Part shown: one piece after another, positions 1 through 64,000 of the stretch
Layout of the letters: each line of letters begins with the position of its first letter
Numbering within the stretch: position 1 is the first letter of the stretch
NCBI GenBank assembly: GCA_045807625.1
Contig: JBJMHA010000063.1
Coordinates: 1,481-65,480, forward strand
Direction: 5' to 3'
DNA length: 64,000 bases
Origin: Thermoanaerobaculia bacterium
Lineage (GTDB): Bacteria > Acidobacteriota > Thermoanaerobaculia > Multivoradales > UBA5704
Position numbers and translations under genes: made by a program
Notes under the pieces: generated by a model
The model's database searches: none
What the model saw: the letters and a program-made list of their open reading frames with translations, nothing else
What the model was told of the DNA's origin: nothing

Positions 1-2314
1 CATCACCGCCGCGGGCCTGAACGGCGTCAACCTCTCCGAGGGCAGCACCGGCGCCTTCACGGCGACACTCAACAACAACGCGATCGCCGCCACCGGTAAC
101 GGCTTCGACGCGCGCACCACGGCCGGCTCCGGCGCGCTGACGATCAGCTTCAGCAACAACGCCGTCGTCTCCAATGCGACGGGCATCCTGGTCGACGGCT
201 CGCTCGGCGGCACCACCACGATCACCGGCTTCGCAAACAACGCGGTGAGCCAGAACACGGTGGGCAGCGGCATCTCGATCACCAGCGCCAAGTTCGACGC
301 AACGCCGGGTGGCGCCTACGACCAGGTCTCCGGCGGCACGACGGTGGTCGGCGCCTCGGGCAACGGCGTCGGCGCGAGCGGCGTGGTGCTGTCCAACGTC
401 TCCGGCGACCTCGCCTTCACCGACCTCGACGTCTTCGCGGACGGCGGCGCCGGCCTGCGGATCACGGGCACGGGGGCGGTGAACACCGGAGCGGGCACCG
501 GCACGCGGGTGACCGTGGGCGCCGGGGTCGCCATCTTCGAGGCCATCGGCGGCCCGGCGGTGGACGTGACCAACGCCACGATCGACCTGCAGCCGACGAG
601 CATCAAGAGCACGAACAGTGCGACGACGGGTGTGGCGCTCAACAGCGTCGGCGGCACGTTCGCGGCGGGCTCGGGCAGCAGCATCACGGGCTCGACGGGA
701 ACCGCGTTCCAAGTGGGCAGTAGCAGCGCGACGGTCAGCTACGCCGGCACGATCAACACGACCACCGGGACCGGCGTCTCGTTGACCGGCAACACCGGCT
801 CGACGATCGGCTTCACGGGTACCTTGACCCTGAGCACCGGCTCCAATCCTGCCTTTGTGGCTACGGGTGGAGGTACGGTGACGTCGACCGACACGGCGAG
901 CACGCTGACAACCACGACAGGCACGGCGCTCAACGTGGCGAATACCACGATCGGCGCGGGCGGTCTTAAGTTCCGGAGCATCTCGGCCAATGGTGGCGCT
1001 AACGGCATCGTGCTCGATACAACCGGATCGAGCGGTGGTCTCACGGTGTCCGGCACGGGCTCCGCGGGAACCGGCGGTACGATCCGGAACATGGTCGGTG
1101 GGGATGGTGCTGTCGCGGGTAGCGGAATCTATCTGAATAGCACCAGCAACGTGTCGCTCGCGTGGATGCAACTCAACGACTTCCAGAACTTCGCAATCCG
1201 CGGCGCCAACGTGAGCGGCTTCACACTGAGCAACAGCACCATCAACGGCACGAACGGCAACAACGACGTGGCCAACGAGGGGAGTGTCAGCTTCGACGAG
1301 CTCACGGGCTCGGCGTCGCTCACGAACGTGAACATCAGCGGCGGTTGGGAGGATAACTTCCGACTCGCCAACACCACCGGCACGCTGAACAGGTTGACTT
1401 TGACGAACTGCACGATTGGGGCGAACAGCGCCAGCTTTGGAAACTCCGCGCTCAACCTGATGGCGTCCGGCAATGCGGTGATGAAGGTCACGGCTACAGG
1501 CGGCACGTTCACGGGCTCGCGTTCACACTTCGTGCAATTCCTGCTCAATGGTAGCGGCGCGCCTAACGGCGACCTCGTCCTGACTTCGAACACCTTCACT
1601 CAATCAATGGCGGCGATCGCCGGGGCAGGCAACATCTTCGTCAGCAGCGGCGGCAACGGGAACCCAACCCTGACCTACAACATCCAGGGGAACACGATGC
1701 GTAACGCGGTCGGCAACGCCATCAACGTCTCGAAGGGGGCCGGCACCGGAAACTTCAGCGGGACCATCGACAACAACGTCATCGGTATCACCGGCGTCGC
1801 CAACAGCGGCTCCTCACAGGGCAACGGCATCGCCATCATTCATCTCGGCGGCGGCACCCACACCACGCACATCACCAACAACACGATCCGCCGCTACAAC
1901 AACGACGGCATCCTGGTGCAGGTCGGTGATAACACCAGCGGTGGTAATGGCACCGTCAATGCCACCATCACGGGGAATACGGTGAAGGAGCCCGACAGCT
2001 TCGCCCTCCACGGCTTAGAGCTCAACATCGGTACGACGGCTGGTGACTCACACTTCGTCTGCGCCTCGATCGGTGGAGCGGGGACGCTGAAGAACGATCT
2101 CACCAGTTCTGGAGTGGTCGCGAACGGAGGCTTCGAAATCCGTCCGCGGCAGCGGCAGTCGACGACGATCCGGCTGCCAGGGTACGGCGGTGCGTTCAAT
2201 GACACCGCCGCCGTGGCCACCTTCCTGGCCGGCCAGAATACGACCAGCGGTGCGAGCTCGATTTCGGCCTCGGTCGCGAGCAACGGTTTCGTCAATGGGG
2301 CGGCTTGCCCCTAG
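1..2314 (+). CDS. Large secreted Gly/Thr/Asn/Ser-rich parallel beta-helix repeat protein (adhesin/pectate-lyase-fold-like), 5'-truncated at window edge
   Basis: Frame of ORF 245..2314 stays open back to nt 2 (ITAAGLNGVNLSEG...). Repetitive G/T/N/S-rich units (NNAI..TG.G, GSGIYLNSTSNVSL) are typical of right-handed beta-helix proteins. GC3 is high. Confidence 0.6.
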   Translation, partial: ITAAGLNGVNLSEGSTGAFTATLNNNAIAATGNGFDARTTAGSGALTISFSNNAVVSNATGILVDGSLGGTTTITGFANNAVSQNTVGSGISITSAKFDATPGGAYDQVSGGTTVVGASGNGVGASGVVLSNVSGDLAFTDLDVFADGGAGLRITGTGAVNTGAGTGTRVTVGAGVAIFEAIGGPAVDVTNATIDLQPTSIKSTNSATTGVALNSVGGTFAAGSGSSITGSTGTAFQVGSSSATVSYAGTINTTTGTGVSLTGNTGSTIGFTGTLTLSTGSNPAFVATGGGTVTSTDTASTLTTTTGTALNVANTTIGAGGLKFRSISANGGANGIVLDTTGSSGGLTVSGTGSAGTGGTIRNMVGGDGAVAGSGIYLNSTSNVSLAWMQLNDFQNFAIRGANVSGFTLSNSTINGTNGNNDVANEGSVSFDELTGSASLTNVNISGGWEDNFRLANTTGTLNRLTLTNCTIGANSASFGNSALNLMASGNAVMKVTATGGTFTGSRSHFVQFLLNGSGAPNGDLVLTSNTFTQSMAAIAGAGNIFVSSGGNGNPTLTYNIQGNTMRNAVGNAINVSKGAGTGNFSGTIDNNVIGITGVANSGSSQGNGIAIIHLGGGTHTTHITNNTIRRYNNDGILVQVGDNTSGGNGTVNATITGNTVKEPDSFALHGLELNIGTTAGDSHFVCASIGGAGTLKNDLTSSGVVANGGFEIRPRQRQSTTIRLPGYGGAFNDTAAVATFLAGQNTTSGASSISASVASNGFVNGAACP

Positions 2315-2430
2315 GCTTCAAAGGTCCGCGTGGTTGGCGTAACTACCAGCGCGCGGGCCTCTGCTGGACGTTGGCTTCATCGCGGTTGTTTTGGTAATCG
2401 ATGTCAGAGAGATGAGAACGGAGGAGATCC

Positions 2431-2931
2431 ATGGCAGAACCGTTTCTATCCGAAATCCGGATCATGAGCTTCGGCTTTCCGCCGAAGGGTTGGGCGTTGT
2501 GTGATGGGCAGCTATTACCAATTAACCAGAACCAGGCGCTGTTTTCACTGCTGGGCACCACCTATGGCGGCGACGGGCGGGTCAACTTTGGCCTTCCCAA
2601 TTTGCAGGGACGGCTCCCCATCCACATGGGCTCAGGGCACACCTTGGGTGAACGGGGTGGCGAACAGGGGCATACGCTCTCGATCTCGGAGATCCCGACC
2701 CACACGCACACGCTGGCCGGTACGACTGCCACCACGAACCCGCAACCGGTGCCGGTGAGCGCCTACCTTGCTCCCACGGCGTCGATGTACGGCTCCGCAG
2801 TGAACCTGACAAGCCTGAACGCCGGGAGTGTTGCCTCTGTTGGTGGAAGCCAGGCTCATCTCAACATGCAGCCGTTCCTGGTGTTGAACTTCTCCATCGC
2901 CCTCCAGGGCATTTTCCCGTCGCAGACCTGA
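2431..2931 (+). CDS. Phage tail collar domain protein (MdpB/microcystin-dependent protein-like), paralog 1
   Basis: Motifs EIRIMSFGFPPKGWALCDGQLLPI..ALFSLLGTTYGGDG..F.LP.L.GR and HTHTL match the Phage_Tail_Collar family. RBS gaacggagga lies upstream. Confidence 0.8.
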   Translation: MAEPFLSEIRIMSFGFPPKGWALCDGQLLPINQNQALFSLLGTTYGGDGRVNFGLPNLQGRLPIHMGSGHTLGERGGEQGHTLSISEIPTHTHTLAGTTATTNPQPVPVSAYLAPTASMYGSAVNLTSLNAGSVASVGGSQAHLNMQPFLVLNFSIALQGIFPSQT

Positions 2932-2943
2932 AAGGAGTGAGCG

Positions 2944-3447
2944 ATGGCGCAACCCTATGTAGGTGAGATCCGGATGTTCGCGGGCAACTTCGCTCCCGCC
3001 GGATGGATGTTCTGTGAGGGGCAGCTACTACCCATCTCTGAATACGAAACCCTATTCAATCTGATTGGCACGACCTACGGCGGCGATGGCCAGAGCACCT
3101 TCGCCCTGCCGGATCTGCGCGGACGTGTTCCCCTGCACTTCGGTAACGGGTTCACTCTTGCGGAGACCGGTGGTGTCGAGACCATCACGTTGACCGTGTC
3201 GCAGATTCCTGCGCACTCCCACCCTCTGCTGGCCACCGCCGATGCCGGTAGCCAGGGAAACCCGGGCGGCAATGTGGTGGCGCAGAATACCGCCGTGCAG
3301 CTCTACGTCGAGGACGTTCCCAACGTCAACGCCGGCGTCCAAGCGATCGGGTCGGTCGGTGGCAGCCAGCCGCACAATAACTTCCAACCCTATCTCTGTG
3401 TGGATTTCATCATTTCGCTGTTCGGGATCTTCCCGTCCCAGACCTAG
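2944..3447 (+). CDS. Phage tail collar domain protein, paralog 2
   Basis: Same architecture: GEIRMFAGNFAPAGWMFCEGQLLPISEYETLFNLIGTTYGGDG...HSHPL. Lies 12 nt after paralog 1. Confidence 0.8.
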   Translation: MAQPYVGEIRMFAGNFAPAGWMFCEGQLLPISEYETLFNLIGTTYGGDGQSTFALPDLRGRVPLHFGNGFTLAETGGVETITLTVSQIPAHSHPLLATADAGSQGNPGGNVVAQNTAVQLYVEDVPNVNAGVQAIGSVGGSQPHNNFQPYLCVDFIISLFGIFPSQT

Positions 3448-3456
3448 GAGAGAGCC

Positions 3457-3975
3457 ATGGATCCTTTCGTCGCTGAGATTCGCATCTTCCCGTTCAACTT
3501 CGCCCCCAAGGGCTGGGCGTTCTGTGACGGCCAGATCCTCCCCCTCTCCCAGAATACGGCTCTTTTCTCCCTTCTCGGTACGACCTACGGCGGAGATGGC
3601 AAATCCAACTTCGCGCTCCCAGACATGCAAGGGAACGCGCCGATGCACCCGGGACAGGGGCCCGGTCTTTCACTTCATGATCTCGGAGAAACCGGCGGGT
3701 CGGAGACCGTATCGCTGCTTGAGTCCGAGATTCCCTCACATTCTCACCAACTGCGGGCCAACAGCAGCAGTGCCGACCAGCCGGCACCGAATCCCAACCG
3801 CTCCCTTGCACGTTCCAGCGGTGGGTTCGCTTGGAATCCGACGTTCAGCCAGTCGCTCATGTCCGACAGCTCCCTCGCGCCCGCCGGCGGTGACCAGCCG
3901 CACAACAACATGCAGCCCTACCTGACTCTCAACTTCTGCATCGCGCTGCAAGGGGTCTACCCCCCGAGGACCTAA
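3457..3975 (+). CDS. Phage tail collar domain protein, paralog 3
   Basis: AEIRIFPFNFAPKGWAFCDGQILPLSQNTALFSLLGTTYGGDGKSNFALPDMQG...HSHQL. Lies 9 nt after paralog 2. Confidence 0.8.
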   Translation: MDPFVAEIRIFPFNFAPKGWAFCDGQILPLSQNTALFSLLGTTYGGDGKSNFALPDMQGNAPMHPGQGPGLSLHDLGETGGSETVSLLESEIPSHSHQLRANSSSADQPAPNPNRSLARSSGGFAWNPTFSQSLMSDSSLAPAGGDQPHNNMQPYLTLNFCIALQGVYPPRT

Positions 3976-4067
3976 GGCCGCCAAGAGCGCGCTTCCGGTG
4001 CCCTGTTGTGGCCGGAGGCGCGCTTGTATATTCGATGTATTGAAATAAGTATTTCGGAGGGTTCGAG

Positions 4068-4853
4068 ATGAAGCGGCCAGCGAAGTCCGAACCGGAAGAC
4101 TCTTCCACCCTGCTCCGGCGGCGCGAGTTTCTGACGCTGGGGTCCGCGGGCCTGCTGGCGCCCCTGTTTGGGAATCTCGCCTGGGCTGAGCCCCTGGCGG
4201 CTGCTTCCGAACGATCCGTTCAGCCGGTGCCGATGTCCGTCGGCTACATCGACGGCAGTGAGGAGTACCGGAGCTTCAAGCGGCTGCCGCGCAAGGTGCG
4301 ACGGCCTCTTCTGGAAAAGGAAGGGGAGGAGGCGGAGGCCTCTCCTGTCATCGTCCCCGCCGAGAGCCTGTTCCAGGCGGATATGTCGCTGCCGGGCCGG
4401 CCGTTGAAGATCCACGTGCACGGTCTCTATCCGCCGGTCGCCCTGGAGGCGGAGCGGCGGCGGGAGGTCCCCCAGGCCATCGACCTCGAAGCGATCTTTC
4501 CGTCGCCCGATCCGGCCTTCCCGGCGCCGCTGCGGTACTTCGCCTGGAGCCTCCGGCAGAAGCCGGGGTGGGACCCCAGCCCGCCGGTGACGTTCCGGTT
4601 CCCCGTCGACTGGCAGGTGTTGCCGCAGTTTGTGCTGCGCGTGCGCGGGGTGGATGGGGTGACGCGGGTGCTGCGGACGAAATTTACCCTCGACAACGAG
4701 ACGGGCCGGCCGAAGCTGCGCCGGGGCGTGTACGTGCTCGGGCTCACGCCCGGGGTGTGGAGCCGCGCGGCACGGGTCTCGGACTATGCCCGGATCGCGC
4801 CCGCGGAGATGTTCTCGATCATGGTCTCCATGGACCCCGAGGCGGAGGCGTAG
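4068..4853 (+). CDS. Tat-signal secreted hypothetical protein
   Basis: N-terminal twin-arginine motif RRREFLTLGSAGLLAP..AWA. RBS ggaggg lies upstream. Confidence 0.6.
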   Translation: MKRPAKSEPEDSSTLLRRREFLTLGSAGLLAPLFGNLAWAEPLAAASERSVQPVPMSVGYIDGSEEYRSFKRLPRKVRRPLLEKEGEEAEASPVIVPAESLFQADMSLPGRPLKIHVHGLYPPVALEAERRREVPQAIDLEAIFPSPDPAFPAPLRYFAWSLRQKPGWDPSPPVTFRFPVDWQVLPQFVLRVRGVDGVTRVLRTKFTLDNETGRPKLRRGVYVLGLTPGVWSRAARVSDYARIAPAEMFSIMVSMDPEAEA

Positions 4854-4891
4854 CGAGAGCCTTGGAACCCCGCGTCACCTTCCGTCCCATC

Positions 4892-5356
4892 ATGCCGGAC
4901 GATATGGAGCTCCTCCTGCGGATCTACCGCAGCACCCGCGAGGAGGAGCTCGCCATGGTGCTCGACTGGACCGAGGAGATGAAGGCGGGGTTCGTCCGCC
5001 AGCAGTTCGAGGCCCAGCACGCCTGGTATCAGGAGCACTATCAGGGCGCCCAGTTCGACGTGATCCTGGTGGACGGAGCTCCGGCGGGCCGGCTTTACGT
5101 CCATCGCCGGGCTCGCGAGATCCGGCTGGTCGACATCACCCTGCTGCCCGAGTTCCGCCAGGGGGGGATCGGAACGTCGCTGCTGCGGGACCTGCTGGCC
5201 GAGGGGGAGGCGGCGGCCAAGCCGGTGACGATCCACGTCGAGGTCTTCAACCCGGCGATGCGGCTTTACGAGCGGCTGGGTTTCCAACCCATCGAGGAGC
5301 GGGGGCCCTACCGCCTCATGGAGTGGCGGCCCCCTCAGTTGAACACGGCTTCGTAG
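4892..5356 (+). CDS. GNAT family N-acetyltransferase
   Basis: Internal Met start MPDDMELLLRIY. Acetyl-CoA binding motif in ITLLPEFRQGGIGTSLL...RLYERLGF. The upstream part of ORF 4568.. overlaps the Tat protein and is rejected. Confidence 0.8.
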   Translation: MPDDMELLLRIYRSTREEELAMVLDWTEEMKAGFVRQQFEAQHAWYQEHYQGAQFDVILVDGAPAGRLYVHRRAREIRLVDITLLPEFRQGGIGTSLLRDLLAEGEAAAKPVTIHVEVFNPAMRLYERLGFQPIEERGPYRLMEWRPPQLNTAS

Positions 5357-5634
5357 AGCATCCCACCGGCCTTGGGGTCCGGGCCGAGGGGGACCAGGAA
5401 GAGCTCGAGCGTCCCCATCTGGTCGTGCTCCACCTTGAAGATGTGCTGGCGCAGGACGGGGGACTTCGGTCCCAGGAAGTAGGCGGAGAACGGCTCCGCG
5501 CGCGGGCCGGGATGGGGCTCGTGGCGCCTCACCTGATGAAGCACCACCTCCAGCGGCGCTCCGCTTCCGTAGTGGATGCGGAACGGCGTTCCCTGGTGCG
5601 CCTCGAACGAGGCGGGCGTCAGCTCCTGCAACAT
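5335..5634 (-). CDS. Small conserved hypothetical protein (99 aa)
   Basis: High GC3 in this frame. RBS GGAGG lies 7 nt upstream of Met28 (MLQELTPASFEAHQGTPFRIHY). Convergent 22-nt overlap with the GNAT gene. Confidence 0.5.
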   Translation of the reverse strand: MLQELTPASFEAHQGTPFRIHYGSGAPLEVVLHQVRRHEPHPGPRAEPFSAYFLGPKSPVLRQHIFKVEHDQMGTLELFLVPLGPDPKAGGMLYEAVFN

Positions 5635-5726
5635 GAGAGACCTCCTCGCGGGGAAGCCGCTACTGTAGACCAACCCGGACGGAAAATCGAGGGCATGGAA
5701 ATTGCTCAAAGCCAAGCCGTCGGGCC

Positions 5727-6626
5727 ATGGATACCTACTCCCAGCCGCCGCTTCCGGCCTCGCTCCTGATCGACGCGCACGTGCACTTCCACGCGTGCTT
5801 CGACCGCGACGCCTTCCTCGACGCCGCGGCGCGCAACTTCGCGCGCGGGGCGGCGGAGCTGGGGCTCGACGGCCGCCCGGTCCTGGGATGCCTGATGCTG
5901 GCCGAGACGGCGGAGGACCGCTGGTTCCTGCGCTGGCAGCGGCGGGAGGACGGGGTGAGGCACGGCGCGTGGGACTTCGAGCCGATGCCTGAGCCTTCCG
6001 TCCTGATCGCGCGGCGGCGGAGCGACGGCGAGCGGCTGCTGGTGGTCGCCGGCCGGCAGGTGCGCTCGCGCGAGGGGATGGAGATCCTGGGGCTTGGCAC
6101 CCTGGAGGAGTTTCCCGACCGCCTGCCGTTCCACGACGCGCTCGCCCGCGTGCGGTGGAGCGGCGCCCTCACCGTGCTCCCCTGGGGGTTCGGCAAGTGG
6201 TGGCTCTACCGCGGCGCCCTGATCGAGAAGATCGTCTGCCGCTCGGAGCGCCCGGGCCTCTGCCTCGGGGACAACGCCGGCCGCCTGGAGCTCGCCGGCC
6301 GGCCGCGGCTGTTCCGCGAGGCCGAGGCGCGGGGCATTCCGGTGCTCCCCGGCAGCGACCCCCTGCCGTTCCCGGAGCAGGTGGGCCGCGCCGGCTCCTA
6401 CGGCTTCTTCCTGCAGGAGGGGTTCGATGAGCGCCGGCCGGCCGAGAGCCTGCGGAAGGCCCTGCGCGCGCTCGCGGAGCCGCCGCGCACCTGGGGCCGA
6501 TGCCGCGACCTGACGGGCTTCTGCCAGGACCAGTACGCCCTGCGCTTCCACCGCCCCCGGCGGGCGCGAGCTCGCCCCCGCCTCGCGGTTCCGGTGGATA
6601 CAGCCTCCTTTCCATGGATACGGTGA
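5727..6626 (+). CDS. Metal-dependent hydrolase-like hypothetical protein
   Basis: Protein-like composition (W/F/D-rich) and an N-terminal LLIDAHVHFH motif reminiscent of amidohydrolase/PHP metal sites. Opposite-strand ORF 5706..6551 is judged a shadow. Confidence 0.5.
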   Translation: MDTYSQPPLPASLLIDAHVHFHACFDRDAFLDAAARNFARGAAELGLDGRPVLGCLMLAETAEDRWFLRWQRREDGVRHGAWDFEPMPEPSVLIARRRSDGERLLVVAGRQVRSREGMEILGLGTLEEFPDRLPFHDALARVRWSGALTVLPWGFGKWWLYRGALIEKIVCRSERPGLCLGDNAGRLELAGRPRLFREAEARGIPVLPGSDPLPFPEQVGRAGSYGFFLQEGFDERRPAESLRKALRALAEPPRTWGRCRDLTGFCQDQYALRFHRPRRARARPRLAVPVDTASFPWIR

Positions 6627-7357
6627 TCGATCGGGATCTCCGGGTCGAGGTGCCGAGGGAAATCCCCGACGTCGAGACCGCCTCCGAGGGATACGCCCGG
6701 CGGTTCGCTGGGGAGGTGGGGAAGTTTTTCCTTGACGTCCAGGCGAAGACCGTCCTGGAGCTGCTCGTGCCCTGGCCGGCGGCGCGGGTGCTGGAAGTCG
6801 GCGGCGGCCATGCGCAGCTCGCCGGGCCCCTGGCCGAGCGAGGGTACGGCGTGACGGTCACCGGTAGCTCGGCGGTCTGCCGGGAGCGGCTCGGCCGGGA
6901 AACCCCTTTTGAGGTCTGTGACGCCGGCCGGCTGCCGTTCCCCGACCGCGGGTTCGACGTGGTGGTGGCCGTGCGGCTGCTGACCCACCTGGAGCGTTGG
7001 CGCGAGGCGCTCGCCGAGATGTGCCGGGTGGCGCGGCGCGCGGTGATCGTCGACTACCCGGACACCCGCAGCTTCAACCGGCTCTACGGCGCTCTCTTCG
7101 CCTGGAAGAAGGCGTTCGAGGGGAACACCCGCGAATTCCACTGTTTCCGGCCGGGGGAGGTGATCGCCGAGTGCGCCCGGCACGGCTTCGGCCGGCCGGC
7201 GGCGCGCCGGCAGCTCTTCGTGCCCATGGTCGTCCACCGCGCGGTGGGGCGGGCGGGCTTCTCCCGGGGGATCGAGCGGGCGAGCGGTCTCCTCGGGCTG
7301 ACGCGGGCGCTGGGATCGCCCGTCGTCCTGCGCGCCGAACGGGAGGAGAGCGCATGA
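6614..7357 (+). CDS. Class I SAM-dependent methyltransferase
   Basis: SAM-binding motif VLEVGGGHAQ, later PFPDRGFDVVVA. Start MDTVIDRDL overlaps the upstream stop. Confidence 0.75.
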   Translation: MDTVIDRDLRVEVPREIPDVETASEGYARRFAGEVGKFFLDVQAKTVLELLVPWPAARVLEVGGGHAQLAGPLAERGYGVTVTGSSAVCRERLGRETPFEVCDAGRLPFPDRGFDVVVAVRLLTHLERWREALAEMCRVARRAVIVDYPDTRSFNRLYGALFAWKKAFEGNTREFHCFRPGEVIAECARHGFGRPAARRQLFVPMVVHRAVGRAGFSRGIERASGLLGLTRALGSPVVLRAEREESA

Positions 7358-8337
7358 GGATCCTGGTCACCGGCGGCACGGGCTTCACCGGCAAGGCCCT
7401 GGTGCGGCGCCTGCTCGATCTGGGGCACGAGGTGGTGGCTCTCGACTGCAAGGAGGGGCTGAAGACGGCGGAGCTGCGGGAGTGGGGTGCCGAGGTCGTG
7501 CTCGGCAGCGTCACGGACCCGGACGCCGTCCGCCGGGCCGTGGACGGCGCCGAGGTCGTGCACCACCTGGCCGCCGCGTTCCGCGAGATGAACGTGCCGG
7601 ACAGCCACTACTGGCAGGTCAACGTCCAGGGCACCCGCAACGTACTGGAGGCGGCGCTCGGCCAGGGGGTGCGGAAATTCATCTACTGCAGCACCTGCGG
7701 CGTGCACGGCAACGTCGACCACCCGCCGGGCGGGGAGGACGCGCCGATCCGGCCCGCCGACTACTACCAGCGCAGCAAGTACGAGGCCGAGCCGCTGGTG
7801 CGCGAATTCCACCGGCGGGGGCTCCCCTCGGTGATCCTGCGCCCCGCCGCGATCTACGGCCCCGGCGATCCCGAGCGCTTCCTGATGATCTTTCGCCGGG
7901 TGGCCCGCGGCACCTTCCCCATGTTCGGCGACGGCCGGACCTGGTACCACCCGCTCTATATCGACAACCTGGTCGACGCCTTCGTCCTCGCCATGGAGGA
8001 CGGGGTGGGGGAGGGGGAGGCCTACCTGATCGCCGACGGCCAGTATCTGGAGATCGAGGATCTGGTGCGGCGGGTGGGGCGGGCGCTCGGCGTCGAGGTG
8101 AAGATCCCGCACTACCCGATCTGGCCGGTGGTCGCCGCCAGCCACGTGGTGGAGAAGGCCTGCCGGCCGTTCGGCATCACGCCGCCGATCTTCCCCCGCC
8201 GGGTCGAATGGTACCGGCAGAACCGGGCCTTCAAGATCGACAAGGCGAGGCGGGAGCTGGGGTACGAGCCCAGGATGGGGATCGACGAGGGGCTCCGCCG
8301 CACCGCGGACTGGTATCGCCAGGAGGGATATCTCTAA
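7354..8337 (+). CDS. NAD-dependent epimerase/dehydratase (SDR family)
   Basis: MRILVTGGTGFTGKALVRRL Rossmann motif and YxxSK catalytic motif (YYQRSKYEAE). ATGA overlap with the methyltransferase. Confidence 0.85.
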   Translation: MRILVTGGTGFTGKALVRRLLDLGHEVVALDCKEGLKTAELREWGAEVVLGSVTDPDAVRRAVDGAEVVHHLAAAFREMNVPDSHYWQVNVQGTRNVLEAALGQGVRKFIYCSTCGVHGNVDHPPGGEDAPIRPADYYQRSKYEAEPLVREFHRRGLPSVILRPAAIYGPGDPERFLMIFRRVARGTFPMFGDGRTWYHPLYIDNLVDAFVLAMEDGVGEGEAYLIADGQYLEIEDLVRRVGRALGVEVKIPHYPIWPVVAASHVVEKACRPFGITPPIFPRRVEWYRQNRAFKIDKARRELGYEPRMGIDEGLRRTADWYRQEGYL

Positions 8338-8351
8338 AAACGGATGCAAGA

Positions 8352-9848
8352 ATGACCTGCTGGATTGTGCCGTTTGCCCTTTGGCTGACGACCGCGGTGC
8401 CCCGCCACGGCACGGCCGAGATCGTCCTCACCGCGGCGTCGGACTACGACGGCGCCGCGGGGGAGCCGAACCCCTTCGACCTGGAGGTGACGGCGCGGGT
8501 GGTCTCGCCGTCGGGCAGGCGCTATTCGGTCCCCGGGTTCTTCGACGGCGACGGGCAGGGAGGGCAGTCGGGGCGGATCTTCAAGATCCGGGTCGCCGCC
8601 GGCGAGGCGGGCGTCTGGAGCTGGAGCACGTCGAGCGGCGTACCGGGGCTCGACGGCCTCTCGGGGACGTTCCGGGTGGAAGGGGAGCTGCCGGGCCTCT
8701 TCCGCCAGGGGCCGGTGGTGGTGAGCGCGGGGTCGCCGCGCGCCTTCCGGCGGCGGGAGGGGGGGCCGGTCTTCCTCCTCGGCAAGTTCCTCGACGCGGC
8801 GGCCCCGAAGCCGATCCAGTACTCCCACACCCTGCTCTCGGAGCAGCTCTCCGACGCCGACCGCCAGGCGATGCTCGACCGCCACGTGGCCCTGGGGCTC
8901 AACAAGATCGACCTCTATCTGGCCAACCGCGGCGACTATGGCGGCACGTGCCCCACCACCCCCTGGCTGGGGACCGCCGCCGCCAACGACAAACGGTACT
9001 TCGACCTCCGGCGCTGGCGCTCCTGGGAGGAGTGGGTCCGGCGGCTGCGGGACGCCGGCCTCGTGGCGCAGCTCTGGTTCTTCGCCGACGACTCGGGTTT
9101 CGGGAGCCTGTCCGAGGCCGACCGGCGGCGGCTGATGCGCTACGGCATGGCCCGCCTCTCGGCCGAGGTCAACACGATCTTCACCCTGGCCCTCGAATGG
9201 CAGGAGGGGTGGACGCTCCCTCAGGTGAATGCCGACGGCGCCTTCCTCCAGGAGCGCAACCCCTGGTCCCGGCCGGTGAGCGTGCACGGGCTGACCGGCG
9301 ACTTCGCGCTCCCTATGGCACCCTGGGTGGGCTACCTGGACCTCCAGGCCGGCAATGCGGCGTCGCCGCCAGCGGTCCACGCGCTGGGGCTCGCCAACCG
9401 TGCCCTGGCGGAGAAGCCGCTGATCGTGGAGGAGCTCGGGGAAGGGGAGGAGGACGCGGCGAGCCGCCAGAAGGCCTGGGCGGCGTTCCTGGCCGGGGCG
9501 GCCGGCGTGGGGACCGGCGCCTCCCTGGGCCACCTGGGCAGATTCGCGGCGCGGGTCCCCTTCGCCGCCATGGAGCCGGCGGACGCCCTGGTCCTGGGCG
9601 GGGGCGCCTGGGCCCTCGCCGCGCCGGGGAGCGCCTACGTCTTCTATCTCTACGGCGGCGGCACTGTCCGGGTGGACCTGCGGGGGGCCTCCGGACCTCT
9701 CCAGGCCGAATGGTACGACCCGCGCGACGGCGGCTCCCGGCCGCTCCCCTCCGTGGCTGGAGGAGAGGTGAGGACGTTCACCGTACCCTCCCCGGAAGAT
9801 TGGGTCCTGTATCTCCATCGATCGCTGAAGAGCCGCCCCCTCGACTAG
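8352..9848 (+). CDS. Putative glycoside hydrolase (DUF5060 Ig-like N-domain + DUF4038 GH-like domain)
   Basis: Signal-like start MTCWIVPFALWLTTAVP. An N-terminal beta-sandwich-like region precedes a TIM-barrel-like region (LNKIDLYLANRGDYGG, WFFADD). Confidence 0.55.
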   Translation: MTCWIVPFALWLTTAVPRHGTAEIVLTAASDYDGAAGEPNPFDLEVTARVVSPSGRRYSVPGFFDGDGQGGQSGRIFKIRVAAGEAGVWSWSTSSGVPGLDGLSGTFRVEGELPGLFRQGPVVVSAGSPRAFRRREGGPVFLLGKFLDAAAPKPIQYSHTLLSEQLSDADRQAMLDRHVALGLNKIDLYLANRGDYGGTCPTTPWLGTAAANDKRYFDLRRWRSWEEWVRRLRDAGLVAQLWFFADDSGFGSLSEADRRRLMRYGMARLSAEVNTIFTLALEWQEGWTLPQVNADGAFLQERNPWSRPVSVHGLTGDFALPMAPWVGYLDLQAGNAASPPAVHALGLANRALAEKPLIVEELGEGEEDAASRQKAWAAFLAGAAGVGTGASLGHLGRFAARVPFAAMEPADALVLGGGAWALAAPGSAYVFYLYGGGTVRVDLRGASGPLQAEWYDPRDGGSRPLPSVAGGEVRTFTVPSPEDWVLYLHRSLKSRPLD

Positions 9849-11734
9849 CCCCCCTCCTCCAGCCGCGTCGCCGGAGCCACGACCTCGGGCAGGGGCGCCT
9901 GTCCGGGCGGCGCCGGCCGGGTGAGGTCGTAGACCCAGATCACCGGTCCCTTCCCTCCCCAGGATGCGGGATCGAAGGCGCGGACCCGCTCCGTCCGGTC
10001 GAGCTCGCGGTAGAAGCGGACGAAGGAGGGGAAGCGGGGGCCGCGCCCGAAGGGGGTGAAGTACTGGTTGCGCGCCAGGCTGTTGGTCACCACGTAGCGC
10101 ACCCCCTCCCGGCGGTACTCCGCGACCGGGCCGGGCTGGCGGGAGACGAGCGGGTTTCCCATGTCGAGGTCGGTGGGGTCGCTCCGTAGCTCCGCGTCGC
10201 TCTTCTCGCGCGGCAGCCACCACGGGTGCCCGAGCTCGTCGAGGTTGAAGCCGTCTGGCGGCGGGTACCGGCGCAGCAGGTCGAGGCGCAGCTCCTGGTT
10301 CTCCGTGAAGGGGCCCGGCGGCAGCCCGCGCAGCACCGCCGCCATGCGGTCCGCCGACTGCCGGCCGCCGTTGAGGGGCGGGCCGTAGTCGTCGAGCAGG
10401 ACGCGGGCGTTCCGGGGGAGGCTCTCCCGCAGCCAGCGGTAGGCCACCAGCCGGCTGTCCACGCGGTTGATGACCCGGTTGCGCTGGACGGTCACGATCA
10501 GCGTCGGCACGGACGCGGCGGCCGCCAGCAGGAGGGCGGCGGCGCGGGCGCGCGGCTCGGGGAGGCGGAGGGGACGGACGGCGGCCAGCGCTCCCGGCCA
10601 GGCGAGGGTCGCCAGCAGGGGATAGAGGGCGTTCAGGTGGCGGGCCTGCGCATGGTAGGCGGCCACGGTGACCGCGGCGAGGAAGAAGGCCAGGCTCGGG
10701 ATCAGCACCAGCAGGCCGTACCAGCGGGTCTCGCGGCGGACGAGGGTGGCGGCGAGGCCCAGGAGCGCCAGGGCCAGCAGGACGGCGCCCAGCGATTCCC
10801 CCGAGGTGACCAGCGCCAGAAAGGCCCCGGCGGCCCCCCGGGTGGTGGCGGCCCCCGGCGTGAGCTCCAGGCCGCTGTCCGGCTCGTAACGGACGGCCGG
10901 GCTCCCCCCGGCGGTCCCCAGCGCCTTGGCGATCATCGCCCCGGTCTCCTGCCCCCAGGTGGGGTCGAGGAAGTTGTAGGGGGAGGTGGCGAAGAAGGCG
11001 GCTCCGAAGAGGACGAGGACCAGGGCGCAGCGCCCGGCCACCGTCCGCCACGGAACCCTCTGGGAAACGCCGCGCAGAACCTCCAGCGCCAGGTAGGCGG
11101 GCACCAGCACGACCCCGTAGTAGTGGGTGCCCATGGCCGCGCCGGCCAGCAGGGCGGCGAGGACCAGGGGCCGCAATCTCGGGCTCTCGCGCGTCCCCAG
11201 GAAGGCCCAGACCGAGAGCGCCATCCAGAGGCCGCACGGCACGTCGCTCTTGATCGTCCGCGAGGAGTCGACCATCGGCGCCAGCACCGCGGCAGCCAGA
11301 GCGCCGGCGACCCCCGCCCAGGGGTTGGCGAAGACTTTGCGGCCGATCCGGTAGACCACCCAGACGGTGGCGACGCCGCAGGCCGCGACCAGCAGCCGGC
11401 CGATGAGCAGGAACGGCCCGGGGGTGAAGAGGAAATGCGCGCCGAATTCGGCGGTCGAGTGGAACCAGCCCAACCCCCGGCCGAGCAGGTAGTAGAGCCC
11501 ATAGCAGAAGACCAGCAGGTACATGAAGAAGGCCGGCTTGTGGAACCAGTGGGGGTTGAGGTCCCCCGTGCCCAGGGCCATGGCGCGCCGCATGAAGTGG
11601 AGCTCGTCGCCGTAGTAGGAAAGGGGGAGGTCGTGGCGCACCGCCCAGAGGCGCAGCGCCGCGGCGAGCAGCAGCACGCCGGCAAGGGCGAGACGCGGGA
11701 GGGCTTCGGGCCCGTTGCGCGCGAGCGGTCGCAT
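9845..11734 (-). CDS. ArnT/PMT-family (GT-C) glycosyltransferase, polytopic membrane protein
   Basis: Multiple TM helices and an N-terminal DELHFMRRAM..HKPAFFMYLL motif typical of 4-amino-arabinose/dolichyl-P-mannose type transferases. Large periplasmic C-domain. Confidence 0.75.
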   Translation of the reverse strand: MRPLARNGPEALPRLALAGVLLLAAALRLWAVRHDLPLSYYGDELHFMRRAMALGTGDLNPHWFHKPAFFMYLLVFCYGLYYLLGRGLGWFHSTAEFGAHFLFTPGPFLLIGRLLVAACGVATVWVVYRIGRKVFANPWAGVAGALAAAVLAPMVDSSRTIKSDVPCGLWMALSVWAFLGTRESPRLRPLVLAALLAGAAMGTHYYGVVLVPAYLALEVLRGVSQRVPWRTVAGRCALVLVLFGAAFFATSPYNFLDPTWGQETGAMIAKALGTAGGSPAVRYEPDSGLELTPGAATTRGAAGAFLALVTSGESLGAVLLALALLGLAATLVRRETRWYGLLVLIPSLAFFLAAVTVAAYHAQARHLNALYPLLATLAWPGALAAVRPLRLPEPRARAAALLLAAAASVPTLIVTVQRNRVINRVDSRLVAYRWLRESLPRNARVLLDDYGPPLNGGRQSADRMAAVLRGLPPGPFTENQELRLDLLRRYPPPDGFNLDELGHPWWLPREKSDAELRSDPTDLDMGNPLVSRQPGPVAEYRREGVRYVVTNSLARNQYFTPFGRGPRFPSFVRFYRELDRTERVRAFDPASWGGKGPVIWVYDLTRPAPPGQAPLPEVVAPATRLEEGG

Positions 11735-11743
11735 GGAGGAGCG

Positions 11744-12730
11744 CTACGCCCCGTGGATACTGAAGACGGCGCCCATGCCCACCCCCTCGAGGTCGATCTG
11801 GCGGCGGAGGGCGCGCTGCTCGAGATCGTAGAGGGCGATGCGGGTCGGGCGCTCGCGGTGGTGCTCGGTCTCGCGGAAGCCGTGGCGGATCCAGCTCAGG
11901 TTCCGGCGCAGGGTGGTGTAGCGAATGCGCGAGAAGCCGATCCAGGCCTGGCCGTCCTCAACAGGGAGGAGGCCGCGGCACCAGCCGAGCGGCCGGTCCT
12001 CGTCAGGGACATTGAGATCGAACGTGGTCTTCCGCCCCGTCGCCAAGTCGAAACGGACGACGCACCCGCTGACGGTGGTGAAGAAGAGCTCGTTGCCCAC
12101 CACGTGGCCGTCGTGGATCCCCTCCTCGCTTCCGACGTCGAACGGCGACCGGCCGTTCACGCCGTCCACGGGGATGGCGTCGCGCTGGTTGAAGCGGGTG
12201 ACCCAGGGGCGCCCGTCGAGGAAGAAGATGAAGTTGGGATGGGAGCGGTGGGGCTTGGTGGTGGGCACCTTGCGGTAGTCGACGCCGGGCGAGAAGCGGT
12301 CCCACGGCGAGCCGCCGAGCACGCTCACCAGCCGCAGCAGCTCCCCGTCGGGGGAGAGCTCGGCCACCGCGTCGAGGCCGGTGACGGCCACGAACAGCCG
12401 GCCGTCGGGAGCCGGGGCCACGTGGTGGAGGTCGTTGAAGCAGGGGAGCGAGATCACCCGCCGGATGCGGAAGCTTGGGAGGTCGCAGACCAGCACCTCG
12501 GTCTGCGTGCACAGCCAGGCGGTATCCCCTTCGAAGGTGGCGGCCTTGAAGACGAACGACGGGGTGTCGCCATCCGGGCAGTGCTCCGGCGGCGTCTCGT
12601 ATTCGAGCACCCGCTCCAGCCGGCCGTCGCGGACCTGGACGACCAGGGACTTCCGGTACTGGGACCACTCCTTGGGCTTGGAGAACTGGACCCGCTGCTC
12701 TCCCCCCACCACCCAGAGCGTCTCGGTCAT
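11744..12730 (-). CDS. Hypothetical protein (possible beta-propeller fold)
   Basis: Start MTETLWVVGGEQ, ATGA-coupled to the upstream flippase. Globular composition. The upstream part of ORF 11744..14218 is rejected. Confidence 0.5.
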   Translation of the reverse strand: MTETLWVVGGEQRVQFSKPKEWSQYRKSLVVQVRDGRLERVLEYETPPEHCPDGDTPSFVFKAATFEGDTAWLCTQTEVLVCDLPSFRIRRVISLPCFNDLHHVAPAPDGRLFVAVTGLDAVAELSPDGELLRLVSVLGGSPWDRFSPGVDYRKVPTTKPHRSHPNFIFFLDGRPWVTRFNQRDAIPVDGVNGRSPFDVGSEEGIHDGHVVGNELFFTTVSGCVVRFDLATGRKTTFDLNVPDEDRPLGWCRGLLPVEDGQAWIGFSRIRYTTLRRNLSWIRHGFRETEHHRERPTRIALYDLEQRALRRQIDLEGVGMGAVFSIHGA

Positions 12731-14202
12731 TGCACCTTCCGGAACAGCGCGCTCTCGCGCACCAGCGTCAGGGCCCGCTTCCACTGCGCGGGCCGGGTGT
12801 AGACGAACGTGCGCACCCCGATCAGGGACCGCGCCGACCTCACCAGAGCCAGGTTGATCACGATCAGCGTCACCGTAGTGGCGACGGCGATGCCGTACCC
12901 GCCCCACCGGGGGGCGAGCAGGAAGCTCAGGGCCGCGTTGAGGGCGGCCCCGCCCAGCGTCAGCAGGAGGAGCCGAACGTGGTGCCCCGCCATCTGCAGG
13001 GCGAAGCCGGCGCCGCCGGAGGCCGAGTCCCAGAAGCTGCCGACGGCGAGCACGAGCAGGATCCCCCAGGCGCCCACGTAGGAGCGGCCGTAGGCCAGTT
13101 GGATCAACGGCCGGCCGAGCAGCAGCAGGCCGGCGAGGCAGAGGGCCGAGAGCATGGCCACCAGGGTCGCCGCGGTGCGCGCCAGCCCCTCCATCTCCCC
13201 CTTCCTGCCGTCGGCGTAGAGCAGCGCGAATTCCTGCGGCACCACGAAGTTGGCGATGCTGGGGATCGCCGCCATGAGCTGCAGCAGGGTCGCCGCCACG
13301 CCGTAGACCGCCACGTCCTCGTGCGGGCGGGCCCAGGAGAGGATCCACAGGCTGGAGGAGACGAAGATCACCGAGGCGGCGCTGCGCAGCCCCATGGCGG
13401 TCGAGGTGCCGAGGATCTCCCGGTACCCCGGCGGATGGCAGGCGTCGCGCGGCTCGGAGCTCTCGCCGGGCGTGGTCGAGAGCAGCGCCAGGGCGTAGAG
13501 GACGCAGGTGACCAGCAACGCCCCCACGTAGACGGCGGCCAGCATCTCCCAAGGCTCCTGGGCGGGAGCCGTATAGAGGAGGATGAGGAAGCCGCCGAGG
13601 ATCAGCCCGCGCGGGATGAGGTGGGTGAGCGGCGCCGACAGCGAGTAGAGCCGGAACGAGCGCAGATAGCTGTCCACCAGGAAGCCGAAGGAGGAGAGGA
13701 CCCCCGCCGCCAGCAGGAAGCCGGTCGCCTTGCCCAGCTCGGGCGCGTCGAGCTTGCGGGCGATCGCCGGCCAGGCCAGGGCGAGCGGCGGCACCACCAA
13801 TCCCCAGAGGAAGGCCTGGAGGCCGAAGAGCCGCCGCCGCAGCACCGCCGTGGCATACGCTCCCCCCTTGCCGCGGCTGATCGGAGCGAAGCGCAGGGCC
13901 GCCGGGCCCAGGCCGAGCTGGAGCGCCATGCCCAGCGCCATCACCGCCTGCTGGAGCAGCATGTAGGAGGCCACGGCGGGCTTCTCCGCCACCCGCACCA
14001 GCACCATGCCGCTGCCGAAGCCGAGCGCCATGCCGGCGAGCTGGCTGACGCCGAACAGCGCCCCGCCGCGGAGCAGACGGGCCCGGGCGGCCTCCTCCTC
14101 TCCACGCGCGGCCTCCACCCCCGGGCCGGGGGCCTCCGGAGGGCTCAGTGGAATGGTGAGGGTCTCGTCGCTCGCCGACATGTTGTCCCGTGCGCGGTGC
14201 AA
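12727..14202 (-). CDS. wzx: Polysaccharide biosynthesis flippase (Wzx/MOP superfamily)
   Basis: About 12 predicted TM helices and MATE/Wzx-like hydrophobic repeats. An alternative start at 14181 (MSASDETL) is possible. Confidence 0.75.
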   Translation of the reverse strand: MHRARDNMSASDETLTIPLSPPEAPGPGVEAARGEEEAARARLLRGGALFGVSQLAGMALGFGSGMVLVRVAEKPAVASYMLLQQAVMALGMALQLGLGPAALRFAPISRGKGGAYATAVLRRRLFGLQAFLWGLVVPPLALAWPAIARKLDAPELGKATGFLLAAGVLSSFGFLVDSYLRSFRLYSLSAPLTHLIPRGLILGGFLILLYTAPAQEPWEMLAAVYVGALLVTCVLYALALLSTTPGESSEPRDACHPPGYREILGTSTAMGLRSAASVIFVSSSLWILSWARPHEDVAVYGVAATLLQLMAAIPSIANFVVPQEFALLYADGRKGEMEGLARTAATLVAMLSALCLAGLLLLGRPLIQLAYGRSYVGAWGILLVLAVGSFWDSASGGAGFALQMAGHHVRLLLLTLGGAALNAALSFLLAPRWGGYGIAVATTVTLIVINLALVRSARSLIGVRTFVYTRPAQWKRALTLVRESALFRKVQ

Positions 14203-14239
14203 GAACGTTGCCCGTCAATTGTCCCCGTCAAAGCGGCCG

Positions 14240-16954
14240 TCAGTGAGGGACCGTGGCGCTTCCCGCGGCCAATGCCACGGCGGCGTGCAGCCGGGTGAGG
14301 GTCTGCCCCTCGATCTTGCCCAGCGGCAGCACGTCCCCCTTCTGGTGCAGGATCGCCTGGATCATCCGCTCCCCGGCCCGCGCCAGCTCCGGATCGCCGC
14401 TCTGCCGGCCGGCCCGCACCAGCAGGGCCACGGTGCCGAACTTCTCGGGGTTGTAGAGCTCGCGGTCCTTGGGCTCGGCGGTGGAGAAGGTGCCGCCGAT
14501 CCGCGGGCCGCTCCAGGTGATGGCGATCAGCCGCGGCCAGGGAGCGTCGGGCCGGGTCTCGATCTTCCCCTTTTCTTGGCCCGGCCCCAGCACGGCGACC
14601 GTGCGGGCGAGGGCCTCGAGGACCCGGCTGGGCCGGAGCGGCGGCTCGCCGAGGGGGGCGTCGCCGGTGTCCCGCTGCCAGCGGTAGAGGTTCTCGCCGT
14701 CGTAGAAGCCGTTGGTCCAGGCCGGGCCGGCCTCATAGACCCCGGGGCCCTGCCCCGGGACGGTCTTCTCGCCGAGGAAGCCGTAGCGCTTGCCGCCCCG
14801 CTGGAGCTCGGCGTACTGCTGGGTCAGGGCGCGGGCGAGCCCCGAGCGATAGTCCTCCAGGAAGCTGGCATCCGGGCTCGCCAGCCCCAGGAAGCGGAAG
14901 GCGGCGGTCCACTGCGAGGGGGCGCGGCCGGTGAAGGAGGAGGAGTCGTTGTCCGGCGGACGGGTGGCCGCGCAGGCCGGGCCGTCCGGCCCGTGCGGCG
15001 CCGTCACCGGCTGGGGGCCCCGGTCCGGGCAGACCAGGCGGCGCATGCTGTCGCCCCCCCGCAGCACGGTGTCCACCACCGTCGAGTCGCCGGTCAGCCA
15101 GTAGTAGAGGAAGAGGTTCTCGAAATAGGCGTGGGAGCTGTTGAAGTCGGTCCGGTAGGCGCCGTAGCCGGTGGGCGCCTGGCCGCAGTAGAACCACTTC
15201 TCCTCCGGGCCGCACTGCATGATCTGGGTGTGCAGGGTGCGCAGGGCGGCGGGGAAGGCGATCTCGTCGAGCCACTCGACCTCCCCCGAGCGCATCGCCC
15301 AGATCGCCGCCGTCTCCGTGGTGTTGTGGTAGTCGGTCCAGGAGGTGCACCAGAACTTGTCGTCCCAAGCTTCGCCCGGCGTCGGGTCCCCCTCCTTGCC
15401 GCACTCGACCTCGCCGGTCTCCCCCTTCACCCCCCAGTAGCGCGGATAGACGCCGAAGGTCATCAGCCCGGCGAGGCCGTCGGCGTCGACCCTCTCGGAG
15501 GTCGCCTTGAGCGCGCGCGGGATCAGGCCGTCGTAGGCCGCGAGGCTCTTGGGGAGGGGACCCGCGGGGACCTCGTCGACCGCCTCGGAGCGGGTGAGCC
15601 AGGCGGCGTCCGGCCAGGCATGCAACGGATGATTGAGCGGGGCCCAGGCGACCCGGTCGAGCTCGGCCCGGCTCGCCGGCTTGGGGGAGGCGGTCACCGC
15701 CATCGTCGCGAACATCCCCTGGTGATTGGCGAGCCAGGCCTTGCCGTCCGCCAAGTCGACCGCCAGGCGGCCGCCGGACAGCAACCGGACGGCCTGCGGC
15801 TCGTAGCGGTGCATGTGGTTGAGGGCCACGGCGACCGATCCCGCCGGGCCGGAGACGGCGAGCAGGCCGCCGTCCGCCTGCCTCCCCTCGCGGCGCCGGC
15901 CGCCGGCCGACATCTCGAAACGGAGCGGCGCCGCGCGGCGGTCGCGCAGGGTCTGGCGCACCCAGGCGAGGTCCTCCCCACTGCCGCCCCCGGCGGCCGC
16001 CGACCCCTCCAGCGCCGGCTCCTTGAAGGCGCCGACCGCGGTGACGGCGGCGGGCGGCCCCCCGAGGTCGAGCGCCAGGGCGTCGCGGGCCCGCTCCACC
16101 AGCACGGCGTCGGGCTTGCCGTCCTTGGTCTGGATGCAGCCCGTGCAGGCGAGGTCCCCCTCCCAGGCCACGGCGTGGCGCACCACGGCGGTGGGGGAGC
16201 CGGCGGTGAAGACGTAGCGCCGCCGCGAGCCGAACCGCCCGCCGCCCACCGGCGGCAGGCCGTAGGCGCCGTCGACCACCACCACGGCCGAGAGCGGGCC
16301 CTGCGACTCGATCCGCACGCCGCGCAAGGTGGCATGCCCCCCCTCGGCCGCCGCCGCCCGCAGGGTCATCGCGCCGCCGGTGACCAGCCGCCGGCCGCCC
16401 GGCAGCTCGATGCCGTCGAACAGCGCTCCGGGGTCCCCGCCCAGCCGGAAGGTGGCGGCGCCGGTGTCCACCACCACCTGGTCCCCCTGGCGAGTGAGGC
16501 GCAGGGGGACCGGCGGCGGGGGATTGGCTCCCGCCGAGCCGTCCACCACCAGGGTGTAGGTGGCGCTGCCGCGGGCGGCGACCGTGGCCGGGAAGACCAC
16601 CAGGAGCCACTGGACGGGGGCCGTAACGTCGCCCCTCCCCGCGTTCCAGCGCGCCAGGACCTGGAATTCGGCCGGCACCGCCTTGCCGTCCGGCCCGGCG
16701 ACCGCCAGCGCCCGCGGATCGCGGACCCCAAGGGCGCGGGGGAGCGGCACCCCCGAGCGCAGCACCTCTCCCGAGCGGGCCACCCCGGCGGTCTCGCGCA
16801 CCGCGAGGGGGATCCGCGTGGGGATCCCCGCCTCGGGCCGCGACGGCACCACGGGGCCGGACATCGGCAGCGGGCTCGCCTCCAGGGCCTTTGGGCGCTC
16901 CGGCCCGGAGCAGGCGAGCGACAGCCCGAGCAGCAGGAAGAGAGTGGGTCTCAT
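14240..16954 (-). CDS. Large secreted lipoprotein, possible polysaccharide lyase/hydrolase-like
   Basis: Internal start MRPTLFLLLGLSLACSG (lipobox LAC). W/Y-rich C-terminal half (WTDYHNTTETAAIWAMR, FYCGQAPTGYGAYRTDF). Confidence 0.6.
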   Translation of the reverse strand: MRPTLFLLLGLSLACSGPERPKALEASPLPMSGPVVPSRPEAGIPTRIPLAVRETAGVARSGEVLRSGVPLPRALGVRDPRALAVAGPDGKAVPAEFQVLARWNAGRGDVTAPVQWLLVVFPATVAARGSATYTLVVDGSAGANPPPPVPLRLTRQGDQVVVDTGAATFRLGGDPGALFDGIELPGGRRLVTGGAMTLRAAAAEGGHATLRGVRIESQGPLSAVVVVDGAYGLPPVGGGRFGSRRRYVFTAGSPTAVVRHAVAWEGDLACTGCIQTKDGKPDAVLVERARDALALDLGGPPAAVTAVGAFKEPALEGSAAAGGGSGEDLAWVRQTLRDRRAAPLRFEMSAGGRRREGRQADGGLLAVSGPAGSVAVALNHMHRYEPQAVRLLSGGRLAVDLADGKAWLANHQGMFATMAVTASPKPASRAELDRVAWAPLNHPLHAWPDAAWLTRSEAVDEVPAGPLPKSLAAYDGLIPRALKATSERVDADGLAGLMTFGVYPRYWGVKGETGEVECGKEGDPTPGEAWDDKFWCTSWTDYHNTTETAAIWAMRSGEVEWLDEIAFPAALRTLHTQIMQCGPEEKWFYCGQAPTGYGAYRTDFNSSHAYFENLFLYYWLTGDSTVVDTVLRGGDSMRRLVCPDRGPQPVTAPHGPDGPACAATRPPDNDSSSFTGRAPSQWTAAFRFLGLASPDASFLEDYRSGLARALTQQYAELQRGGKRYGFLGEKTVPGQGPGVYEAGPAWTNGFYDGENLYRWQRDTGDAPLGEPPLRPSRVLEALARTVAVLGPGQEKGKIETRPDAPWPRLIAITWSGPRIGGTFSTAEPKDRELYNPEKFGTVALLVRAGRQSGDPELARAGERMIQAILHQKGDVLPLGKIEGQTLTRLHAAVALAAGSATVPH

Positions 16955-17092
16955 AGGCCGGGGCGGGGCTGCGAAATCCGGACCAGGAGGCTCCAGGAGG
17001 GCGCGGCGGCCCGAGATCACGCAAAAAGGGAAAATGGCGGAGGAAAGAATTACCTGATCGCCCCGGCATGAATGCCCGGGCTACGCCTCAAA

Positions 17093-17158
17093 CAAAAAGC
17101 CGGCTGAAGCCGGCTCCTGAGCTAAAGGTGTCCTGAGAGCCGGCTTCAGCCGGCTTTT
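17093..17158 (-). terminator. Strong GC hairpin (rho-independent-type) downstream of the RRM gene, nested within longer palindromes
   Basis: aaaaagccggctgaagccggctc ... gagccggcttcagccggctttt; flanked by cccgggcat..atgcccggg palindromes. Confidence 0.5.
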
Positions 17159-17202
17159 CGTTTCCAAGCGTAGCCCGGGCATTGATGCCCGGGCGGAAAG
17201 CC

Positions 17203-17502
17203 CTACCAGCGCTCGCCGCCGCCGCTGTAGGCCCGCTGGCCTCCGCCGGCCGGCCGGTTCTCCCGCGGACGGGCCTCGTTCACGTTGATCTTGCGGCCCA
17301 TCAGATCACGGCCGTTCAACTGGGTGATCGCCGCTTCGCCCTCCGAGCTCTCCGGCATCTCCAGGAAGCCGAACCCCTTGGACTGGCCGGTGACCTTGTC
17401 CTTGATGATGGTGCAGGACGACACTCTTCCGAATTCCTCGAAAGTCTCGCGCAATTGATCCTCGGTGATCCGGTAGGGCAGATTGCCCACGTACAAATTC
17501 AT
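17203..17502 (-). CDS. RRM-type RNA-binding protein (glycine-rich C-tail)
   Basis: MNLYVGNLPY (RNP-2) and KGFGFLEM (RNP-1) motifs; C-terminal RPAGGGQRAYSGGGERW. Confidence 0.85.
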   Translation of the reverse strand: MNLYVGNLPYRITEDQLRETFEEFGRVSSCTIIKDKVTGQSKGFGFLEMPESSEGEAAITQLNGRDLMGRKINVNEARPRENRPAGGGQRAYSGGGERW

Positions 17503-17619
17503 CTCGGTCTCCTTTGGCATGTTCGAGGAGTATTTGTAAGCAAAAACTCTGCCTGTTCAAAGGATTTTCGCGGCGATGGGGAGACCGGGGGCGGCGGCGG
17601 TCCGCCGCCCCGGACGGGA

Positions 17620-19827
17620 TCAGCCGAGGGAGGGATAGAGCTGGCGGTAGCTGTCCGCCAGGACCAGGATGCGCTTGACGTAATTGCGCGACTCGTCGAT
17701 GTTCAGCGTCTCGAGGAAGTCGGCGAGCTGGGCGTCCGGCCGCTTCTCCGTCCACAGGCGCTGGATGCGGTTCGGCCCGCCGTTGTAGCTGGCGAGGGCG
17801 AGCTCCACGTTGCCGTCGAAGCGGTCGAGCAGCTCCTTGAAGTAGGTCGAGCCCAGCCGCACGCTGGTCGCCGGATCGTAGAGCCGGTCGGGGGCGTAGG
17901 GCACTCCCACCTTGCGGGACATCTCGCGGGCGGTGTTCGGCATGAGCTGCATCAGGCCGCGCGCCCCCACCGGGCTGGTCGCCCTGGGATCGAAGGCGCT
18001 CTCCTGGCGGATGATGCCGGCGATGATGTGCCCCGGCAGCCCCGTCTCGCGGGCGCACTCGCGGATCTGGTCGCCGAAGGTCAGCGGGTAGTAGGCGAAG
18101 AGGACCTCCGCGGGGACGTTGGCCTGGTAGGGGCCGCCCAGCGCCGGGTAGGCCTCGCGCAGCAGCACCAGGCCGGAGCGCTGGTCCCCCTTGTGGCAGA
18201 GGATCAGGCCTTTGAGCGCCAGCACGTCGCGAGGATTGGCCTTGGCGGCCACCAGCTCGAGCTCCTGGCTGGCCAGCTCGTCGAGGCCGAGGTCGGTGAG
18301 GAGCTTCGGCCGCCGTAGCGCCGGCTCAGCCGGCCAGGAGCCGGCCTGGGACTGCGAGAGCATCTCGGCGTTGGCGGCGGGAGCGGCCGTCTCGCCCAGG
18401 CCGGTCAGCGCCTGCCGGGCGTAGAAGTCGGAGGTGTCCGAGGAGGCCACGATCTGGCGGAAGAGCGCGTGCGCCTCCTCCTGCCGCCCCATCTCCTCCA
18501 GGGCGCGGGCCTGCCAGTAGCGGCCGCGCTGCGCGTCGCCGTCCTCGGGGTAGATGTCGCCGAGCACGCTCCAGGCGGCCACCGCTCCGGCGGGGTCCCC
18601 CGCCTGATAGCTCCGCCAGCCGCGCTCCCAGAGATCGCTGGCGCCGGTCTCGTCCAGGGGATCGACCCGCCGCAGCAGCCGCAGGGTGTCGACCGCCGGA
18701 TCGAGCAGGCCGGCCTTCTGGAAATCCTTGTAAAGACGGCGCAGGGCCTCGGCCGAGAGCTGCAGCTTGGCGTGGGTCCGCACCAGCTTGGCGAGGGAGA
18801 TGGAGGCGGCGTCCGCCTGGCCCGCCTCGGCCATCGCCAGCACCCGCTCCCATTCGAGCGCGGCGCGCTCCTCGGAGTCCGCGGGCATCATCATGTCCAG
18901 CACCGTGAGGGCGTCGTGGCCTTCGCCGTTCCGCAGGAGCCCGCGCGCCCTCGTGAGATGCCACTGGAAGCCGCGCTCCTCGTCGGGGACCTGATCGAGC
19001 GTCAGCAGGGCCGCCCGCGTGCTGTCCCCGGCGAGGAACGACTGCGCGCGGCGCAGCACCTCCTGGGGCGAGAGCAGGTGGGCCCAGTCCATCCCGCCGT
19101 CCGGGGCGCGGAAGGCGTGCACCACCTGCGCGGCGTCCGAGGAGAGCGGGGCCTCGATCAGCAGCCGGCGGCCGGCCTCGCGCTGCGCCGGCTCGTCCGC
19201 CACCTGGCGGCCGAGCTTCCAGGCCAGCCGGTCGAGGTCCTCGTTCTCGACCCCGGCCTGGCGGGCCTGCCGCACGAGGTCGAGGGCGGCCTGCGGCTGG
19301 CCGTGGCCCGCCGCGAGCTGCGCCGCCTCCAGGAAGGCGGCCGGCCGCAGGGGCGAATCCGGATGCCCGGCCAGCAGGTTGGCGTAGGTGCCGCGCGCGA
19401 GGTCCTGGTCCCCCCGCCGGGCGGCGCTCTTGGCGAGCAGGTAGAGCCGCCAGTCCTCCAGGGAACCCCCGGAGGCCGGAGCGCTCGCGAGCAGCTCCTC
19501 CGCCTGGCGGTCGTCCCCCGCCTGGTGGGCGTAGAGGCCGGCGAGGACCCGGGCCTGATCGGCCTGGTCGGGATGTTGGGAGGCGACCGAATCGAGATGC
19601 TGGCGGGCTTCTTGCAAATCTCCATGTCGCAGGGCCTCGGCGGCCTGGGCATAGAGATTCTCGGGAAGCGTGGGGTGGTGCTGCCGCCAGGCCTGTTGAT
19701 CCGCGCTCTCGGGACGCACGATGAGCGAGGCGGTGGGCTGGGGAGAGCTCACCAGCACCGAGACCGTGAACAGGGAGGAGACGATCAGGAAAAGAACGAC
19801 GATAGAGCGAGCCGAATACTTCTTCAT
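17620..19827 (-). CDS. slt: Soluble lytic murein transglycosylase (Slt family: signal peptide, superhelical/TPR-like domain, C-terminal SLT domain)
   Basis: C-terminal SLT catalytic region GIIRQESAFDPRATSPVGARGLMQLMP...YNGGPNR. Start MKKYSARSIVVLF with signal peptide. Confidence 0.85.
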   Translation of the reverse strand: MKKYSARSIVVLFLIVSSLFTVSVLVSSPQPTASLIVRPESADQQAWRQHHPTLPENLYAQAAEALRHGDLQEARQHLDSVASQHPDQADQARVLAGLYAHQAGDDRQAEELLASAPASGGSLEDWRLYLLAKSAARRGDQDLARGTYANLLAGHPDSPLRPAAFLEAAQLAAGHGQPQAALDLVRQARQAGVENEDLDRLAWKLGRQVADEPAQREAGRRLLIEAPLSSDAAQVVHAFRAPDGGMDWAHLLSPQEVLRRAQSFLAGDSTRAALLTLDQVPDEERGFQWHLTRARGLLRNGEGHDALTVLDMMMPADSEERAALEWERVLAMAEAGQADAASISLAKLVRTHAKLQLSAEALRRLYKDFQKAGLLDPAVDTLRLLRRVDPLDETGASDLWERGWRSYQAGDPAGAVAAWSVLGDIYPEDGDAQRGRYWQARALEEMGRQEEAHALFRQIVASSDTSDFYARQALTGLGETAAPAANAEMLSQSQAGSWPAEPALRRPKLLTDLGLDELASQELELVAAKANPRDVLALKGLILCHKGDQRSGLVLLREAYPALGGPYQANVPAEVLFAYYPLTFGDQIRECARETGLPGHIIAGIIRQESAFDPRATSPVGARGLMQLMPNTAREMSRKVGVPYAPDRLYDPATSVRLGSTYFKELLDRFDGNVELALASYNGGPNRIQRLWTEKRPDAQLADFLETLNIDESRNYVKRILVLADSYRQLYPSLG

Positions 19828-20102
19828 GGGCCTCCGTCCGACCAGGGTTGGCGACTGCGCGTTGTAAAACTGTCCGAGACCGCCCGAGTCTCGGCCTGAT
19901 TGTCGTCGGCTGGGGTGTCCCCAACTACTTCTGCTAACCCGTAGGATACGGGCCACATTCCCTCCCGTCTACCCTTTTTGCACAAAATCTCATCTTCTCG
20001 ATGAATTCCCTCGGCCTGTGTGTAAGATTTGTAAGAGTTGCCTGTTTTCGGCCGTCAGCGGGTGGGCTGGAGGGGCTGCTTGTGAGAGCTTCTTGCACGC
20101 CG

Positions 20103-20262
20103 GTCCTGCCTGGCCTCCGAAGCCTCACCCCCTGGCCCCCTCTCCACTGCGTGGAGAGGGGGAAAATAGCCTTCCGATTTCGCCGACATCGATCTTCGGG
20201 CCCTCCCTCTCCACGCAGTGGAGAGGGACCGAGGGTGAGGCTTCGAAGGGCAGGACGGCCGC
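20103..20262. repeat. ~160-bp imperfect inverted repeat made of two oppositely oriented hairpin elements (each with the 19-bp palindrome ctctccactgcgtggagag)
   Basis: Arms cgaagcctcaccc...ctctccactgcgtggagaggg (20119-20160) and ccctctccacgcagtggagaggg...gggtgaggcttcg (20201-20247). Sits in the divergent slt / M23 promoter region. Confidence 0.6.
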
Positions 20263-20376
20263 AGGGCACAGAGGCGGGTAACAGGTTGAGTGCGGGTCGG
20301 TTATCATTGCGCCCGCTGTAGGTCGAAGGGTCCTGGAATTCTGGAAAGCTCCTAGATACAGAAAGAAGGTTCGTCG

Positions 20377-21774
20377 ATGGCGCGTCGGGATCGCGATGCT
20401 GGTCGGAAAGCCGCGGGGTGCTTCCTGCGGGTGTTGCTGGTGCTGGTTCTCCTCATCATCGTCGCCGGGGCGTTCGCCGGGTTCTACTCCGGCGCCACCC
20501 CGAAGCTTTCGGTCAAGCCCACCCTCGCGGGGATCGGCCGCCGGACCCCGGTCCAGATCCGGATCGACGACCCCCAGCGGGTCGAGAAGCTGCGCGTCGA
20601 AGTGGTCCAGAATTCGGACGTCAAGCCGGTGATGGAGAAGACCTTCGAGCCCCAGCCGGCGTGGAAATTCTTCGGCGCCCCCCCGCCGGTCACCCTCACC
20701 GCCGACATCGGCCGCGAGACGGTGCAGGGGCTGCGGGCCGGCGAGGCGACCATCCGGGTCACCGCCGAGCGCGCGGGCTCCCTCTTCCGCCGCCCCGACC
20801 CGGTGGTGCAGGAGGTCAAGCTGCCGGTGCGCCTGGCACCGCCGACGCTGCAGATCTCCTCCAGCTTCCACTACGTCAACCAGGGGGGCTGCGAGGCCGT
20901 GGTCTACCGGGTGGGCGACGGGGCGGTCAAGGACGGCGTCCAGTCCGGCGACTACTGGTTCCCGAGCTTCCCCATGCCGGGCAACGACAAGCAGATGCGC
21001 TTCGCCCTCTTCGCCGTCCCCTACGACATGACCGACGACTCGCGGGTCCACCTGGTCGCCGAGGACGAGGTGGGCAACCGCGCCGAGGCGAGCTTCATCG
21101 ACAAGTTCACCCCGCGCCCGATCACCACCGACACCATCCAGGTCACCGACACCTTCATGAACAAGGTGGTGCCGGAGATTATGGGGCAGTCCCCCGAGGT
21201 CGCCGATCAGGGGAACCTGCTCAAGAACTACATCGAGATCAACCGCAACCTGCGCAAGAAGAACGCCGCCGTGCTGACCGGCCTGGCCCACAAGTCGGAG
21301 CCCCGGTTCCTCTGGACGCAGCCCTTCCAGCCGATGCCCAACGCCAAGATCACCGCCGCCTTCGCCCAGCGCCGGACCTACCTCTACAACGGCCAGTCGA
21401 TCGACATGGAGGACCACCTGGGGTTCGACATGGCCTCGGTGACCCACGACGCCGTGCCGGCCTCGAACGACGGCAAGGTGGTGCTGGCGCGGTTCTTTGG
21501 GATCTACGGCAACGCGGTGGTCATCGACCACGGCTACGGGCTGATGAGCCTCTACGGCCACATGTCGCAGCTCGAGGTCAAGGAGGGGCAGATGGTGAAG
21601 CGCGGCCAGGAGCTCGGCCGCTCCGGCCAGACCGGCCTCGCCGGCGGCGACCATCTCCACTTCACCATGCTCCTCCAGGGGCTCCCGGTCACCCCCGTCG
21701 AGTGGTGGGACCCGCACTGGATCCAGGACCGCGTCGCGAGGAAGCTGGGCGCGGCGCTGCCGTATCACCCCTGA
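20377..21774 (+). CDS. M23 family metallopeptidase (LytM domain) with N-terminal TM anchor
   Basis: C-terminal HxxxD...DHGYGLMSLYGHMS...GDHLHFT LytM motifs. RBS gaaagaagg. Confidence 0.85.
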   Translation: MARRDRDAGRKAAGCFLRVLLVLVLLIIVAGAFAGFYSGATPKLSVKPTLAGIGRRTPVQIRIDDPQRVEKLRVEVVQNSDVKPVMEKTFEPQPAWKFFGAPPPVTLTADIGRETVQGLRAGEATIRVTAERAGSLFRRPDPVVQEVKLPVRLAPPTLQISSSFHYVNQGGCEAVVYRVGDGAVKDGVQSGDYWFPSFPMPGNDKQMRFALFAVPYDMTDDSRVHLVAEDEVGNRAEASFIDKFTPRPITTDTIQVTDTFMNKVVPEIMGQSPEVADQGNLLKNYIEINRNLRKKNAAVLTGLAHKSEPRFLWTQPFQPMPNAKITAAFAQRRTYLYNGQSIDMEDHLGFDMASVTHDAVPASNDGKVVLARFFGIYGNAVVIDHGYGLMSLYGHMSQLEVKEGQMVKRGQELGRSGQTGLAGGDHLHFTMLLQGLPVTPVEWWDPHWIQDRVARKLGAALPYHP

Positions 21775-21782
21775 GCCCGAAA

Positions 21783-21810
21783 GCGCGGGCCGGCGGCGAG
21801 CCGGCCCGCG
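21783..21810 (+). terminator. GC hairpin downstream of M23 peptidase gene
   Basis: gcgcgggccggcggcgagccggcccgcg, a perfect stem 9 nt after the stop. The same hairpin type recurs at 22618..22646. Confidence 0.4.
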
Positions 21811-21823
21811 AGGGTCCGCGACC

Positions 21824-21875
21824 CTAGTTGAAGGGGCTGCAGACGCAGAAGGCGTTGTTGGGACAGCAGAAGCTG
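21824..21875 (-). pseudogene. 3' remnant of a second copy of the Cys-rich peptide gene (encodes ...SFCCPNNAFCVCSPFN*), fused to the tandem repeat array
   Basis: About 95 bp (terminator hairpin plus the last ~16 codons) is near-identical to 22611-22705. Upstream of it the homology is replaced by the 82-bp repeats and there is no signal peptide. Confidence 0.45.
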
Positions 21876-22570
21876 CTTCCGTCGCCGCAGATCCGCGGAC
21901 TTCGGCTGGATGTCGGCCGACCTCGGGACTCTGTCGCGGTATCTGGCCCGATGGAAGCTTCCGTCGTCGCAGATCCGCGGACCTCGGCTGGATGTCGGCT
22001 GACCTTGGGACTCTGTCGCGGTATCTGGCCCGATGGAAGCTTCCGTCGTCGCAGATCCGCGGGCTTCGGCTGGATGTCGGCTGACCTTGGGACTCTGTCG
22101 CGGTATCTGGCCCGATGGAAGCTTCCGTCGTCGCAGATCCGCGGGCTTCGGCTGGATGTCGGCTGACCTTGGGACTCTGTCGCGGTATCTGGCCCGATGG
22201 AAGCTTCCGTCGCCGCAGATCCACGGACTTCGGCTGGATGTCGGCCGACCTTGGGGCTCTGTCGCGGTATCTGGCCCGATGGAAGCTTCCGTCGCCGCAG
22301 ATCCGCGGACCTCGGCTGGATGTCGGCTGACCTCGGGATAATGTCCGGGTATCTGGCCCGATGGAAGCTACAGTCGTTGTAGGTTTGCATACACGGGCAG
22401 GCTTTCAACTGGTCGCTGAACGCTGTCCCGGTATTTGGCGCGAAGGCGGCTTCCGTCGTCCCAGAGCGGGGTGCACCGGCGGGATTTATGCCGACTTGGG
22501 GACGAGGCGCCGGGATCTGGCGGATGGAAGCCTACCTCGTGAGAACGGAAGCTCCCGTCGGCTTCAGTAG
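21876..22570. repeat. Tandem direct repeat array, 82-bp unit, ~6 near-identical copies (21876-22368) followed by progressively degenerate copies
   Basis: Unit ...tatctggcccgatggaagcttccgtcgtcgcagatccgcgggcttcggctggatgtcggctgaccttgggactctgtcgcgg. Period measured at 21941/22022/22104/22186/22268/22350. Unit length is not a multiple of 3 and all frames are open. Confidence 0.8.
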
Positions 22571-22617
22571 GCCGATTTTAGGGTATGGGGAGGATGCTCG
22601 ACCCCTTGAGACAGATC

Positions 22618-22646
22618 GGCGCGGGCCGGCGGCACGCCGGCCCGCG
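22618..22646 (-). terminator. GC hairpin downstream of the Cys-rich peptide gene
   Basis: gcgcgggccggcggcacgccggcccgcg immediately 3' (minus sense) of the peptide stop. Confidence 0.45.
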
Positions 22647-22657
22647 GTGCCCCGCCC

Positions 22658-22834
22658 CTAGAAGGGGCTGCAGACGCAGAACGCGTTGTTGGGACAACAG
22701 AAGCTGTAGGTCGGGCAGACGATGAGGTGATACCCCGTCTTGCAGGTCGTCGGATCGGCCGACGCGGGCGTGGCCGCGTAGGCGGCCGCGAGCGCGGCCA
22801 GGGCGATTCCCAGAGACACGAGCCTCTTACGCAT
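22658..22834 (-). CDS. Small secreted Cys-rich peptide precursor (58 aa; Sec signal + 32-aa mature peptide with 6 Cys)
   Basis: Translation is MRKRLVSLGIALAALAAAYAATPASA|DPTTCKTGYHLIVCPTYSFCCPNNAFCVCSPF*. RBS GGAGG lies 7 nt upstream. The ORF is below the 60-aa track cutoff. Confidence 0.6.
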   Translation of the reverse strand: MRKRLVSLGIALAALAAAYAATPASADPTTCKTGYHLIVCPTYSFCCPNNAFCVCSPF

Positions 22835-23178
22835 GAGAGTCCTCCATAAGTATCGGGGGCCGGTGAGCCGGCCACCCCTTACTAAGGTGCTTCAGCTTCC
22901 CTCGATGTGGTCGCTCGGGATGTGACGTTTGCGCTGTCCACCCCGAAAGGCGGACCGGGCATCTCGGGGCTTGCGGAGGCGAGGGCGAGGGTGAGGGGAT
23001 TCCGCCTCCGAGAGCGTTCTCGTCACAGGGTCGCCAACGCGGCGTCCCATTATGATAGAGAATGGAGAAATACTATGGATATCCTGCTGCTGTTCCGCGT
23101 CACCGCCAACCACAACCAGACTTTGATCTCGGCCAGCCAGACCGTACGGATGGCCGGGTAAGGTAAAGCTTGATGGGA

Positions 23179-23214
23179 CTGCCGGGCGGCCCGCCCACGC
23201 GGGCCGCTCGGCAG
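23179..23214. terminator. Bidirectional GC hairpin between small + ORF region and VOC gene
   Basis: ctgccgggcggcccgcccacgcgggccgctcggcag. Confidence 0.45.
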
Positions 23215-23221
23215 TATCGGC

Positions 23222-23593
23222 TCAAGAGGCGAGAGCCTGTCCGATTCTGATGCGGTGGCCGTCGGGCGTAGTCAGCGAAAACTCGCGCATACCCCAAGGC
23301 TCCGTGGTGACCGGCCCGATTCCGGGAGCCAGCCCGGAGGCGAGGATTCGCGCGTGGTAGGCGTCGGCGTCGTCGACGCGCAGGTAGGCGAAGTAGTTGT
23401 GACAGCCAAGCTGACTCGCCTCCATGTCGTCCGGGCATTCGCCGAGCATGATCAGGCAGTTGTCCTTGCGAACGAAGATCCACCCCTCCGGTTCTGCCGC
23501 CACCTCGAACCCGAGGGCGTCGACGTAGAAGGCGGCCGATCTCCGCACATCGTGCACGGCAAGAACATAGTGGTTCTGGAGGACCGTCGGCAT
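23222..23593 (-). CDS. VOC family protein (glyoxalase/bleomycin-resistance fold)
   Basis: Starts at Met1 of ORF 23222..23593 (MPTVLQNHYVLAVHDVRRS). VLAVHDVRRSAAFYVDALGFEV...HRIRIGQ matches a VOC beta-alpha-beta-beta-beta module. Confidence 0.8.
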   Translation of the reverse strand: MPTVLQNHYVLAVHDVRRSAAFYVDALGFEVAAEPEGWIFVRKDNCLIMLGECPDDMEASQLGCHNYFAYLRVDDADAYHARILASGLAPGIGPVTTEPWGMREFSLTTPDGHRIRIGQALAS

Positions 23594-23671
23594 GATAAGA
23601 AACCTCGAGAGGTGTGATTTTAGATATCACCATCCTTTGCTCCAGCTTCCAACATTGCTTGCGGGTTACAC

Positions 23672-24421
23672 TCATGAGCTCCTTAAGTATTGGAGGGCTT
23701 CCTTGATCTTGCGGTCCAGTTCCTTCGATTGCATTATTTGATCGAATCCTCCGAACGCCAAGTCTTTCTTCAGGAACTCGGATGCGCGTTGAAGGCGTTG
23801 CATCTTGATCTTGTTGTCGCCCGCATCTTCGGCTTGCTGGTAGTAGTCGATCGCCATCAAATGGCTAATCCACGCGGTGCGCTCCGCGCAGTACCCCTTC
23901 TCGCGAAGGTAGCAGGCCACACTCTTTCCGTCACGTTCATTGGCAGGCAGATTAGGCTCGGCTTCGAGGTACCTGAAAAAGTGTTCACGCATTCGGTCGC
24001 GCGAGAAGTCTGAGCGTGTGGGATCCTGCTTCCCTTTTACTCGCCAGACTTCACCTGAAAAATACAGGCCATGACCGCTGTCATGGTCAGTCTGGAGCAG
24101 GATGGTTGCGGTGCTTGCGACGCATTCGAGGTTTTGGGTTCTGAGCCACTCCCTCATGGCTAATGCGCTGGACTTCACAATGGCCGACCTGTCAGGGCCG
24201 GCGCGCAGGATCTGGTTCCTGAGAGCTTCCGAAGAGCACTCTACGGGGCTCGGAGCACCATGCGGTTCGGATGATCCAGCTAAGGGGGGTGGAACCCTGT
24301 CGGGTGGAGAATGGGTTCTCCAATTCGAAAGGAGGGCAGCTCCTAACACGCCCACGACGCCAATCACCGCTAGCCAGATTTGCGTCTTGTTGTCTGGCGG
24401 TGGTTTCTTGAGAGATGCCAT
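23672..24421 (-). CDS. Membrane-anchored hypothetical protein (N-terminal TM, periplasmic domain)
   Basis: IWLAVIGVVGVLGAALL TM helix. Region GC is clearly lower than its surroundings. Confidence 0.55.
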   Translation of the reverse strand: MASLKKPPPDNKTQIWLAVIGVVGVLGAALLSNWRTHSPPDRVPPPLAGSSEPHGAPSPVECSSEALRNQILRAGPDRSAIVKSSALAMREWLRTQNLECVASTATILLQTDHDSGHGLYFSGEVWRVKGKQDPTRSDFSRDRMREHFFRYLEAEPNLPANERDGKSVACYLREKGYCAERTAWISHLMAIDYYQQAEDAGDNKIKMQRLQRASEFLKKDLAFGGFDQIMQSKELDRKIKEALQYLRSS

Positions 24422-24730
24422 CTCCGCTCCAATGTTGGAGGCCTAACCTCGGATTCAACCGCCGGCCGCCCAGACAGCACCCTTTAGCACCTACCGGACC
24501 AGAGAAGGCAATGGCCATTCATCCATCTTGTTCTCATGGCTTCACTTAAGACATCGTAAGCCAAGCCCGTATCTGCGTCAACACGCTCAATCAGGAATCT
24601 CAACGAGCAAGACCTTCAGCACGCGGCCGGCGGCTCGCTCAGGGCTAGCGACTGCGGCTCGGCTTGCATCTGCTCCGCCACGAACGTCTGCTCAAACTGC
24701 AAGCCCTGCCTTTAAAACCCTGAGACAGAT

Positions 24731-24754
24731 CCGCGCCGCCGGGCGTCGGCGCGG
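24731..24754. terminator. Rho-independent-type terminator (hairpin + T-run) downstream of the TA operon
   Basis: ccgcgccgccgggcgtcggcgcgg followed by tttctcc on + and by gatctgtctcagggttttaaag on -. Confidence 0.45.
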
Positions 24755-24797
24755 TTTCTCCCCCTCACCCGCGATTTGCTTTAACGCCAGGTGGGCT

Positions 24798-25322
24798 TCA
24801 GGGCAAATCGGCTAGAAGCTTCCGGACGTAGACCCGGAAGGCTGGACCTAGGTGAAGGGTGCTCTTCTCGAACAGCGCTTCAAACGCAGTTTCCATTTCA
24901 TCTCGGGAGATCGACCGGGCAGTATAGGCTCGGATCAGGACTCCGACCGTTCCCGTTACCGGGTTCCCATGCTTCTCCAGGAGACGGCGCAAGGCCAGAT
25001 CGTCCGTCAGCACGAGGGATCGGAACCCACTGGCCTGGGCAAGAGAGAAGACCTGGGCGTCGGCCGGTTGAATTCTCGGTTCGACATCACGTGCGACCTT
25101 TCTCCAGACTAGCGGCTCGACTCCCCGGACGGTAAAGGCGATCCCCACCTCCCGCAATCGCGCGGCTCCCAAGCCACGCGTCTCAAGCTCTTTCAGGACG
25201 AGATCGGGAAGGAGGAGAGGAGCTACCAGGCTGAGCGCTGTCAGCCTGCCGACTTCTTCAAGGTGTAATGCTGGTCCGGTGTCGCAGACGGCCTCAGGCA
25301 CCCTGCAGACCCCATGCGACAT
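24798..25322 (-). CDS. PIN-like domain protein (DUF3368-type), putative toxin
   Basis: N-terminal CDTGPALHL...LLLPDLVLKELE and LVLTDDLALRRL resemble PIN acidic motifs. Overlaps and follows a UPF0175 gene. Confidence 0.6.
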   Translation of the reverse strand: MSHGVCRVPEAVCDTGPALHLEEVGRLTALSLVAPLLLPDLVLKELETRGLGAARLREVGIAFTVRGVEPLVWRKVARDVEPRIQPADAQVFSLAQASGFRSLVLTDDLALRRLLEKHGNPVTGTVGVLIRAYTARSISRDEMETAFEALFEKSTLHLGPAFRVYVRKLLADLP

Positions 25323-25551
25323 CCCGCCGGAGCGCGTCCCGCTGGTACTCGATTTCCGCCAGCCGCTCGGGGCCGAGATCCCGCAAGGCTTTCTCGCGGG
25401 TCACCTTCCCGAGAAGGTAAGCCTCGATGAGCGCTTCCTGGTACAGGGCTTCAACGCCCGCCCGGAGGGCCCGGGCGAGCACCGTGGTCTCGTCCTGCCC
25501 CTCTTGGGCCATGAGGAAGTCCAGGTGCTCGGTTAATGTCTTGTCGCGCAT
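25294..25551 (-). CDS. UPF0175-family antitoxin-like protein
   Basis: 85-aa acidic helical protein (LDFLMAQEGQDETTVLARALRAGVEALYQEALIEAYLLGKVT) immediately upstream of, and overlapping, the PIN-like gene. Confidence 0.6.
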   Translation of the reverse strand: MRDKTLTEHLDFLMAQEGQDETTVLARALRAGVEALYQEALIEAYLLGKVTREKALRDLGPERLAEIEYQRDALRRDVAWGLQGA

Positions 25552-25598
25552 GAGGGTGTCTCCGGAGCCAGTCTAGCACCGGCTCCGGTGGGGGCCCC

Positions 25599-26387
25599 TC
25601 AACCCCGCCGCGCGATCTCGGCTTCGATCTCGGGGATGAGGACCGGGTTGGACGCGATCAGGCTGCTGAGGAGGGGCTTGGCGCGGTTGAAGCGGGTCTC
25701 CTCGGGGGCTCCGGTGACGATGGCCCCACCGGCCGCGAGGACCAGGGCCACCCCGGCCGCCACGTCCCACTCGTGCTTGGGGGTGAGCGTCCAGGTGGCG
25801 TCGACGAGGCCGGCGGCGACGAGACCCAGCTTGTAGGCCACCGAGCCCATCGGCTGGATCTCGAAGAGATCCTCGCGGTACCCCTCCCACTCCCCCCGCT
25901 TGACCTCGCTGCGGCTGGCCACCACCCGCGCCCCTTCGAGCGTCGGGCGGCCGCTCACCCCCGCCGGCTGGCCGTTGAGCGTCACCCCGGCGCCGCGGGC
26001 GCCGACGATCGTCTCCCCCGTCACCGGGTTGCAGATGCCGCCGGCCACCGGCTCGCCGTCCACCACGAGGCCGATCGAGACGCACCACTCGGGGATGCCG
26101 GTCACGAACTCGCGGGTGCCGTCGAGCGGATCGACCACCCAGACGCGCCGCCGCTCGAGGCGGATGAGGTCGTCCCGGGTCTCCTCGGAGAGCCAGCCGT
26201 CGCCGTCTCGCGGCAGCAACTCGCGCAGGAGGGTGTCGACCGTGGTGTCGGCCTCGGTCACGGGGTCGTCCCCCTGTTTGTGGCGGGCCTCGATCTCGCC
26301 GGGGGTGAAGCGCTGGAGCTCGGCGCGCGCCCGTTCCAGCGCCTCTTCGATCCGCGCGAGATCTTCGGCGTAAGCCCCTCGGCTCAC
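25599..26387 (-). CDS. cysQ: 3'(2'),5'-bisphosphate nucleotidase (CysQ / inositol monophosphatase family)
   Basis: WVVDPLDGT, EE..DLI metal-binding motifs and WDVAAG. Confidence 0.8.
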   Translation of the reverse strand: MSRGAYAEDLARIEEALERARAELQRFTPGEIEARHKQGDDPVTEADTTVDTLLRELLPRDGDGWLSEETRDDLIRLERRRVWVVDPLDGTREFVTGIPEWCVSIGLVVDGEPVAGGICNPVTGETIVGARGAGVTLNGQPAGVSGRPTLEGARVVASRSEVKRGEWEGYREDLFEIQPMGSVAYKLGLVAAGLVDATWTLTPKHEWDVAAGVALVLAAGGAIVTGAPEETRFNRAKPLLSSLIASNPVLIPEIEAEIARRG

Positions 26388-28177
26388 TTCGCCTCCAGGT
26401 TCCCGCCCACGTAGCCCTCGCGCTCGAGGTAGAGCAGGATCTCCTGCGCCGACTCCTCGGGGGAGAGCTTGGTGGTGTCGATCACCAGGTCGGCGTCGGC
26501 CGGCTCCTCGTAGGGGTCGGAGATGCCGGTGAACTCCTTGAGGATGCCGGCCCGGGCCTTGGCGTAGAGCCCCTTGCGGTCGCGCTCCTCGCAGACCTCG
26601 ATCGGGGTGGCGACGTGGACCAGCACGAAGCCGCCGCCGGGCTCGATCGCCGTCCGCACCTCCTTGCGCACGCTGTCGTAGGGGGCGATCGGGGCGCAGA
26701 TCGCGATGCCGCCGTTCTTGGTAATCTCGGAGGCCACGAAGCCGATGCGGCGGATGTTGATGTCCCGGTGCTCCTTGGAGAAGCTCAGCTCGGAGGAGAG
26801 GTTCTTGCGCACGATGTCGCCGTCGAGCAGGGTCACCGGCCGTCCGCCGGTCTCCATGAACTTGACCAGCAGCGCCGAGGCGATGGTCGACTTGCCGGAG
26901 CCCGAGAGGCCGGTGAAGAAGACGGTGAACCCCTGCTTGTGGCGCGGCGGATGGGTGCGCCGCAGCTCCTCGCCCACCTCGGGGAAGGTGAACCAGGACG
27001 GCAGCTCGCGCCCCTCCTGGAGGCGGCGCCGCAGCTCGGTGCCGGAGATGTCGAGGGTGCGGGCGCCGGGCGGGATCTCGTCCTGCGGCAGGTAGGTGTC
27101 GAGCTCCTCGACGTAGGAGACCATCTTGAACGGAACCATCTCGACGCCGAGCTCGCCCTGGTGCTTCTGGAGCAGCTCCTGGGCGTCGTAGGGGCCGTAG
27201 AAGGGCTTGCCCTGGCGGTCGGAGCCGGGGCTGGCGTGGTCGCGGCCGACGATGAAGTGGGTGCAGCCGTAGTTCTTGCGGATGAGGGCGTGGAGCATCG
27301 CCTCACGCGGGCCGGCCATGCGCATGGCGAGCGGCAGCAGCGAGAGCTTGGCCGTGTGCTGCGGCAGGCGCGGCAGCACCGCCTGGTAGCAGCGCACGCG
27401 GGTGTAGTGATCGATGTCCCCCGGCTTGGTCATGCCGACGGTGGGGTGGATCAGCAGGTTGGCCCGCACCTCCTTGGCCGCCCGCAGGGTGAGCTCGCAG
27501 TGGGCGCGGTGCATGGGGTTGCGGGTCTGGAAGGCGACCACACGGCGCCACCCCTCGCGGGCGAACTCGGCGCGCAGCTCCGCCGGCGTCTGGCGCAGGG
27601 CGCGGAAGTCGTAGTGGACGGGGAGCTGGACCCCCTCCAGCCGGCCGCCCACGGCGACGCTGTTGGTCTTCTGGAGCAGGTGAGCCACCCCCGGATGGTC
27701 GGTGCTGGTGGTGCCGAAGGTCGCCTGGGCGCTCGCCTCGCGGTCCGGCTCCCAGATCTCCTCGACGTGGAGGACGGCGAGCATCACCCCCTCGGGGTCG
27801 CGCAGGGCGAGGCGGCCGCCCACGCGCAGCTTCTCGGCCGCCTGCGGGGTGACGTCGAGCAGGACGGGGATCGGCCAGAGGGTGCCGCCGGCGAGCCGCA
27901 TGCGCTCGCACACGGAGTCGTGGTCGGCCTTCTTCATGAAGCCGGTCAGCGGCGAGAAGCCGCCGTTCAGAAGCAGCTCGAGGTCGCAGAACTGGCGCGG
28001 GGTGAGGTCCCAGGAGGGCCAGTCGCGGGAGGCGGCCTTGAGCTCGGCGGCGCGGTCGGCGTCGACCAGGAGGTCGATCAGCTCGCCACCGTGCGGCTCG
28101 ATAAGGTGACTCACGGCGCCATCGCCGGGGCGGTCGCGCTCGGGTTGCGGTACGGGGAAAACGGAGACATTCGACAT
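26384..28177 (-). CDS. sat/cysC: Bifunctional sulfate adenylyltransferase / adenylylsulfate kinase (PAPS synthase; Sat-CysC fusion)
   Basis: ATP-sulfurylase motifs (QTRNPMHRAH, GRDHAS) plus a C-terminal APS kinase P-loop FTGLSGSGKSTIA. Start MSNVSVFPV. Confidence 0.9.
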   Translation of the reverse strand: MSNVSVFPVPQPERDRPGDGAVSHLIEPHGGELIDLLVDADRAAELKAASRDWPSWDLTPRQFCDLELLLNGGFSPLTGFMKKADHDSVCERMRLAGGTLWPIPVLLDVTPQAAEKLRVGGRLALRDPEGVMLAVLHVEEIWEPDREASAQATFGTTSTDHPGVAHLLQKTNSVAVGGRLEGVQLPVHYDFRALRQTPAELRAEFAREGWRRVVAFQTRNPMHRAHCELTLRAAKEVRANLLIHPTVGMTKPGDIDHYTRVRCYQAVLPRLPQHTAKLSLLPLAMRMAGPREAMLHALIRKNYGCTHFIVGRDHASPGSDRQGKPFYGPYDAQELLQKHQGELGVEMVPFKMVSYVEELDTYLPQDEIPPGARTLDISGTELRRRLQEGRELPSWFTFPEVGEELRRTHPPRHKQGFTVFFTGLSGSGKSTIASALLVKFMETGGRPVTLLDGDIVRKNLSSELSFSKEHRDINIRRIGFVASEITKNGGIAICAPIAPYDSVRKEVRTAIEPGGGFVLVHVATPIEVCEERDRKGLYAKARAGILKEFTGISDPYEEPADADLVIDTTKLSPEESAQEILLYLEREGYVGGNLEAK

Positions 28178-28326
28178 GCGGTTCCTCGCGATTGGATCGG
28201 GTTCAGGGGGTACGACGAGACCGGACGGCGATTCAAGATCGGCGCCAACCTGGCCGGGAGCGCGAGCGAGCGCCCGCACTCAAGGGTGCGGTGCGGGCCC
28301 CAAAAGGTGACAGGACTATAACCGGG

Positions 28327-28980
28327 TTACGGGCGGGAGGGGGAGGGCTCGGGCTCCGGGCGGCCGGAGACGATGGTGGTGATGCCCGTGCCCGCGATGG
28401 CCGGGAGCAGCACCGCCTTGCGCTGCCACCAAGCGATCACGCAGGCGCGGCAGACCTCGTCGGCCCGGCGCACGCCGGCGGAATTGACGCGGGTGACCAC
28501 GCCGTCGCAGAGGAACGCCAGCACCTTCTTGCCCTGCTGCTTGGGGGAGGTCTCGCCCACGGTGAGGTTCTCGGCGACGCCGCGCTCCTTGGGGCCGAGC
28601 TGCACTTTGCAGTCGGCGGTGACCGGCACGCTGACCATGGGGGAGCGGGCCACGGTCTTGCCGGTGGGATCGACCAGGGCGCTGTAGTATTCGATGTGGT
28701 CGTTGCGCCGCTCGGGCTTCGGCGGGGTCGCCCAGAAACGGCCGCCCGGCTCCGCCTCCAGCGCCACCCAGTAGAAGTCCTCGTGCTCCATCCAGCGGAA
28801 GTAGAGGCGGGGGACCAGGCCCGGAGCCACCCCGGTGGCGGCGGCGCGCACGAGGCCGTTGTCTTCCGCCGGCATGCAGGCCGACTTTTCAGCCGTGATG
28901 GTCTGCCCCTGCGCCGGCGCTGTTCCGGAAATAACGCCGGCGAGGAGGAGCCCGGTAAGGAGTAGGGTGCTCGCTCTCAT
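28327..28980 (-). CDS. Secreted hypothetical protein
   Basis: Signal peptide MRASTLLLTGLLLAGVISGTAPAQG. Confidence 0.55.
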   Translation of the reverse strand: MRASTLLLTGLLLAGVISGTAPAQGQTITAEKSACMPAEDNGLVRAAATGVAPGLVPRLYFRWMEHEDFYWVALEAEPGGRFWATPPKPERRNDHIEYYSALVDPTGKTVARSPMVSVPVTADCKVQLGPKERGVAENLTVGETSPKQQGKKVLAFLCDGVVTRVNSAGVRRADEVCRACVIAWWQRKAVLLPAIAGTGITTIVSGRPEPEPSPSRP

Positions 28981-29063
28981 TTCGATCTCCCGTGTGACTT
29001 GGGGGTATTGTACCTGAAAGCGGTAAATTTCGCCTCCCCGGTCGGTTGGCCCTCATCACCCCG

Positions 29064-29171
29064 CCCTCTTCTCCCAGCCTCCCCCCCACCTGACGGGAGA
29101 AGAGAGAGAAGCTTGCCTGAAGGAGCCCCTCTCTCCCCGGAAGGGCGGGTGGAGGGCTGGGAGAAGAGGGC
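29064..29171. repeat. Inverted repeat (16-bp arms ccctcttctcccagcc / ggctgggagaagaggg) spanning an intergenic region
   Basis: Arms at 29064-29079 and 29156-29171, between the TPR gene 3' end and the upstream gene start (both minus). Confidence 0.35.
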
Positions 29172-29188
29172 CGGGGGAGTGAGGGCTC

Positions 29189-30124
29189 CTACTGCCCCAG
29201 AATCTTCCGAATATAAGTCTCCACATACGGCGTCCGTTTGAGGTTGGGCAGGGAGCGCTTGAGGGCCGCCGCGGCGCCGGAGGGGTCGCCGGACTCGTAG
29301 AGGGAGACGGCCATGTAGAAGAGCCGCTCGGGCTCCCCGTCGCCGGGGTCGCCGCCGCGCCGGAAGTAGGCGTTGGCGTCGCTCCAGCGGGAGATGCGGT
29401 AGGCCCCCTCGGCCGCCAGGTGCTGCGCCTCCTTGGAGTCCGGATGGGCGTCGGCCACCGCGCGGGCGAGCTCGAAGGCCTGACGCAGCTCCTTGGAGGG
29501 GCGCTGCGCGGCGAGGAGCTGGCGCGCCTGGTCGAGCTTCTTGCGCTCGGCCTCGGTGAGCGGCTTGCCGGCGGCCGGGGGCGGCGTGGAGGCCGTCTTC
29601 GCCGGGCCCGGCGGGCCGGCGGGCGCGGGATCGGGGGACTGCGGCAGCGCGGCGATCGGAGAGGCCGGGGCGGGCTTGACCGCCGGGCCGGCCGGGGCCG
29701 GCGCTCCGGGCTTCTTCGCCGGGGCGGGCCGGAAGGCGGGTGCCGCCGCCAGGGTGGCGGCGGGGATGCGGGCCGCCAGCTTCGCCTCCAGGGCGGCGCG
29801 CAGCTCGGGGGCGATCTCCCCCTGGCTGTACCCTTTGAAGCGGTCCTCGACCTCGGTCAGCCGGCGGAAGGTCTCGCGGAACCCCTCGACGTCGTTGGCG
29901 CCGTCCTGCGCCAGGAGCAGCCGGGCGAGGCAGTCGGCGAGCGGCTTGGGGTCCTCGAGCATGCCGAAGCAGGCGAGCCGGAGCTGGCGCGCCGCGGCCC
30001 CGTAGTCCTTGCGGTCGAAGGCCTGCTGGCCGTCGCGCAGCAGCCCCTGGTAGAACGGATCGACGGCGGCCAGGGCGGGGGAGGCCGCCAGGAGCATCAT
30101 CAGCAGCGGCAGGGCTTTCTTCAT
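29189..30124 (-). CDS. Secreted TPR-like protein with Pro/Ala-rich linker
   Basis: Signal peptide MKKALPLLMMLLAASPALAA, central PAPAKKPGAPAPAGP low-complexity region and helical repeats. 4-nt overlap with cpsB. Confidence 0.55.
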   Translation of the reverse strand: MKKALPLLMMLLAASPALAAVDPFYQGLLRDGQQAFDRKDYGAAARQLRLACFGMLEDPKPLADCLARLLLAQDGANDVEGFRETFRRLTEVEDRFKGYSQGEIAPELRAALEAKLAARIPAATLAAAPAFRPAPAKKPGAPAPAGPAVKPAPASPIAALPQSPDPAPAGPPGPAKTASTPPPAAGKPLTEAERKKLDQARQLLAAQRPSKELRQAFELARAVADAHPDSKEAQHLAAEGAYRISRWSDANAYFRRGGDPGDGEPERLFYMAVSLYESGDPSGAAAALKRSLPNLKRTPYVETYIRKILGQ

Positions 30125-30855
30125 ACGGCTTCCGGCAAAGGGCGGTTCTCCACCACCGCCCGGGGGTTGTCGGCGGCGAGGCGTCGCGCCGTCTCGCCGC
30201 CCCAGCGGCCCGCGACCAGGTCGTGGGCCCGGCGCAGCCCCGGGGGGCGGCGGCGGGTGTTGTGGGAGTCGCTGGCGAGGAAATGGACGAGCCCGGCGTC
30301 GAGCAGGGCCCAGGTGTGGGCTTGAGGACGGCGGCCGAAGTCGCCGGTGACGCTCATCGCCGTCACCTGGGTGAGGGCGCCGAGCGCGACCAGACGGGCC
30401 ACCCGCGCGAGGTCGGCCGCCAGCCAGGGGATGAACTCGGGGTGGGCGACGACCGGCCGCCAGCCGGCCACCGCCAGCTCGTGGACGAGGTGGACCGCCT
30501 CGGCCTCGGTGCCGGCGGAATCGAATTCGATCAGCAGGTAGCGGGAGCCGGCGAGTGGCAGCACGCCCCCGCCTCCGGGCAGCTTCTCGATCTCCTCGAG
30601 CAGCCCGGAATCGACGTGGATCTCCCCCCCCAGGTAGACGCGGAAGCCGGGTCCCACTTGCGTCTGGAGCTGGCCGGCGAGGGCCGCGAGCTGCCCGGGG
30701 TCGGCGTTCCACCACTCGCCGCGCCGCTGGTGGGGGGTGGCCACCATGGCCTCGCAGCCGTCGGCGGCGGCCAGGCGGCACATGGCCACCGCCTCGGTGA
30801 AGCTGCCGGCGCCGTCGTCGACGCCGGGCAGGATGTGGCAGTGCAGGTCGATCAT
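30121..30855 (-). CDS. cpsB: Tyrosine-protein phosphatase, PHP-type (CpsB/YwqE family; Wzb functional analog)
   Basis: MIDLHCHILPGVDDG...ATPH...SDSH metal-binding histidines. Confidence 0.85.
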   Translation of the reverse strand: MIDLHCHILPGVDDGAGSFTEAVAMCRLAAADGCEAMVATPHQRRGEWWNADPGQLAALAGQLQTQVGPGFRVYLGGEIHVDSGLLEEIEKLPGGGGVLPLAGSRYLLIEFDSAGTEAEAVHLVHELAVAGWRPVVAHPEFIPWLAADLARVARLVALGALTQVTAMSVTGDFGRRPQAHTWALLDAGLVHFLASDSHNTRRRPPGLRRAHDLVAGRWGGETARRLAADNPRAVVENRPLPEAV

Positions 30856-30870
30856 TACCGGGTCTGCAGA

Positions 30871-33198
30871 TCAGGCGGCGGAGCCGGCCTTCCCGGCCTT
30901 CCTCGGCTCGCTCTCCTCGGCGCCGTAGGACTCGTAGTACCGGTAGCGCTTGCCGAGGCCCGTCTGGACGGAGCGGTAGCGGTTGAGCACCGCGCCCAGG
31001 ATCTTGATGCCCGCCTGGCGCAGGCGGTCGCGGCAGAGCCGCGCCTCCTCCCGGGTGACCTTGCCGCTGCGCAGGGTCAGCATCACGCCGTCCGCCAGCA
31101 GGCCGACGATGGTGGCGTCGGTCACCGCCAGGGCGGGCGGGGTGTCGAGGACGACGAAGTCGAAGCGCGAGCGCACCGCCTTCAGCCAGTCGCGCATGCG
31201 GTCGGAGGAGAGCAGCTCCGAGGGGTTGGGCGGGATCGGCCCCGAGGGGGTGATCCAGAGGTTCGGCACCTCGGTGGGCAGGAAGACCGCCTCCGGCTCC
31301 GCCGTGGCGGTGAGCTGGTTGACCAAGCCGAAGCGGTTGGAGACGCGGAAGACCTGGTGCAGGCGCGGCTTGCGCAGATCGCAATCGACGATCAGCACCT
31401 GGCGGCCGAGCTGGGCGAGCACCACGGCGAGGTTGGACGCGGTGGCGGTCTTCCCCTCGCCGGCCACCGCCGAGGTGACGGCGATCGCCTTCAGCTCGCG
31501 GGCCGAGGAGAGCATCAGGGCGGTGCGCAGCGAGCGGTAGGACTCGGAGATCAGCGTGCGCGGCCGCTCGTGCGGCACCAGCTCGATCTGGCTCGGCGGC
31601 AGGGCGGCGGCCGGCGCCTTCTTCTTCTCCAGCCAGCCGGCGGCGATCTTGGCCTTCCCCGGGCGCGCCCGCGGCTTCTCCTCGGGGGGAGCCTCGCCGT
31701 AGCCGTAGGCCGAGTAGCCGTAGCTCTTGCCCGCCTCGGAGAGGTCCTGGATCACCGCCAGGGTCGGCAGCCCCAGCCGGCGCTCCACCTCCTCGGGCGC
31801 CTTGACCGTGCGGTCGAGGAATTCGACCAGCACGGCGCAGCCGATGCCGAACAGCAGCCCGAGCAGCAGGCCGTAGCTGAGGTCCTTGCGCAGCGACGGC
31901 TGGAAGGGCCCGCCGGGCACCATCGCCTTGTCGACGATGCGGATGTTCGACTGCCGGGTGTCCTGGAGGCGCACGGCGACCTCGGTCTCGGACTGCTTGC
32001 GCAGCAGCTCGTCGAGCAGGTCGCGGCGGGTCTGGATCTCCACCTTGAGGTTGGTGTACTCGACGGCGGCGGAGTTCTGGTCGATCGCCTCGCGCTTGAG
32101 GGCGCTGAGCTCATTGTCCAGCTCCTGCTCCTGGCGCAGCGCCGTCTGGTAGGAGGCGAGGGCGTTGTTCTTGGCCTTGTCGACCTGCTCGCCGACCACC
32201 TCGTTGAGGTGCTGGCGCGTCTTCTCGATCTCGGCCCGGAGCGCCACCATGTCGGGGAAGTCGGGCTTGTAGGTCTTGAGCTTGGTCTCGTAATCCCGCT
32301 CGAGCTTGAGGAGCTGGCCGCGCTGCTCGCCGACCACACCGCTGGTGAGACTGTCGGACATCGACCCGCGGGGCCCGTTCAGCGTCTCGTGGTACTGGGC
32401 CTCGCGCTCGATGCGCAGCTTCTTGGCCTCGCCGTACTGGGTGTTGAGCGCCTCCAGCCGCTTGAGGGTGACGTTCGTCCCCGGGTCCATGGTGACGATG
32501 TCGCTGCGGCGGCTGAACGCCTGGAGCTGGGTCTCCTTGTCCTGGATCTCCCCCTTCAGCTTCTCGATCTGCGAGGAGAGGAAGGTGGAGGCCTTGCCGG
32601 CGGTGGCGAAGCGGTCCTCGACCCCCATGTCGATGTAGGCCTCGGCGAAGGCGTTGGCGGCCTTGGCGGCGAACTCGGGGGTGGCGGCGCGGAAGGAGAG
32701 CTGCACGAGCTGGGTGTTGCGCTCCGGCTCGACCGAGAGGCCGCCGCGGAGCTGGTCGGCGAGGGCGCCGAGCACCGTCTCGTCGGCCTCGGCGGTGCCC
32801 GCCTTGGCCCCCTCGCGCGCGGCGCCGGGGTTGAAGGCGGGGTCCTCCATCAGGTCGAGGCTCTTGACCACCCGCTCGGCCAGCCCGCGGCTCTGCAGGA
32901 GCTCATACTGGGTGGGGTAGAACTCCATGTTCCAGTAGTTCTCCAGCCAGGGGTTCTGGGCGTTGCCGAGCGGCGTCAGGTTGCGGCGCTCGATCTGGAT
33001 GACCGTCGTCGACTGGTAGGCCTTGGGGGTAATCGCGTAGTGGATGCCGGCGCCGGCGAGCCCCAGGGTGCAACAGACGGCGGCCAGCTTCCAGTGCCGC
33101 CGCAGCATGCCGAGGTACTCGGCGAGGTTGAAGTCGGACTCGGGCTCGGGGGCGAGCTCCGGCTCGTCATCGATCGGAACGGGAGTGAGAGGGCTCAA
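30871..33198 (-). CDS. wzc: Polysaccharide co-polymerase / tyrosine autokinase (Wzc, PCP-2a with C-terminal BY-kinase)
   Basis: Two TM segments flank a long coiled-coil periplasmic domain. C-terminal Walker A SAVAGEGKTATASNLA, Walker B VVLDTPP and a Tyr-rich tail YRYYESYGAEE. TTG start with a perfect AAGGAG RBS, overlapping the wza stop. Confidence 0.85.
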   Translation of the reverse strand: MSPLTPVPIDDEPELAPEPESDFNLAEYLGMLRRHWKLAAVCCTLGLAGAGIHYAITPKAYQSTTVIQIERRNLTPLGNAQNPWLENYWNMEFYPTQYELLQSRGLAERVVKSLDLMEDPAFNPGAAREGAKAGTAEADETVLGALADQLRGGLSVEPERNTQLVQLSFRAATPEFAAKAANAFAEAYIDMGVEDRFATAGKASTFLSSQIEKLKGEIQDKETQLQAFSRRSDIVTMDPGTNVTLKRLEALNTQYGEAKKLRIEREAQYHETLNGPRGSMSDSLTSGVVGEQRGQLLKLERDYETKLKTYKPDFPDMVALRAEIEKTRQHLNEVVGEQVDKAKNNALASYQTALRQEQELDNELSALKREAIDQNSAAVEYTNLKVEIQTRRDLLDELLRKQSETEVAVRLQDTRQSNIRIVDKAMVPGGPFQPSLRKDLSYGLLLGLLFGIGCAVLVEFLDRTVKAPEEVERRLGLPTLAVIQDLSEAGKSYGYSAYGYGEAPPEEKPRARPGKAKIAAGWLEKKKAPAAALPPSQIELVPHERPRTLISESYRSLRTALMLSSARELKAIAVTSAVAGEGKTATASNLAVVLAQLGRQVLIVDCDLRKPRLHQVFRVSNRFGLVNQLTATAEPEAVFLPTEVPNLWITPSGPIPPNPSELLSSDRMRDWLKAVRSRFDFVVLDTPPALAVTDATIVGLLADGVMLTLRSGKVTREEARLCRDRLRQAGIKILGAVLNRYRSVQTGLGKRYRYYESYGAEESEPRKAGKAGSAA

Positions 33199-34031
33199 AA
33201 GAAGGACTCCTTGACCACGATGACATCCCCCTGCCGGAGCTCGAGGTCGGGCTCCTTGCCGGCGAGGATCTTGTTGTAGTCGACGGTGATCTCGGTACGG
33301 CCGTCGGCCGGGGCGATCCGCTTGACCAGGATCTTCTTCGACGCGCGGTCGGTCAGCCCCCCGGCATGGGCGATGGCGGTGAGCACGGTGATCCGCTCGT
33401 TGCTCTTGAAGGGGAGGGCTCCCGGCCGCGCTACCTCCCCCAGGCAGTAGACGGTGACCTCGACGGTCACCGGCACGTTGATCAGGTCGTTGGGGAAGAT
33501 CGGGATGTTGACCCGCGTGTCCCCCCGCACCATCAGGTCGTCGAGGTTGATCGTCACCTGGTCGGAGAGGCCGTTGTCGGCCCGCCGCAGCACGTAGACC
33601 ACGTTGCCGTGGTTCTCGGCCAGCCCGCCCGCCGCGGCCACCGCCTCCAGCAGCGTCCAGCGCCCCGAGAAGCTGAGGTTGCCCGGCGCCTTGATGGCGC
33701 CGATCACCGAGATCGGGCGCGAGCGGAACTCCACCACCTGCACGGCGACCGACGCCCGCTGCATGTATTTCTCGACCAGGAGCCGGCTGACGAGCTGCTC
33801 GGCCTCGCTCGTGGTCTTGCCCGCCACGGTGACGTCGCCGATCAGGGGGAGGTTGATCGTGCCGGACTCGGAGACCCGGCGGTCGCCGTTGAGCTTCTCG
33901 TCCTCGTCGACGCGCACGCTGAGCAGGTCGCGCGCGCCGATCCGGTACGCCGGGTCCTTTCCCCCCTGCGCCCGGGCAACGCCCGCGCACACCAGGGACA
34001 GGATCATCAAATGAACAGCTATCTTCCTCAT
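33195..34031 (-). CDS. wza: Polysaccharide export outer-membrane lipoprotein Wza (Poly_export + SLBB domains)
   Basis: Signal/lipobox MRKIAVHLMILSLVCAG. PES motif region YRIGARDLLSVRV and SLBB repeats. Confidence 0.85.
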   Translation of the reverse strand: MRKIAVHLMILSLVCAGVARAQGGKDPAYRIGARDLLSVRVDEDEKLNGDRRVSESGTINLPLIGDVTVAGKTTSEAEQLVSRLLVEKYMQRASVAVQVVEFRSRPISVIGAIKAPGNLSFSGRWTLLEAVAAAGGLAENHGNVVYVLRRADNGLSDQVTINLDDLMVRGDTRVNIPIFPNDLINVPVTVEVTVYCLGEVARPGALPFKSNERITVLTAIAHAGGLTDRASKKILVKRIAPADGRTEITVDYNKILAGKEPDLELRQGDVIVVKESFF

Positions 34032-34126
34032 GATGCTTGTGTTACCGCGAATCCATGGTACCGCAAGAGGGCGCCGCGGTCCAGCGTCCCGTCGATCGCC
34101 CGTTACTTGGCCTCGTTCTTGGCCGG

Positions 34127-35434
34127 TTATCGGATGTCCGCCAGGGTGACCGTCGCCCCCACGGAGGTGTAGGAGCGGCTCGCGCCGGGGAGGTTGGAGT
34201 CGTAGCGGGACCGCACCCCCTCGATCCCCAGCCGCAGCGACCGGCGCAGCTCGACGATGACCGAGCCGCCGAAGGAGGTGACGTCGTCCCGGCGGCGCGG
34301 GGCAACGGCAGAGAAGGCGGTGTAGTCGTTGCGCCCCCGCTCGGTGAAGATCCGCCCGCGGGTGCGCTGGCCGAAGCCCACCGTCAGGGCGGCGCCCAGG
34401 CGCTCGTCGGTCAGATACGAATAGAGGGGGGACAGCGAGTAGTCCAGGGTGCGGCTGGAATAGAGGGTCGCGGTGGCGCGCGTCTGCGACCCTCCCACGT
34501 CGAGCGCGGCGTTGCCCGTCACGCCGTGGAAGGGGACCAGCTCGGTCCCCCGGCGGGCGGTGAGCGAACGGTCGGCGGCGTCGGCCTGGAGCCCGAAATG
34601 GTTCCCCCGGAAGTGGACCTCGACCACCGGCGCGGTGCCGGAATTCGAGCGGTCGAGGGCCCCCCGGTGCGTGAAGTCGGACTCGGAGCGCTCCCCAGCC
34701 AGCGCGACCGACCATCGCTGCTCGGGGCGCCAGCGCACCCCCAGCCGTTCCGCCCGCTCGTCGCGGTCGAGCAGGCGGAGGTCGCCGGTGAGCGGATCGT
34801 CAGTGATCACGTTGTTCTGCCGGTTGAAGGCGGTGACGGTGAAGAGCGAGAGCGCGTGGGAGAGCCGGAGCTCGGCCACCAGCTCGCCGCCGTCGACGCG
34901 GGTGCTCACCGGCACCGGCACCTCGGGGGTGACGACCTGCTGCCCCTGCTGGCGCCCCGCCTGGACCTCCACGGTGAGGTGGTTGAAATAGCCGTTGTAG
35001 CCGAGCAGATAGCGGCCGTTGAGCTGCCGCCGCTGGATCTGCTTCTGCCACCAGGCGTACTCGGGGAGCACCTGGGCGGTCCAGGTGGCCTTGGCGCCGT
35101 TGCGCAGGTAGGCGCGGAACCCCGCGCCCACGGTGGCGGTGAGGTCGCTCGGGAGCCGCTGCCCCTGGCCGCTGCTGAGCAGGCTGCGCACGTAGGCGAT
35201 GTCGCGCAGCGTGGCCCAGGGAGCGATGCGCACGGGGCCCAGCCGGTAGCGAGCCTCGGCCAGCGCGCGCTCGAGCTCCTCCCGGCGCGACTCCGGCCGC
35301 TGCTGCGGCCCCCCGGGCGGCGTATACTGGACGGGAAACTGGGCTATAGCGGTATTGGCCGTCAGGAAGAGGGCCGTCATCCAGAAGGCCGCCAGGCAGA
35401 GGATCGAGGTCGAGGATCGCATCTTGAGGCGCAT
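34127..35434 (-). CDS. Outer-membrane beta-barrel protein, EPS-locus associated
   Basis: Signal peptide ...TANTAIAQ. Alternating amphipathic beta-strand pattern and C-terminal aromatic residue. Confidence 0.55.
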   Translation of the reverse strand: MRLKMRSSTSILCLAAFWMTALFLTANTAIAQFPVQYTPPGGPQQRPESRREELERALAEARYRLGPVRIAPWATLRDIAYVRSLLSSGQGQRLPSDLTATVGAGFRAYLRNGAKATWTAQVLPEYAWWQKQIQRRQLNGRYLLGYNGYFNHLTVEVQAGRQQGQQVVTPEVPVPVSTRVDGGELVAELRLSHALSLFTVTAFNRQNNVITDDPLTGDLRLLDRDERAERLGVRWRPEQRWSVALAGERSESDFTHRGALDRSNSGTAPVVEVHFRGNHFGLQADAADRSLTARRGTELVPFHGVTGNAALDVGGSQTRATATLYSSRTLDYSLSPLYSYLTDERLGAALTVGFGQRTRGRIFTERGRNDYTAFSAVAPRRRDDVTSFGGSVIVELRRSLRLGIEGVRSRYDSNLPGASRSYTSVGATVTLADIR

Positions 35435-35503
35435 GATCTCCCCACGGCGGGCATGCCCGGGTGCTGCGAGGGCTCCGCTGTCGAAGGCGTTCGGGTCGGC
35501 GCC

Positions 35504-37018
35504 ATGATACGTCATTCCGGCTCTCTTCTCGCCATTCTGCTGGCCCTGGTCCTGCTCTGGGCGCCCCTCCCGTTCGGCGGGGTGACGCCGTGGGCCGGGG
35601 CCCTCCTCGCGGCGCTCTGCTTCGGCGCCCTGGCCCTCGCCACGGCGGCGATGGAGAGCCCCCGGGCGCTGCGTCCGGCGGCCCTGCCCGCGGGGGCCCT
35701 CGCCGCCCTGGCCCTGCTCGGCCTGCTCCAGGCGGCGCCGCTGCCGGCCGGCCTGGTGGCGGCCGTCTCCCCCGGGCACGGCGAGATCGAGCGCCAGGCG
35801 GCGGCCCTGGGAGCGGCGGCCCCGGCGCGGCTGACCCTCGCCGTCTCCTCCACCCGGCGGGCGGCCCTCGGCTGGGCGGCGGCGGCGGCGGCCTTCCTCG
35901 CCGCGGCGGTGGCCGGCCAGCGGCGCGGCCTCCGGCGCTGGCTGGGCGGCGCGGTGGTCGCCGGCGCCCTCTTCCAGGTCTTCTTCGGCGCCCGCGACTG
36001 GTTCGCCCGCTCGACCACCCTCTGGGGGGTGGACCTGCACGCCAGCGCCACGCGCCTGCGCGGCACCTTCGTCAACCCCAACCACCTGGCGGCCTATCTG
36101 GAGATGGCGCTGCCGGTCGCCTTCGCCTGGAGCTGGTGGGCCCTCCGCCGCGCCCGCGACGAGCCGCGGATCGAGCGCCGGATCGCCCTCGCGGCCCCCC
36201 CGGCGATGCTCTGGTTGACCCTGTTCACCGGCCTCTCCTTCACCGGCTCGCGCGGCGGCCTGCTGGCGGCGGTGGCCGCCGTCTCGGTCCAGGGGGTACT
36301 GGTGGCGGGGGAGCGCCGCCGCTGGTGGCTCGCCCCGCTGGGGACGGCGGTGGCGCTCGCCGGGGTGGCCGCGGTGGCGGCGGTCGGCTGGCAGGAGGGG
36401 CTCGGCCGCCTGCTCTCCACCAACGCCGCGGACGTGAGCTGGGGGGCCCGCCTGCGCGAGTACGGCGCGGCGCTCGACCTCTGGCGGCGCTTCCCGGCCA
36501 CCGGCACGGGGCTCGGCACCTTCCGCGACGCCTTCCCCCTCGTCCAGCCCACCGATCTCCAGGGCACCTGGTGGCACCCCCACGGCGACCTCCTGGAGGT
36601 GCTGGTGACGGCGGGGCTCGCGGGGGTGGCGCTGCTGGCGGCGGGGCTCTGGGGGCTGACCGCGCGGCTGCTGGCGGTGCTGCGCGCCGGCGGTCGGTCG
36701 GAGGACCGCGCGGCGGCCCTGGCGGCGCTGGGGGTCCTGGTCTCACTCGCCGTGCACGAGGGGCTGGACTTCGGCCTCTCCATGCCGGGCAACGCCGTCA
36801 CCCTGGCCGTCCTCCTCGGCGCCGCGGCGGCGGCGCGGGTGCGCGAGAGCTCAGCGGAGCTCGGTCACGCCCGGCAGGACCCGGCTCCCGTCGAGGCTCT
36901 CGAGCTCCAGCACGTGGAGCCCGCGCCCGAGCGGCGCCGCCGCCCAAAGCGGCGCCGCCGCGGCTCCCGCGGGCGGCTGGACGGGGAAGTACCCCAGCGC
37001 CGCCCCGTCGAGCCGTAG
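35504..37018 (+). CDS. O-antigen ligase/polymerase family membrane protein (Wzy-like)
   Basis: Polytopic membrane protein with a periplasmic loop carrying the Wzy_C-like motif (GTWWHPHGDLLEVLVTAGLAG). The 5' part of ORF 34037.. is rejected. Confidence 0.7.
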   Translation: MIRHSGSLLAILLALVLLWAPLPFGGVTPWAGALLAALCFGALALATAAMESPRALRPAALPAGALAALALLGLLQAAPLPAGLVAAVSPGHGEIERQAAALGAAAPARLTLAVSSTRRAALGWAAAAAAFLAAAVAGQRRGLRRWLGGAVVAGALFQVFFGARDWFARSTTLWGVDLHASATRLRGTFVNPNHLAAYLEMALPVAFAWSWWALRRARDEPRIERRIALAAPPAMLWLTLFTGLSFTGSRGGLLAAVAAVSVQGVLVAGERRRWWLAPLGTAVALAGVAAVAAVGWQEGLGRLLSTNAADVSWGARLREYGAALDLWRRFPATGTGLGTFRDAFPLVQPTDLQGTWWHPHGDLLEVLVTAGLAGVALLAAGLWGLTARLLAVLRAGGRSEDRAAALAALGVLVSLAVHEGLDFGLSMPGNAVTLAVLLGAAAAARVRESSAELGHARQDPAPVEALELQHVEPAPERRRRPKRRRRGSRGRLDGEVPQRRPVEP

Positions 37019-38497
37019 CTCCACCAGCGCGCCGTTCGCCGGCACCTGGTCGAGCGCCAGGGCGAAGCCGGCGGCGGGCGCGGCGGTCATCATCTCCAGC
37101 CGGGCGGTCCCGCGGTGCCAGGTCCACTCCTGGGGCGCCCAGGACCGCCGCGTCAGCCCGGCGAGCCGCGCCGTGGCCCGGGCGCCCCCGGCGGCGTCTC
37201 CGGCCGCCCGCGCCACCTCGGCCTGCGCCTGCCAGTAGAGCGGCCCTCCCTGCCAGGAGAGGTGCACCAGCGCGAGGGCCTCCCGCGCCTCGTCGGCCTG
37301 GCCGCGGGCGGCGAGCACCCGCGCCTTGGCGATCAGGTAGGGGGCCCAGGGCTCGGTGCCCAGCCCCTCGGTACGCCGCTCGTAGAGCAACGCCCGTGGC
37401 AGGTCCGCCGCGAACAGGGCGGCGAGCGCCGCCTGCGACGGCTCCTGGTCGCGCACGAAGTGGGCGAGCCGCTTGAGGACGGCCGGCGGCAGGTCGCAGC
37501 TCGCGAACAGGCAGCGGTCGAGGGCGCGGGCGAGGTGGGGGGCGAGCCGCCGGGCGGTGGCGGCGTCGACCGGGCCGGGGGGGCAGCGCTCCAGGGCGTT
37601 CTGGAGGAGGCCGAGATAGCGGGCCTCCGGCCGCGCCCGCGCGGCCACCGAAAGATAGAGCTGGCGGGCCTCCCCGTCGTCCTCCTGGTCGCTCAGGCGG
37701 TCGGCCCGCGCGAGGTCCGTCCGCAGCCGGGAGAGCAGCGACCGCTCCCCCCGCTGCCGGGCCGCGGTGAGCCCCGCGAGGTCGCGGCGCTCGGCGAACG
37801 CCCGCTCCACCTTCTCCCAGGCCTCGGGATCGTCCGGCAGCACGGAGAAGGCCTCGCTCCGGTCGGCGGCGGTGTCCAGCCAGGGGGGGAGCAGGAGAGC
37901 GAGCTCGCCGGGATCGCGGAAGACCTCGGCCAGCAGGCCGCGGGCGATCTCCCGCTTGCGCGGTGAGAGGGCCGGCCAGATCTCCAGGTAGGCGGCGGCC
38001 AGGAAGCGCACCGGCTCCCGCTTGGCGGGGGCCAGCCGCAGGGCCGTCTCGAGCGGCGCCTCCCATTGCCGGTAGGCGGTGAACAGGCGCGGGTCCCGCG
38101 CCTGCGACCAGGCGAGATAGGTGGCCGCGCCCGCCACCAGGGCCGCCTCCCAGGAGGCCGGCCGGAGGGCCAGCACCTCGCGGGCGGCGGCCGCCGTCCC
38201 CGCCATCCGCTCCGCGCTCTCGCGCGCCGCCTGCGTGGGGGGGAGCCCCTGGCGGCGGGCCGGCTCGAGCTCGGCGGCCAGCACGGCCCGGGCGGCGCGC
38301 AGGCGCACCCCGTCGGGGTCGGGCTCGCGGCCCAGAGCCGGCGGGTCCAGGGCCACCCCGTCGCGCTCCAGCCAGGCGGCCGCCGCGGCGCGCGACGTCC
38401 GCAGGGCCCGGTACTCCACGGCGGGCACCAGGGCGAGGGCGACCGCCGCCAGCGCCAGAAAGGCGCGCAGGACCGGTTCAGTCCATCGGGAAGGCAT
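36851..38497 (-). CDS. Membrane-anchored hypothetical protein (helical-repeat periplasmic domain)
   Basis: Start MPSRWTEPVLRAFLALAAVALALVP. Convergent overlap with the Wzy-like gene. Confidence 0.5.
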   Translation of the reverse strand: MPSRWTEPVLRAFLALAAVALALVPAVEYRALRTSRAAAAAWLERDGVALDPPALGREPDPDGVRLRAARAVLAAELEPARRQGLPPTQAARESAERMAGTAAAAREVLALRPASWEAALVAGAATYLAWSQARDPRLFTAYRQWEAPLETALRLAPAKREPVRFLAAAYLEIWPALSPRKREIARGLLAEVFRDPGELALLLPPWLDTAADRSEAFSVLPDDPEAWEKVERAFAERRDLAGLTAARQRGERSLLSRLRTDLARADRLSDQEDDGEARQLYLSVAARARPEARYLGLLQNALERCPPGPVDAATARRLAPHLARALDRCLFASCDLPPAVLKRLAHFVRDQEPSQAALAALFAADLPRALLYERRTEGLGTEPWAPYLIAKARVLAARGQADEAREALALVHLSWQGGPLYWQAQAEVARAAGDAAGGARATARLAGLTRRSWAPQEWTWHRGTARLEMMTAAPAAGFALALDQVPANGALVELRLDGAALGYFPVQPPAGAAAAPLWAAAPLGRGLHVLELESLDGSRVLPGVTELR

Positions 38498-38558
38498 GGG
38501 AGAATGGTAGCAGGGATCGCGAATTCGCCGATTCCCGAGACCTCGTATCCTTCTCCCC

Positions 38559-39740
38559 ATGCCCTCCACCGCCCTCCGCTTCCGGCCGCCGCGCCTGGCC
38601 TACACCCCGGAGGCCCGCTGGATGCTGCTGCGCGCCTTCGGCCCGGCCGGCGCGCCGTTCCCCGGAGCTTTCGATCCGGCGGCGGCGCTGGCCCTGGCAC
38701 GCCGGTTCGAGGTGGCGGCGCGGATCGCCGTCCGCCAGGGGCGGGAGCGGTTGCGGGCCGAGGTGGGGGAGGAGGCCGCGGCCGGCTTCGCCCGCGACCG
38801 GGCGCGCGCCGCGGCGGCCGGGATGCGGCTGATGGAGGAGGTGCGGCGGGTGGCGGCGGTGGCGGCGGAGCTGGGGGTGCCGCTCGCCTGCCTCAAGTTC
38901 GCCGCCCTGGAGGGGACGGGGCTCCTCGCCGCCGGCAGCCGGGGGGCCTGCGACGCCGACCTGCTGGCGCCGGGCGAGCGCGCGGAGGAGCTCTGGCGGG
39001 CGCTGGCCGCCGCCGGCTTCCAGGGCTCGGGCCTCCCCGAGGCCGAGCACCAGCTCGCGGCGCTCAAGGGGCCCCAAGGGGGGGTGATCGAGATCCACCG
39101 CCACCTCCCCGGCGTCCGCCTGGAGGGTGGGGCCTCGGCCACCTTCGAGGCGCTCGACCGCGCCGGGCTGCTCCTCCCGCTGCCGGACCTCCCCGGCCGC
39201 TGCGCGGCGCCGGCGCCGGCGGTGACAGCCGCCCACGTGCTGGTCCACGGCCTGGGGCAGCACGGCTATTGGCCGTCCTCCTATTCGCTGCTCAAAATGG
39301 CGGCCGACCTGCTCGACCTCGGGTCCCTGACCGGCCGCGCCGCCGCCTGGGTGGAGCGGGACGTCTCCGCGGCGGAGGTGGCGGCGGTGCGCCGGCTGCT
39401 GGAGCGTCTGGCGGCCGGCGAGGATCCCGCCGAATGGACGGGGCCGGAGGAGGAGCTGCTGCGGCACATCCTGGCCGGCCGCCTCGACAAGGAGTACGCG
39501 GGCTCGCTGCGGCTGGGGCTCTTCCGCCCGCAGCCGAGCGAGCGCTCGCGGCCGGCGCAGCTCGCCCGCGCCGTGCTCGGCGCCGTCTTCCTCACCGACG
39601 CCCAGATCGACGCGGTCTACGGCCGCCCCCGCACCCGCCTGGGCTACCTTGGCCGGCGGCTCGCCCGTCCCTTCGATCTGCTGCTGCGGCTGGGGAGCTA
39701 CGGGGCGCGCTGGGCCCGGCTGAGACGAGGGCGGAGCTAG
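38559..39740 (+). CDS. Nucleotidyltransferase family protein (uncharacterised NTP_transf_5 / PF14907-like), copy 1
   Basis: LKFAALEGTGLLAAGSRGACDADLLAP matches the hG[GS]...D.DLL nucleotidyltransferase motif. A paralog lies at 49922. Confidence 0.7.
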   Translation: MPSTALRFRPPRLAYTPEARWMLLRAFGPAGAPFPGAFDPAAALALARRFEVAARIAVRQGRERLRAEVGEEAAAGFARDRARAAAAGMRLMEEVRRVAAVAAELGVPLACLKFAALEGTGLLAAGSRGACDADLLAPGERAEELWRALAAAGFQGSGLPEAEHQLAALKGPQGGVIEIHRHLPGVRLEGGASATFEALDRAGLLLPLPDLPGRCAAPAPAVTAAHVLVHGLGQHGYWPSSYSLLKMAADLLDLGSLTGRAAAWVERDVSAAEVAAVRRLLERLAAGEDPAEWTGPEEELLRHILAGRLDKEYAGSLRLGLFRPQPSERSRPAQLARAVLGAVFLTDAQIDAVYGRPRTRLGYLGRRLARPFDLLLRLGSYGARWARLRRGRS

Positions 39741-40576
39741 CGCGGCTTGCGCGCCCTCACGAAGGCGCTCATGACCTTGCCGTCCACCTCCTCGACGCCG
39801 GCGGCCTCGATCCCGGCCTCTTCGAGGAAGGCGCGGGCGTCCTCGGCGTGGTAGATCCGCGTCGGCTCGACCTCGATCTCCTCGAAGCCGGCCTCGGCGA
39901 GGAGGCGCCGGTACTCCCTCTCCTGGAGGGCGCCGGCCACGCAGCCGATCCAGAGCTCCACGTTGCGCCTCACCGCCTCCGGGACCTCGCCCCGGAAGAC
40001 GACGTCGGAGACGGCGAGCCGGCCCCCGGGCCGGAGCACGCGGAAGGCTTCGGACAGCACCTTCCGCTTGTCGGCCGAGAGGTTGATCACGCAGTTCGAG
40101 ATGATCACGTCCACGGCGGCCTCCGGCAGCGGGATCGCCTCGATCTCCCCCTTGAGGAATTCGACGTTCTCCGCGCCCGCTCTGCGCTGGTTCTCCCGCG
40201 CGAGCGCGAGCATGTCGTCGGTCATGTCCAGGCCGTAGGCCTTGCCCGTGGGCCCGACCCGGCGGGCCGAGAGCAGCACGTCGATGCCTCCGCCCGAGCC
40301 GAGGTCGAGCACCGTCTCCCCCTCCTTGAGCTCGGCCAGGGCCGTGGGGTTGCCGCACCCGAGCGAGGCCAGCACCGCCTCGGCGGGCAGCCCGGCGGTC
40401 TCCTGGGCCGCGTAGAGGTCCGAGGTGATCGGGTCCTTGCCGTCGCCACAGCCGCACGTGCCGCAGCCGCAGGACGCGGCTCCTCCCTTCTGGGCTTTGC
40501 GGGCGGCCTCGCCGTACTTCGCCTGGACCACCTCGCGGAGGGCGGCGGGCTCGAGAGCCTGGGGGTCGATGCTCAT
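39737..40576 (-). CDS. arsM: Arsenite S-adenosylmethionine methyltransferase (ArsM)
   Basis: Near-canonical ArsM N-terminus (ASCGCGTCGCGDGKDPITSDLY, LASLGCGNPTALAELKEGETVLDLGSGGGIDVLLSARRVGPTGKAYGLDMTDDMLALA) with conserved Cys residues. Confidence 0.85.
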   Translation of the reverse strand: MSIDPQALEPAALREVVQAKYGEAARKAQKGGAASCGCGTCGCGDGKDPITSDLYAAQETAGLPAEAVLASLGCGNPTALAELKEGETVLDLGSGGGIDVLLSARRVGPTGKAYGLDMTDDMLALARENQRRAGAENVEFLKGEIEAIPLPEAAVDVIISNCVINLSADKRKVLSEAFRVLRPGGRLAVSDVVFRGEVPEAVRRNVELWIGCVAGALQEREYRRLLAEAGFEEIEVEPTRIYHAEDARAFLEEAGIEAAGVEEVDGKVMSAFVRARKPR

Positions 40577-40625
40577 GTTCGTCTCCTTTCTGGTTGTTAC
40601 TTGCAACTATCAGTCGAAAAAAAGC

Positions 40626-41135
40626 TCACGGGACGCGGCAGCAGCTTCCGCCGCCGGCCTCGACGCCCGCGGCAGCGGCGCGGGCGAGCCGGCGGAGCAC
40701 TCTGGTCATGGCCTGACGGACCTCGGGGGAGAAGTCGGCCAGGAGCTGGCGCTCCTCGGCCAGGATCGACTCGCGGATCTTCCCCTCCAGCTCGCGGCCC
40801 GCGGGGGTCGCCTCGAGGAGCGAGGCCCGGCGGTCCTTCGGATGCGGCAGGCGGGCCGCGTACCCCTTGCGCTCCAGGGCGTCCACGATCCGGCTGGCGG
40901 TGCTCTTGTCAAGGTAGAGGTAGGCCGCGAGGTCGTTCAGCGTCATCGAGCCCCGCCGCACCAGCCCTTCGAGGGCGTAGCACTGGGAGACCGAGACGTC
41001 GAAGCAGCAGATGCGGTCCCGGTCGCGGAACTGGTAGACGCGCAGCAGATCCTCCAGAGCGCCGTACAGCTCCTCCGTATCCCCCGCGAGGGAGGGATCG
41101 GAAGCGAGGACGGGGAGGGGGCTCGGCGAGGCCAT
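40626..41135 (-). CDS. MarR family transcriptional regulator
   Basis: Winged-helix core LVRRGSMTLNDLAAYLYLDKSTASRIVDALERKGYAARLPHPKDRRA. Upstream of arsM on the same strand. Confidence 0.8.
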   Translation of the reverse strand: MASPSPLPVLASDPSLAGDTEELYGALEDLLRVYQFRDRDRICCFDVSVSQCYALEGLVRRGSMTLNDLAAYLYLDKSTASRIVDALERKGYAARLPHPKDRRASLLEATPAGRELEGKIRESILAEERQLLADFSPEVRQAMTRVLRRLARAAAAGVEAGGGSCCRVP

Positions 41136-41226
41136 ACAGGGGGAGAATAGCAGGAGTAGTTGTCAGGAGCAACTATATTCGCCGGGCGGCCTGCCAGCTC
41201 GCGGCCGCCCTGTATACTCCTCCGCC

Positions 41227-42546
41227 GTGAAATCCCCCCGTTCCAACGCCGCTCCGCCGCGCAAGGCCCCCGGCGACCTGCGGCTGGGGATCTTCTTCCT
41301 CTGGCTGCTGGTGCTGGTGCCGCCGCTGATCTGGGCGCCGGTGGCCAAGGAGTCGTTCCGGCAGCCGAAGCTCCTCGCCGCCGAGTGGCTGGCCCTGGCC
41401 TCGCTCGCCTGCCTCGCCTGGGGGCTCCGGCGGGTCGAGCGGGTGGGTCCCGCCGATCTCTGGCGGCTGCCCGCGGCGCGGATCGTCCTGCCCGTGCTGG
41501 GGGTGGCGACGCTGGGGCTCGCCTTCACCCGCCATCCGCTCCACGCGCGCGAGGCGCTGATCGACCTCTGGACCGGCGCCGCCGCGCTGGTGGGGTGGAG
41601 CGCGGCCCTGTCGTCCGAACGGCTCGCGCGCCTGCTGCGCGGGCTGCTCTGGCCCGCCTTCCTGCTGGCGCTGATCGGCATCGGCCAGTTCCACGGCGTC
41701 TGGCAGCCGCTGCGGCTCGCCCATCTCGAGGAGGGCTCGCGGCTCGCCATCACCTCGCTCGCCGGCAACCCCGGCGACCTCGCGGCGTTCCTCGTCCTCC
41801 CCTGCCTAGTGGCCCAGGACCTCCTGCGCCGGTGCGCCGGAGGAGGCTGGCGGAGCCCCGCGGGCCTGGGCGCGGTGCTGGCCCTGGCGGTCTCGGTCTA
41901 CGCCCTGTTGCTGACCCAGACCCTCGCCGCGGTGGCCGCGCTCCTGGCCGGCAGCCTGCTGCTCTGGGGGACCCGGATGCCGCGCCGCCGGGTCGCCCTC
42001 CTGCTCGCCGGCGGCGCCGTGGCCGCGGCCCTGCTGGCGGCCGGGGTGGCCCCCTTGCGCGAGCGGGTGGTGTTCAAGTGGCAGGAGATGGCCCGCGGGA
42101 ACTGGAACTCGGTGCTCACCGGCCGCTTCGACGGCTGGCGGGCGGCGGTCTGGATGTTCGAGCGCCATCCGCTCGCCGGCGTCGGCCAGGGGGCCTATCA
42201 GGCGGAGTTCGCCCCCGCCAAGCTGGCGCTGATCGACCGCGGCGCCATCTTCTTTCCCGGGCTGACCCAAGGGAGCGCCTTCGACAACGCCCACAACGAG
42301 GTCCTGGAGGCGGCGGCGGAGTGGGGGCTCCCCGGCCTGCTGGCCCTCGGCTGGGGGCTCTGGGTGCTCCTGCGGGCCCTGCGCCGGGGGGCCGGGACCC
42401 CCGAGGACCAGGCCCTGGCCTGGGCGGGCACCGCGGCGCTGGCGGTGCTCTCCCTGGTCGACTTCCCCTTCCGGGTGGCCCTGGTGGGCTTCCCCGCCCT
42501 CCTGTTCCTGAGCTGGGTATTGCGGCGGGCGGAGGAGGCGGCGTGA
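41227..42546 (+). CDS. O-antigen ligase family protein (Wzy_C domain), second paralog
   Basis: Polytopic membrane protein. Loop motif GAYQAEF...NAHNEVLEAAAEWGLPGL. Confidence 0.75.
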   Translation: MKSPRSNAAPPRKAPGDLRLGIFFLWLLVLVPPLIWAPVAKESFRQPKLLAAEWLALASLACLAWGLRRVERVGPADLWRLPAARIVLPVLGVATLGLAFTRHPLHAREALIDLWTGAAALVGWSAALSSERLARLLRGLLWPAFLLALIGIGQFHGVWQPLRLAHLEEGSRLAITSLAGNPGDLAAFLVLPCLVAQDLLRRCAGGGWRSPAGLGAVLALAVSVYALLLTQTLAAVAALLAGSLLLWGTRMPRRRVALLLAGGAVAAALLAAGVAPLRERVVFKWQEMARGNWNSVLTGRFDGWRAAVWMFERHPLAGVGQGAYQAEFAPAKLALIDRGAIFFPGLTQGSAFDNAHNEVLEAAAEWGLPGLLALGWGLWVLLRALRRGAGTPEDQALAWAGTAALAVLSLVDFPFRVALVGFPALLFLSWVLRRAEEAA

Positions 42547-42998
42547 GGGGGCGCACCCTGGCGGGGCTCCTCACCGTCCTGCTCGCCCTGGCGATGGCCG
42601 CCCAGACCGTCCGCTGGCGCGACCGTATGATGGCGAGCCGCCTGCTGGCCAACGCCGAGGCGCTCACCCTGGCAGTGGCCGCCGGCCAGATCCCCCCGGC
42701 GGCCCTGGCGGACAACCTGAAGGCGCTGCGCCGGGCGGCGGATCTCGATCCGGTGCAGGTGGGCATCCCCATCGCCCGCGGCAGCCAGTACCTCCTGCTG
42801 GGCCGCGCGGAGCCGGCCGAGCAGGTCTATCTGGAGGCGCTGCGGCTGGAGCCCAAGTCGGAGGTCTATCTCGACCTCGGACGGGCGCAGTGGCTGGCCG
42901 GCCGCAGGGAGGAGGCGCTGCGCAATTTCACCCTGGCCGTGCGGCTCGACCCCGGGCTGGTCCGCGTCCTGCCCAACGAGGCGGCCGGGGCGCCATGA
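42543..42998 (+). CDS. Small TPR-like hypothetical protein
   Basis: GTG start overlapping the ligase stop. Helical repeats (EQVYLEALRLEPKSEVYLDLGRAQWLAGRREEALRNF). Confidence 0.4.
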   Translation: MRGRTLAGLLTVLLALAMAAQTVRWRDRMMASRLLANAEALTLAVAAGQIPPAALADNLKALRRAADLDPVQVGIPIARGSQYLLLGRAEPAEQVYLEALRLEPKSEVYLDLGRAQWLAGRREEALRNFTLAVRLDPGLVRVLPNEAAGAP

Positions 42999-43390
42999 CC
43001 GCGCGGGAGCCCGATCCGCGGGTCTTCGCGGCCCTGCGCGACCTCGCCCACGAGGGGCCGGTCGAGGTGACGGTGCGCGGCGGCTGCATGGCCCCCGGAC
43101 TGGCCGACGGCGGCCGCGTGCGGGTGGCCGCCGCCCGCGTCTACCTGCCCGGCGACGTGGTGGTGTTCCGCGCCGCGGACGGCCGCCTGGTGGCCCACCG
43201 GCTCCTCGGCTACCGCCCATGGGGCCGCCGGCTCGCCCTGGTGACCCGCGGCGACTCCTGCCCCGTGCACGACGCTCCCGTCCTCCTGGCCGCCGTGCTC
43301 GGCCGGGTGGAGGCGGCAGCTCCCACCGCCCTGGCGCGGCTGCGCGCCTCCTGGCGCTTCCTGGGCCTCGCCCTGCGCCGGCGGCGATGA
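42995..43390 (+). CDS. S24/S26 peptidase-like beta-barrel protein, non-canonical (Cys in place of nucleophile Ser, no Lys)
   Basis: VRGGCMAPGLADGGRVRV...GDVVVF follows the LexA/signal-peptidase GDSMxP...GD(I/L)V pattern. ATGA-coupled to the previous gene and to the hprK-like gene. Confidence 0.6.
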   Translation: MTAREPDPRVFAALRDLAHEGPVEVTVRGGCMAPGLADGGRVRVAAARVYLPGDVVVFRAADGRLVAHRLLGYRPWGRRLALVTRGDSCPVHDAPVLLAAVLGRVEAAAPTALARLRASWRFLGLALRRRR

Positions 43391-44304
43391 GCTTCGGCGG
43401 CGGATTCCTCCGCCATCCCGACCTCTTCCCGGCCCGCCGGTCCGGCGAGCCCTGGGGGGACCGCGCCGTGGCCCTCGACGTGGCCGGCGGCCCCTATCTC
43501 CTCTCCGGCCTCGCCGCCCCGCAGGAGGAGGCGCTGCGCCGTCGCTTCGGCCCCCTGTGCGGCCCGGCGGAGGCGGAGGGGACGGTGACCGCCAGCGCGG
43601 TCTTCCGGGCCCCGGCGGCCGATTTCCTGCCGATCGACACCCGCGGCTGGGAGTACACCCTCGACCTCGACCCCGCTCCGGGCGCGCTGCGGGTCGCCGG
43701 CCTCCACCTGATGGCCCGCCTGGACTGGACGCCCGCCCTCGCCGGCGCCCTCTGGACCCCCCGGACGGAAGGAGAGGAGTGGGCGTCGGTCTGCGAGAAC
43801 TACCTCCGGATGCTGACCGCCTACCGCCTCCTGGAGCAGGGGGGCGCGCTGCTGCACAGCGCCGGGGTGAGCGACGGCGAGGCGGCCTGGCTCCTCCTCG
43901 GCCCCTCGGGCGCCGGCAAGACCACCGCCTCCCGGCTCTGCCTGGCGGGAGGGGCCACCGTCCTCTCGGACGACCTCAACGCCGTGCTCTTCGCCGGGGG
44001 GGAGGCCCGGCTCCGCAAGCTCCCCTTCACCGGCGACCTCGGCGAGCGCGCGGGGGGACCGGAGAGCGTCCCCCTGCGCGCCGTGCTGCGGCTGGCTCAG
44101 GGGGAGGTGGAGGGGCTGCGCCGGCTCTCCCCGGCGGCGGCTCTCGCCGCCCTGGTGGCCGCCTCTCCGTTCGTCAACCGCGACCCCTGGCGCCGGGAGG
44201 CGCTGCTCGCCGTGCTCGAACGGCTCGCCCGCGCCGTCCCCGCCTGGGAGGTGACGTTCTCCCGGGAGGGGGAGCTGTGGGGGATGCTCAAGGCGATTCG
44301 GTGA
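43387..44304 (+). CDS. HprK-related serine kinase, type A (HPr kinase C-terminal domain-like)
   Basis: P-loop LLLGPSGAGKTTASRL. Overall length and layout match the stand-alone HprK-like kinases seen in lasso/RiPP clusters. Confidence 0.75.
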   Translation: MSFGGGFLRHPDLFPARRSGEPWGDRAVALDVAGGPYLLSGLAAPQEEALRRRFGPLCGPAEAEGTVTASAVFRAPAADFLPIDTRGWEYTLDLDPAPGALRVAGLHLMARLDWTPALAGALWTPRTEGEEWASVCENYLRMLTAYRLLEQGGALLHSAGVSDGEAAWLLLGPSGAGKTTASRLCLAGGATVLSDDLNAVLFAGGEARLRKLPFTGDLGERAGGPESVPLRAVLRLAQGEVEGLRRLSPAAALAALVAASPFVNRDPWRREALLAVLERLARAVPAWEVTFSREGELWGMLKAIR

Positions 44305-44324
44305 GGCGGTCCCCCGCCCGATCC

Positions 44325-44369
44325 GACCGATTCGACCGATTCGACCGATTCGACGGGTCAGACCGATCA
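44325..44369. repeat. 9-bp tandem repeat (gaccgattc x3 plus two degenerate copies) in the hprK-A / pqqD intergenic region
   Basis: Copies at 44325, 44334 and 44343. Degenerate copies gacgggtca and gaccgatca follow. Confidence 0.6.
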
Positions 44370-44412
44370 CGCCTCAGAGGGCAAGAGGAGCTATACTCCG
44401 CTCCATACCCCC

Positions 44413-44712
44413 ATGAGCGACATCACTCCAGCGACCGTCCTCCGGAGGCGGTCCGACGTGCGCTACCGCCGGATCGAGGGGGAGGCGGTGGTGCTCCGCC
44501 AGGCCGCGGCCGAGGTGCTGGTGCTCAACGAGGTCGGCGCCTCGGTGCTCGACCTGGCGGACGGCGAGCGCTCGGTGGGGGAGTGGATCGACGCCCTGGC
44601 GGACGAGTACGAGGGGGATTCCGGGACCCTCGCCCATGACGTGCTCGCCTTCGCCGCCGAGCTCGCCGAGGCCGGTCTGCTGGAGCCGGTCGACCCGGAG
44701 CGGCAGCCGTGA
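44413..44712 (+). CDS. PqqD family protein (RiPP recognition element / peptide chaperone)
   Basis: 99 aa, MSDITPATVLRRRSDVRYRRIEGEAVVLRQ...VLNEVGASVLDL..GERSVGEWIDALADEY, the typical PqqD fold signature. Confidence 0.8.
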   Translation: MSDITPATVLRRRSDVRYRRIEGEAVVLRQAAAEVLVLNEVGASVLDLADGERSVGEWIDALADEYEGDSGTLAHDVLAFAAELAEAGLLEPVDPERQP

Positions 44713-45800
44713 GCCTGTCGCGGGTGGTCGCCGCCGCCTGGCGGGAGAACCTGCTGTTCTCGGTCCTCCTGGAGCTGACCTACCGCTGCAACCTCGACTG
44801 CTTCTTCTGCTACAACGACGTCGGATTGCGCGGCGAGCCGCTCTCCCGCGAGCAGTACTTCCAGCTCCTCGCGGACCTGCGGGAGATGGAGGTGATGAAC
44901 CTCACCCTCTCGGGGGGGGAGCCGCTGGCCCATCCGGACTTCGTGGCGCTGGGGGCGCGGGCGCGGGAGCTCGGCTTCGTGGTGCGGGTCAAGTCCAACG
45001 GCCACGCCCTGCGCGGCGAGCTCGCCCGCCGGGTGCGCGACGAGGTCGACCCCTTCCTGATCGAGGTCAGCCTCCACGGCGCCACCGCCCCCACCCACGA
45101 CCGCCAGACCCGCGTGCCGGGGAGCTTCGACCGCCTCGTCGCCAACCTGCGGGAGCTGCGGGAGCTGGGTCTGCGGGTGAAGCTCAACAGCACGCTCACC
45201 CGCTGGAACGAGGGGGAGATCGAGGGGATGTTCGCCCTCGCCGATGCGCTCGGCCTGCCGCTCCAGGTCGACCCCGAGGTGACGCCGCGCGACGACGGCG
45301 GCCGCGAGCCGCTCCAGGTGGCCCCCAGCCCCGAGGGGGTGCTCCGCCTCTTCCGCCTGCAGTTCGCGCGGGGGAGGGCGGCGGAGGAGGGAAAGCCGGA
45401 GGTCCAGGTGGCGCGCGGCGGCGGCGACGGCACCGTGCCCGTGCCGGTCCACAAGCACTGTGGCGCCGGCTCTTCCGGCATCGCGGTCGATCCGTTCGGC
45501 AACGTCTACCCCTGCGTGCAATGGCGCCGGCCGGTGGGGAGCCTCCACCATCAGAGGATCGGCGAGATCTGGCGGGGGTCGGCCGGCCTCGCCGAGGTGC
45601 GCGATCTCACGGTCCAGGTGAAGGAGCGGATCGGCGCCGAGGGGCCGGGGAGCCACCTGCTCAACTTCTGTCCCGGCTCGGCCGCCGCCCACGCCGGGGA
45701 TCCGCTGGCGCTCTACCCCGCGGCGGTGCAGCGCCGGGAGATCCTGGAGCAGGTGATGGGGGAAGAGGGGAAGAGGCCGCTGCTGCCGGTGGTGCGCTAG
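44709..45800 (+). CDS. Radical SAM / SPASM-domain peptide-modifying enzyme
   Basis: CNLDCFFC (CxxxCxxC) N-terminal cluster, and C-terminal Cys-rich SPASM region (HCGAGSSGIAVDPFGNVYPCVQW, NFCPGSAAAH). Translationally coupled to pqqD. Confidence 0.85.
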   Translation: MSLSRVVAAAWRENLLFSVLLELTYRCNLDCFFCYNDVGLRGEPLSREQYFQLLADLREMEVMNLTLSGGEPLAHPDFVALGARARELGFVVRVKSNGHALRGELARRVRDEVDPFLIEVSLHGATAPTHDRQTRVPGSFDRLVANLRELRELGLRVKLNSTLTRWNEGEIEGMFALADALGLPLQVDPEVTPRDDGGREPLQVAPSPEGVLRLFRLQFARGRAAEEGKPEVQVARGGGDGTVPVPVHKHCGAGSSGIAVDPFGNVYPCVQWRRPVGSLHHQRIGEIWRGSAGLAEVRDLTVQVKERIGAEGPGSHLLNFCPGSAAAHAGDPLALYPAAVQRREILEQVMGEEGKRPLLPVVR

Positions 45801-46304
45801 AGGTTACGAGGAGATCGGCCCCGAGGGGCAGAGGCCAGGGTTCCCCTTGGCGGGAGGGGAGGGGGCGCACACGGCCGCCACCGCCTCCAGCGGCTCGCGG
45901 GAGAGGACGCGGGGCCGCTCCCAGGGCCGCTTCGCGCGCGCGCCGGTCTCTCCGGGAGTCTGTGGCTTCGAGGGTCCGCTCCGCATTCCTCTTCTCAGGC
46001 GCTCCGCCGAGCTTGCGCGACGGGCGATTCTTCATTTCTACGTCGATCTGAGACTAAGCCCCTGTGAGGGATGTGTCAAGCTGGGCCCCAAAACCGGATA
46101 TCTCAATATTTAAGCCTATTTAGGACCAAAGGGATGCGGCACGGACGATTTTACCGTCCCGCTGCGGGAAGATGGGGCAAAAATTTTATAGCCATTCTTC
46201 AAAAAGCTGACGGTTCCGTCTGAGATTCCGGGCGTCCGAAGAGGGGACCACCGCTGCTTTGTTCTGGCCCACCTCTTGCAGTGGAGGTCTGGCGGCTTGG
46301 ATCA

Positions 46305-46320
46305 AGGCACACCCGCTGCG
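46305..46320 (+). promoter_or_regulatory. Candidate sigma-54 (-24/-12) promoter upstream of the secreted-protein / lasso-like operon
   Basis: aGGCACacccgcTGCg with GG and GC spaced 12 nt apart (46306-07, 46318-19). It lies 240 nt upstream of the 46560 start. Confidence 0.35.
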
Positions 46321-46559
46321 AGGCGGGGCCGCAAAGCCAGGGGTCTCCCGCCGAGATCGCCCGGTCGCCGAAAAGCCCTCAAAGGCACGTAGTCACGCGT
46401 AGCTCAGCAGGGGGCAGCTTTCATGGTACCGGGTCTCGATTCACCGCCGTTCCTCCCATCCAGCAGAGCTCCGTAGCGGGACCGCGCAGAGCGGCTCCGT
46501 AGTCTTTTTTTGTGCTGAGAAAAACCGATTGGATCCACCGACAAAAAGGAGAGCTGACA

Positions 46560-48011
46560 ATGAGTTTCCATCGGAAGATGACCTTGATGATCCTGGCGCT
46601 GCTGGCCTTCTCGGCGGCCGCCAACGCCACCCAACTCGGGCCGTTCATCGATCTCCAGGAGCAGGGGCTCTCGATGACCCACGACGGCCATGGGCTCTGG
46701 ACCTGGGGCGGCGGCCCGGTGAGCTTCAACGTCACCATCGGCGGCCCGGTGCGCTTCGCCCTGCTCTACTGGGCGGGCCGCGAGCGGCCGTGCACGCTCG
46801 ACGGCAGCGGCACCAACTGCCCGTTCACGCAGCCTTACAAGGACCAGGTGCTGAATTTCAACGGTGCTCCGATCACCGGCACCGTGATCGGCTCCGAGAC
46901 CCAGCCGACCAGCGGCGGCGGCCCGATCCTCAACGTGGGCTACTACGCCGACGTCACGGGCATCGTCTCCGCGGCGGGCACCGGGCCCCAGTCGTTCACG
47001 CTGACCGACGGTGACACGTCGAGCAATTTCTGGCGCTTCGACGGCGCCGCCCTGCTCGTTGCCTACAAGGACGGCACGAACCTCGACACCTACCGCATCC
47101 TCGTCCAGGACGGCCTGGACTTCGCCTACGGCGACGACCCCACCCCCGGTGACAACCGGGTGACCGCGCCGGTCACCTTCAACCATGGCGTCAACTTCTC
47201 GAACCGCACGGCCGACCTCCTTCTGTTCGCGGGAGACGGCGACGCCGACCGGCCGGACAACACCACGATCAGCAACAACCCGACGCTGTTCAACATCCTC
47301 AACTCGACGCAGGGACCGGAGTACAACACCGTCCTGACGCCGATCAGCATCCCCTCCGGCGCCGGCACCACCACGGTGCAGATGAACTCGGCGCCCGCCG
47401 GCCAGAACCCCGATTCGCTGCTCTGGGAGCTGGCCGCCCTGCGCGTCCAGCAGCTCGACATCGCCGGCGCGACCTGCCCGGCGCGGGTCATCGCCGGGCC
47501 GCCGACCCAGCTCCAGGTGACGGTCTCCGACGTCAACACCGGCATCCAGAGCATCGTGGTGACCCAGTCGGACAACGCCGACACGCCGGTGCCGCCGTTC
47601 ACCGTCGGCACCACCGACCCGGTGACCATCACCGCCACCAAGATCAACCAGTCGCAGCCCGCCCACGTCACCATCCAGGTGACCGACCTGGCCGGCAACA
47701 CCGTCACCTGCGACCCGGTGATCACGCTGATCCAGCGCAGCTCCAAGGAGGATCCGCAGCAGAACCGCCTCCGGGTGCCGGCTGAGGAGAGCAAGATCCA
47801 GATCATGAACGGCGAGCCGGGGCTCCGGACTTTCACCGCCCTGGTCAACGGCGTCACCTTCAAGGTGACCGGCCTGCGCAACAACGAGGTGCGTACCCTC
47901 GACGTCTCCTCGGCGATGCGCGCAGGCAACAAGAACATCGTCTACGTCAAGGGGCATGGCCCGCAGAACGCCTCGGCCACGGTGGTCCTCTCCGACGGCT
48001 CCGTCCAGTAG
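46560..48011 (+). CDS. Secreted Thr/Asn/Gly-rich protein of unknown function
   Basis: RBS aaaggagag. Signal peptide MSFHRKMTLMILALLAFSAAANA. No recognisable catalytic motifs. Confidence 0.65.
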   Translation: MSFHRKMTLMILALLAFSAAANATQLGPFIDLQEQGLSMTHDGHGLWTWGGGPVSFNVTIGGPVRFALLYWAGRERPCTLDGSGTNCPFTQPYKDQVLNFNGAPITGTVIGSETQPTSGGGPILNVGYYADVTGIVSAAGTGPQSFTLTDGDTSSNFWRFDGAALLVAYKDGTNLDTYRILVQDGLDFAYGDDPTPGDNRVTAPVTFNHGVNFSNRTADLLLFAGDGDADRPDNTTISNNPTLFNILNSTQGPEYNTVLTPISIPSGAGTTTVQMNSAPAGQNPDSLLWELAALRVQQLDIAGATCPARVIAGPPTQLQVTVSDVNTGIQSIVVTQSDNADTPVPPFTVGTTDPVTITATKINQSQPAHVTIQVTDLAGNTVTCDPVITLIQRSSKEDPQQNRLRVPAEESKIQIMNGEPGLRTFTALVNGVTFKVTGLRNNEVRTLDVSSAMRAGNKNIVYVKGHGPQNASATVVLSDGSVQ

Positions 48012-48102
48012 GCGGAAGACGACGGCACGAATCTTGAATTGAAGCCCGGCATACTCCCGGAGGATGTATGCCGGGCGCCTTTCCAACAAGGAGGATCGTT
48101 CC

Positions 48103-48180
48103 ATGGTCAAGAAGGCGTACAGAAGGCCGTCCCTACGGCGTCTGGGCCTGCTGCGGCGGGTCACCCGGTTCAGCTTTTAG
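48103..48180 (+). CDS. 25-aa basic peptide with lasso-peptide leader motif (leader-only / decayed precursor)
   Basis: MVKKAYRRPSLRRLGLLRRVTRFSF* with a strong RBS (aaggagga 8 nt upstream). Y6, P9, L11, G15 and T21 fit the YxxPxLxxxGxxxxxT leader consensus with Thr at -2, leaving only FSF as core. Lies immediately upstream of the PqqD/B2 genes. Confidence 0.5.
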   Translation: MVKKAYRRPSLRRLGLLRRVTRFSF

Positions 48181-48272
48181 CCACGGCTCCGGACTGTCTT
48201 TCGCCGGTGAGGTCTACCGGACCTCTCCGGCTTCTCTTTGCCTGGCGGGCTTTCGCGGCCCCGGAGGGATCG

Positions 48273-48554
48273 ATGATCGACGCGCAGAGCCGCCCCCGCC
48301 ACCGGGAGCGGGTGCTGACCCAGACGGCGGCCGGGACGCTGGTCCTGCTCGACCTCGACGGCGGGCAGTACTACTCCCTCGACGAGGTGAGCGCCCGCGT
48401 CTGGGAGCTGTGCGACGGCGAGCACGGCGTGGAGGGGATCGTGGAGGCGATCAGCGCCGAGTACGACGCCCCGGCGGAGACGATCTACGAGGACGTCCTG
48501 GCGTTCCTCGAGGAGATGCTGGATGAGAAGCTCCTGGTCGTCGAGGGCGCGTGA
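48273..48554 (+). CDS. PqqD family protein (lasso B1-like RRE), copy 2
   Basis: MIDAQSRPRHRERVLTQTAAGTLVLLDLDGGQYYSLDEVSARVWELCDGEHGVEGIVEAISAEYDAP. RBS ggaggg. Confidence 0.75.
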   Translation: MIDAQSRPRHRERVLTQTAAGTLVLLDLDGGQYYSLDEVSARVWELCDGEHGVEGIVEAISAEYDAPAETIYEDVLAFLEEMLDEKLLVVEGA

Positions 48555-48960
48555 GCCCCTCCCGGAGACCCTCCTCCCCGTCCGCGTGATTCTTTTCGCG
48601 GCGCTGGTGCCGCTGCTCCTGCGGCTCTGCAGGCTCCCCCGCCTGCGGGCCTGGGTCGAGCCCCGGCGGCGGTCCCCCGCGCCGCCCGGCCCTGAGGAGA
48701 TCGAGGCGCTGACCCAGCGGATCGACGAGCTCCTGATCGCCGGCCGGCCGGCGGTCCGCACCGGCTGTATGGTCCGCGGCCTCACCCTCTACCGCTTCCT
48801 CCGCCGGGCGGGCGCGGACGTCTCCCTCCGCTTCGGCGTCGGCACCATCCGCGGCAACTTCGCCGCCCACTGCTGGATCGTCTACCAGGGCGAGCCCCTG
48901 GCCGAGACGCACGACCCCCGCCCCCTGTTCACCGAGACCTGGAGGATCGAGCCCGCGTGA
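48523..48960 (+). CDS. Transglutaminase-like cysteine protease, lasso B2-type (PF13471-like)
   Basis: C...H...D triad context CMVRGLTLYRFLRRAGADVSLRFGV...GNFAAHCWIVYQGEPL resembles the McjB C-terminal domain. Overlaps the PqqD gene end (alternative GTG start at 48586). Confidence 0.7.
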   Translation: MRSSWSSRAREPLPETLLPVRVILFAALVPLLLRLCRLPRLRAWVEPRRRSPAPPGPEEIEALTQRIDELLIAGRPAVRTGCMVRGLTLYRFLRRAGADVSLRFGVGTIRGNFAAHCWIVYQGEPLAETHDPRPLFTETWRIEPA

Positions 48961-49925
48961 GCGATCGCGCCTACCTTCTGCACGGAGTACGGCTCGGCGT
49001 GCTGGCCACGGGCGAGGGGGAGAAGGCCGCCGCGGGGGTCCACGCGCGGCTGGCCGGCCTGCCGCTCGACGGCGGCCCCCCCTGGGACGTCACCTTCGAG
49101 ATCCAGGCCGCCGGGAGCCACGCCTTCGAGCGCCCGGAGGCGGCGCGGCCGGTCTACGATCCGCCGCTCGGCGAGGTGGTCTACGACGACGCGGCCGACC
49201 GGCTCTTCATCGGCTACGGCCCCCGCCTGCGGGTGCTCTGCGAGCCCGGCCGCGGCCGAGCCCGGGCCTCGGCGGCGGGGATGGCGGAGGAGGACCTGTG
49301 GTCTCTCTCCCACCCCCTGTTCACCCTGCCGCTGGTGGAGCTGCTGAAGCGCCGCGGCCTCTACGGCCTCCACGCCGGGGGCGTCTGCCGGGGCGGCCGC
49401 GCCCTGCTCCTGCCCGGCACCAGCGGCTCGGGGAAGTCGACCCTCACCCTGGCGCTGGCGCGGGCGGGCTTCGATCTGCTGGGCGACGATACCCTCTTCC
49501 TCGCCCGCCGGCCCGGAGAGGCGCCGCGGGTCCTCGCCTTCCCGGATGAATTCGACCTCACCGGCCAGACCGTCTCGTTCTTTCCCGAGCTCGCCCCCCT
49601 GCTCGGCGGGCCGGCCCCGGCGGGGTGGCGCAAGCGGCAGGTGCGGGCCGAGCGGGCCTACGGGGCGCCGGTGGCCTGGGAGTGCGCTCCGGCGGTGCTG
49701 GTCTTCCCCCGGGTGGCCGGCGTCCCAGAGAGCGAGCTGACCCCCCTGAGCGCCGGGGAGGCGCTGCTGGAGCTCGTCCCCAACGTGCTGCTGACCGAGC
49801 CCCGCTCCTCCCAGGCCCACCTGGACGCCCTGGCCGAGCTGGTGGCGGCGAGCGAATGCTTCCGCCTGGCCACCGGGACCGACCTGGAAGCGGCGGCGCG
49901 GCTGGTGGGAGGGCTGCTGCCGTGA
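48957..49925 (+). CDS. HprK-related serine kinase, type B
   Basis: P-loop LLLPGTSGSGKSTLTLAL. GTG start overlapping the B2 stop. Paralogous to the 43387 gene. Confidence 0.75.
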   Translation: MSDRAYLLHGVRLGVLATGEGEKAAAGVHARLAGLPLDGGPPWDVTFEIQAAGSHAFERPEAARPVYDPPLGEVVYDDAADRLFIGYGPRLRVLCEPGRGRARASAAGMAEEDLWSLSHPLFTLPLVELLKRRGLYGLHAGGVCRGGRALLLPGTSGSGKSTLTLALARAGFDLLGDDTLFLARRPGEAPRVLAFPDEFDLTGQTVSFFPELAPLLGGPAPAGWRKRQVRAERAYGAPVAWECAPAVLVFPRVAGVPESELTPLSAGEALLELVPNVLLTEPRSSQAHLDALAELVAASECFRLATGTDLEAAARLVGGLLP

Positions 49926-50968
49926 CCCGCGAGGACCGCCTCCTCTGCCTCTGCGCCCGGCAGGAATTCCTCACCGGACACCGCCGGGCGGTGGAGGAGC
50001 TCTGCCGCGGCGCCGCCGTGCGCTGGAGCCGCCTGGCCGCGGCGGCGGAGCGGCACGGGGTGCTCCCCATCGTGGGGGCCAACCTCCGGACGTGCGACGC
50101 CGGCCTGCCGGAGGATCTCGCCGTCCGCTGCGAGCTCGCCGTCCTCGAGAACGCGGCCGTCCGCGAGCGGGACGCCGACCGCCTGGCCGACGGGCTCGCC
50201 CGTTTGCGCGAGGTCGAGCTGGAGGCGATGCTGCTCAAGGGGACGGCTCTCGCGCTCTCCGTCTACACCGAGCCCTGGGTGGTGACCTCGCAGGACATCG
50301 ACCTCGTCCTCCGCCCCACCGGGCCGGGGTGGGCGAAGGGGAAGGGGAGGGAGAAGGAGGTCCGCCGCGCCCTCTATACGAACGGCGTCGAGTGCGACCT
50401 CGAGACCCACCACGACGTCACCATGAACGGCGTGCTGCCGGTCGACTTCGCGCGCATCTGGCGCGAGGCGCGGCCGGTGGGCTTCCGCGGCGTGCCCGCC
50501 TGGAGGATGTCCCCCGAGGACCTGCTGATCTCCCTCTGCGTCAACTGCTGCCGCAAGCGCTTCCGCCTCAAGGGGGTGTTCGACGTCGCCGAGACGCTGC
50601 GCCGCGGGGAGCCCCTCGACCAGGGGCGGCTGGGTGTCCTGGCCCGCGAGGGGCGGTGCGAGGGGATCGTCTACGCGGCCCTGGTGGTGGCTCGGGGAGC
50701 GCTCGACGCCGGGCTGCCGGCGGGGTTCCTGGAGCCTCTGGGGGTCTCGCCGGTCCGGGCGGCCCTGCTGCGGTCCCTGGCCGCGGCCTTCCTGGGCGCC
50801 GCCCCCTTCACCGGCCGCTCCGGCCGTCCGCTGGCCCTGGCCCTCGCCTACGCGAGCCTCCGGCCGGCCGAGGCCTGGAGGTCCGTCCGCTACAGCCTGA
50901 CCCATCCGGACAAGCACAAGGGGGAGGACCCGCAGGCTCCGGCGCAGGCGGCGGTCGCGGGTTCGTAG
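49922..50968 (+). CDS. Nucleotidyltransferase family protein (PF14907-like), copy 2
   Basis: MLLKGTALALSVYTEPWVVTSQDIDLVL motif. GTG start overlapping the kinase stop. Confidence 0.7.
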   Translation: MTREDRLLCLCARQEFLTGHRRAVEELCRGAAVRWSRLAAAAERHGVLPIVGANLRTCDAGLPEDLAVRCELAVLENAAVRERDADRLADGLARLREVELEAMLLKGTALALSVYTEPWVVTSQDIDLVLRPTGPGWAKGKGREKEVRRALYTNGVECDLETHHDVTMNGVLPVDFARIWREARPVGFRGVPAWRMSPEDLLISLCVNCCRKRFRLKGVFDVAETLRRGEPLDQGRLGVLAREGRCEGIVYAALVVARGALDAGLPAGFLEPLGVSPVRAALLRSLAAAFLGAAPFTGRSGRPLALALAYASLRPAEAWRSVRYSLTHPDKHKGEDPQAPAQAAVAGS

Positions 50969-51004
50969 GCGATCGCGCAACCCTCGAGCGGGCAAGGCCG
51001 TACA

Positions 51005-52495
51005 ATGAGAGCCATGGCGCGCCACGACGCCCTCATCGCCGAGAAGCGGCGGATCCTCCAGCTCGAGACCCTCTACGACCTGGCGATCGCCCTCCACGCG
51101 CAGGGTCCGGAGCAGGAGCTGGTCGACGAGCTGCTGCAAAGGGTCTGCGCCGTGCTCGATCCGGCGGCGGCCGTGGCGGTCACCCGCGACGCCTATGGCG
51201 GGGCCCGCGGGGTCGCCTCGGTCGGCTGGCTGGACGACCTGCCCACGGGGGACGCCCTGCTGGCGGCCCCGATCTGGCGGGAGCTGCTGACCGAGGGGCA
51301 CACGCTTGTCCGCGCGGGCGGCGAGCTGGCCGGCCGCCCCTACGAGCAGCTCCTCGCCGCCCCCCTCTCCTACCGCGGCGTCTTCCTGGGCTACGTCGCC
51401 GTGCTCGACAAGGAGGTGCGGGGTGACTCGGACCACTCCTTCACCCCCGACGACCGGCGCTTCCTCGACTCGGTGACCGCCCTCGCCGGCGCCGCCCTCG
51501 ACGCCGCCCGCCAAGTCGAGCGCCTGGAGACCCAGCGCGAACGGCTGGAGGAGGAGAACAAGGCCCTCAAGGGGCGGCTCGCCCAGGAGGTCGCGGGGCG
51601 GCGGATCGTGGCCCTGGCGCCGCCGATGCGCCGCGTGCTGGACGTCATCGAGCGGGTGGCGCCGCGCGGCGTCAGCGTCCTGGTGCGGGGGGAGAGCGGC
51701 ACGGGCAAGGAGCTGGTGGCGAAGCTCCTCCACCACCTCTCCGGCCGCGGGGGGGCGCTGATCGCCGTCAACTGCGCGGCCCTCCCCGAGTCGCTGCTGG
51801 AGAGCGAGCTCTTCGGCATCGAGGGCGGAGTCGCCACCGGCGTCCAGGCGCGGCCGGGAAAGTTCGAGCTGGCCGACCGCGGCACCCTCTTCCTCGACGA
51901 GATCGGCGACATGCAGACCTCCCTCCAGGTGCGGCTCCTGCGGGCCCTCCAGGAGCGCGAGGTCACCCGCGTCGGCGGCCGGCGGCCGATCCCCGTGGAC
52001 GTGCGGCTGGTCGCCGCGACCCACCAGGACCTGGAGGCGCTGATCGGCGACGGCCGCTTCCGCGAGGACCTCTACTACCGCCTCAAGGGGGTGGAGATCG
52101 AGCTCCCCCCGCTGCGCGAGCGCAAGCAGGACGTCCCCCACCTGGTGCGCGCCTTCGTCGAGGAGTTCTGCCGCCGGGAGGGGATCCCGGTCCCGGCGTT
52201 CCGCTCGGAGGCGCTCGCCCTGCTGCTCGCCTACGACTTCCCGGGCAACGTCCGCGAGCTGCAGAACGTGGTCGAGGGGGCCGTCTCCCTGGCCGACGGC
52301 GAGATCGGCGCCGAGCTGATCCGCTCCCTGCTCGCCGCGCCCCCCGCCCAGCAGACCGCCCCCGAGGCGCTCGACCTCGTCACCCTGGAGCGCCGCCATA
52401 TCGCCCGCGTCCTCAAGCTGACCAACGGCAACAAGAGCGAGGCGGCGAAGATTCTCGGGCTCGACCGCAAGACGTTGCAGCGGAAGGGATACTGA
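51005..52495 (+). CDS. Sigma-54-dependent transcriptional activator (GAF - AAA+ sigma-54 interaction - Fis-type HTH)
   Basis: Walker [15 protein letters not shown] motif, [16 protein letters not shown], and a C-terminal [18 protein letters not shown]. Confidence 0.85.
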
Positions 52496-52536
52496 GACCG
52501 GAGTCGCCGAGCAGGCGCGCTTATTGCACAAATTCG

Positions 52537-52875
52537 ATGGGTTGGGTCGTGACGGAGGGACGCATGGACGAGTCTCCCAAGCCGCCGGACGCTGCTTCTC
52601 TGGTGGCCGAGCTTCAGCAGGCTCTCGACGGGTCCGCTCGCTGCATCGAGCTGGCGAAACGGGAGACCGCTCGGATCGAAGCCTCCTTGCTGACGCAAGC
52701 GTTGGGAGAGGCACAGGGCGAGCAGGAATTGTTGGATAATGCAAGAAAGCGGCGAGAACAGCTTCGATTGCTAGATCCTCAGGAGCTGGCGCCGGCACCA
52801 GGCTTGGGCGAGGTCTCCCTGCTGAGCTCTGAGGAGGTGGAGGCAGCCGATTCCGCGATTGCCATTCTGGTCTGA
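52537..52875 (+). CDS. Hypothetical acidic helical protein
   Basis: ORF in a lower-GC stretch with no recognisable motif. It could be non-coding. Confidence 0.35.
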   Translation: MGWVVTEGRMDESPKPPDAASLVAELQQALDGSARCIELAKRETARIEASLLTQALGEAQGEQELLDNARKRREQLRLLDPQELAPAPGLGEVSLLSSEEVEAADSAIAILV

Positions 52876-52904
52876 GATCTTGCCTCTCCGAGCGTGCGCG
52901 TCAA

Positions 52905-53035
52905 TTTGTCCCGTCCGCGACACTTTGTCCCAAACCGACCGCAAACCGCGACAAGCTGGGCATTCCGCCTCATCCCCCTCGGGCGAGGCGTCCCAAGGCG
53001 GGGCAAAATGTCGCGGAACCCTCCGCGACATTCTG
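52905..53035. promoter_or_regulatory. Candidate enhancer (UAS) for a sigma-54 activator: repeated (t/a)ccgcgaca half-sites including a perfect 10-bp-arm palindrome
   Basis: Half-sites tccgcgaca (52914), accgcgaca (52945) and atgtcgcgga-accc-tccgcgacat (53008-53031). They lie about 85-210 bp upstream of the -24/-12 element. Confidence 0.4.
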
Positions 53036-53115
53036 GGCGGCGGTTCCGGGGGCCGGATTGTTAACTCCTTGTAAACAAATGGTTTGAGATGTCAGGAAGC
53101 TCGCCGTCCGGGGTC

Positions 53116-53131
53116 TGGCAACGCCCTTGCG
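53116..53131 (+). promoter_or_regulatory. Sigma-54 promoter (-24 TGGCA / -12 TTGC)
   Basis: tGGcaacgcccttGCg with GG at 53117-18 and GC at 53129-30 (12-nt spacing). It sits about 28 nt upstream of the small-ORF start. Confidence 0.55.
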
Positions 53132-53159
53132 ATAGGGGAGGGCGATGAGGAGGAACGTC

Positions 53160-53315
53160 ATGCTAGACTCCGTTCGGAAGCACGTAGCCGTCCCTGAGAT
53201 TCCGGTCAAGGCCTTGCTCTCGGTGGGCTCCTTGGCCAGTTTCGGCTGGCTGCTGTCTCACGACTTGATCCATCCCATCGTGATCTACGCTCTGCAGCTC
53301 TACCTCTCTCTTTGA
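53160..53315 (+). CDS. Small hydrophobic membrane protein (51 aa) leading the partner-switching operon
   Basis: RBS gaggagga 5 nt upstream. MLDSVRKHVAVPEIPVKALLSVGSLASFGWLLSHDLIHPIVIYALQLYLSL. Below the track cutoff. Confidence 0.5.
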   Translation: MLDSVRKHVAVPEIPVKALLSVGSLASFGWLLSHDLIHPIVIYALQLYLSL

Positions 53316-53337
53316 TCTGCTCAGGGCCGGAACGGAC

Positions 53338-53772
53338 ATGCCTGAAGGCGTTTTGAGAGCCGTCGAGCTGGCGCTGCCGATGGTCCCCGAGATGGAGATC
53401 GAGGCGAGCAGGACCGCGACCGCGATCGCCGAGTGGATCGGGATGAGCCCCGACCGCATCGACGAGGTCAGGATGGCGGTGGTGGAGGCCTGCATCAACG
53501 CCTTGGAGCACAGCCACGCCTCCGACCGCGAGGTCTACGTGACGTTCCAGGTCCTGGGGGAAGGGGGGGACCCGGAGAAGCTGCGCATCATGGTCCGCGA
53601 CACCGGGATCGGTTTCTCCCCGAATGTCGTCGAGGAGCCCACGATCGAGGGTAAGATCAAGGCGGTGCGCAAGCGCGGCTGGGGTCTCAAGATCATCCGC
53701 GGGCTCATGGACGAGGTGGAGATCCTCTCCGGCGCCGACGGCACGACTGTCGTAATGAGTAAGATGCGATGA
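53338..53772 (+). CDS. Anti-sigma factor / serine-protein kinase (RsbW/SpoIIAB-like, HATPase_c)
   Basis: N-box VEACINALEHSH, G-boxes DTGIGF and GWGLKIIRGLMDEV. Confidence 0.8.
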   Translation: MPEGVLRAVELALPMVPEMEIEASRTATAIAEWIGMSPDRIDEVRMAVVEACINALEHSHASDREVYVTFQVLGEGGDPEKLRIMVRDTGIGFSPNVVEEPTIEGKIKAVRKRGWGLKIIRGLMDEVEILSGADGTTVVMSKMR

Positions 53773-53785
53773 AAGCGGGGGCGAG

Positions 53786-54136
53786 ATGACCGAGAGCCTC
53801 AACATCACCGTGGATCGACGCGAAGGGCTGGCGGTGATCTATACGGAGGGGTATATCAACAACCAGGGGGGCGAGGAGATCGCCAAATCGGCCTACAAGC
53901 TCCTCGACGAAGGCTACAAGACCCTCCTCCTCAACCTGGCGGGGACGAAGATCGTCAACTCGATCGGCATCTCCATCCTCATCGAGATCATCGAGAAGAT
54001 GATCGAGATCGAGGGCAAGCTGGGATTCTGCTGCTTGACTCCGACCATCGAAAAGACCTTCCATATCATGGGCCTCGCGCAGTACGCTCCCATCTATCCG
54101 GATGAGGCGACCGCGGTGGCGCAGATGCGGTCCTGA
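53786..54136 (+). CDS. Anti-sigma factor antagonist (STAS domain, RsbV/SpoIIAA-like)
   Basis: 116 aa. LLLNLAGTKIVNSIGISILIEI carries the conserved phospho-Ser region. Confidence 0.85.
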   Translation: MTESLNITVDRREGLAVIYTEGYINNQGGEEIAKSAYKLLDEGYKTLLLNLAGTKIVNSIGISILIEIIEKMIEIEGKLGFCCLTPTIEKTFHIMGLAQYAPIYPDEATAVAQMRS

Positions 54137-54156
54137 CTTTTCAGTAGGAGACATCC

Positions 54157-55740
54157 ATGGAGGGTACGCCGCGCGCCGGCGGGGCGGCGCAGGCCTGGGA
54201 CGAGCTGCTGACCCTCTCCCGCGACGAGGCGAGCGAGCGCCAGATGCTGGAGCGCCTGCTCGACCTCTGGCGGCGGGAGCACGGCGCCGAGGCGGCCGGG
54301 CTCTATCTGGAGCGCGGCGGGCTGCTGCACCAGGAGAGCGCGGCCGGAGGGCACCTCCCCGAGGTGATCGAGGGGGCTCCGGCCGACGGCCTCGGCAGCC
54401 TCGCCTTCCCGGGCGGCCGGCTCCTGGTCTCCCCTTCCACCGCCGCGGCGGCGGCCACGGCGGCCGACCCCCTGACGCTGCTCCTCGCCTCGGCGCTCAA
54501 GAGCTGCCGGCTGAAGGCCGAGCTCAAGGAGCAGCAGTTCCAGGTCAACTACCGGGTGGTGGAGCTGGAGGCCCTCTACGACGTGGGGCTGGCCGTGGCC
54601 TCCACCCTCGACCTCGACCGCCTCTCCGAGGAGATCCTGCTGCGCGCCGTCTCCCTGCTCGACGCCCGGCGGGGCGCCCTCTACATCCTGGAGGACGGCC
54701 GCTACCGCCTGGACCGCACGTTCGGCGGCGAGGCGGCCCCCTGGCTCTCGGGCGAGGACCCGGGGCTGCGCCGGTTCCTCACCGACGGCGGCGAGGCGCC
54801 GCCCCACCTGCTGCCCGGCGCGCGGTACCTGCTGGGGGTGCCGATCGAGGTCGAGAGCGGCCCCCGCGGGCTGATCGCGGTGGGGGACAAGGAGAGCCGC
54901 CGGGGCGTCGGCCCCTTCCTCACCTCGGACCGCCGCACCCTCGCGCTGTTCGCCAACCAGGCGGCGCTGGCCCTGGAGAACGCCCGTCTCCACCTCCAGG
55001 CGCTCGAGAAGGAGCGGCTGGAGCGCGAGATGCACCTCGCGGCCGAGATCCAGCGCCGCATCCTCCCCAAGGGCTCTCCCGCGGTGTCCGGCTACGAGCT
55101 CCTCGGCTGGTACCGCCCGGCGCGCCAGGTGGGAGGCGACTACTACGACCTCTTCCGCCGCGACGACGGCCGGGTGGGCCTGGTGGTGGGCGACGTCTCG
55201 GGCAAGGGGATGCCGGCGGCCCTCCTGGTGTCGACGCTCCACTCGGGCCTCCGCCTGCTGCTCGACCAGATCGGCTTCGGCCCGGCGATGCTGGAGCGGC
55301 TGAACCGCCACATCGGGGACTACAGCGCCGCCAACAAGTTCATCACCATGCTGCTGGCCGAGCTCACCCCCGAAACCGGGGTCCTCCATTACATGAACGC
55401 CGGGCACAACCCCGGGATCCTGCTGCGGCTCGACGGCAGCGCCGAGGAGCTGGCGCCCGGCGGCGTCCCGCTCGGGTTGATCTCCGGCGCGCGGTACCAG
55501 TCCCGGATGGTGACGCTGGCGCCGGGAGACCTCGTCTGCCTCTACAGCGACGGCATCACCGAGGCCGCCTCGCTGGCCGACGAGGAGTTCGGGATGGAGC
55601 GTCTGATCGACCTCCTCCGCGCCGAGCGCGACCGCCCCCTGGAGGAAGTGATCGAGGCCATCACCCACGTGGTCGGCGAATTCTCCCAGGGTCTCCCCCA
55701 GGGGGACGACCAGACGCTGGTGCTGCTGCGGCGGGGGTAG
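54157..55740 (+). CDS. PP2C-family serine phosphatase with GAF domain (RsbU/SpoIIE-like)
   Basis: Central GAF region, then C-terminal PP2C motifs GGDYYD, GDVSGKG and YSDGITEA. Confidence 0.85.
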   Translation: MEGTPRAGGAAQAWDELLTLSRDEASERQMLERLLDLWRREHGAEAAGLYLERGGLLHQESAAGGHLPEVIEGAPADGLGSLAFPGGRLLVSPSTAAAAATAADPLTLLLASALKSCRLKAELKEQQFQVNYRVVELEALYDVGLAVASTLDLDRLSEEILLRAVSLLDARRGALYILEDGRYRLDRTFGGEAAPWLSGEDPGLRRFLTDGGEAPPHLLPGARYLLGVPIEVESGPRGLIAVGDKESRRGVGPFLTSDRRTLALFANQAALALENARLHLQALEKERLEREMHLAAEIQRRILPKGSPAVSGYELLGWYRPARQVGGDYYDLFRRDDGRVGLVVGDVSGKGMPAALLVSTLHSGLRLLLDQIGFGPAMLERLNRHIGDYSAANKFITMLLAELTPETGVLHYMNAGHNPGILLRLDGSAEELAPGGVPLGLISGARYQSRMVTLAPGDLVCLYSDGITEAASLADEEFGMERLIDLLRAERDRPLEEVIEAITHVVGEFSQGLPQGDDQTLVLLRRG

Positions 55741-55749
55741 AATCCCCCC

Positions 55750-56721
55750 ATGAACCGCAAAGCCCTGCTCGCCCTGCTCCTGCTGCTCGTCCCTGTCCTC
55801 CTCCTCGCCCAGAACAAACCCGACGCGCCGCGCCCGAAATGGGCGATCGCCATCCATGGCGGCGCCGGCACGATCCCCAAGACCATGCCCGAGGCGAAGA
55901 AGCAGGAGTACCTCCGCTCGCTTGGGGCAGCCCTCAAGATCGGCCAGGACGTGCTCCAGAAGGGGGGCACCAGCCTGGACGCGGTCGAGAAGGTGATCCG
56001 CTTCCTGGAGGACGATCCGCTGTTCAACGCCGGCAAGGGGGCGGTCTACACCCACGAGGGGACGCACGAGCTCGACGCCGCCATCATGGACGGCCGCGAT
56101 CTCTCCTGCGGCTCGGTGGCCGCGCTGAAGACGGTCAAGAACCCCATCTCCCTGGCCCGGCTGGTGAAGGAGAAGTCGCCGCACGTCTTCCTGGTGGGGG
56201 AGGGGGCCGAGGCGTTCGCCTCGCAGATGAAGGTGGAGCGGGTCGTCAATTCTTGGTTCGACACCCCCGAGCGCTACCAGCAGCTCCAGGAGGCGCTCAA
56301 GGAGGAGCCCAAGGAGCATGGGACGGTCGGCTGCGTGGCCCTCGACACCCACGGCAACCTGGCGGCGGGGACCTCCACCGGCGGCCTCACCAACAAGCGG
56401 TTCGGCCGCCTGGGGGACGTGCCGGTGATCGGCGCCGGCACCTACGCCAACAACCAGACCTGCGCCCTCTCGGCCACCGGCATCGGCGAGGAGTTCATCA
56501 AGCACACCGTGTCGCACGACATCTCGGCCCTCATGGAGTACTCCGGCCTCTCGCTCCAGAAGGCAGCGGACCGGGTGATCCACCAGAAGCTGAAGCCCGG
56601 CGACGGCGGCGTCATCGGCGTCGCCCACGACGGCTCGATCGCGCTGGTCTTCAACTCCGAGGGGATGTATCGCGGGGCGGCCGATTCGAACGGCCGCTTC
56701 GAGGTCAAGATCTGGGAGTAG
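55750..56721 (+). CDS. iaaA: Isoaspartyl peptidase / L-asparaginase (Ntn-hydrolase, plant-type), exported
   Basis: Signal peptide MNRKALLALLLLLVPVLLLAQ. Motifs AIHGGAG, the autoprocessing site GTVGCVALD and GGLTNKRFGR. Confidence 0.85.
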   Translation: MNRKALLALLLLLVPVLLLAQNKPDAPRPKWAIAIHGGAGTIPKTMPEAKKQEYLRSLGAALKIGQDVLQKGGTSLDAVEKVIRFLEDDPLFNAGKGAVYTHEGTHELDAAIMDGRDLSCGSVAALKTVKNPISLARLVKEKSPHVFLVGEGAEAFASQMKVERVVNSWFDTPERYQQLQEALKEEPKEHGTVGCVALDTHGNLAAGTSTGGLTNKRFGRLGDVPVIGAGTYANNQTCALSATGIGEEFIKHTVSHDISALMEYSGLSLQKAADRVIHQKLKPGDGGVIGVAHDGSIALVFNSEGMYRGAADSNGRFEVKIWE

Positions 56722-56722
56722 C

Positions 56723-58063
56723 TCAATCAGGGCAGGGGCGCAGGCCGCTGCCGCTGACTACAGCCAGCATCGGCGCGGTGGTGGCCCGGAAGAGCCCGGC
56801 GCCGGTCGCGACCGGCACCAGCTCGGAGCCGATGGCCAGCACCCGGGAGAGGAGCCCCGGCAGATCGTCCTCCCAGATCAGGTCCGGCACGGAGCGGCCG
56901 AGCGCGCCGCCGGTGATCAGGCGGTTGCCCCGCGCCACCGCGCGGAAGCGCAAGGCCTTGGGGTCGAAGGCCTCGAGCGGGTCGAGCGCGGCGATCCAGA
57001 GGCCCCCCTCCGCGGCCTGGAGCAGCTCGGTCTCGGAGGCCCCGCCCGGCAGCAGGAAGAGATGGCCAGGGACAGCCTCGTCCGGCGCCACCCGCTGCGC
57101 GGTGGGGGGGCGGTCGAGCTCGCGGGCGAGCCGGTCGTCGATCGCGGGGGTGAGCGCGACGCCGCCGGTCATCACGTCGACCGGCCGCGCCGCGGCGCCC
57201 AGCAGGTCGAAGGGGAAGGGGAGGCCGCACGGGTCCGTGGGGTCGTCGCGCAGGTGGACCGCGGGGTGGAAGACCGCCTGGCCCAGCCGCTCGCGCAGGA
57301 AGGAGAGGCCGCAGTGGAACGCGTCGGAGGCGAGCGCCTGCCGGTTGAGCAGCTCGACGAGCAGGGCCGCCGCCTCCTGGGAGAGCAGGAGGGGGCCGGG
57401 TCCCGCGGGGGGCGGCACCACCTCCGGCGGGCCCTGGCGGCGCCACGCCCGCTCGCGCACCCCCTGGGGGTCGAGGCCGGCGAGCGACCGCGAGGCCGCC
57501 GCGGCGCGCCCGGCGCCGGGCTGGCGCCCGCAGACCACCTCGATCCACCCCGAGGTGACCTCGGCGGCCCGGCGCAGCCCGCGGCTGCTGGCCACGGCGA
57601 CCCGCCCGTCGGACCAGCCGAGGCGGGAGGTCTCCCCCTTGCCGCCGCCGGAGCCCGCGAGGCGCTGCAGCAGGTCGTGGGCGCGGGCCGGCGTCATCCG
57701 CGCCAGCTCGGGATCGAAGAGGCCGGCGGTGTCGACGGGAGCGGCGGCGTCCGGCGGGTCGAGCGGTGGCGGGGAGGGGGGCGCGAGGCGCGCCTGGGCG
57801 AGGGCCTCGCGCACCGCGCTCTCCAGGTCGGAGCGGGTCGAGGCGCTGGTGCGGTACATGCCGGTGCGGCCGGACTCGCGCACCCGCACCAGCACCGACC
57901 GCTCGTGGAGCTCGTAGCTGTCGCGCCGCCGCTTGCCCGTGCTCTCCTGGCCCCGGCGGACCTCCAGCCAGGAGATCTCCGTGGCCTCGGCCGGGGAGCC
58001 GGCCAGCGCGTGCTCCAGGCGGGAGACGATCTCGGGCAGAGCGACCGGACCCTCGGGAAACAT
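56723..58063 (-). CDS. pmbA: TldE/PmbA-family metallopeptidase
   Basis: Start MFPEGPVALPEIVSRLEHAL. Family-typical N-domain and C-terminal region. Only one member of the usual TldD/TldE pair is present. Confidence 0.75.
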   Translation of the reverse strand: MFPEGPVALPEIVSRLEHALAGSPAEATEISWLEVRRGQESTGKRRRDSYELHERSVLVRVRESGRTGMYRTSASTRSDLESAVREALAQARLAPPSPPPLDPPDAAAPVDTAGLFDPELARMTPARAHDLLQRLAGSGGGKGETSRLGWSDGRVAVASSRGLRRAAEVTSGWIEVVCGRQPGAGRAAAASRSLAGLDPQGVRERAWRRQGPPEVVPPPAGPGPLLLSQEAAALLVELLNRQALASDAFHCGLSFLRERLGQAVFHPAVHLRDDPTDPCGLPFPFDLLGAAARPVDVMTGGVALTPAIDDRLARELDRPPTAQRVAPDEAVPGHLFLLPGGASETELLQAAEGGLWIAALDPLEAFDPKALRFRAVARGNRLITGGALGRSVPDLIWEDDLPGLLSRVLAIGSELVPVATGAGLFRATTAPMLAVVSGSGLRPCPD

Positions 58064-58183
58064 CCGCGGGAGTGTACATCGGCCCCCGCAAAAACGTAGC
58101 ATCCAGACAGGTTTTCCGAATGGCTTGCTCTTTGCACTCCCTGGCTACGGCCAAGGGTGGAGGAGCTGGGGAGAAATGCTGAG

Positions 58184-59887
58184 ATGTCAACGAGATTCGC
58201 GCCTGTGCTGGGCTTTCTGCTGCTCGGGGCGGCGGTCGTCGCCGCCCCGAAGCTTTCCTATGGAGAGGACACCGCCGACCTCATCCTGAGTCATGGCGTC
58301 TTCTATCCCGTCCAGCCGCCGGGGAAGGTCGAGGGGAGCCTCGCCGTCCGCGGCGGGCGGATCGTGTACCTCGGCACCGACGCCGGAGCCGAGCGGCTGC
58401 GGGGCCCGAAGACCCGGGTGATCGACCTCGCCGGCCGCGCCGCCACCCCCGGCCTGATCGATGCCCACTCCCACCTGGCCGGGCTGGGGGAGTCCCTGGA
58501 GCAGGTCGACCTCAACGGCGCCGCCACCTACGGCGAGGTGATCCGCCGGGTGCGCGAGGCCGCCCGCGCCCTTTCTCCCGGAGCCTGGGTGCGCGGCCGG
58601 GGGTGGGACCAGAACCGCTGGCCGGACAAGCGCTTCCCCACCCACCAGGAGCTCTCCGCCGCGGTGCCGGACCACCCCGTCTGGCTCACCCGGGTCGACG
58701 GCCACGCCGCCCTGGCCAACGCCGCCGCCCTGAAGGTCCTCGGCATCGACGCCTCCACCAAGGACCCCTCCGGCGGCCGCTTCCTGCGCGACGAGGCCGG
58801 CCGGCCCACCGGCGTGATGATCGACAATGCCAAGGGGTGGGCGGAGAGCCGGCTTCCCGAGCCCTCGGCGGCGGACCGCCGCCGCACCCTGGCCAAGGCC
58901 GCCCGCCACTGCGTGGAGCTGGGGCTGACCACGGTGACCGACATGGGGATCGGCGACGCCACCTACCGGGCCTACAAGGCGCTCAAGGGCTCCCGCGAGC
59001 TGCCCCTGCGCGCCGCCCTCTTCCTCACCGACGACAAGGCCCTGCTCGACGCCTGGATGGCCCGCGGCCCGGAGATCGACCCCGACGTCCGGGTCAACGT
59101 GCGGGGGGTGAAGATGTACATCGACGGCGCTCTGGGGAGCCGCGGCGCCGCCCTGCTCGAGCCCTACAGCGACGACCCGGGGAACCTCGGCCTGCTGGTC
59201 TCGACCGGCGACCACCTGGAGGAGGTGGCCCGCCGGGCGCTCGCCCGCGGCTTCCAGGTCGGCATCCACGCCATCGGCGACCGCGGCGGCCTGGTGGCCC
59301 TCGACGCCCTGGAGCGGGCCCTCGGCGGTCCCAACCCCGAGGCGCGCTTCCGGCTGGAGCACTCGCAGGTGCTGCGCCTCCAGGACATCCAGCGCATGGC
59401 CCGCCTGGGGATCATCGCCTCCATGCAGCCCACCCACGCCACCTCGGACATGCCGTGGGCCGGCGACCGGGTGGGGCCGCACCGCCTCCAGGGGGCCTAC
59501 GCCTGGCGCAAGGTACTGGACGCGCACGGCCGGCTCGCCCTGGGGAGCGACTTTCCTGTCGAGTCGGCGGACCCCCGGCTGGGGCTCTACGCCGCCGTCA
59601 CCCGCCAGGACCTCCAGGGGAACCCGCCGGGGGGGTGGCTGCCGGGCGAGCGGCTGACGCGCGAGGAGGCCCTGCGCGGCTTCACCCTCGACGCCGCCTG
59701 GTCGCTCTTCCTGGAGAAGGAGGTCGGATCGCTGGAGGTGGGCAAGCGGGCGGACCTGGTGGTCTTCGCCCGGGACCCGATGAGCGTCCCGGAGCGGGAG
59801 ATCCCCCGCGCGGCGATCGACTACACCGTGGTCGACGGCCAGGTGGTCTTTGAGCGGGGGACAAGCGAGCGAGGGAGCGGCCGGTGA
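58184..59887 (+). CDS. Amidohydrolase family protein (Amidohydro_3 / YtcJ-like), exported
   Basis: Signal peptide MSTRFAPVLGFLLLGAAVVAAP. PGLIDAHSHL metal-binding HxH, and later HAIGD and D-rich motifs. Confidence 0.8.
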   Translation: MSTRFAPVLGFLLLGAAVVAAPKLSYGEDTADLILSHGVFYPVQPPGKVEGSLAVRGGRIVYLGTDAGAERLRGPKTRVIDLAGRAATPGLIDAHSHLAGLGESLEQVDLNGAATYGEVIRRVREAARALSPGAWVRGRGWDQNRWPDKRFPTHQELSAAVPDHPVWLTRVDGHAALANAAALKVLGIDASTKDPSGGRFLRDEAGRPTGVMIDNAKGWAESRLPEPSAADRRRTLAKAARHCVELGLTTVTDMGIGDATYRAYKALKGSRELPLRAALFLTDDKALLDAWMARGPEIDPDVRVNVRGVKMYIDGALGSRGAALLEPYSDDPGNLGLLVSTGDHLEEVARRALARGFQVGIHAIGDRGGLVALDALERALGGPNPEARFRLEHSQVLRLQDIQRMARLGIIASMQPTHATSDMPWAGDRVGPHRLQGAYAWRKVLDAHGRLALGSDFPVESADPRLGLYAAVTRQDLQGNPPGGWLPGERLTREEALRGFTLDAAWSLFLEKEVGSLEVGKRADLVVFARDPMSVPEREIPRAAIDYTVVDGQVVFERGTSERGSGR

Positions 59888-60633
59888 CCCGGACGGCCCT
59901 CCGGGGCCACCGCCGCGCCGCCCTCCGCGGGCTGGCGGCCGTCCTCGTGGCGGCCGGGCTGCTCTGCGGCTCCGCCTCGGCCGGCGACAGCTACGAGGCG
60001 CAGCGCCATGCCATGGTGGAGCAGCAGATCCGGCAGCACGGCGTCACCAAGCCGGAGGTGCTGGCGGCCATGGAGCAGGTGCCCCGCCACATGTTCGTGC
60101 CCGACTCCCTGCGCCCCGACGCCTACAGCGACCGCCCGTTGGCGCTCGGCCAGGGGCGGACCCTCTACCAGCCCTACATGGTGGCGCTGATGACCTCGCT
60201 GCTCGACCTCAAGCGCGGCGACAAGGTGCTGGAGATCGGCACCGGCACCGGCTACCACGCGGCGGTGCTCTCGCGCATCGCCCGCGAGGTCTACTCGATC
60301 GAGATCGTCGAGCCGGTCGCCAACCAGGCGAGCAAACGGCTCTCGGTGCTGGGCTATCACAACGTCGAGGTGCTGAACGGGGACGGCTACCAGGGGTGGC
60401 CCGACAAGGCGCCGTTCGACGCCATCCTGTTCTCCGCGGCGCCGCCGACCCTCCCCTCGATCAAGCCGCTGCTCAAGCAGCTCCGGACCGGCGGCAAGAT
60501 CGTGGCGCCGGTGGGAGGCTTCTTCCAGGACCTCCTGGTGATCACCAAGGCCGCCGACGGCCTGGAGAAGCGGACGGTGATCCCGGTCCGCCTGTCGCCG
60601 ATGAAGGGGAAGGTGCAGGATGGCGGCCGCTAG
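59884..60633 (+). CDS. pcm: Protein-L-isoaspartate O-methyltransferase (Pcm), exported paralog 1
   Basis: SQPYMVALMTSLLDL and VLEIGTGTGYHAAVL SAM motif. N-terminal signal/lipobox-like LLCGSASA. GTG start overlapping the upstream stop. Confidence 0.85.
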   Translation: MTRTALRGHRRAALRGLAAVLVAAGLLCGSASAGDSYEAQRHAMVEQQIRQHGVTKPEVLAAMEQVPRHMFVPDSLRPDAYSDRPLALGQGRTLYQPYMVALMTSLLDLKRGDKVLEIGTGTGYHAAVLSRIAREVYSIEIVEPVANQASKRLSVLGYHNVEVLNGDGYQGWPDKAPFDAILFSAAPPTLPSIKPLLKQLRTGGKIVAPVGGFFQDLLVITKAADGLEKRTVIPVRLSPMKGKVQDGGR

Positions 60634-61369
60634 GGTTGGGGTGAGGTCGCGCCGGCTCGCGGCCGCGCTGATCCTGGGGGCGCTGCTCGCTCCCGGGGCC
60701 GTCCGCTGCGACGGTCCGGACGACCCCTTCGCCGCGGCGCGCCATCAGATGGTCGAGCGGATCCGCGGCCGCGGCGTCACCGACGCGGCCGTGCTCGCCG
60801 CCCTGGAGGCGGTGCCGCGCCACCTCTTCGTCCCCCCGGCCGACCGCGCCAAGGCCTACGAGGACCGCCCCCTCCCCATCGGCGACGGCCAGACGATCTC
60901 CCAGCCCTACATGGTGGCGCTGATGACCTCGCTCCTGGAGCTGCGGCCGGGGGAGCGGGTGCTGGAGGTGGGCACCGGCTCGGGCTACCAGGCCGCCATC
61001 CTCTCCCGCGTGGCGGCCGAGGTCTACACGATCGAGATCCGCAAGCCGTTCGCCGAGCGGGCCCGCCGCACCCTGGACGCCCTCGGCTACCGCAACATCC
61101 AGATCCGCGCCGGCGACGGCTTCCAGGGCTGGCGCGACGCCGCCCCCTTCGACGGCATCATCGTCACCGCCGCGCCGCCGAGCGTCCCCGACCCCCTCCT
61201 GCGCCAGCTCAAGACCGGCGGCCGGCTGGTGATCCCGGTGGGGGACCGCAATTCCCTCCAGAGCCTCCTCGTCCTCACCAAGCGCCGCGATGGCGGCTTC
61301 GAACGCTCGAACGTGATGCCGGTCTTCTTCGTGCCCATGACCGGCGAGGCCCAGCGCCGCGAGCGGTAG
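60620..61369 (+). CDS. pcm: Protein-L-isoaspartate O-methyltransferase (Pcm), exported paralog 2
   Basis: SQPYMVALMTSLLEL and VLEVGTGSGYQAAIL. N-terminal hydrophobic signal LAAALILGALLAPGAVRC. Confidence 0.85.
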   Translation: MAAARVGVRSRRLAAALILGALLAPGAVRCDGPDDPFAAARHQMVERIRGRGVTDAAVLAALEAVPRHLFVPPADRAKAYEDRPLPIGDGQTISQPYMVALMTSLLELRPGERVLEVGTGSGYQAAILSRVAAEVYTIEIRKPFAERARRTLDALGYRNIQIRAGDGFQGWRDAAPFDGIIVTAAPPSVPDPLLRQLKTGGRLVIPVGDRNSLQSLLVLTKRRDGGFERSNVMPVFFVPMTGEAQRRER

Positions 61370-61526
61370 GAGGGGGACACGGACGAGCACGGACAGATAC
61401 GGACGAGCAAGGACTAGAAACAACGTCCTTGATCGTCCGTTGGGGTCCGTGTTCCCCCCTCTCTCGTTTGACGCCACCTCAGGCCCGGCATACGCTTAGC
61501 ATCCGCATTCGCAAGGGGGCCGGGCT

Positions 61527-62216
61527 TTGGCCGAGATGGGGCGTGAAAGCATCCTGGGGCTGGACAACATCCGTCTCGCTCTCCCCGTCGCGGGGATCGG
61601 GAGCCGGTCGCTGGCCGCGTTCCTCGACTACCTGATTCTGGCTCTGCTCTCGCTGCTCTGGGTCCTCTTCTGCGCCTTCCTCCTCGCCCCCCTGGCCGAG
61701 ACCCTGGGGATCGTCATCCTCCTGAGTGGCCTGTTCCTGCTGCACTGGGGCTGGTTCGCCGGCCAGGAGATCGCCATGCACGGCCGCACCTTCGGCAAGC
61801 GGGCCATGCAACTGCGAGTGGTCACGGCCGAGGGGGGGACCGCGGGCCCCGGCGCGCTGCTGATCCGCAACCTGGTCCGCAGTCTCGACCTCCTGGTGGG
61901 CGTGGTGCTGATGGCCGTCGATCCGCTCTCCCGCCGGCTGGGCGACCGCCTTGCCGGCACCCTGGTCGTGCACGACCGCCCCCTGGAGACGGGGCCCGTG
62001 CTGGGCCGGGTGCCCCCGGGGTGGAACGCGCGCGAGCTGGCCGTGGTGGAGTCCTTCCTCGCCCGCGCCGAGACCCTGGAGCCGCCGCTGCGCCGGCAGA
62101 TGGCCGAGCGCATCCTCGACGCTGTCCGCCGCGACGCCCCCGGGCTGCTGGCGGACGCCGCGCCGGGCGCGGACCCCGTGGCGGTCCTCCGCCGGGCCCT
62201 CGAGGCGGAGGCCTGA
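61527..62216 (+). CDS. RDD family membrane protein
   Basis: Three TM helices with RDD-like motifs (RSLAAFLDYLI, GRTFGKRAMQLRVV). Confidence 0.7.
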   Translation: MAEMGRESILGLDNIRLALPVAGIGSRSLAAFLDYLILALLSLLWVLFCAFLLAPLAETLGIVILLSGLFLLHWGWFAGQEIAMHGRTFGKRAMQLRVVTAEGGTAGPGALLIRNLVRSLDLLVGVVLMAVDPLSRRLGDRLAGTLVVHDRPLETGPVLGRVPPGWNARELAVVESFLARAETLEPPLRRQMAERILDAVRRDAPGLLADAAPGADPVAVLRRALEAEA

Positions 62217-62219
62217 GCG

Positions 62220-63170
62220 ATGGACTACGCCCGCTTCGTCCGCCTGCGCCGGCCGCTCTGGGACACCTTCGAGGGGGAGCTCGCGGCGGGCGAGCTGCCC
62301 GGCTACGGCGGCCTGGAGGAGATGGCCCTGCGCTACCGCCAGGTGCTGCACGACCACGCCCTCGCCGCCGCCCGCTTCCCCGGCACCGCCGCCGCCCGCC
62401 GCCTCCAGGGGCTCGCCGTGGAGGGGACCCGCCGCCTCACCGGCGAGGCGCGGCCGCGCGGCGGGCTGTTGCGCTTCTTCGGCCGCACCTTCCCGCTCGC
62501 CTTCCAGCGCCAGCTCGGCCTCACCGGGCTCGCCGTGGCCCTCTTCCTCTTCGCCGCCGCCTGGGGGCTCACCCTGGCGGTCCTCCGCCCCGCGCTGGGC
62601 CTGAGCATCCTGGGCCCCGCGGCGGTCCAGGGGCTGGAGGAGGGGCACCTGTGGACCGAGTCGCTGGTCACCACCGTGCCGCCGGCCCTCGGCGCCTCCG
62701 GCATCGCCACCAACAACCTGTCGGTGGGGCTGACCACCTGGGGCGGCGGCCTGCTGGCCGGCCTGGTGCCGCTCTACGAGCTGCTGCTGAACGGCCTGGT
62801 CCTCGGCTCGGTCCTCGGCGTCACCCTCCACTACTCGATGGCCGGCGACCTCCTGGGGTTCATCGCCGCCCACGGGCTGCTCGAGATCACCCTGATCCTG
62901 GTGCTGGCGGGGGCCGGCCTCGACATCGGCCGCTCCCTGGTGGCGGCGTCGGACGTGCCGCGCGCCCTCGCCCTGCGCGAGACCGGCCGCCGCGCCCTCG
63001 CCGTCCTGCTCGGCTGCCTCCCCTGGTTTGTGGTGCTCGGGATCGTGGAGGCGGTGGTCTCGCCGGCGCCGGGGGTGCCGGCCCTCGGCAAGCTGGCCCT
63101 CGGGCTCACCCTGGAGGGGATCTTCCTCTTCCTGGCTCTCCGTCCCGTCCGCGAGGCAAACGATGATTGA
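62220..63170 (+). CDS. SpoIIM-like / DUF95 polytopic membrane protein
   Basis: Several TM helices in the C-terminal half. Soluble N-domain. Confidence 0.6.
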   Translation: MDYARFVRLRRPLWDTFEGELAAGELPGYGGLEEMALRYRQVLHDHALAAARFPGTAAARRLQGLAVEGTRRLTGEARPRGGLLRFFGRTFPLAFQRQLGLTGLAVALFLFAAAWGLTLAVLRPALGLSILGPAAVQGLEEGHLWTESLVTTVPPALGASGIATNNLSVGLTTWGGGLLAGLVPLYELLLNGLVLGSVLGVTLHYSMAGDLLGFIAAHGLLEITLILVLAGAGLDIGRSLVAASDVPRALALRETGRRALAVLLGCLPWFVVLGIVEAVVSPAPGVPALGKLALGLTLEGIFLFLALRPVREANDD

Positions 63171-64000
63171 GACACCCTACGCTCCCGCTCCCCCCGGACC
63201 GATGCCGTTCCGCCTGCTGCTCGACGAGGCGCTGCGGCAGGCCCGGCGGAATTTCCGCGCCATCTACCCCGCGGTGGCGGTCCCCGTGGCGATCGTCTCC
63301 TCGGCCATGGCCGCCCTGCAGGCCGTCTGGTTCTCCAGGATGACGCTGGACCTCAGCACCCCGAACGCGGGGTTCTTGAGCCCGGGGTACTTCCTCGTGC
63401 TCCTGTTCCAGATCGCGCTGTTCGTCGTCGCCGGCAACGCCCTGCAGGTGGGGGCCCTCGACGCGGCCAACGGCCGGCCGGTCGACATGGGGAGGGCCTG
63501 GCGCTTCTCCCTCCAGGGGCGGGTCCTGGTTACCCTGGTGCTATCGCTCGTGCTCAGCCTCGCCGCGTTCTTCTGCTGCTGCCTGCCGGCCCTGGTGGTG
63601 GTCCCCATGCTCAGCTTGGTCCCGGCGGTGATGGTGGAGGAGGGCTCGTTCCTCGTCCGCGCGCTGTCGCGCAGCATCGACCTCACCACGTACCGTCCCC
63701 ATGGGCGCTGGCAGGAGATGGCGCTGTTCCGGGTCCTGCTGGTGATCTTCGTCGGCCTGCTCCTCGCCTACCTCGTCGGCATCCTGGTCAGCCTCCCCTT
63801 CCAGGTGCCGATGTACATCGACCTCTTCCGTCACGCCGCCGCGGGAGAGGACATGGTGCGGCGCATGTCCTCCTGGATCTGGCTGCAGGTGCCGGCGCAA
63901 TTCCTCAACGCCCTGGCCACCCAGGCGGTCTCCGTCTATACCTCCTTCTGCATCGCCCTGCTCTTCCACGACGCGCGCGGGCGCAAGGAGGGGACCGACC
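63163..64000 (+). CDS. Polytopic membrane protein of unknown function, 3'-truncated at window edge
   Basis: The ATG at 63163 (ATGATTGA overlaps the upstream stop) opens a frame with no stop to the window end, so it is absent from the ORF track. High GC3, multiple TM helices. Minus-strand ORFs 63264..63689 and 63541..63969 are judged shadows. Confidence 0.5.
   Translation, partial: MIETPYAPAPPGPMPFRLLLDEALRQARRNFRAIYPAVAVPVAIVSSAMAALQAVWFSRMTLDLSTPNAGFLSPGYFLVLLFQIALFVVAGNALQVGALDAANGRPVDMGRAWRFSLQGRVLVTLVLSLVLSLAAFFCCCLPALVVVPMLSLVPAVMVEEGSFLVRALSRSIDLTTYRPHGRWQEMALFRVLLVIFVGLLLAYLVGILVSLPFQVPMYIDLFRHAAAGEDMVRRMSSWIWLQVPAQFLNALATQAVSVYTSFCIALLFHDARGRKEGTD

Follow-up and report, generated by a model that had tools for sequence, protein, structure and literature searches.

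Several described systems share parts with the locus analyzed here. The closest curated relative is the SynChlorMet (SCM) cassette (NCBIfam TIGR04248–TIGR04251: ScmC, ScmD, ScmE, and ScmF), which like this locus combines a PqqD homolog with an HprK-like protein of the ScmC family and with one or more radical SAM (rSAM) enzymes resembling PqqE; to our knowledge, its curators named no precursor. Among rSAM enzymes that form thioethers, the sacti/ranthipeptide synthase CteB contains a second auxiliary cluster; this enzyme too has an auxiliary cluster that is bound by three Cys and retains an open site. A function in the biofilm matrix is not the usual view of RiPPs, and we know of almost no characterized peptide natural products from the Acidobacteriota. 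In lasso peptide clusters, the leader motif YxxPxL at positions –17 to –12 is recognized by B1 proteins (PMC10368454), and the kinases of some clusters carry a His-Lys-Asp-Asp motif and phosphorylate the precursor at its C-terminal Ser (PMC9266682).

Here, we describe a locus in a window of 64,000 nucleotides (the whole stretch of DNA analyzed) from a genome of the Thermoanaerobaculia (Acidobacteriota). The locus is probably a RiPP-type maturation operon whose substrate is a 60-aa peptide encoded convergently at 45804–45986. The original prediction proposed a RiPP-type module from the presence of PqqD and an rSAM enzyme. This core reading is supported and is strengthened by a co-located precursor with a leader motif of the RiPP recognition element (RRE) type, while the parts concerning the precursor, the peptidase, and the extent of the operon are corrected below.

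Organization of the locus and its enzymes

Four enzyme genes are found on the forward strand as first described, at 42995–43390, 43387–44304, 44413–44712, and 44709–45800, and encode a Cys-type signal-peptidase-like protein, an ScmC-family kinase, a PqqD protein, and an rSAM enzyme, respectively. All four had been thought to be translationally coupled through ATGA overlaps. Such overlaps are present at 42995–42998 and 43387–43390, and the overlap at 44709–44712 is GTGA, but the kinase and PqqD genes are not coupled: 108 nt lie between them, including a 9-nt tandem repeat.

The operon is larger than was proposed. The coupled run starts with the gene of a Wzy_C (O-antigen ligase/polymerase-like) membrane protein (41227–42546, forward strand; Pfam PF04932, E = 1e-17), followed by that of a TPR protein with a hydrophobic segment at its N-terminus (42543–42998, forward strand; Pfam TPR_2 and related families), which overlaps the Wzy_C gene through GTGA and the peptidase gene through ATGA. 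The Wzy_C gene is upstream of the cassette in most loci, and the TPR and Wzy_C proteins are fused in two of them (L001 and L002). A gene for an NTP_transf_5 nucleotidyltransferase-fold protein (38511–39740, forward strand, start codon not fixed; Pfam PF14907, E = 1e-12) accompanies the cassette, as does a parallel second peptide module. In other genomes the NTP_transf_5 gene is coupled directly to the Wzy_C gene, and it is still found next to the cassette in several distant loci (L074, L081, L068, and L078). The set of four enzymes is intact in nearly all loci with enough flanking sequence, and its surroundings include Wzc, CpsB, Wzy_C, GT4, and GGDEF/EAL genes and a c-di-GMP riboswitch.

The first enzyme, of 131 aa, is a predicted soluble ER-type signal-peptidase-like protein and the proposed leader peptidase. 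An S24/S26 fold, Cys in place of the nucleophile Ser, and a complete lack of Lys had been predicted, and all three features hold: the profile matches SEC11A (E = 7e-4), the best PDB matches of the AF2 model (pLDDT 86) are SEC11C/A, and the protein contains no Lys. The putative nucleophile Cys31, together with His68, Asp87, and Asp93, is conserved without exception in 39 homologs; these residues align with the SEC11A motifs SGSMEP, IVHRV, and TKGDNNxxDD. The idea of an odd, dead S24 protein was rejected, as all motifs of an ER-type (Sec11/SipW, Ser/His/Asp) signal peptidase are kept with Cys for Ser, and the protein is therefore without Lys. By their sequence, these retained motifs imply a probable active Cys/His enzyme. 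In the AF2 model, from which membrane anchoring was judged, we saw no long hydrophobic stretch resembling a TM anchor. Compared to an S26B signal peptidase I, with Ser-His(-Asp) and a membrane anchor, the fold and His/Asp motifs are present, but all members have Cys and the model shows no TM-anchor-like segment.

The second enzyme is a P-loop kinase of 305 aa. It had been called an HprK-like kinase A; the HprK/PEPCK fold is correct, but the protein is nearer to ScmC than to "HprK-related kinase A" (NCBIfam ScmC, E = 2e-5; HprK_rel_B, E = 3e-3; its orthologs are assigned to Pfam PF27840 ScmC). PEPCK and HPr kinase are the best PDB folds of its AF2 model (pLDDT 94.5), and hhalign against the HprK_rel_A protein in the window gave a probability of 96% (E = 4e-9). 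All 15 orthologs compared share H157, K178, D195, and D196, and in 44 broader relatives D196 is only nearly invariant. We read these four residues as a likely lasso-kinase His-Lys-Asp-Asp motif, matched by its description in PMC9266682. The residue set and a precursor ending in Ser correspond at the motif level to lasso-type HPr-kinase-like systems, with predicted activity.

The pairing of PqqD with an rSAM enzyme was correctly recognized from the start. The PqqD-family RRE of 99 aa (Pfam PF05402, E = 1e-13) is always encoded beside the rSAM enzyme of 363 aa (Pfam PF04055, E = 8e-20), whose core motif, C27-X3-C31-X2-C34 (CX3CX2C), is invariant. Exactly six Cys are 100% conserved among 81 orthologs, namely, those of the core and the auxiliary residues C251, C269, and C321. 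The enzyme is indeed a radical SAM protein, but the SPASM domain originally assigned to it is partial: the Pfam match covers profile positions 1–52 of 67, and in place of the seven-Cys motif for two auxiliary clusters (CX9-15GX4C...CX2CX5CX3C...C) only the three C-terminal Cys are conserved in the 81 orthologs. Judged by its sequence, the enzyme is twitch-like or of a partial SPASM type, with a single predicted auxiliary-cluster site. PqqE is its best PDB sequence match (6C8V, E = 8e-20), followed by BlsE, SkfB, and CteB. Over its full length it matches peptide-modifying enzymes best (PqqE, MftC, the sactipeptide maturase StsB, and CteB), while the cofactor enzymes NirJ/AhbD score equal to peptide enzymes over the N-terminal part; every NCBIfam match is far under its cutoff.

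The convergent precursor gene and the neighboring module

No precursor had been visible in the first reading, in which the search was limited to same-strand ORFs with an RBS. A conserved gene of 60 aa (MRSGPSKPQTPGETGARAKRPWERPRVLSREPLEAVAAVCAPSPPAKGNPGLCPSGPISS) is present at 45804–45986 on the reverse strand, as supported by tblastn/HMM searches, codon statistics, and homolog clusters; it converges on the rSAM gene, with 3 nt between the two stop codons. By tblastn/HMM it is found next to the rSAM gene, in a single copy per locus, in 77 of 85 related loci, and it is absent within 10 kb in four loci with ample flank (L001, L024, L050, and L079). Even in loci with a rearranged gene order or strand (L070, L073, L075, L076, L080, and L084), the peptide gene still adjoins the rSAM gene.

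The gene has a codon-position entropy of 0.48/0.30/1.09. Among codons that differ by a single nucleotide, 81% of the changes are synonymous in its frame, compared to 61% or less in the other five. A sigma-70-type promoter at 46051–46079 on the reverse strand (TTGACA at 46079–46074, a 17-nt spacer, and TAGTCT at 46056–46051) lies about 64 nt 5′ of the ATG, and TTGACA-N17-TA(G/C)(G/C/T)CT is kept in about 20 of 26 aligned upstream regions in a lineage of about 70% GC. The 997 homolog clusters, mostly of 53–62 aa, are all annotated "hypothetical", and the precursor matches no family in Pfam or NCBIfam. With purifying selection in the correct frame, a conserved promoter and ATG of its own, and this breadth of loci and clusters, the ORF is a real gene.

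The N-terminus of the peptide is variable and the C-terminal 42 aa are conserved, with P25, E34, A37, C40, K47, C53, and S60 invariant. The core contains two invariant Cys, an invariant Lys, and a Ser that is always terminal (120 of the top 120 clusters), and it is nearly unchanged across Thermoanaerobaculia, Holophagales, and Vicinamibacteria. Spacings in these 120 clusters are fixed at 18 from Tyr to the first Cys, 13 from the first to the second Cys, and 7 from the second Cys to the end. The leader motif is W22-x-x-P25-x-V27, and in most orthologs Y-x-x-P-x-I, in agreement with the lasso-type YxxPx(I/L); the precursor and PqqD together provide the leader motif and B1-type protein of lasso systems. 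A PqqD-like RRE, an rSAM enzyme with a CX3CX2C core, and a co-located small precursor with conserved leader and core, as in an RRE- and rSAM-dependent RiPP system, are all found at the locus.

The region downstream of the rSAM gene was described as lower in GC and apparently non-coding. GC is about 0.59–0.63 after 45800, but the region holds the 60-aa gene and a c-di-GMP-I (GGC variant) riboswitch aptamer (46297–46373, forward strand; Rfam RF03167, 56 bits, E = 2e-11), which is over the gathering score in seven of seven related loci. The gene 3′ of the riboswitch encodes a DUF3344 secreted protein (46561–48011).

The neighboring module (48276–50968, forward strand) consists of PqqD2 (48276–48554), a lasso-B2-like transglutaminase-core protease (48523–48960), an HprK-related kinase A (48957–49925), and NTP_transf_5 (about 49985–50968). 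Its precursor, a peptide of 25 aa (MVKKAYRRPSLRRLGLLRRVTRFSF) encoded at 48103–48180 on the forward strand, is present in about 29 loci, always directly 5′ of PqqD2, and has FSF as the core after a lasso-type leader, YxxPxLxxxGxxxxxT-x. Codon-position entropy is 0.21/0.16/0.78, and a sigma-54 box, a 5′UTR hairpin, and the SD are all conserved. This module is found beside the rSAM-containing module (module 1), in an order that varies between genomes.

Proposed pathway and alternative explanations

From the genes, folds, motifs, conservation, and co-location described above, we infer each chemical step and the biological role proposed here. PqqD would bind the leader through the Y/W-x-x-P-x-I/V motif, as lasso B1 proteins do at –17 to –12. 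The rSAM enzyme would modify the core near its two invariant Cys, most likely with thioether cross-links; its single auxiliary Fe-S cluster would be held by only three Cys, and the free iron site may bind the substrate thiolate. Thioether formation is only one possibility for an enzyme whose auxiliary domain does not have a second cluster such as that of CteB. The HprK/PEPCK-fold kinase would phosphorylate the invariant C-terminal Ser, as lasso-peptide kinases do, and the Ser phosphate may receive a sugar or nucleotide through the NTP_transf_5 protein. The Cys/His/Asp peptidase-like enzyme is predicted to cut the leader within the invariant small-residue stretch E-A-V-A-A, directly before Cys40, for a product of about 22 aa; the candidate sites A37|A38 and A38|V39 each fit some rules and break others.

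A different product from the same peptide would be a small cofactor or redox molecule, with the enzymes excising and rebuilding a few conserved residues as for PqqA or MftA, and no 22-aa peptide released. PqqE is the best PDB sequence match of the rSAM enzyme and MftC one of its top full-length NCBIfam matches, its identity of 57–92% over about 80 species is housekeeping-like, and a near-invariant, single-copy precursor with a critical C-terminus resembles PqqA and MftA. However, scores are far under the cutoffs of the PQQ and mycofactocin models (PqqE, 82.6 versus 381 bits; MftC, 101 versus 265 bits), the conserved stretch is about 40 residues rather than a short terminal motif, and neither known cofactor pathway includes a kinase or nucleotidyltransferase. 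Furthermore, the neighbors of the cassette are EPS (exopolysaccharide), c-di-GMP, and protease genes, with no dehydrogenase or other enzyme that would use a cofactor among them. We consider this explanation quite unlikely. Even less likely, and to be given very little weight, is that the small ORF is a bystander, such as a regulator or an antisense-overlap artefact, with the enzymes acting on another substrate, for example, the DUF3344 surface protein or an EPS enzyme. The opposite strand and separate promoter of the peptide gene, its absence from a few loci, and the DUF3344 gene that adjoins the cassette in many genomes would agree with such a scheme, but the ORF is selected as protein rather than antisense noise, it remains with the rSAM gene where DUF3344 and Wzy_C are missing (L067–L084), and its RRE-type leader motif is at a fixed spacing from the invariant Cys and terminal Ser, matching the enzyme set.

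The pathway could also operate as proposed but produce a bacteriocin, an antimicrobial RiPP of the ordinary kind, with only an incidental link to EPS genes. An RRE, an rSAM enzyme, a leader peptidase, and a tailoring kinase are typical of antimicrobial RiPP clusters, and the same kinase and nucleotidyltransferase pair is found in phosphorylated lasso peptides (PMC9266682). This outcome is nevertheless unlikely, as bacteriocin cores usually diversify while the core here is almost constant across the three lineages, no ABC exporter or immunity gene was recognized in the conserved cassette, and the association with EPS and c-di-GMP genes is retained in distant, rearranged loci. Because of this constant association and the near-invariant core across the whole class, the evidence favors a conserved physiological function, at the cell surface or in the biofilm, over an antibiotic.

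The maturation operon with its convergent peptide most likely represents a widespread, undescribed acidobacterial system within slime (exopolysaccharide) gene clusters that acts on a peptide substrate. With the rSAM enzyme encoded by about 310 of 185,579 species genomes and 997 peptide clusters, it would be a new RiPP-like family widespread in the Acidobacteriota, and its gene associations suggest a conserved role of modified peptides in biofilm-matrix biology. In a speculative extension, which we regard as improbable, small phospho-(glyco)peptides from both modules would be physically linked to exopolysaccharide or would prime its synthesis: the kinase and NTP_transf_5 would build a peptide-Ser-phosphate-sugar head group, to which the Wzy_C–TPR ligase-like protein would attach the glycan. 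If true, c-di-GMP and sigma-54 would control a matrix polymer anchored or capped by peptides, a class of glycoconjugate of which we know no described example in bacteria.

Comparison with known systems

Compared to the phosphorylated lasso clusters (paeninodin PadeK, ThcoK, pseudomycoidin PsmK/PsmN, and BsfK), module 1 shares the YxxPxL leader read by a PqqD-type B1 protein (PMC10368454), and the HPr-kinase-like enzyme with its His/Lys/Asp/Asp set, the conserved C-terminal Ser, and the NTP_transf_5 partner (PMC9266682). It differs in having an S26-like Cys peptidase for B2 and an additional rSAM enzyme, and in Ala rather than Thr at position –2 of the precursor. No Asn_synthase domain, as expected of the Asn-synthetase-like lasso cyclase (C), was found in the approximately 46 window ORFs scanned with Pfam; a lasso-type leader without a recognized lasso cyclase is one of the unusual parts of the system.

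A natural thiol version of an ER-type signal peptidase, predicted to be used in the cytoplasm, is another. Its fold and motifs are those of Sec11/SPC18, archaeal SPase I, and SipW, with GxSMxP, VHRV, and TKGDNNxxD aligned to GxCMAP, AHRLL, and TRGDxCxxHD. Unlike these enzymes, every member examined here has Cys for the nucleophile Ser, the AF2 model has no TM-anchor-like segment, and the gene is inside a peptide-maturation operon.

The rSAM enzyme, unusual in its single three-Cys auxiliary cluster, resembles those of the thioether RiPPs (sactipeptides and ranthipeptides: CteB/thermocellin, SkfB, and StsB) in PqqD/RRE-assisted action on a Cys-containing core, and CteB, SkfB, and StsB are among its matches. 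Here, however, the enzyme has only one site for an auxiliary cluster and its RRE is encoded separately; the cross-link is putative, and the precursors show no relation to SCIFF or to any other curated precursor family. GeoRSP scores fell short of the cutoffs (PqqD, 25.4 versus 100 bits; rSAM/SPASM, 64.8 versus 400 bits).

With respect to SynChlorMet, ScmC (23.8 versus 125 bits), ScmE (70.4 versus 400), and ScmF (70.2 versus 400) all scored far below their curated NCBIfam cutoffs, and PqqD1 has no ScmD match. The present cassette has one rSAM enzyme rather than two, with a single auxiliary cluster, and adds the Cys-type signal-peptidase-like gene, the Wzy_C/TPR context, and an identified precursor, which provides a substrate candidate for this type of enzyme set.

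Probable precursor peptide gene and the coupled gene run

All intergenic stretches were translated in six frames and compared with 84 related loci (designated here by L numbers) gathered from other genomes via the radical SAM enzyme (rSAM). This search found a conserved minus-strand ORF of 60 aa directly after the rSAM stop codon (45804–45986, −), encoding the probable precursor peptide MRSGPSKPQTPGETGARAKRPWERPRVLSREPLEAVAAVCAPSPPAKGNPGLCPSGPISS. The original prediction, which saw no small precursor ORF in the flanks and took the region after the rSAM gene as non-coding, was therefore wrong on both counts, as the region holds both this gene and a c-di-GMP-I riboswitch. Searches with tblastn detect the conserved ORF in 75 loci, and an HMM detects it in 77 of 85. 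When every intergenic segment was compared by six-frame tblastn, conservation was confined to the riboswitch region and two peptide genes. Mean column entropy at codon positions 1, 2, and 3 of the gene is 0.48, 0.30, and 1.09, and 81% of single-nucleotide codon differences in its frame are synonymous, compared to 7–61% in the five other frames. The ATG and a TTGACA-N17-TA(G/C)NCT promoter approximately 64 nt 5′ of the gene are kept in about 20 of 26 aligned loci. This promoter came to light only through alignment of related loci; a simple promoter scan of 42.5–48.3 kb found no sigma-70 site. A set of 5.8 billion proteins contains 997 homolog clusters of the peptide, all unnamed and mostly 53–62 aa, and the peptide has no Pfam or NCBIfam match at E ≤ 10. 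Judged from the frame-specific selection pattern, the conserved ATG and promoter, and the 997 clusters, the 60-aa ORF is a real gene.

The gene remains beside the rSAM gene in L070, L073, L075, L076, L080, and L084 despite changed strand or order, and it is absent in four loci with sufficient flank. A divergent copy was sought in L001 and L050; none was found in L001, while L050 (Holophagales) has a true lasso-type precursor instead, with no member of the 60-aa family found within 10 kb. There (11107–12359, −), the gene following the rSAM looks like a conventional lasso precursor (…PYVSPRLTELGDLRSITLGGSPGFGDS…, 12140–12337) and is accompanied by genes for PqqD and an HprK-like kinase. In many related loci, a CTAAATAG(C/G) motif is conserved about 30 nt 5′ of the precursor −35 box (about 46100–46125 in the window, minus-strand reading) and may be a regulator-binding site.

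The four enzyme genes of the original prediction are all present, as judged by ORF coordinates and domain matches. They encode an S24/S26-fold protein of 131 aa (42995–43390, +), a P-loop protein (kinase) of 305 aa (43387–44304, +), PqqD (44413–44712, +), and the rSAM (44709–45800, +), which is the last of the run. The coupled run begins two genes further upstream than had been proposed, with a Wzy_C gene (41227–42546, +) joined by a GTGA overlap to a TPR protein gene (42543–42998, +), which in turn shares an ATGA overlap with the S24/S26-fold gene. Another ATGA overlap links the latter to the kinase gene and a GTGA overlap links the PqqD and rSAM genes, so that three of the four couplings originally claimed hold; the kinase and PqqD genes are 108 nt apart. 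GC content is approximately 71% across the window, and the rSAM has its closest database match, at 100%, in a protein of a Thermoanaerobaculia MAG.

The kinase–PqqD gap (44305–44412) was rejected as a precursor site, having no in-frame start codon. In other genomes, it ranges from an overlap up to about 100 nt. In this spacer, a 9-nt tandem repeat, CCGATTCGA, is present in four copies (44318–44354, +); a palindromic GATCCGACCGATC... element takes its place in the closest relatives, L005 and L007. About 15 nt 5′ of the PqqD ATG, a conserved TATACTCC element common to these closest relatives may be an internal promoter or processing site. Upstream of the run, genes for an ArsM-like SAM methyltransferase (39737–40606) and a MarR regulator (40626–41135) are inserted on the minus strand (39737–41135) between the NTP_transf_5 and Wzy_C genes, which are contiguous or overlapping in the related genomes examined (e.g., L003).

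Predicted properties of the modification enzymes

The 131-aa protein shows weak NCBIfam matches to archaeal-type signal peptidase I and SipW, and its homolog profile matches human SEC11A (E 7e-4) through the motif pairs GDCMAP/SGSMEP, AHRLL/IVHRV, and TRGDxCxxHD/TKGDNNAVDD. The best PDB matches of its AlphaFold model (pLDDT 86) are SEC11C/A, followed by LexA, UmuD, and lambda cI. Cys31, His68, Asp87, and Asp93 are invariant among 39 homologs. ER-type signal peptidases use Ser/His/Asp rather than Ser/Lys for catalysis, so the lack of Lys in the protein is expected, and the sole real departure apparent from the alignment is Ser to Cys. A thiol peptidase is chemically plausible, since E. coli LepB S90C reportedly keeps activity. 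The model has no long hydrophobic segment resembling a TM anchor, and the protein is therefore taken to be soluble.

The 305-aa kinase shows weak matches to NCBIfam ScmC and HprK-related kinase B, and its orthologs carry the Pfam annotation PF27840 (ScmC); P0502, a distant ScmC relative, sits on a 1.1-kb contig. The kinase is homologous to the HprK-related kinase A of the window (hhalign probability 96%, E 4e-9), and its model (pLDDT 94.5) matches PEP carboxykinase and HPr kinase/phosphatase. H157, K178, D195, and D196 do not vary among 15 orthologs, although D196 is only nearly invariant in 44 broader relatives. Lasso-associated HPr-kinase homologs share a His-Lys-Asp-Asp motif and phosphorylate the C-terminal Ser of the precursor (PMC9266682). 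By analogy, with the families compared through this described motif, the invariant terminal Ser of the 60-aa peptide matches the specificity reported for these kinases.

The PqqD protein is a standard member of its Pfam family. The rSAM matches NirJ, MftC, PqqE, StsB, ScmE/F, and other NCBIfam models, every score being far under cutoff, and by sequence PqqE (6C8V) ranks first among its PDB matches, ahead of BlsE, SkfB, and CteB. Exactly six Cys are 100% conserved in 81 orthologs: the radical SAM cluster residues C27, C31, and C34, plus C251, C269, and C321. The original assignment as a SPASM radical-SAM maturase thus stands for the radical SAM Cys, but the SPASM part is incomplete, the CX2CX5CX3C block being absent. 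As this block is missing and C251, C269, and C321 alone are conserved, we read the enzyme as carrying a single, twitch-like auxiliary cluster with three Cys ligands.

The neighbouring module and the exopolysaccharide locus

A second set of genes (module 2) lies beside the 60-aa gene and its four enzyme genes (module 1). It begins with a 25-aa precursor, MVKKAYRRPSLRRLGLLRRVTRFSF (48103–48180, +), followed by PqqD2, a lasso-B2-like protease, HprK-related kinase A, and NTP_transf_5. This peptide consists of a full lasso leader, YxxPxLxxxGxxxxxT-x, and a mere three-residue core, FSF. The conserved elements 5′ of its gene are a sigma-54 box, GGCACG-N4-TTGA (48024–48037, +), a 5′UTR hairpin (48044–48054/48066–48076) with compensatory changes, and a strong SD. 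No lasso cyclase was found in module 2, which has the same logic as module 1. The relative order of the two modules differs between genomes (L042, L043, L047, and L048), which argues that they function jointly.

Module 2 is followed by a GAF-containing sigma-54 activator (51005–52495, +), which adjoins it in many related loci. A partner-switching set comprising a HATPase_c_2 anti-sigma-like kinase (53338–53772, +), a STAS protein (53786–54136, +), and a GAF-SpoIIE phosphatase (54157–55740, +) ends the 51005–55740 stretch. Across the window, 20 sigma-54 boxes were found versus 16 expected, which is not above chance, and the sole box found conserved is the one before the module 2 peptide gene.

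The cassette lies within a large exopolysaccharide (EPS) locus with Wzc, CpsB, ATP sulfurylase/APS kinase, a Wzx-like flippase, an epimerase, and a PMT_2 glycosyltransferase. The c-di-GMP-I (GGC variant) riboswitch aptamer (46297–46373, +), which passes the Rfam gathering cutoff in 7 of 7 related loci, is located about 190 nt 5′ of a gene for a DUF3344 protein with a signal-peptide-like N-terminus (46561–48011, +). A sigma-54-like box, TGGCCC-N5-TTGCA (46265–46280), stands immediately 5′ of the riboswitch. In distant loci without Wzy_C, the cassette still adjoins Wzc, a GT4 initiating transferase, Peptidase_C25 giants, or GGDEF/EAL proteins. The neighbours in L068 (11271–15812), L078 (11260–16545), L082 (11371–15765), and L003 (16311–20408), all on the minus strand, are proteins of 1365–1761 aa ending in a Peptidase_C25 (gingipain-like) domain; those in L070, L075, and L084 are Reg_prop/Y_Y_Y-GGDEF and GGDEF-EAL proteins rather than Peptidase_C25.

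Proposed pathway and comparison with known systems

The N-terminus of the 60-aa peptide varies in length and sequence, and conservation starts at Y/W22. P25, E34, A37, C40, K47, C53, and S60 are invariant. The 120 best database clusters have fixed spacings (Y to Cys1, 18; Cys1 to Cys2, 13; Cys2 to the C-terminus, 7), with exactly two Cys in 118 and a terminal Ser in all 120. Y-x-x-P-x-(I/L) at −17 to −12 is the recognition motif of lasso B1 (PqqD-type) proteins (PMC10368454). Applied to the 60-aa peptide, this register would end the leader at A38 and place Cys40 second in the core. A35, A37, and A38, being small residues, would also suit an S26-type peptidase.

Every chemical step of the following pathway is predicted from genes and motifs. 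PqqD would hold the leader while the rSAM acts on the core, at the two Cys or in their vicinity; the most likely chemistry would be thioether formation, in view of the Cys pair in the core and of an auxiliary cluster that has three Cys ligands and a free iron site. The kinase would phosphorylate Ser60, and the Cys/His peptidase would remove the leader. NTP_transf_5 may extend the Ser60 phosphate, by analogy with PsmN, which extends the phosphate in pseudomycoidin (PMC9266682); other genomes have NTP_transf_5 coupled directly to the operon, and several distant loci retain it. No exporter was identified for module 1. For the peptide, a conserved surface or biofilm role is favoured over an antibiotic one by its near-invariant core, its occurrence as one copy per locus, and the EPS/c-di-GMP context.

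Full-text literature searches, including SynChlorMet/ScmC and Thermoanaerobaculia RiPPs, returned no account of the 60-aa peptide or of such a system. Module 1 belongs to none of the SynChlorMet, GeoRSP, PQQ, mycofactocin, and lasso systems, because its scores fall short of the curated cutoffs, its SPASM motif is incomplete, and no cyclase was found among the roughly 46 window ORFs scanned with Pfam. Compared to RiPP pathways that pair an rSAM with a RiPP recognition element, module 1 is predicted to work alike, adding lasso-style leader recognition and lasso-style C-terminal phosphorylation.

Follow-up and report, generated by a model that had tools for sequence, protein, structure and literature searches.

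Our reading of the genes at 48103..50968, held with moderate confidence, is that they encode a linear pathway without cyclase, descended from the phosphorylated lasso pathway (paeninodin/Bsf type), whose substrate is a leader peptide ending in Phe-Ser-Phe. Given that the set is found repeatedly in several phyla of bacteria, its product is probably a tiny phosphorylated peptide and not a lasso. The window, that is the whole stretch of DNA that was analysed, takes up 64 kb of a ~76-kb MAG contig from a soil acidobacterium.

The precursor peptide and its enzymes

The precursor gene pepB (48103..48180, on the forward strand like every feature of this and the next section for which a strand is given) encodes 25 aa, MVKKAYRRPSLRRLGLLRRVTRFSF, and is preceded by a strong Shine-Dalgarno sequence (AAGGAGG, 8 nt 5' of the ATG). 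Its leader carries Tyr(-17), Pro(-14), Leu(-12), Gly(-8) and Thr(-2), with Arg at -1, and the spacing of Tyr, Pro, Leu and Thr is exactly that of the published lasso leader rule (YxxPxL at -17..-12, Thr at -2). The lasso_cyano profile NF033528 gave a weak match of 13 bits, confined to the leader (model positions 1-20 of 35). After this lasso-type leader the core consists of Phe-Ser-Phe only. Relatives of pepB, 24-25 residues long, were found at 49 loci in several phyla and come in 53 versions that are distinct at the DNA level. The non-consensus fraction at codon positions 1, 2 and 3 was 0.116, 0.077 and 0.285, respectively; invariant residues were written with four to five different codons, and synonymous variation was present. 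The peptide is under purifying selection. Its C-terminal motif is [F/L]-[S/T]-F, with the three consensus residues found in 48/53, 52/53 and 52/53 versions, and a stop codon follows directly in 51/53. The lone residue replacing Ser is Thr, so that the hydroxyl is kept. The preliminary description had called the peptide leader-only: Phe-Ser-Phe is indeed all that follows the leader, but its near invariance does not suit that name.

B1 (48273..48554; GGAGGG 5' of its ATG) is a discrete PqqD-type RiPP recognition element (RRE), matching PF05402 with 79.5 bits and lasso_PqqD_Bac with 51 bits, under the cutoff of 80. The solved structures closest to it are all lasso B1 proteins: TbiB1 (5v1u, 3.9e-9), 9x90_B, labelled 'lasso peptide biosynthesis PqqD family chaperone', and TfuB1 (6jx3). 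B2 (48523..48960), a transglutaminase-like Cys protease and putative leader peptidase, scored 64.9 bits with NF033537 lasso_biosyn_B2 (cutoff 33) and 59.8 bits with PF13471. In 18 B2 sequences from several phyla its Cys (GC[LM]) and His (GHCW) were invariant, and its Asp (DP) was conserved, with Asn in 2/18.

K (48957..49925) was recognized as an HprK/PEPCK-fold P-loop kinase from profile matches (TIGR04352, E=1.6e-16; TIGR04355, E=2.2e-8; TIGR00679, E=6e-4) and from its AF2 model (pLDDT 85.6), for which the best Foldseek matches were PEPCK and HprK/P. Its TIGR04352 score of 60 bits lies far under the cutoff of 200. His139, Lys160, Asp177 and Asp178 are invariant and equal the His-Lys-Asp-Asp motif of lasso kinases; the K subfamily comprises 271 clusters at 50% identity (E<=1e-30). 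N (49922..50968) matches PF14907, 'uncharacterised nucleotidyltransferase', with 99.3 bits. Its D-x-D pair (SQDIDL), invariant in 16 sequences, is presumed to correspond to D134/D136, the pair that PsmN requires.

All four enzymes have retained their domains and catalytic residues intact. The lasso-derived set named in the preliminary description (leader motif, B1, B2, HprK-type kinase, PF14907 enzyme) is thus present in full, and domain searches bear out its assignments, K staying below the TIGR04352 cutoff. The tight coupling that it had reported holds for the enzyme genes, where B1/B2, B2/K and K/N overlap by 32, 4 and 4 nt, but not for pepB, which overlaps no gene and lies 92 nt 5' of B1.

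Related enzymes offer a guide to what this set may do. PadeK, ThcoK and PsmK phosphorylate leader-bearing precursors, and hexose addition to phospho-Ser needs PsmN. BsfK phosphorylates core Ser3 in an RRE-dependent manner, B1 speeding the reaction and assisting B2. LppK, also RRE-dependent, polyphosphorylates Ser3 of the linear, cyclase-free LPPs (linear polyphosphorylated peptides; PMC13381572). Since the core is nearly invariant and related kinases phosphorylate a Ser near the leader-core junction, pepB itself is the likeliest substrate; the earlier proposal of a different target for the enzymes is therefore not favoured. By homology, B1 would bind the pepB leader via YxxPxL, and K, aided by B1, would phosphorylate the core Ser, perhaps several times. 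N would then add a further group, hexose or nucleotide, onto the phosphate, and B2 would cut after Thr(-2)-Arg(-1), leaving a modified tripeptide for which a macrolactam is impossible: a lasso cyclase cannot cyclise a core of three residues that has no Asp/Glu acceptor.

Several observations count against this pathway. For a B2 substrate, Phe is an unusual residue to have at core position +1. The S3T variant of an LPP was not phosphorylated (PMC13381572), yet one locus here has Thr. K falls far below the NCBIfam trusted cutoff and B1 below the lasso-specific ones. An exporter is missing from the conserved set, and five of the enzyme-bearing loci lacked a pepB gene in the DNA examined.

The upstream region and the target of the enzymes

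The gene preceding pepB (46560..48011) encodes a DUF3344-like secreted all-beta protein of 483 aa, a beta-sandwich with a signal peptide and without a YxxP leader. It is co-conserved with pepB: linkage of its gene to the module was seen in 47/58 loci from several phyla, and the two genes were duplicated together in L007, L012, L040 and L059. That this protein takes part in the pathway, as had been suggested, is plausible. For the modified tripeptide, a role at the cell surface or in the biofilm matrix, alongside the DUF3344 protein, would be most likely, because the locus lies inside an exopolysaccharide cluster.

A candidate sigma-54-type promoter (TGGCCCACCTCTTGCA; -24 TGGC, -12 TTGCA) lies at 46265..46280. 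Judged within the window only, the match does not exceed chance; a loosened pattern with variable spacer, TGG[CT]-N7-TTGCA, occurs 270-360 nt 5' of the DUF3344 start in 37/39 related loci, as a raw count. A GAF-domain sigma-54 activator is encoded at 51005-52495. The 5' UTR contains a c-di-GMP-I (GEMM-I) riboswitch aptamer (46296..46372), matching RF01051 over the full length of the model (53.2 bits versus a gathering threshold of 35, E=1.4e-7); the element scored 56 bits against the GGC variant RF03167. It is the sole Rfam match in the 64 kb, and elements above the gathering threshold occupy the equivalent site in L001, L003, L009, L013, L028, L041 and L057. The segment 46305-46559, with which the preliminary description began the module, is therefore non-coding and bears this riboswitch. 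A hairpin with a U7 tract (46476..46511, seen by reading the sequence and in a local fold of 46460-46520), ~50 nt 5' of the DUF3344 start, may serve the riboswitch as its expression platform (terminator). The folding energy of the whole UTR was no different from that of shuffles (z=0.21).

Between the DUF3344 gene and pepB, sequence reading and folding revealed a perfect 11-bp GC-rich hairpin (48044..48076), whose 3' arm, together with the 'GCCTTTC' that comes after it, is found again in many loci, 5' of their Shine-Dalgarno sequence. Directly 3' of pepB, a GC-rich hairpin with a T-rich tail (TTCTCTTT; 48203..48239) resembles a terminator or attenuator. A stem of at least 10 pairs with a T-rich tail was found at this place in 26/55 distinct loci, versus 4/275 random windows from the same loci; the stems vary in sequence while pairing is preserved. 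pepB probably shares a transcript with the DUF3344 gene. This DUF3344-peptide unit would stand behind the sigma-54-type promoter and the riboswitch, parted from the enzyme genes by the terminator-like hairpin; the strong Shine-Dalgarno sequence and the terminator-like post-pepB hairpin agree with the way in which RiPP precursor genes usually stand before those of their enzymes.

The linkage and co-duplication of the DUF3344 gene make it conceivable that the leader works in trans, pepB then being no substrate but an activator that loads B1 and thereby switches on B2, K and N for work on a different target, for example a polysaccharide intermediate or the DUF3344 protein prior to its export. The unusual conservation of the entire leader, the want of an exporter in the conserved set and the location in an exopolysaccharide (EPS) cluster (Wzy_C, Wzz/tyrosine kinase, CpsB, flippase) agree with it. 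An activator, however, would need no conserved F-[S/T]-F tail with its hydroxyl kept and a stop behind it; the model of the DUF3344 protein, which has a signal peptide in place of a YxxP leader, has no obvious target segment; and the characterised kinase relatives all act on the leader-bearing peptide itself. We regard this arrangement as unlikely.

A little less likely still is that the product is the whole, strongly cationic 24-aa peptide or the released leader, phosphorylated or not, with a regulatory or membrane-active role and with B2 serving turnover or activation. The non-motif leader positions (RRLGLLR) are more strongly conserved than in ordinary leaders, a sign that something further may constrain the peptide as a whole, and one that also counts against the tripeptide pathway. 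R(-11), R(-10), L(-9), L(-7), L(-6) and R(-5) are extremely conserved, and the peptide has a net charge of about +8. Probable co-transcription with a structural protein and the terminator-like hairpin before the enzyme genes would also suit such a role. The conserved positions nevertheless coincide exactly with those known for RRE and B2 recognition, and the conservation of the B2 catalytic residues across phyla argues for the importance of cutting at Thr(-2)-Arg(-1).

Recurrence and the cyclase search

The order DUF3344-like gene, peptide, B1, B2, kinase and, usually, nucleotidyltransferase was found in most of 57 genome loci. Identical order together with the peptide occurred in 49/57 independent loci, far beyond chance, so that the co-occurrence in other genomes raised as a check by the preliminary description shows the module to be no accident of one genome. 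The MAGs bearing it are labelled Acidobacteriota, Gemmatimonadaceae, Dehalococcoidia, Chthonomonadaceae and Actinomycetota (Actinomycetes/Acidimicrobiales); loci with the enzymes only came from Verrucomicrobiota and Entotheonella. In keeping with the preliminary description, no lasso cyclase was detected in the window: PF00733 was not found in ~18 coding-like ORFs of at least about 450 aa, nor the AsnB PP-loop motif SGGxDS in any ORF of at least 200 aa across the 64 kb. No cyclase was detected within ~10 kb in 56/57 loci. The exception, L061, has an AsnB-like ORF ~5 kb away; this ORF does not adjoin the module, and an unrelated gene, AMP-binding-like, comes after it. An ordinary lasso cluster with its cyclase and full-length precursor in the unseen rest of the genome, or a pseudogenised remnant, is thus very improbable: dozens of loci in several phyla share the cyclase-free arrangement and the core, which is uncyclisable, and the ORFs are intact, with conserved catalytic residues and a peptide under purifying selection.

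Known systems and the adjoining module

Lasso clusters of the paeninodin/pseudomycoidin/Bsf type comprise the genes A, B1, B2, C, K, N and D. They share with the present module the leader rule (YxxPxL at -17..-12, Thr at -2), a discrete PqqD-type B1, a transglutaminase-like B2 with a Cys-His-Asp triad, an HprK-like kinase (His-Lys-Asp-Asp) and a PF14907 NTP-transferase (D-x-D). In contrast to them, the module has neither macrolactam synthetase (C) nor ABC exporter, its core has 3 residues without Asp/Glu acceptor instead of ~15-25, a DUF3344 secreted protein is linked, the kinase and B1 score below family-specific NCBIfam cutoffs, and hosts span Acidobacteriota, Gemmatimonadaceae, Dehalococcoidia, Chthonomonadaceae and Actinomycetes/Acidimicrobiales. 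In PQQ, mycofactocin and biarylitides, the leader likewise recruits enzymes via an RRE and a short C-terminal segment of two or three residues becomes the product; their chemistry is cross-linking by radical SAM or P450 enzymes, versus kinase, nucleotidyltransferase and Cys protease here.

The closest precedent is the LPPs of Bacillota (Popov et al., Nat Commun 2026, PMC13381572), whose description makes the lack of a cyclase less novel. Both systems are cyclase-free and RRE-dependent, combine an HprK-like kinase with an NTP-transferase and lie in capsule/EPS loci, and the phospho-acceptor of LPPs, like the one predicted here, is a Ser near the core start. LPP precursors differ from pepB (35-200 aa, motif YxxPxVLxHQxIxFETxxS, 45-aa core); their leader peptidase is signal-peptidase-like, whereas here there are B2 and, in the module next to it, an SpI-like enzyme; their clusters have an MsbA-like exporter, absent from the conserved set here; and they are reported as restricted to Bacillota, unlike the present module (PMC13381572).

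A second RRE-dependent module with a similar leader motif adjoins, another trait shared with LPPs (PMC13381572). This module A (42543-45986), directly upstream, was missing from the preliminary description. It encodes a TPR protein (42543-42998), a protein resembling signal peptidase I of the archaeal type (42995-43390; TIGR02228 38 bits, cutoff 51.85; SipW NF046067), a ScmC/HprK-like protein (43387-44304; TIGR04249 ScmC, PF27840 in relatives), a PqqD protein (44413-44712; PF05402) and a radical SAM/SPASM enzyme (44709-45800; PF04055 and PF13186), the last being an addition to a gene set that otherwise resembles that of LPPs (PMC13381572). HPr-rel-A (TIGR04352, HprK-related kinase A), the best NCBIfam match of K, and SynChlorMet (ScmC, ScmD, ScmE/F), whose ScmC is matched by the kinase-like protein of module A, also pair an HprK-related kinase with a PqqD-family protein; by curated cutoffs neither membership holds (60 versus 200 bits and 23 versus 125 bits). 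Module A ends with pepA (45804-45986, reverse strand), a convergent gene for a 60-aa peptide, ...RP[WY]ERPR[IV]LSREPLEAVAAVC..C..GPISS, of which 27 distinct versions were found.

The pepB precursor and its enzyme genes

In a window of about 72% G+C, whose proteins match MAGs of Thermoanaerobaculia (Acidobacteriota), one of them with 100% identity, the module at 48103–50968 (+) opens with pepB, a 25-codon ORF (48103–48180, +) with AAGGAGG placed 8 nt ahead of its start. The encoded peptide, MVKKAYRRPSLRRLGLLRRVTRFSF, has the spacing of a lasso-type leader: counted back from the predicted Arg|Phe junction, Tyr is at −17, Pro at −14, Leu at −12, Gly at −8 and Thr at −2. In lasso leaders, YxxPxL always occupies positions −17 to −12 and Thr position −2 (PMC10368454). 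The spacing is the same in pepB and across the 53 distinct DNA sequences of the gene, which was detected in 49 related loci. After the junction come only Phe-Ser-Phe and the stop codon, in agreement with a preliminary description of this DNA, which had noted a peptide with essentially no core.

Comparison of the 53 versions revealed seven invariant leader residues (Tyr, Pro, Gly, Thr −2, Leu −9, Leu −6 and Arg −5), each written with four to five different codons, or two for Tyr. The non-consensus fraction at codon positions 1, 2 and 3 was 0.116, 0.077 and 0.285, respectively. A chance small ORF was ruled out, given the conserved Shine-Dalgarno sequence, the 53 DNA versions and the third codon position being the most variable. 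A known named peptide family was also rejected, since an NCBIfam search with the 25-mer gave no match, and the extended ORF gave a match of 13 bits to lasso_cyano, in its leader half only.

The core itself is nearly invariant: its first residue is F in 48 of the 53 versions (L in the others), its second S in 52 (T in the other) and its third F in 52, and a Phe-Ser-Phe-type core stands directly before the stop codon in 51. Variant cores were FSFENFSF, in which the tripeptide is repeated (L060, 9074–9169, from an Acidimicrobiales MAG), FSVPQ (L046, 9021–9107, Chthonomonadaceae MAG) and FTF (L044, 9032–9112, Dehalococcoidia MAG). This near-invariance, with Ser swapped only for Thr, argues that pepB itself is a substrate and not a bare leader. 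The leader-only peptide envisaged in the preliminary description is disfavoured on the same grounds, the hydroxyl being kept.

The pepB gene is almost never annotated. A query of a 5.8-billion-protein collection with the 42-aa extended ORF returned 17 entries, all of them called "hypothetical protein" or nameless, and all ending in FSF. The C-terminus of the peptide (48172–48180) is a free aromatic-x-Phe, similar to the signature that outer-membrane proteins and PDZ-domain ligands have at theirs. This end may hint at a periplasmic receptor, provided that the product is exported.

Four genes follow on the same strand, and profile searches upheld the domains first assigned to them from the sequence alone, with K and B1 falling below the curated lasso and HPr-rel-A cutoffs. 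B1 (48273–48554, +) is a PqqD-type RRE protein (PF05402, 79.5 bits), and its closest solved proteins are the lasso B1 proteins TbiB1, TfuB1 and 9x90_B. B2 (48523–48960, +) is a predicted Cys protease (NF033537, 64.9 bits for a cutoff of 33; PF13471, 59.8 bits); among 18 sequences from several phyla, its catalytic Cys and His were invariant and its Asp was conserved, with Asn in two. K (48957–49925, +) is an HprK-like kinase whose AF2 model (pLDDT 85.6) matches PEPCK and HprK/P. Its score of 60.2 bits (E=1.6e-16) against TIGR04352, HprK-related kinase A, lies under the curated cutoff of 200 bits, so that K is related to this family yet outside its curated membership. The four invariant residues of K, His139, Lys160, Asp177 and Asp178, correspond to the His-Lys-Asp-Asp motif described in lasso kinases. 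N (49922–50968, +) is a nucleotidyltransferase (PF14907, 99.3 bits) with an invariant D-x-D pair. Pseudomycoidin PsmN depends on D134/D136, the presumed counterpart of this pair.

The tight coupling by 4–32 nt at first ascribed to the whole of 48103–50968 holds for the B1-B2-K-N series, where the successive overlaps measure 32, 4 and 4 nt and a GGAGG-like site is present at each start. It does not extend to pepB, which is separated from B1 by a gap of 92 nt.

Comparison with lasso and polyphosphorylated peptide clusters

An ordinary lasso cluster would share with the module the precursor leader, the discrete B1 and the transglutaminase-like B2. It would also have a PF00733 macrolactam synthetase, and a core of threading length with Asp or Glu at positions 7–9 for the isopeptide ring. 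Neither is present here. PF00733 was found in none of the roughly 18 coding-like ORFs of at least about 450 aa scanned in the window, and the AsnB PP-loop motif SGGxDS was absent from all ORFs of at least 200 aa over the 64 kb; both scans bear out the missing cyclase of the preliminary description. A core that ends after Phe-Ser-Phe is too short to be cyclised, and the ordinary lasso cluster was therefore ruled out.

In 56 of 57 related loci, no ORF of at least 200 aa within 10 kb of the module carried SGGxDS. Across the 57 modules, a single AsnB-like ORF lies within 10 kb, encoding 678 aa with SGGLDS (L061, 2059–4095). An AMP-binding-like gene comes after this ORF, which stands about 4 kb away from the module without adjoining it and is probably unrelated to it.

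A closer relative may be sought in the linear polyphosphorylated peptides (LPPs) of Bacillota, cyclase-free products described in 2026, in which the kinase LppK polyphosphorylates core Ser3 and the signal-peptidase-like LppS takes off the leader (PMC13381572). LPP clusters combine a stand-alone RRE, a kinase of HprK-like type and an NTP-transferase without a cyclase (PMC13381572), as does the module. However, LppS is an archaeal-type SpI-like leader peptidase; the module has B2 instead, and the SpI-like gene of this locus belongs to the neighbouring RRE-dependent gene set, module A. Moreover, LPP precursors are 35–200 aa long with the motif YxxPxVLxHQxIxFETxxS, whereas pepB peptides have 24–25 aa and only YxxPx[L] in common with it. 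Finally, the LPP core set includes an MsbA-like exporter, and the module has none; no ABC-transporter domain was detected among the Pfam-scanned window ORFs, nor among conserved neighbours in the related loci. The module thus shares working parts of both systems, and it departs from lasso clusters on two defining points (cyclase, cyclisable core) and from LPP clusters on three (SpI-like peptidase, long motif, exporter). Within our incomplete coverage of the literature, we found no description of a B2-dependent system with a three-residue core, or of its link to DUF3344.

Module A (42543–45986), directly upstream of the DUF3344-pepB module, consists of genes for a TPR protein, an SpI-like protein, a ScmC/HprK-like protein, a second PqqD, a radical SAM/SPASM enzyme and a convergent 60-aa peptide. 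The signal-peptidase-I-like gene (42995–43390) scored 38 bits against TIGR02228, under the cutoff of 51.85, and the ScmC/HprK-like protein keeps the H...GxxGxGKT...DD pattern. The peptide, known in 27 versions, has two Cys and reads ...RP[W/Y]ERPR[I/V]LSREPLEAVAAVC...C...GPISS. In L001, one of the related loci, the module A genes, a Wzy_C gene and another PF14907 gene form one operon with 4-nt overlaps. Module A is similar to the LPP gene set found in Bacillota, plus an extra radical SAM enzyme.

LPP clusters lie in capsule loci, often next to a paeninodin-type lasso cluster (PMC13381572). The present locus mirrors this Bacillota pairing of an LPP cluster with a lasso-type cluster, the lasso-type partner having here lost the cyclase and nearly the whole core. 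The ScmC-like and PqqD genes of module A, which overlap by 4 nt in other loci, are here 108 nt apart, and the spacer holds a 9-nt unit, CGACCGATT, in three to four tandem copies (about 44320–44360, +).

Distribution, the DUF3344 partner and upstream elements

A word-indexed search gave 673 relatives of K, and an exhaustive search 271 clusters at 50% identity (E<=1e-30). When each species was represented by one genome, the scan returned 57 loci, whose gene order was mapped by tblastn. The same order was found to recur among them, in several phyla, as the preliminary description had proposed to check: a DUF3344-like protein, the peptide, PqqD, B2, the kinase and usually PF14907. It was present in MAGs labelled Thermoanaerobaculia, Holophagales, Dehalococcoidia, Gemmatimonadaceae and Actinomycetes. 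In Terriglobales/Acidiferrum all module genes are present, with DUF3344 downstream on the opposite strand, and at the Chthonomonadaceae (L046) and Acidimicrobiales (L060) loci the peptide and the enzymes occur with no DUF3344 match. The peptide gene was undetected in five enzyme-bearing loci (Verrucomicrobiota, Entotheonella and three others), and three further loci were truncated.

The DUF3344-like gene lies ahead of the peptide gene in most loci; here it encodes a secreted protein of 483 aa (46560–48011, +). The DUF3344 and peptide genes are duplicated together in L007, L012 and L040, and present in three copies in L059, with single B1, B2 and kinase genes. This co-duplication suggests that the two products are needed together.

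A predicted c-di-GMP-I riboswitch (46296–46372, +; RF01051, 53.2 bits for a gathering threshold of 35, model positions 1–87 of 87) is the sole Rfam match in the 64-kb window. Against the GGC variant, RF03167, it scored 56 bits. Located in the DUF3344-peptide unit's 5' UTR, it comes right after a candidate sigma-54-type promoter (46265–46280, +) that matches the loosened motif TGG[CT]-N7-TTGCA. In a raw count, 37 of 39 related loci had this motif 270–360 nt before the DUF3344 start codon, and the strict sigma-54 consensus had no more matches in the window than expected by chance. A second candidate promoter, directly before pepB (48023–48038), was dropped, its match being no better than chance. 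A GAF-domain sigma-54 activator is encoded at 51005–52495 and is conserved in the closest relatives only.

The riboswitch was recovered above gathering and at the same position in all seven Thermoanaerobaculia/Holophagales-type loci tested, and was absent from the seven loci of other lineages tested (L044–L048, L059 and L060). Being missing in distant phyla, it would represent a lineage-specific regulation, outside the core system. The fold energy of the whole 5' UTR was indistinguishable from that of shuffled sequences (z=0.21), so that only the Rfam-supported aptamer and a local hairpin are reported. This hairpin, followed by a U7 tract (46476–46511, +), could be the riboswitch terminator.

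Inverted repeats were also counted directly behind the peptide gene: 26 of 55 distinct loci had a GC-rich hairpin ending in a T-rich tail, versus 4 of 275 random windows. This agrees with strong expression of the DUF3344-peptide unit and attenuated read-through to the enzyme genes. Another GC-rich hairpin, with a perfect 11-bp stem, is found at 48044–48076 (+), between the stop codon of the DUF3344 gene and the ribosome-binding site of pepB; many loci repeat its 3' arm together with the GCCTTTC that comes next.

Proposed processing and genomic surroundings

The HprK-like kinases PadeK, ThcoK and PsmK phosphorylate a leader-bearing precursor, often repeatedly, and PsmN is required for hexose addition to phospho-Ser (PMC6993621, PMC9266682). 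BsfK phosphorylates core Ser3, and BsfB1 speeds this reaction and assists B2. By analogy, B1 would bind the pepB leader, and K would phosphorylate core Ser2. The PF14907 enzyme N would then extend the phosphate, and cleavage by B2 after Arg −1 would free the modified Phe-Ser-Phe. Difficulties for this scheme are the Phe at +1, a core of so few residues and the absent exporter. The observation is solid; the proposed mechanism rests on homology.

The module is embedded in an EPS locus with genes for Wzz with tyrosine kinase, CpsB, ATP sulfurylase/APS kinase, a flippase, a PMT_2 glycosyltransferase, an epimerase and Wzy_C. From the association with c-di-GMP and with the EPS locus, we infer a role in the matrix or at the cell surface. 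We tentatively propose, as a possibility that we hold to be somewhat less than even, that the module represents an unrecognised RiPP class. Its product would be the smallest lasso-derived one, a Phe-Ser-Phe tripeptide bearing one or more phosphates and possibly a sugar, made by B1, K, N and B2 without a cyclase in many uncultured soil lineages. It would serve as partner (ligand, cofactor or anchor) of the DUF3344 surface protein during matrix or exopolysaccharide production, under c-di-GMP riboswitch control only in Thermoanaerobaculia and Holophagales.

Lasso-type leaders, B1/B2, HprK-like kinases and PF14907 enzymes were hitherto studied as makers or tailors of threaded lasso peptides and, since 2026, in LPPs, in Bacillota only. 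Here the same toolkit, minus the cyclase and with the core cut to three residues, is maintained by selection across Acidobacteriota and several further phyla. Roughly half of the discrete lasso-type RREs in RRE-Finder are without peptidase and cyclase and were treated as false positives or unknown classes; the module helps account for part of this large pool. pepB offers a very small and easily synthesised substrate for B1-dependent kinase, B2 and PF14907 chemistry. For Thermoanaerobaculia and Holophagales, the module would tie a RiPP-like pathway to a predicted c-di-GMP riboswitch and a DUF3344 surface protein, which makes a biofilm-matrix role directly testable.

Several other neighbours were recorded. 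The Wzy_C gene is preceded upstream by a second PF14907 nucleotidyltransferase gene (38511–39740, +; 48.6 bits), with a methyltransferase gene (39737–40606, −) and a MarR-like gene (40626–41135, −) between the two. A partner-switching set within 53338–56721 comprises a HATPase_c_2 anti-sigma-like kinase, a GAF-SpoIIE phosphatase and, adjacent to the kinase gene, a small ORF (53786–54136) that looks STAS-like by eye. The ORF at 55750–56721, next to this set, was likewise judged by eye to be asparaginase- or isoaspartyl-peptidase-like. Two tandem protein-L-isoaspartate O-methyltransferase paralogues are found further on, at 59854–61369.

Follow-up and report, generated by a model that had tools for sequence, protein, structure and literature searches.

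The window analyzed here is a stretch of 64,000 nucleotides of contig JBJMHA010000063.1 (GCA_045807625.1), from a Thermoanaerobaculia metagenome-assembled genome (MAG). Within an exopolysaccharide (EPS) locus in this window lies a compact operon that starts with a 25-codon gene, here called pepA, encoding MVKKAYRRPSLRRLGLLRRVTRFSF. It is followed by genes for a discrete PqqD protein (B1), a leader peptidase (B2), an HprK/ScmC-like kinase (K), and a PF14907 nucleotidyltransferase (NT), whose reading frames overlap as if translationally coupled. The coordinates of these and associated features are collected in the table. Below, L numbers designate individual related loci used for comparison.

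Features of the pepA locus (positions in the window) and the sequence evidence for each
Feature	Position	Strand	Description	Evidence
Second cassette	42995..45800	+	Archaeal-type signal peptidase I (S26; 42995..43390), ScmC/HprK-like protein (43387..44304), PqqD (PqqD2; 44413..44712), radical SAM/SPASM (44709..45800)	Resembles an LPP enzyme set; S26 protein matches TIGR02228 at 38 bits against a cutoff of 52
Riboswitch	46297..46373	+	c-di-GMP-I-GGC aptamer upstream of the DUF3344-like gene	56 bits, E 6.8e-12, gathering score 59
DUF3344-like gene	46560..48011	+	Secreted protein, predicted all-beta	AF2 model with pLDDT 80; only generic beta-sandwich/CBM/Ig matches
sigma54-like element	48024..48038	+	-24/-12 element GGCACG-N4-TTGAA, between the DUF3344 stop codon and pepA	Single match in the window, not significant on its own
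Upstream hairpin	48044..48077	+	GC-rich; either terminator of the upstream gene or 5' stem-loop of the pepA transcript	-30.4 kcal/mol, z = -3.0
Shine-Dalgarno sequence	48088..48094	+	AAGGAGG, 8 nt before the pepA ATG	GGAG-type RBS present in the orthologues
pepA	48103..48180	+	25-aa precursor; ATG at 48103, TAG at 48178-48180; residues 1-22 lasso-type leader, residues 23-25 FSF tail	Not called as a gene in the public record (no gene called between the DUF3344 gene and B1)
Downstream hairpin	48203..48240	+	Terminator-like hairpin plus T-rich tract directly after pepA; probably a partial terminator that sets the precursor-to-enzyme ratio	Homologous hairpin GCCGGCGAGG..CCTCGCCGG+TTCTCTTT in most orthologues
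B1	48273..48554	+	Discrete PqqD-type RiPP recognition element (RRE), 93 aa	PF05402, 5e-23; lasso_PqqD_Bac, 1e-13; TbiB1 (5V1U) E 3.9e-9, PbaB1 (9X90) 1.9e-8, LppB (9X8Z) 2.3e-4
B2	48523..48960	+	Transglutaminase-fold cysteine leader peptidase, 145 aa; start may instead be the GTG at 48586	NF033537 lasso_biosyn_B2, 64.9 bits against a cutoff of 33; PF13471
K	48957..49925	+	HprK/ScmC-like P-loop Ser kinase, 322 aa	TIGR04352, 1.6e-16, below cutoff; homologues carry PF27840 ScmC and PF07475
NT	49922..50968	+	PF14907 "uncharacterised nucleotidyltransferase", PsmN/LppN-like tailoring enzyme	PF14907, 1.4e-28
sigma54 activator	51005..52495	+	GAF-domain sigma54-dependent transcriptional activator directly downstream of NT	Same position in L001, L002, L008, L009, and L084

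A preliminary description of this sequence had reported a strong ribosome-binding site and a lasso-type leader signature ending after only three further residues, and this observation is confirmed. With T21 taken as position -2, Y6, P9, L11, and G15 fall at -17, -14, -12, and -8, as had been stated. The strict motif Y..P.L...G.....T. occurs once in the six-frame translation of the window, compared with 0.015 expected occurrences per window in 200 first-order Markov simulations, and a relaxed motif covering lasso and linear polyphosphorylated peptide (LPP) leaders, [YW]xxPx[LVIFA]x9Txx[ST], also occurs only here. A sequencing error restoring a normal core, in particular at the T-run before the stop codon, and orthologous loci encoding a normal lasso precursor had been named in advance as the outcomes that would overturn the observation, and neither was found. 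Reading through the TAG gives only PRLRTVFRR before a TGA, and a -1 shift at the T-run gives no lasso-like core. Orthologues have TTC TAG or TTC TGA at this spot and hence no T-run, yet they stop at the same place, and a sequencing error is therefore excluded.

In 19 syntenic copies from Acidobacteriota MAGs, found through kinase synteny and thus independently of the peptide, the ORF always ends in [VI]TRFSF plus a stop (TAG or TGA), with many synonymous changes. A leader-based metagenome scan recovered at least 89 distinct relatives; the pattern used fixes two Leu codons as CTN and so misses TTR variants. Among these 89, Thr is at -2 in 82, Phe at +1 in 67, and Ser or Thr at +2 in 77, with the S-to-T swap keeping the hydroxyl. 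A three-residue tail (FSF or FTF) is present in 54, whereas the rest show a continuum of longer His/Trp-rich tails, most of which lack Asp/Glu at positions 7-9. Invariant residues are encoded by 4 to 7 different codons, and pS is 0.55 against a pN of 0.17; although these sequences were partly selected by motif, the 19 synteny-derived copies show the same picture. The same stop position appears in more than 100 independent assemblies, and the family spans Acidobacteriota, Verrucomicrobiota, and other soil lineages. No peptide was recognizable with three relaxed motifs in L019 to L022, L024, L027, and L028, whose precursors may lie elsewhere or be too diverged. pepA itself had no hit in NCBIfam or Pfam, whereas long-tail relatives score 16.5 to 17.9 bits on NF033521 lasso_leader_L3 (cutoff, 19).

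The catalytic residues of the downstream enzymes are conserved. In 75 homologues, C82 and H116 of B2 are invariant and E128 is at least 85% conserved; Walker A (G154-T162) and G176-D177-D178 are conserved in K, as is the DxD motif in NT. Searches of B2 and K against PDB sequences gave nothing useful, K yielding only a P-loop match to HprK at E 0.45, while the best PDB match of B1 is TbiB1. The kinase family comprises 271 clusters (50% identity) at E<=1e-30. In contrast to lasso pathways, no Asn-synthetase-like cyclase (Asn_synthase, PF00733) was found by Pfam searches of every coding-like ORF of at least 400 aa in the window. None was found in the Pfam-annotated or Pfam-scanned related loci either, that is, among called genes within 8 to 10 kb in L027 to L030 and L151, among genes flanking the cassette in L066, L088, L099, L106, L116, and L143, and downstream of K in eight long-tail loci. 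In the remainder of the about 35 related loci, only cassette synteny was mapped by tblastn, which cannot detect a cyclase. Because this is a MAG, of which only the window was examined, a cyclase elsewhere in the genome is not excluded, but it could not cyclize a three-residue core in any case.

The surroundings of the operon are conserved to different degrees. The sigma54-like element lies 67 to 83 nt upstream of the pepA ATG in 18 of 20 orthologous copies. The upstream hairpin is present in the orthologous copies other than L004a, with compensatory arm changes, whereas L017, L018, and L026 lack the hairpin downstream of pepA. The riboswitch was found in the same place, above gathering score, in 11 of 11 orthologous loci; in distant lineages, it was found only in L030 and not in the Verrucomicrobiota-type or long-tail loci, and it is therefore a lineage-specific feature. 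The DUF3344-like gene lies directly upstream of pepA in at least 61% of testable loci, and the pair is duplicated in L004, L119, and L133. The second cassette is adjacent in 12 of 18 Acidobacteriota loci, either about 3 kb upstream or, in L015, L018, and L026, directly downstream of NT. It is absent within about 6 kb in L004, L006, L013, and L016 and from all distant relatives, which keep pepA-B1-B2-K-NT. It has no precursor of its own in the window, as the relaxed motif scan found only pepA and the small ORFs in 45800..46500 look like noise.

The closest known system is that of the LPPs of Bacillota (Popov et al., Nat Commun 2026, PMC13381572), which are cyclase-less linear relatives of phosphorylated lasso peptides. 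LPP clusters lie in capsule loci and encode a discrete PqqD-type RRE, an HprK-like kinase, and an "uncharacterised NTP transferase," and the pepA operon has this combination; we infer the equivalence of LppN and PF14907 from their names, as no sequences were compared. LppK polyphosphorylates core Ser3 of linear precursors carrying YxxPxVLxHQxIxFETxxS, and pepA has the identical Y0-P3-[VL]5-T15-S18 spacing (Y6, P9, L11, T21, and S24). However, only this skeleton is shared: the HQ, I, and FE positions differ, and the precursor has 25 aa, compared with 35 to 200 aa for LPPs, whose characterized core is 45 aa; here the core is 3 aa, or 4 aa if the cut is after Thr. LPPs use an archaeal-type signal peptidase (LppS), which cuts after T-1, whereas the pepA operon has B2 instead; the S26 protein scores below its profile cutoff and belongs to a separate, inconsistently linked cassette, which leaves it undecided whether an LPP-type leader peptidase is part of this system. 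The MsbA-like exporter of LPPs has no counterpart here, as no ABC transporter lies between pepA and the sigma54 activator, and long-tail relatives are followed by a Polysacc_synt_3 flippase instead. In addition, LPPs are reported as restricted to Bacillota, and B1 is closer in sequence to TbiB1 and PbaB1 than to LppB.

Other systems share subsets of these features. Bsf-type phosphorylated lasso peptides (Duan et al. 2023, PMC10368454) have the gene set A, B1, B2, K, and N and YxxPxL at -17 to -12, and BsfK phosphorylates core Ser3 with help from B1 and accepts S3T; however, Bsf has a lasso cyclase, an ABC exporter, a normal Gly1...Asp8 core, and Ile at -2. In paeninodin and pseudomycoidin tailoring (Zyubko et al. 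2019, PMC6993621; review, PMC9266682), an HprK-like kinase acts on the linear precursor and an uncharacterized nucleotidyltransferase is needed to add hexose to the phosphoserine (PsmK and PsmN add phosphate and then hexose), but the target is the C-terminal Ser of a full lasso core, a cyclase is present, and the leaders are of the WxxP type. Canonical lasso precursors and their recognition by B1 (TbiB1-TbiA, 5V1U/5V1V; NF033521 and NF033537) share with pepA the leader motif Y-17, P-14, L-12, G-8, T-2 and the split B1/B2, but pepA has no accompanying cyclase, no Gly/Ala/Ser/Cys at core position 1, no Asp/Glu at positions 7-9, and a core too short (canonically about 13 residues or more) to form a ring. 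In the HprK-related kinase A system and the SynChlorMet (Scm) cassette (TIGR04352, TIGR04249, and PF27840 ScmC), which have no assigned function, a P-loop HprK-like protein lies next to a PqqD homologue, and in the second cassette also next to radical SAM/SPASM enzymes. All hits to these models are well below the curated cutoffs (60 bits against 200, and 23 bits against 125), and these systems are not described with a lasso-type leader peptide or a B2 protease. Very short-core RiPPs such as biarylitides and triceptides have functional cores of about three residues rich in aromatics, but they use P450 or radical SAM cross-linking enzymes and unrelated leaders and have no B1/B2, kinase, or nucleotidyltransferase; this resemblance was not tested here. 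Literature searches on the peptide strings, ScmC, PF14907, and DUF3344 returned nothing relevant, and no paper in the literature searched describes B1/B2 operons without a cyclase.

The interpretation first placed on the peptide, a naturally encoded leader without a core in front of B1/B2, of a kind not previously described, is partly supported. The leader is indeed of the lasso type recognized by an RRE, and the peptide really ends three residues after the canonical cleavage site. However, the tail F-[S/T]-F is under strong constraint, and its Ser/Thr is nearly universal across the relatives, including those with long tails, so that the tail is best read as a minimal core carrying the modification site. 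The operon, with a kinase and a nucleotidyltransferase but no cyclase, is not a lasso pathway. Moreover, since LPPs are a closely analogous cyclase-less family, the claim of novelty holds only for this B1/B2-dependent variant with a tripeptide core, which differs from LPPs in using B2 instead of a signal-peptidase-like protease, in occurring in other phyla, and in its minimal core.

We consider it somewhat more likely than not that pepA is the genuine, minimal precursor of a cyclase-less RiPP pathway derived from lasso machinery. In this view, B1 would bind the leader through Y6, P9, and L11 and would help K to (poly)phosphorylate Ser24, the only constrained hydroxyl, three residues after the conserved Thr21. 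NT would further decorate the phosphoserine with a hexose or a nucleotide, and B2 would cut after Arg22, releasing a decorated linear Phe-Ser-Phe tripeptide without a macrolactam ring. The comparative data demonstrate that the gene is real and under purifying selection, that the leader is lasso type, that the enzyme set and its catalytic residues are conserved, and that the cyclase is absent from the window and from the related loci as far as they were scanned; phosphorylation at Ser24, decoration by NT, the cleavage site, and the biological role are inferred by analogy only. No chemistry was observed, phosphorylation was not measured, and the B1-pepA complex was not modeled. Several points weigh against this model. 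In LPPs, a signal-peptidase-like enzyme makes the cut after the Thr, and because such an enzyme is encoded 5 kb upstream, the released peptide could be RFSF rather than FSF. Lasso-associated kinases of the paeninodin type act on a C-terminal Ser, whereas here the Ser is penultimate. The operon has no exporter, the tight pairing with the DUF3344-like protein is not explained, and the leader, with nine Arg/Lys residues, could itself be functional. The module appears to be transcribed from a sigma54-type promoter next to a c-di-GMP-riboswitch-controlled secreted protein, which, together with the EPS setting, points to a role in biofilm or matrix biology.

A less likely possibility is that pepA is mainly, or additionally, the substrate of the second cassette. 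The signal-peptidase-like enzyme would then cut after Thr21, as LppS cuts after T-1, releasing RFSF, and the radical SAM enzyme would cross-link the aromatic-X-aromatic tail, for example, as a three-residue cyclophane. This reading is favored by the lack of any other precursor for that cassette in the window, by its frequent adjacency, including the loci in which it is fused directly downstream of NT, and by the T-x-x-S spacing, which equals that of LPP precursors. FSF formally fits the aromatic-X-X motif of triceptides, and a PqqD plus radical SAM/SPASM pair is at hand, although cross-linking was not assayed and neither a radical SAM substrate motif nor a family-specific model was applied. 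Against it, the cassette is missing from several loci and from all distant relatives, and pepA is always linked to B1/B2. Extending this reading, and about as unlikely, pepA may be a shared substrate of the two RRE-dependent enzyme sets, yielding a phosphoglycosylated, possibly cross-linked aromatic tripeptide. Such a product would serve as a sigma54-controlled anchor, primer, or signal that ties a ribosomal peptide to exopolysaccharide or matrix assembly, perhaps through the DUF3344-like protein; it would be the smallest RRE-dependent RiPP core known and a new link between RiPPs and biofilm polysaccharides.

It is also unlikely, though slightly more so, that the functional part is the cationic 22-residue leader or the whole 25-mer, with FSF only a recognition handle or leaving group. 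B2, which has a transglutaminase fold, might act as a transpeptidase moving the leader onto an acceptor such as the DUF3344-like protein or a polysaccharide, or the peptide might act in trans as an activator or adaptor for B1-dependent enzymes. The leader is unusually basic and more conserved than needed for the YxxPxL contacts (RRLGLLR is invariant), and the peptide is conserved, and has been duplicated, together with a secreted protein. However, F23, S/T24, and F25 are as constrained as the leader, relatives elaborate the tail while keeping the leader, as expected of a leader-plus-core RiPP, and no characterized B2 in the literature acts as a transpeptidase. A cis-regulatory role, in which translation of pepA would control the downstream terminator hairpin and thus expression of B1-B2-K-NT by attenuation, is suggested only by the order of short ORF, hairpin, and operon and is very unlikely. 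Conservation is at the amino acid level and matches an RRE-binding motif, some loci lack the hairpin, and the peptide gene is convergent with the enzyme operon in L038, L043, L055, and L086, separated from B1 by the NT gene in L023, L025, and L076, and duplicated away from B1 in L004, L119, and L133. Finally, an assembly error or a decayed lasso precursor in a cluster that lost its cyclase, which the missing cyclase and short core might suggest, is refuted by the shared stop position with both stop codons in use, the excess of synonymous change, the intact catalytic residues of all four enzymes, and the spread of the family across at least Acidobacteriota and Verrucomicrobiota.

Overall, lasso leader-recognition and leader-cleavage machinery has been repurposed, repeatedly and on a large scale, for products that cannot be lassos. 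Such clusters are skipped by standard lasso mining tools, which require a cyclase, and the 25-codon ORF is skipped by gene callers. The reduction of the core to three residues gives an unusually simple system in which to ask what B1, B2, HprK-like kinases, and the enigmatic PF14907 "nucleotidyltransferases" actually recognize and make. The constant placement in EPS loci, next to a sigma54 promoter/activator pair and, in this lineage, a c-di-GMP riboswitch, makes the proposed link between these peptides and biofilm formation, which the LPP authors raised only as speculation, directly testable. The recently described linear phosphorylated peptide idea now extends from Bacillota to abundant soil Acidobacteriota and Verrucomicrobiota, which use a different peptidase.

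The ORF, which we call pepA, is exactly as the preliminary description had it, encoding MVKKAYRRPSLRRLGLLRRVTRFSF behind an AAGGAGG sequence that lies 8 nt before the start codon (see table for coordinates), and that observation therefore held. With T21 placed at -2, residues Y6, P9, L11, and G15 fall at -17, -14, -12, and -8. The motif is unlikely to be present by chance, as the strict form Y..P.L...G.....T. occurs once in the six-frame translation of the window, whereas 0.015 occurrences per window are expected in 200 first-order Markov simulations. The ORF lies about 90 nt upstream of a PqqD gene on the same strand, in a window of about 72% G+C, and is not called in the annotation of the Thermoanaerobaculia (Acidobacteriota) MAG.

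To ask whether pepA is a truncated gene, we searched one genome per species with the downstream kinase, a query that is independent of the peptide, and obtained 26 loci (these and the other loci are labeled L plus a number here). In all 18 Acidobacteriota loci with upstream sequence, an ORF of 22 to 25 codons lies between the same upstream gene and B1, and because locus L004 has two copies, 19 copies are represented in total. Every copy ends in ...[VI]TRFSF followed by TAG or TGA. Orthologues read TTC TAG or TTC TGA at this point, so the T-run in this window is incidental. Synonymous changes are abundant, and in a larger set the invariant Leu, Arg, Gly, and Thr positions are encoded by 4 to 7 different codons, with a pS of 0.55 against a pN of 0.17; although that larger set was partly selected by motif, the 19 synteny-derived copies show the same picture. 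Two outcomes had been put forward in advance as fatal to the observation, namely, a sequencing error hiding a core of 13 or more residues and orthologous loci encoding a normal lasso precursor at this position, and neither was found. The gene is therefore real and conserved and is not a truncation.

We then scanned metagenome contigs with a back-translated leader pattern, K..Y.[KR]P.L[RK][RK]LG[LV]L[RK], which matched at least 120 loci, all of the matches being short ORFs. Pooling of all sequences gave 89 distinct peptides, with Thr at -2 in 82, Phe at +1 in 67, and Ser or Thr at +2 in 77 (64 Ser and 13 Thr). A tail of exactly 3 residues is present in 54 of them, mostly FSF or FTF, with a few LSF, YTF, and FYF. 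The metagenome scan is conditioned on the leader pattern, and the metagenome loci carry no taxonomy; in addition, seven kinase-containing loci yielded no recognizable peptide. The remaining peptides form a continuum of longer tails that usually begin with FS and are rich in Gly, His, and Trp, such as FSGQPGHHHWWW, FSWSNHHRGWW, FSDWNDPHQPPHHWWLG, and VSGSGGSWHWCWW, and most of the long tails lack Asp/Glu at positions 7 to 9. In L041, L049, L066, L074, L099, L102, L116, L143, and L145, relatives with the same leader carry Gly/His/Trp-rich tails ending in WW or WWW (for example, FSGQPGHHHWWW and VSGSGGSWHWCWW), a composition that suggests metal binding or membrane/surface anchoring. Flanks were mapped in four of these loci (L066, L074, L116, and L143), where the same B1-B2-K genes follow, with NT after K in L066, L116, and L143. 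Long-tail relatives nearly reach the NCBIfam lasso leader model NF033521 (16.5 to 17.9 bits, against a cutoff of 19), whereas pepA itself gives no hit.

A Verrucomicrobiota type reads ...LKS[AV]AGS..W.., and a genome of 46% G+C (GCA_900174565.1) encodes MKTKKVYTKPRLKKLGLLRLLTRFTF. Verrucomicrobiota-type homologues (L023, L025, L076, L105, L110, and L128) have an N-terminal extension of roughly 30 residues with a conserved RDQ and the gene order peptide-NT-B1-B2-K; in L023 and L025, no ATG, GTG, or TTG lies near the conserved part, so the start codon is unclear there. FSF is therefore the commonest and most reduced member of a leader-plus-variable-core family and not a coreless oddity. Thus, the preliminary interpretation of a lasso-type leader encoded without a core was only partly supported.

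Features of the pepA locus and of related loci (coordinates are those of the window unless a locus is named; strand in parentheses where recorded)
Feature	Coordinates	Identity or score	Conserved active-site residues
AAGGAGG	48088-48094		
pepA	ATG at 48103, TAG at 48178-48180		
B1	48273..48554	PqqD, PF05402 5e-23; nearest solved structures TbiB1 (E 3.9e-9), PbaB1 (1.9e-8), and LppB (2.3e-4)	not assessed
B2	48523..48960	NF033537, 64.9 bits against a cutoff of 33	C82, H116, E128
K	48957..49925	HprK/ScmC-like; homologues carry PF27840 and PF07475	Walker A G154-T162; G176-D177-D178
NT	49922..50968	PF14907, 1.4e-28	DxD
sigma54 activator gene	51005..52495 (+)	GAF-AAA+-HTH	
sigma54-like -24/-12 element	48024..48038 (+)	GGCACG-N4-TTGAA	
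c-di-GMP-I-GGC riboswitch aptamer	46297..46373 (+)	RF03167, 56 bits against a gathering score of 59, E 6.8e-12	
mgtC leader (weak Rfam hit)	46536..46632 (+)	30 bits against a gathering score of 48, E 0.004	
DUF3344-like protein and small peptide gene, behaving as a unit	46560..48011 (+); L004 1503..3064 and 3522..5161; L119; L133		
Second RRE-dependent cassette	42995..45800 (+)	archaeal-type signal peptidase I, ScmC/HprK-like P-loop protein, PqqD, and radical SAM/SPASM	
Verrucomicrobiota-type homologues	L023 1991..2143; L025 3630..3777; L076; L105; L110; L128		
Partner-switching module	53338..55740 (+)	anti-sigma-type HATPase_c kinase, STAS protein, and GAF-SpoIIE/PP2C phosphatase	
G+C-rich stretch	34000..38600	about 78% G+C	
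Wzy_C domain frame	34034..37015 (+)	Wzy_C	
582-aa frame	36851..38599 (-)	no Pfam hit	
871-aa frame	34127..36742 (-)	no Pfam hit	
Fused ATP sulfurylase/APS kinase; second PF14907 nucleotidyltransferase paralogue	26384..28279 (-) and 38511..39740 (+)		

Four overlapping genes (B1, B2, K, and NT) follow pepA downstream. The listed active-site residues are conserved across 34 to 95 homologues that go down to 23 to 40% identity, and the kinase GDD corresponds to the metal-site Asp pair shown to be essential in PsmK. The kinase family comprises 271 clusters (50% identity) at E<=1e-30, and all named members are annotated as "hypothetical protein."

No lasso cyclase was found with these genes. An Asn-synthetase domain was absent from every coding-like ORF of at least 400 aa in the window and from the called genes within 8 to 10 kb in loci L027 to L030 and L151. 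A cyclase elsewhere in the genome is not excluded, but it could not act on a 3-residue core. In the eight long-tail loci mapped by tblastn, the order is pep-B1-B2-K, and a Pfam search of the downstream ORFs of five of them showed an NT gene in four and a Polysacc_synt_3 flippase in three.

The surrounding genes form an exopolysaccharide (EPS) locus, with Wzy, Wzz/tyrosine kinase, flippase, CpsB, and ATP sulfurylase/APS kinase. The fused ATP sulfurylase/APS kinase suggests a PAPS supply for a sulfated polysaccharide, and a second PF14907 nucleotidyltransferase paralogue is also present in the same EPS locus. One extremely G+C-rich stretch has long overlapping open frames on both strands, of which only a Wzy_C domain was recognized, so gene content is unresolved there. 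A few genes downstream of the pepA operon lies a partner-switching module that is syntenic in L001, L002, L009, and L084.

A secreted DUF3344-like all-beta protein is encoded directly upstream of the peptide gene in at least 67 of 110 testable loci (at least 61%) across phyla, including Verrucomicrobiota-type loci, and the pair is tandemly duplicated in L004, L119, and L133. The predicted fold of the protein gives only generic beta-sandwich, CBM, or Ig matches, and we have no explanation for this pairing. About 190 nt upstream of the DUF3344-like gene lies a c-di-GMP-I(-GGC) riboswitch, which scores above the gathering score at the same position in 11 of 11 orthologous loci, and each of the two DUF3344-pepA copies in L004 has its own aptamer. 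The expression platform was not worked out, and among distant lineages, the riboswitch was found only in L030. A weak hit to the mgtC leader that overlaps the start of the DUF3344-like gene is probably due to chance. Between the DUF3344 stop codon and pepA lies a conserved sigma54-like element, GGCACG-N4-TTGMA, present in 18 of 20 orthologous copies; in most copies the -12 element reads GA rather than GC, although some lineages have the canonical GC. It is followed by a hairpin that shows compensatory changes, and a GAF-domain sigma54 activator is encoded directly after NT.

Among known systems, the closest are the linear polyphosphorylated peptides (LPPs) of Bacillota (Popov et al. 2026, PMC13381572). 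LPP clusters sit inside capsule loci and encode a discrete RRE (LppB), an HprK-like kinase (LppK), an uncharacterized NTP transferase (LppN), an archaeal-type signal peptidase acting as leader peptidase (LppS), and an exporter, but no cyclase. LppK polyphosphorylates core Ser3, and LppS cuts after T-1. The LPP precursor motif is YxxPxVLxHQxIxFETxxS, and pepA is colinear with it, with Tyr, Pro at +3, Leu/Val at +5, Thr at +15, and Ser at +18 represented by Y6, P9, L11, T21, and S24. The authors state that LPPs are restricted to Bacillota and call them linear analogues of phosphorylated lasso peptides. In Bsf-type lasso peptides, a lasso-cluster kinase phosphorylates core Ser3, a step that B1 accelerates and in which S3T is accepted (Duan et al. 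2023, PMC10368454). In the case of pseudomycoidin, a PsmN-type nucleotidyltransferase is needed to add hexose to the phosphoserine (Zyubko et al. 2019, PMC6993621).

The comparative data establish the gene, its conservation, and its enzyme set, whereas all of the chemistry proposed here is inferred by analogy. In the most likely mechanism, B1 would bind the leader, K would phosphorylate Ser24, NT would decorate the phosphate, and B2 would cut after Arg22 to release a modified Phe-Ser-Phe. The Ser-to-Thr substitution seen in relatives is what a hydroxyl-directed modification predicts. The cleavage site is uncertain, however, and if cleavage follows the LPP rule and occurs after Thr, the product would be RFSF. 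As an alternative, the second RRE-dependent cassette, which looks like the LPP enzyme set of Bacillota plus a radical SAM enzyme, may share pepA as a substrate; no precursor of its own was found in the window. This cassette is adjacent in 12 of 18 Acidobacteriota loci and is fused directly downstream of NT in three of them (L015, L018, and L026), but it is absent from distant relatives.

No B1/B2-type cyclase-less system was found to have been described, on the basis of full-text searches of open-access literature only, whereas cyclase-less linear phosphorylated peptides as such are already known from the LPPs. The present family is therefore a variation on the latter kind of system that keeps the lasso B2 protease, occurs in other phyla, and has shrunk the core to three residues.
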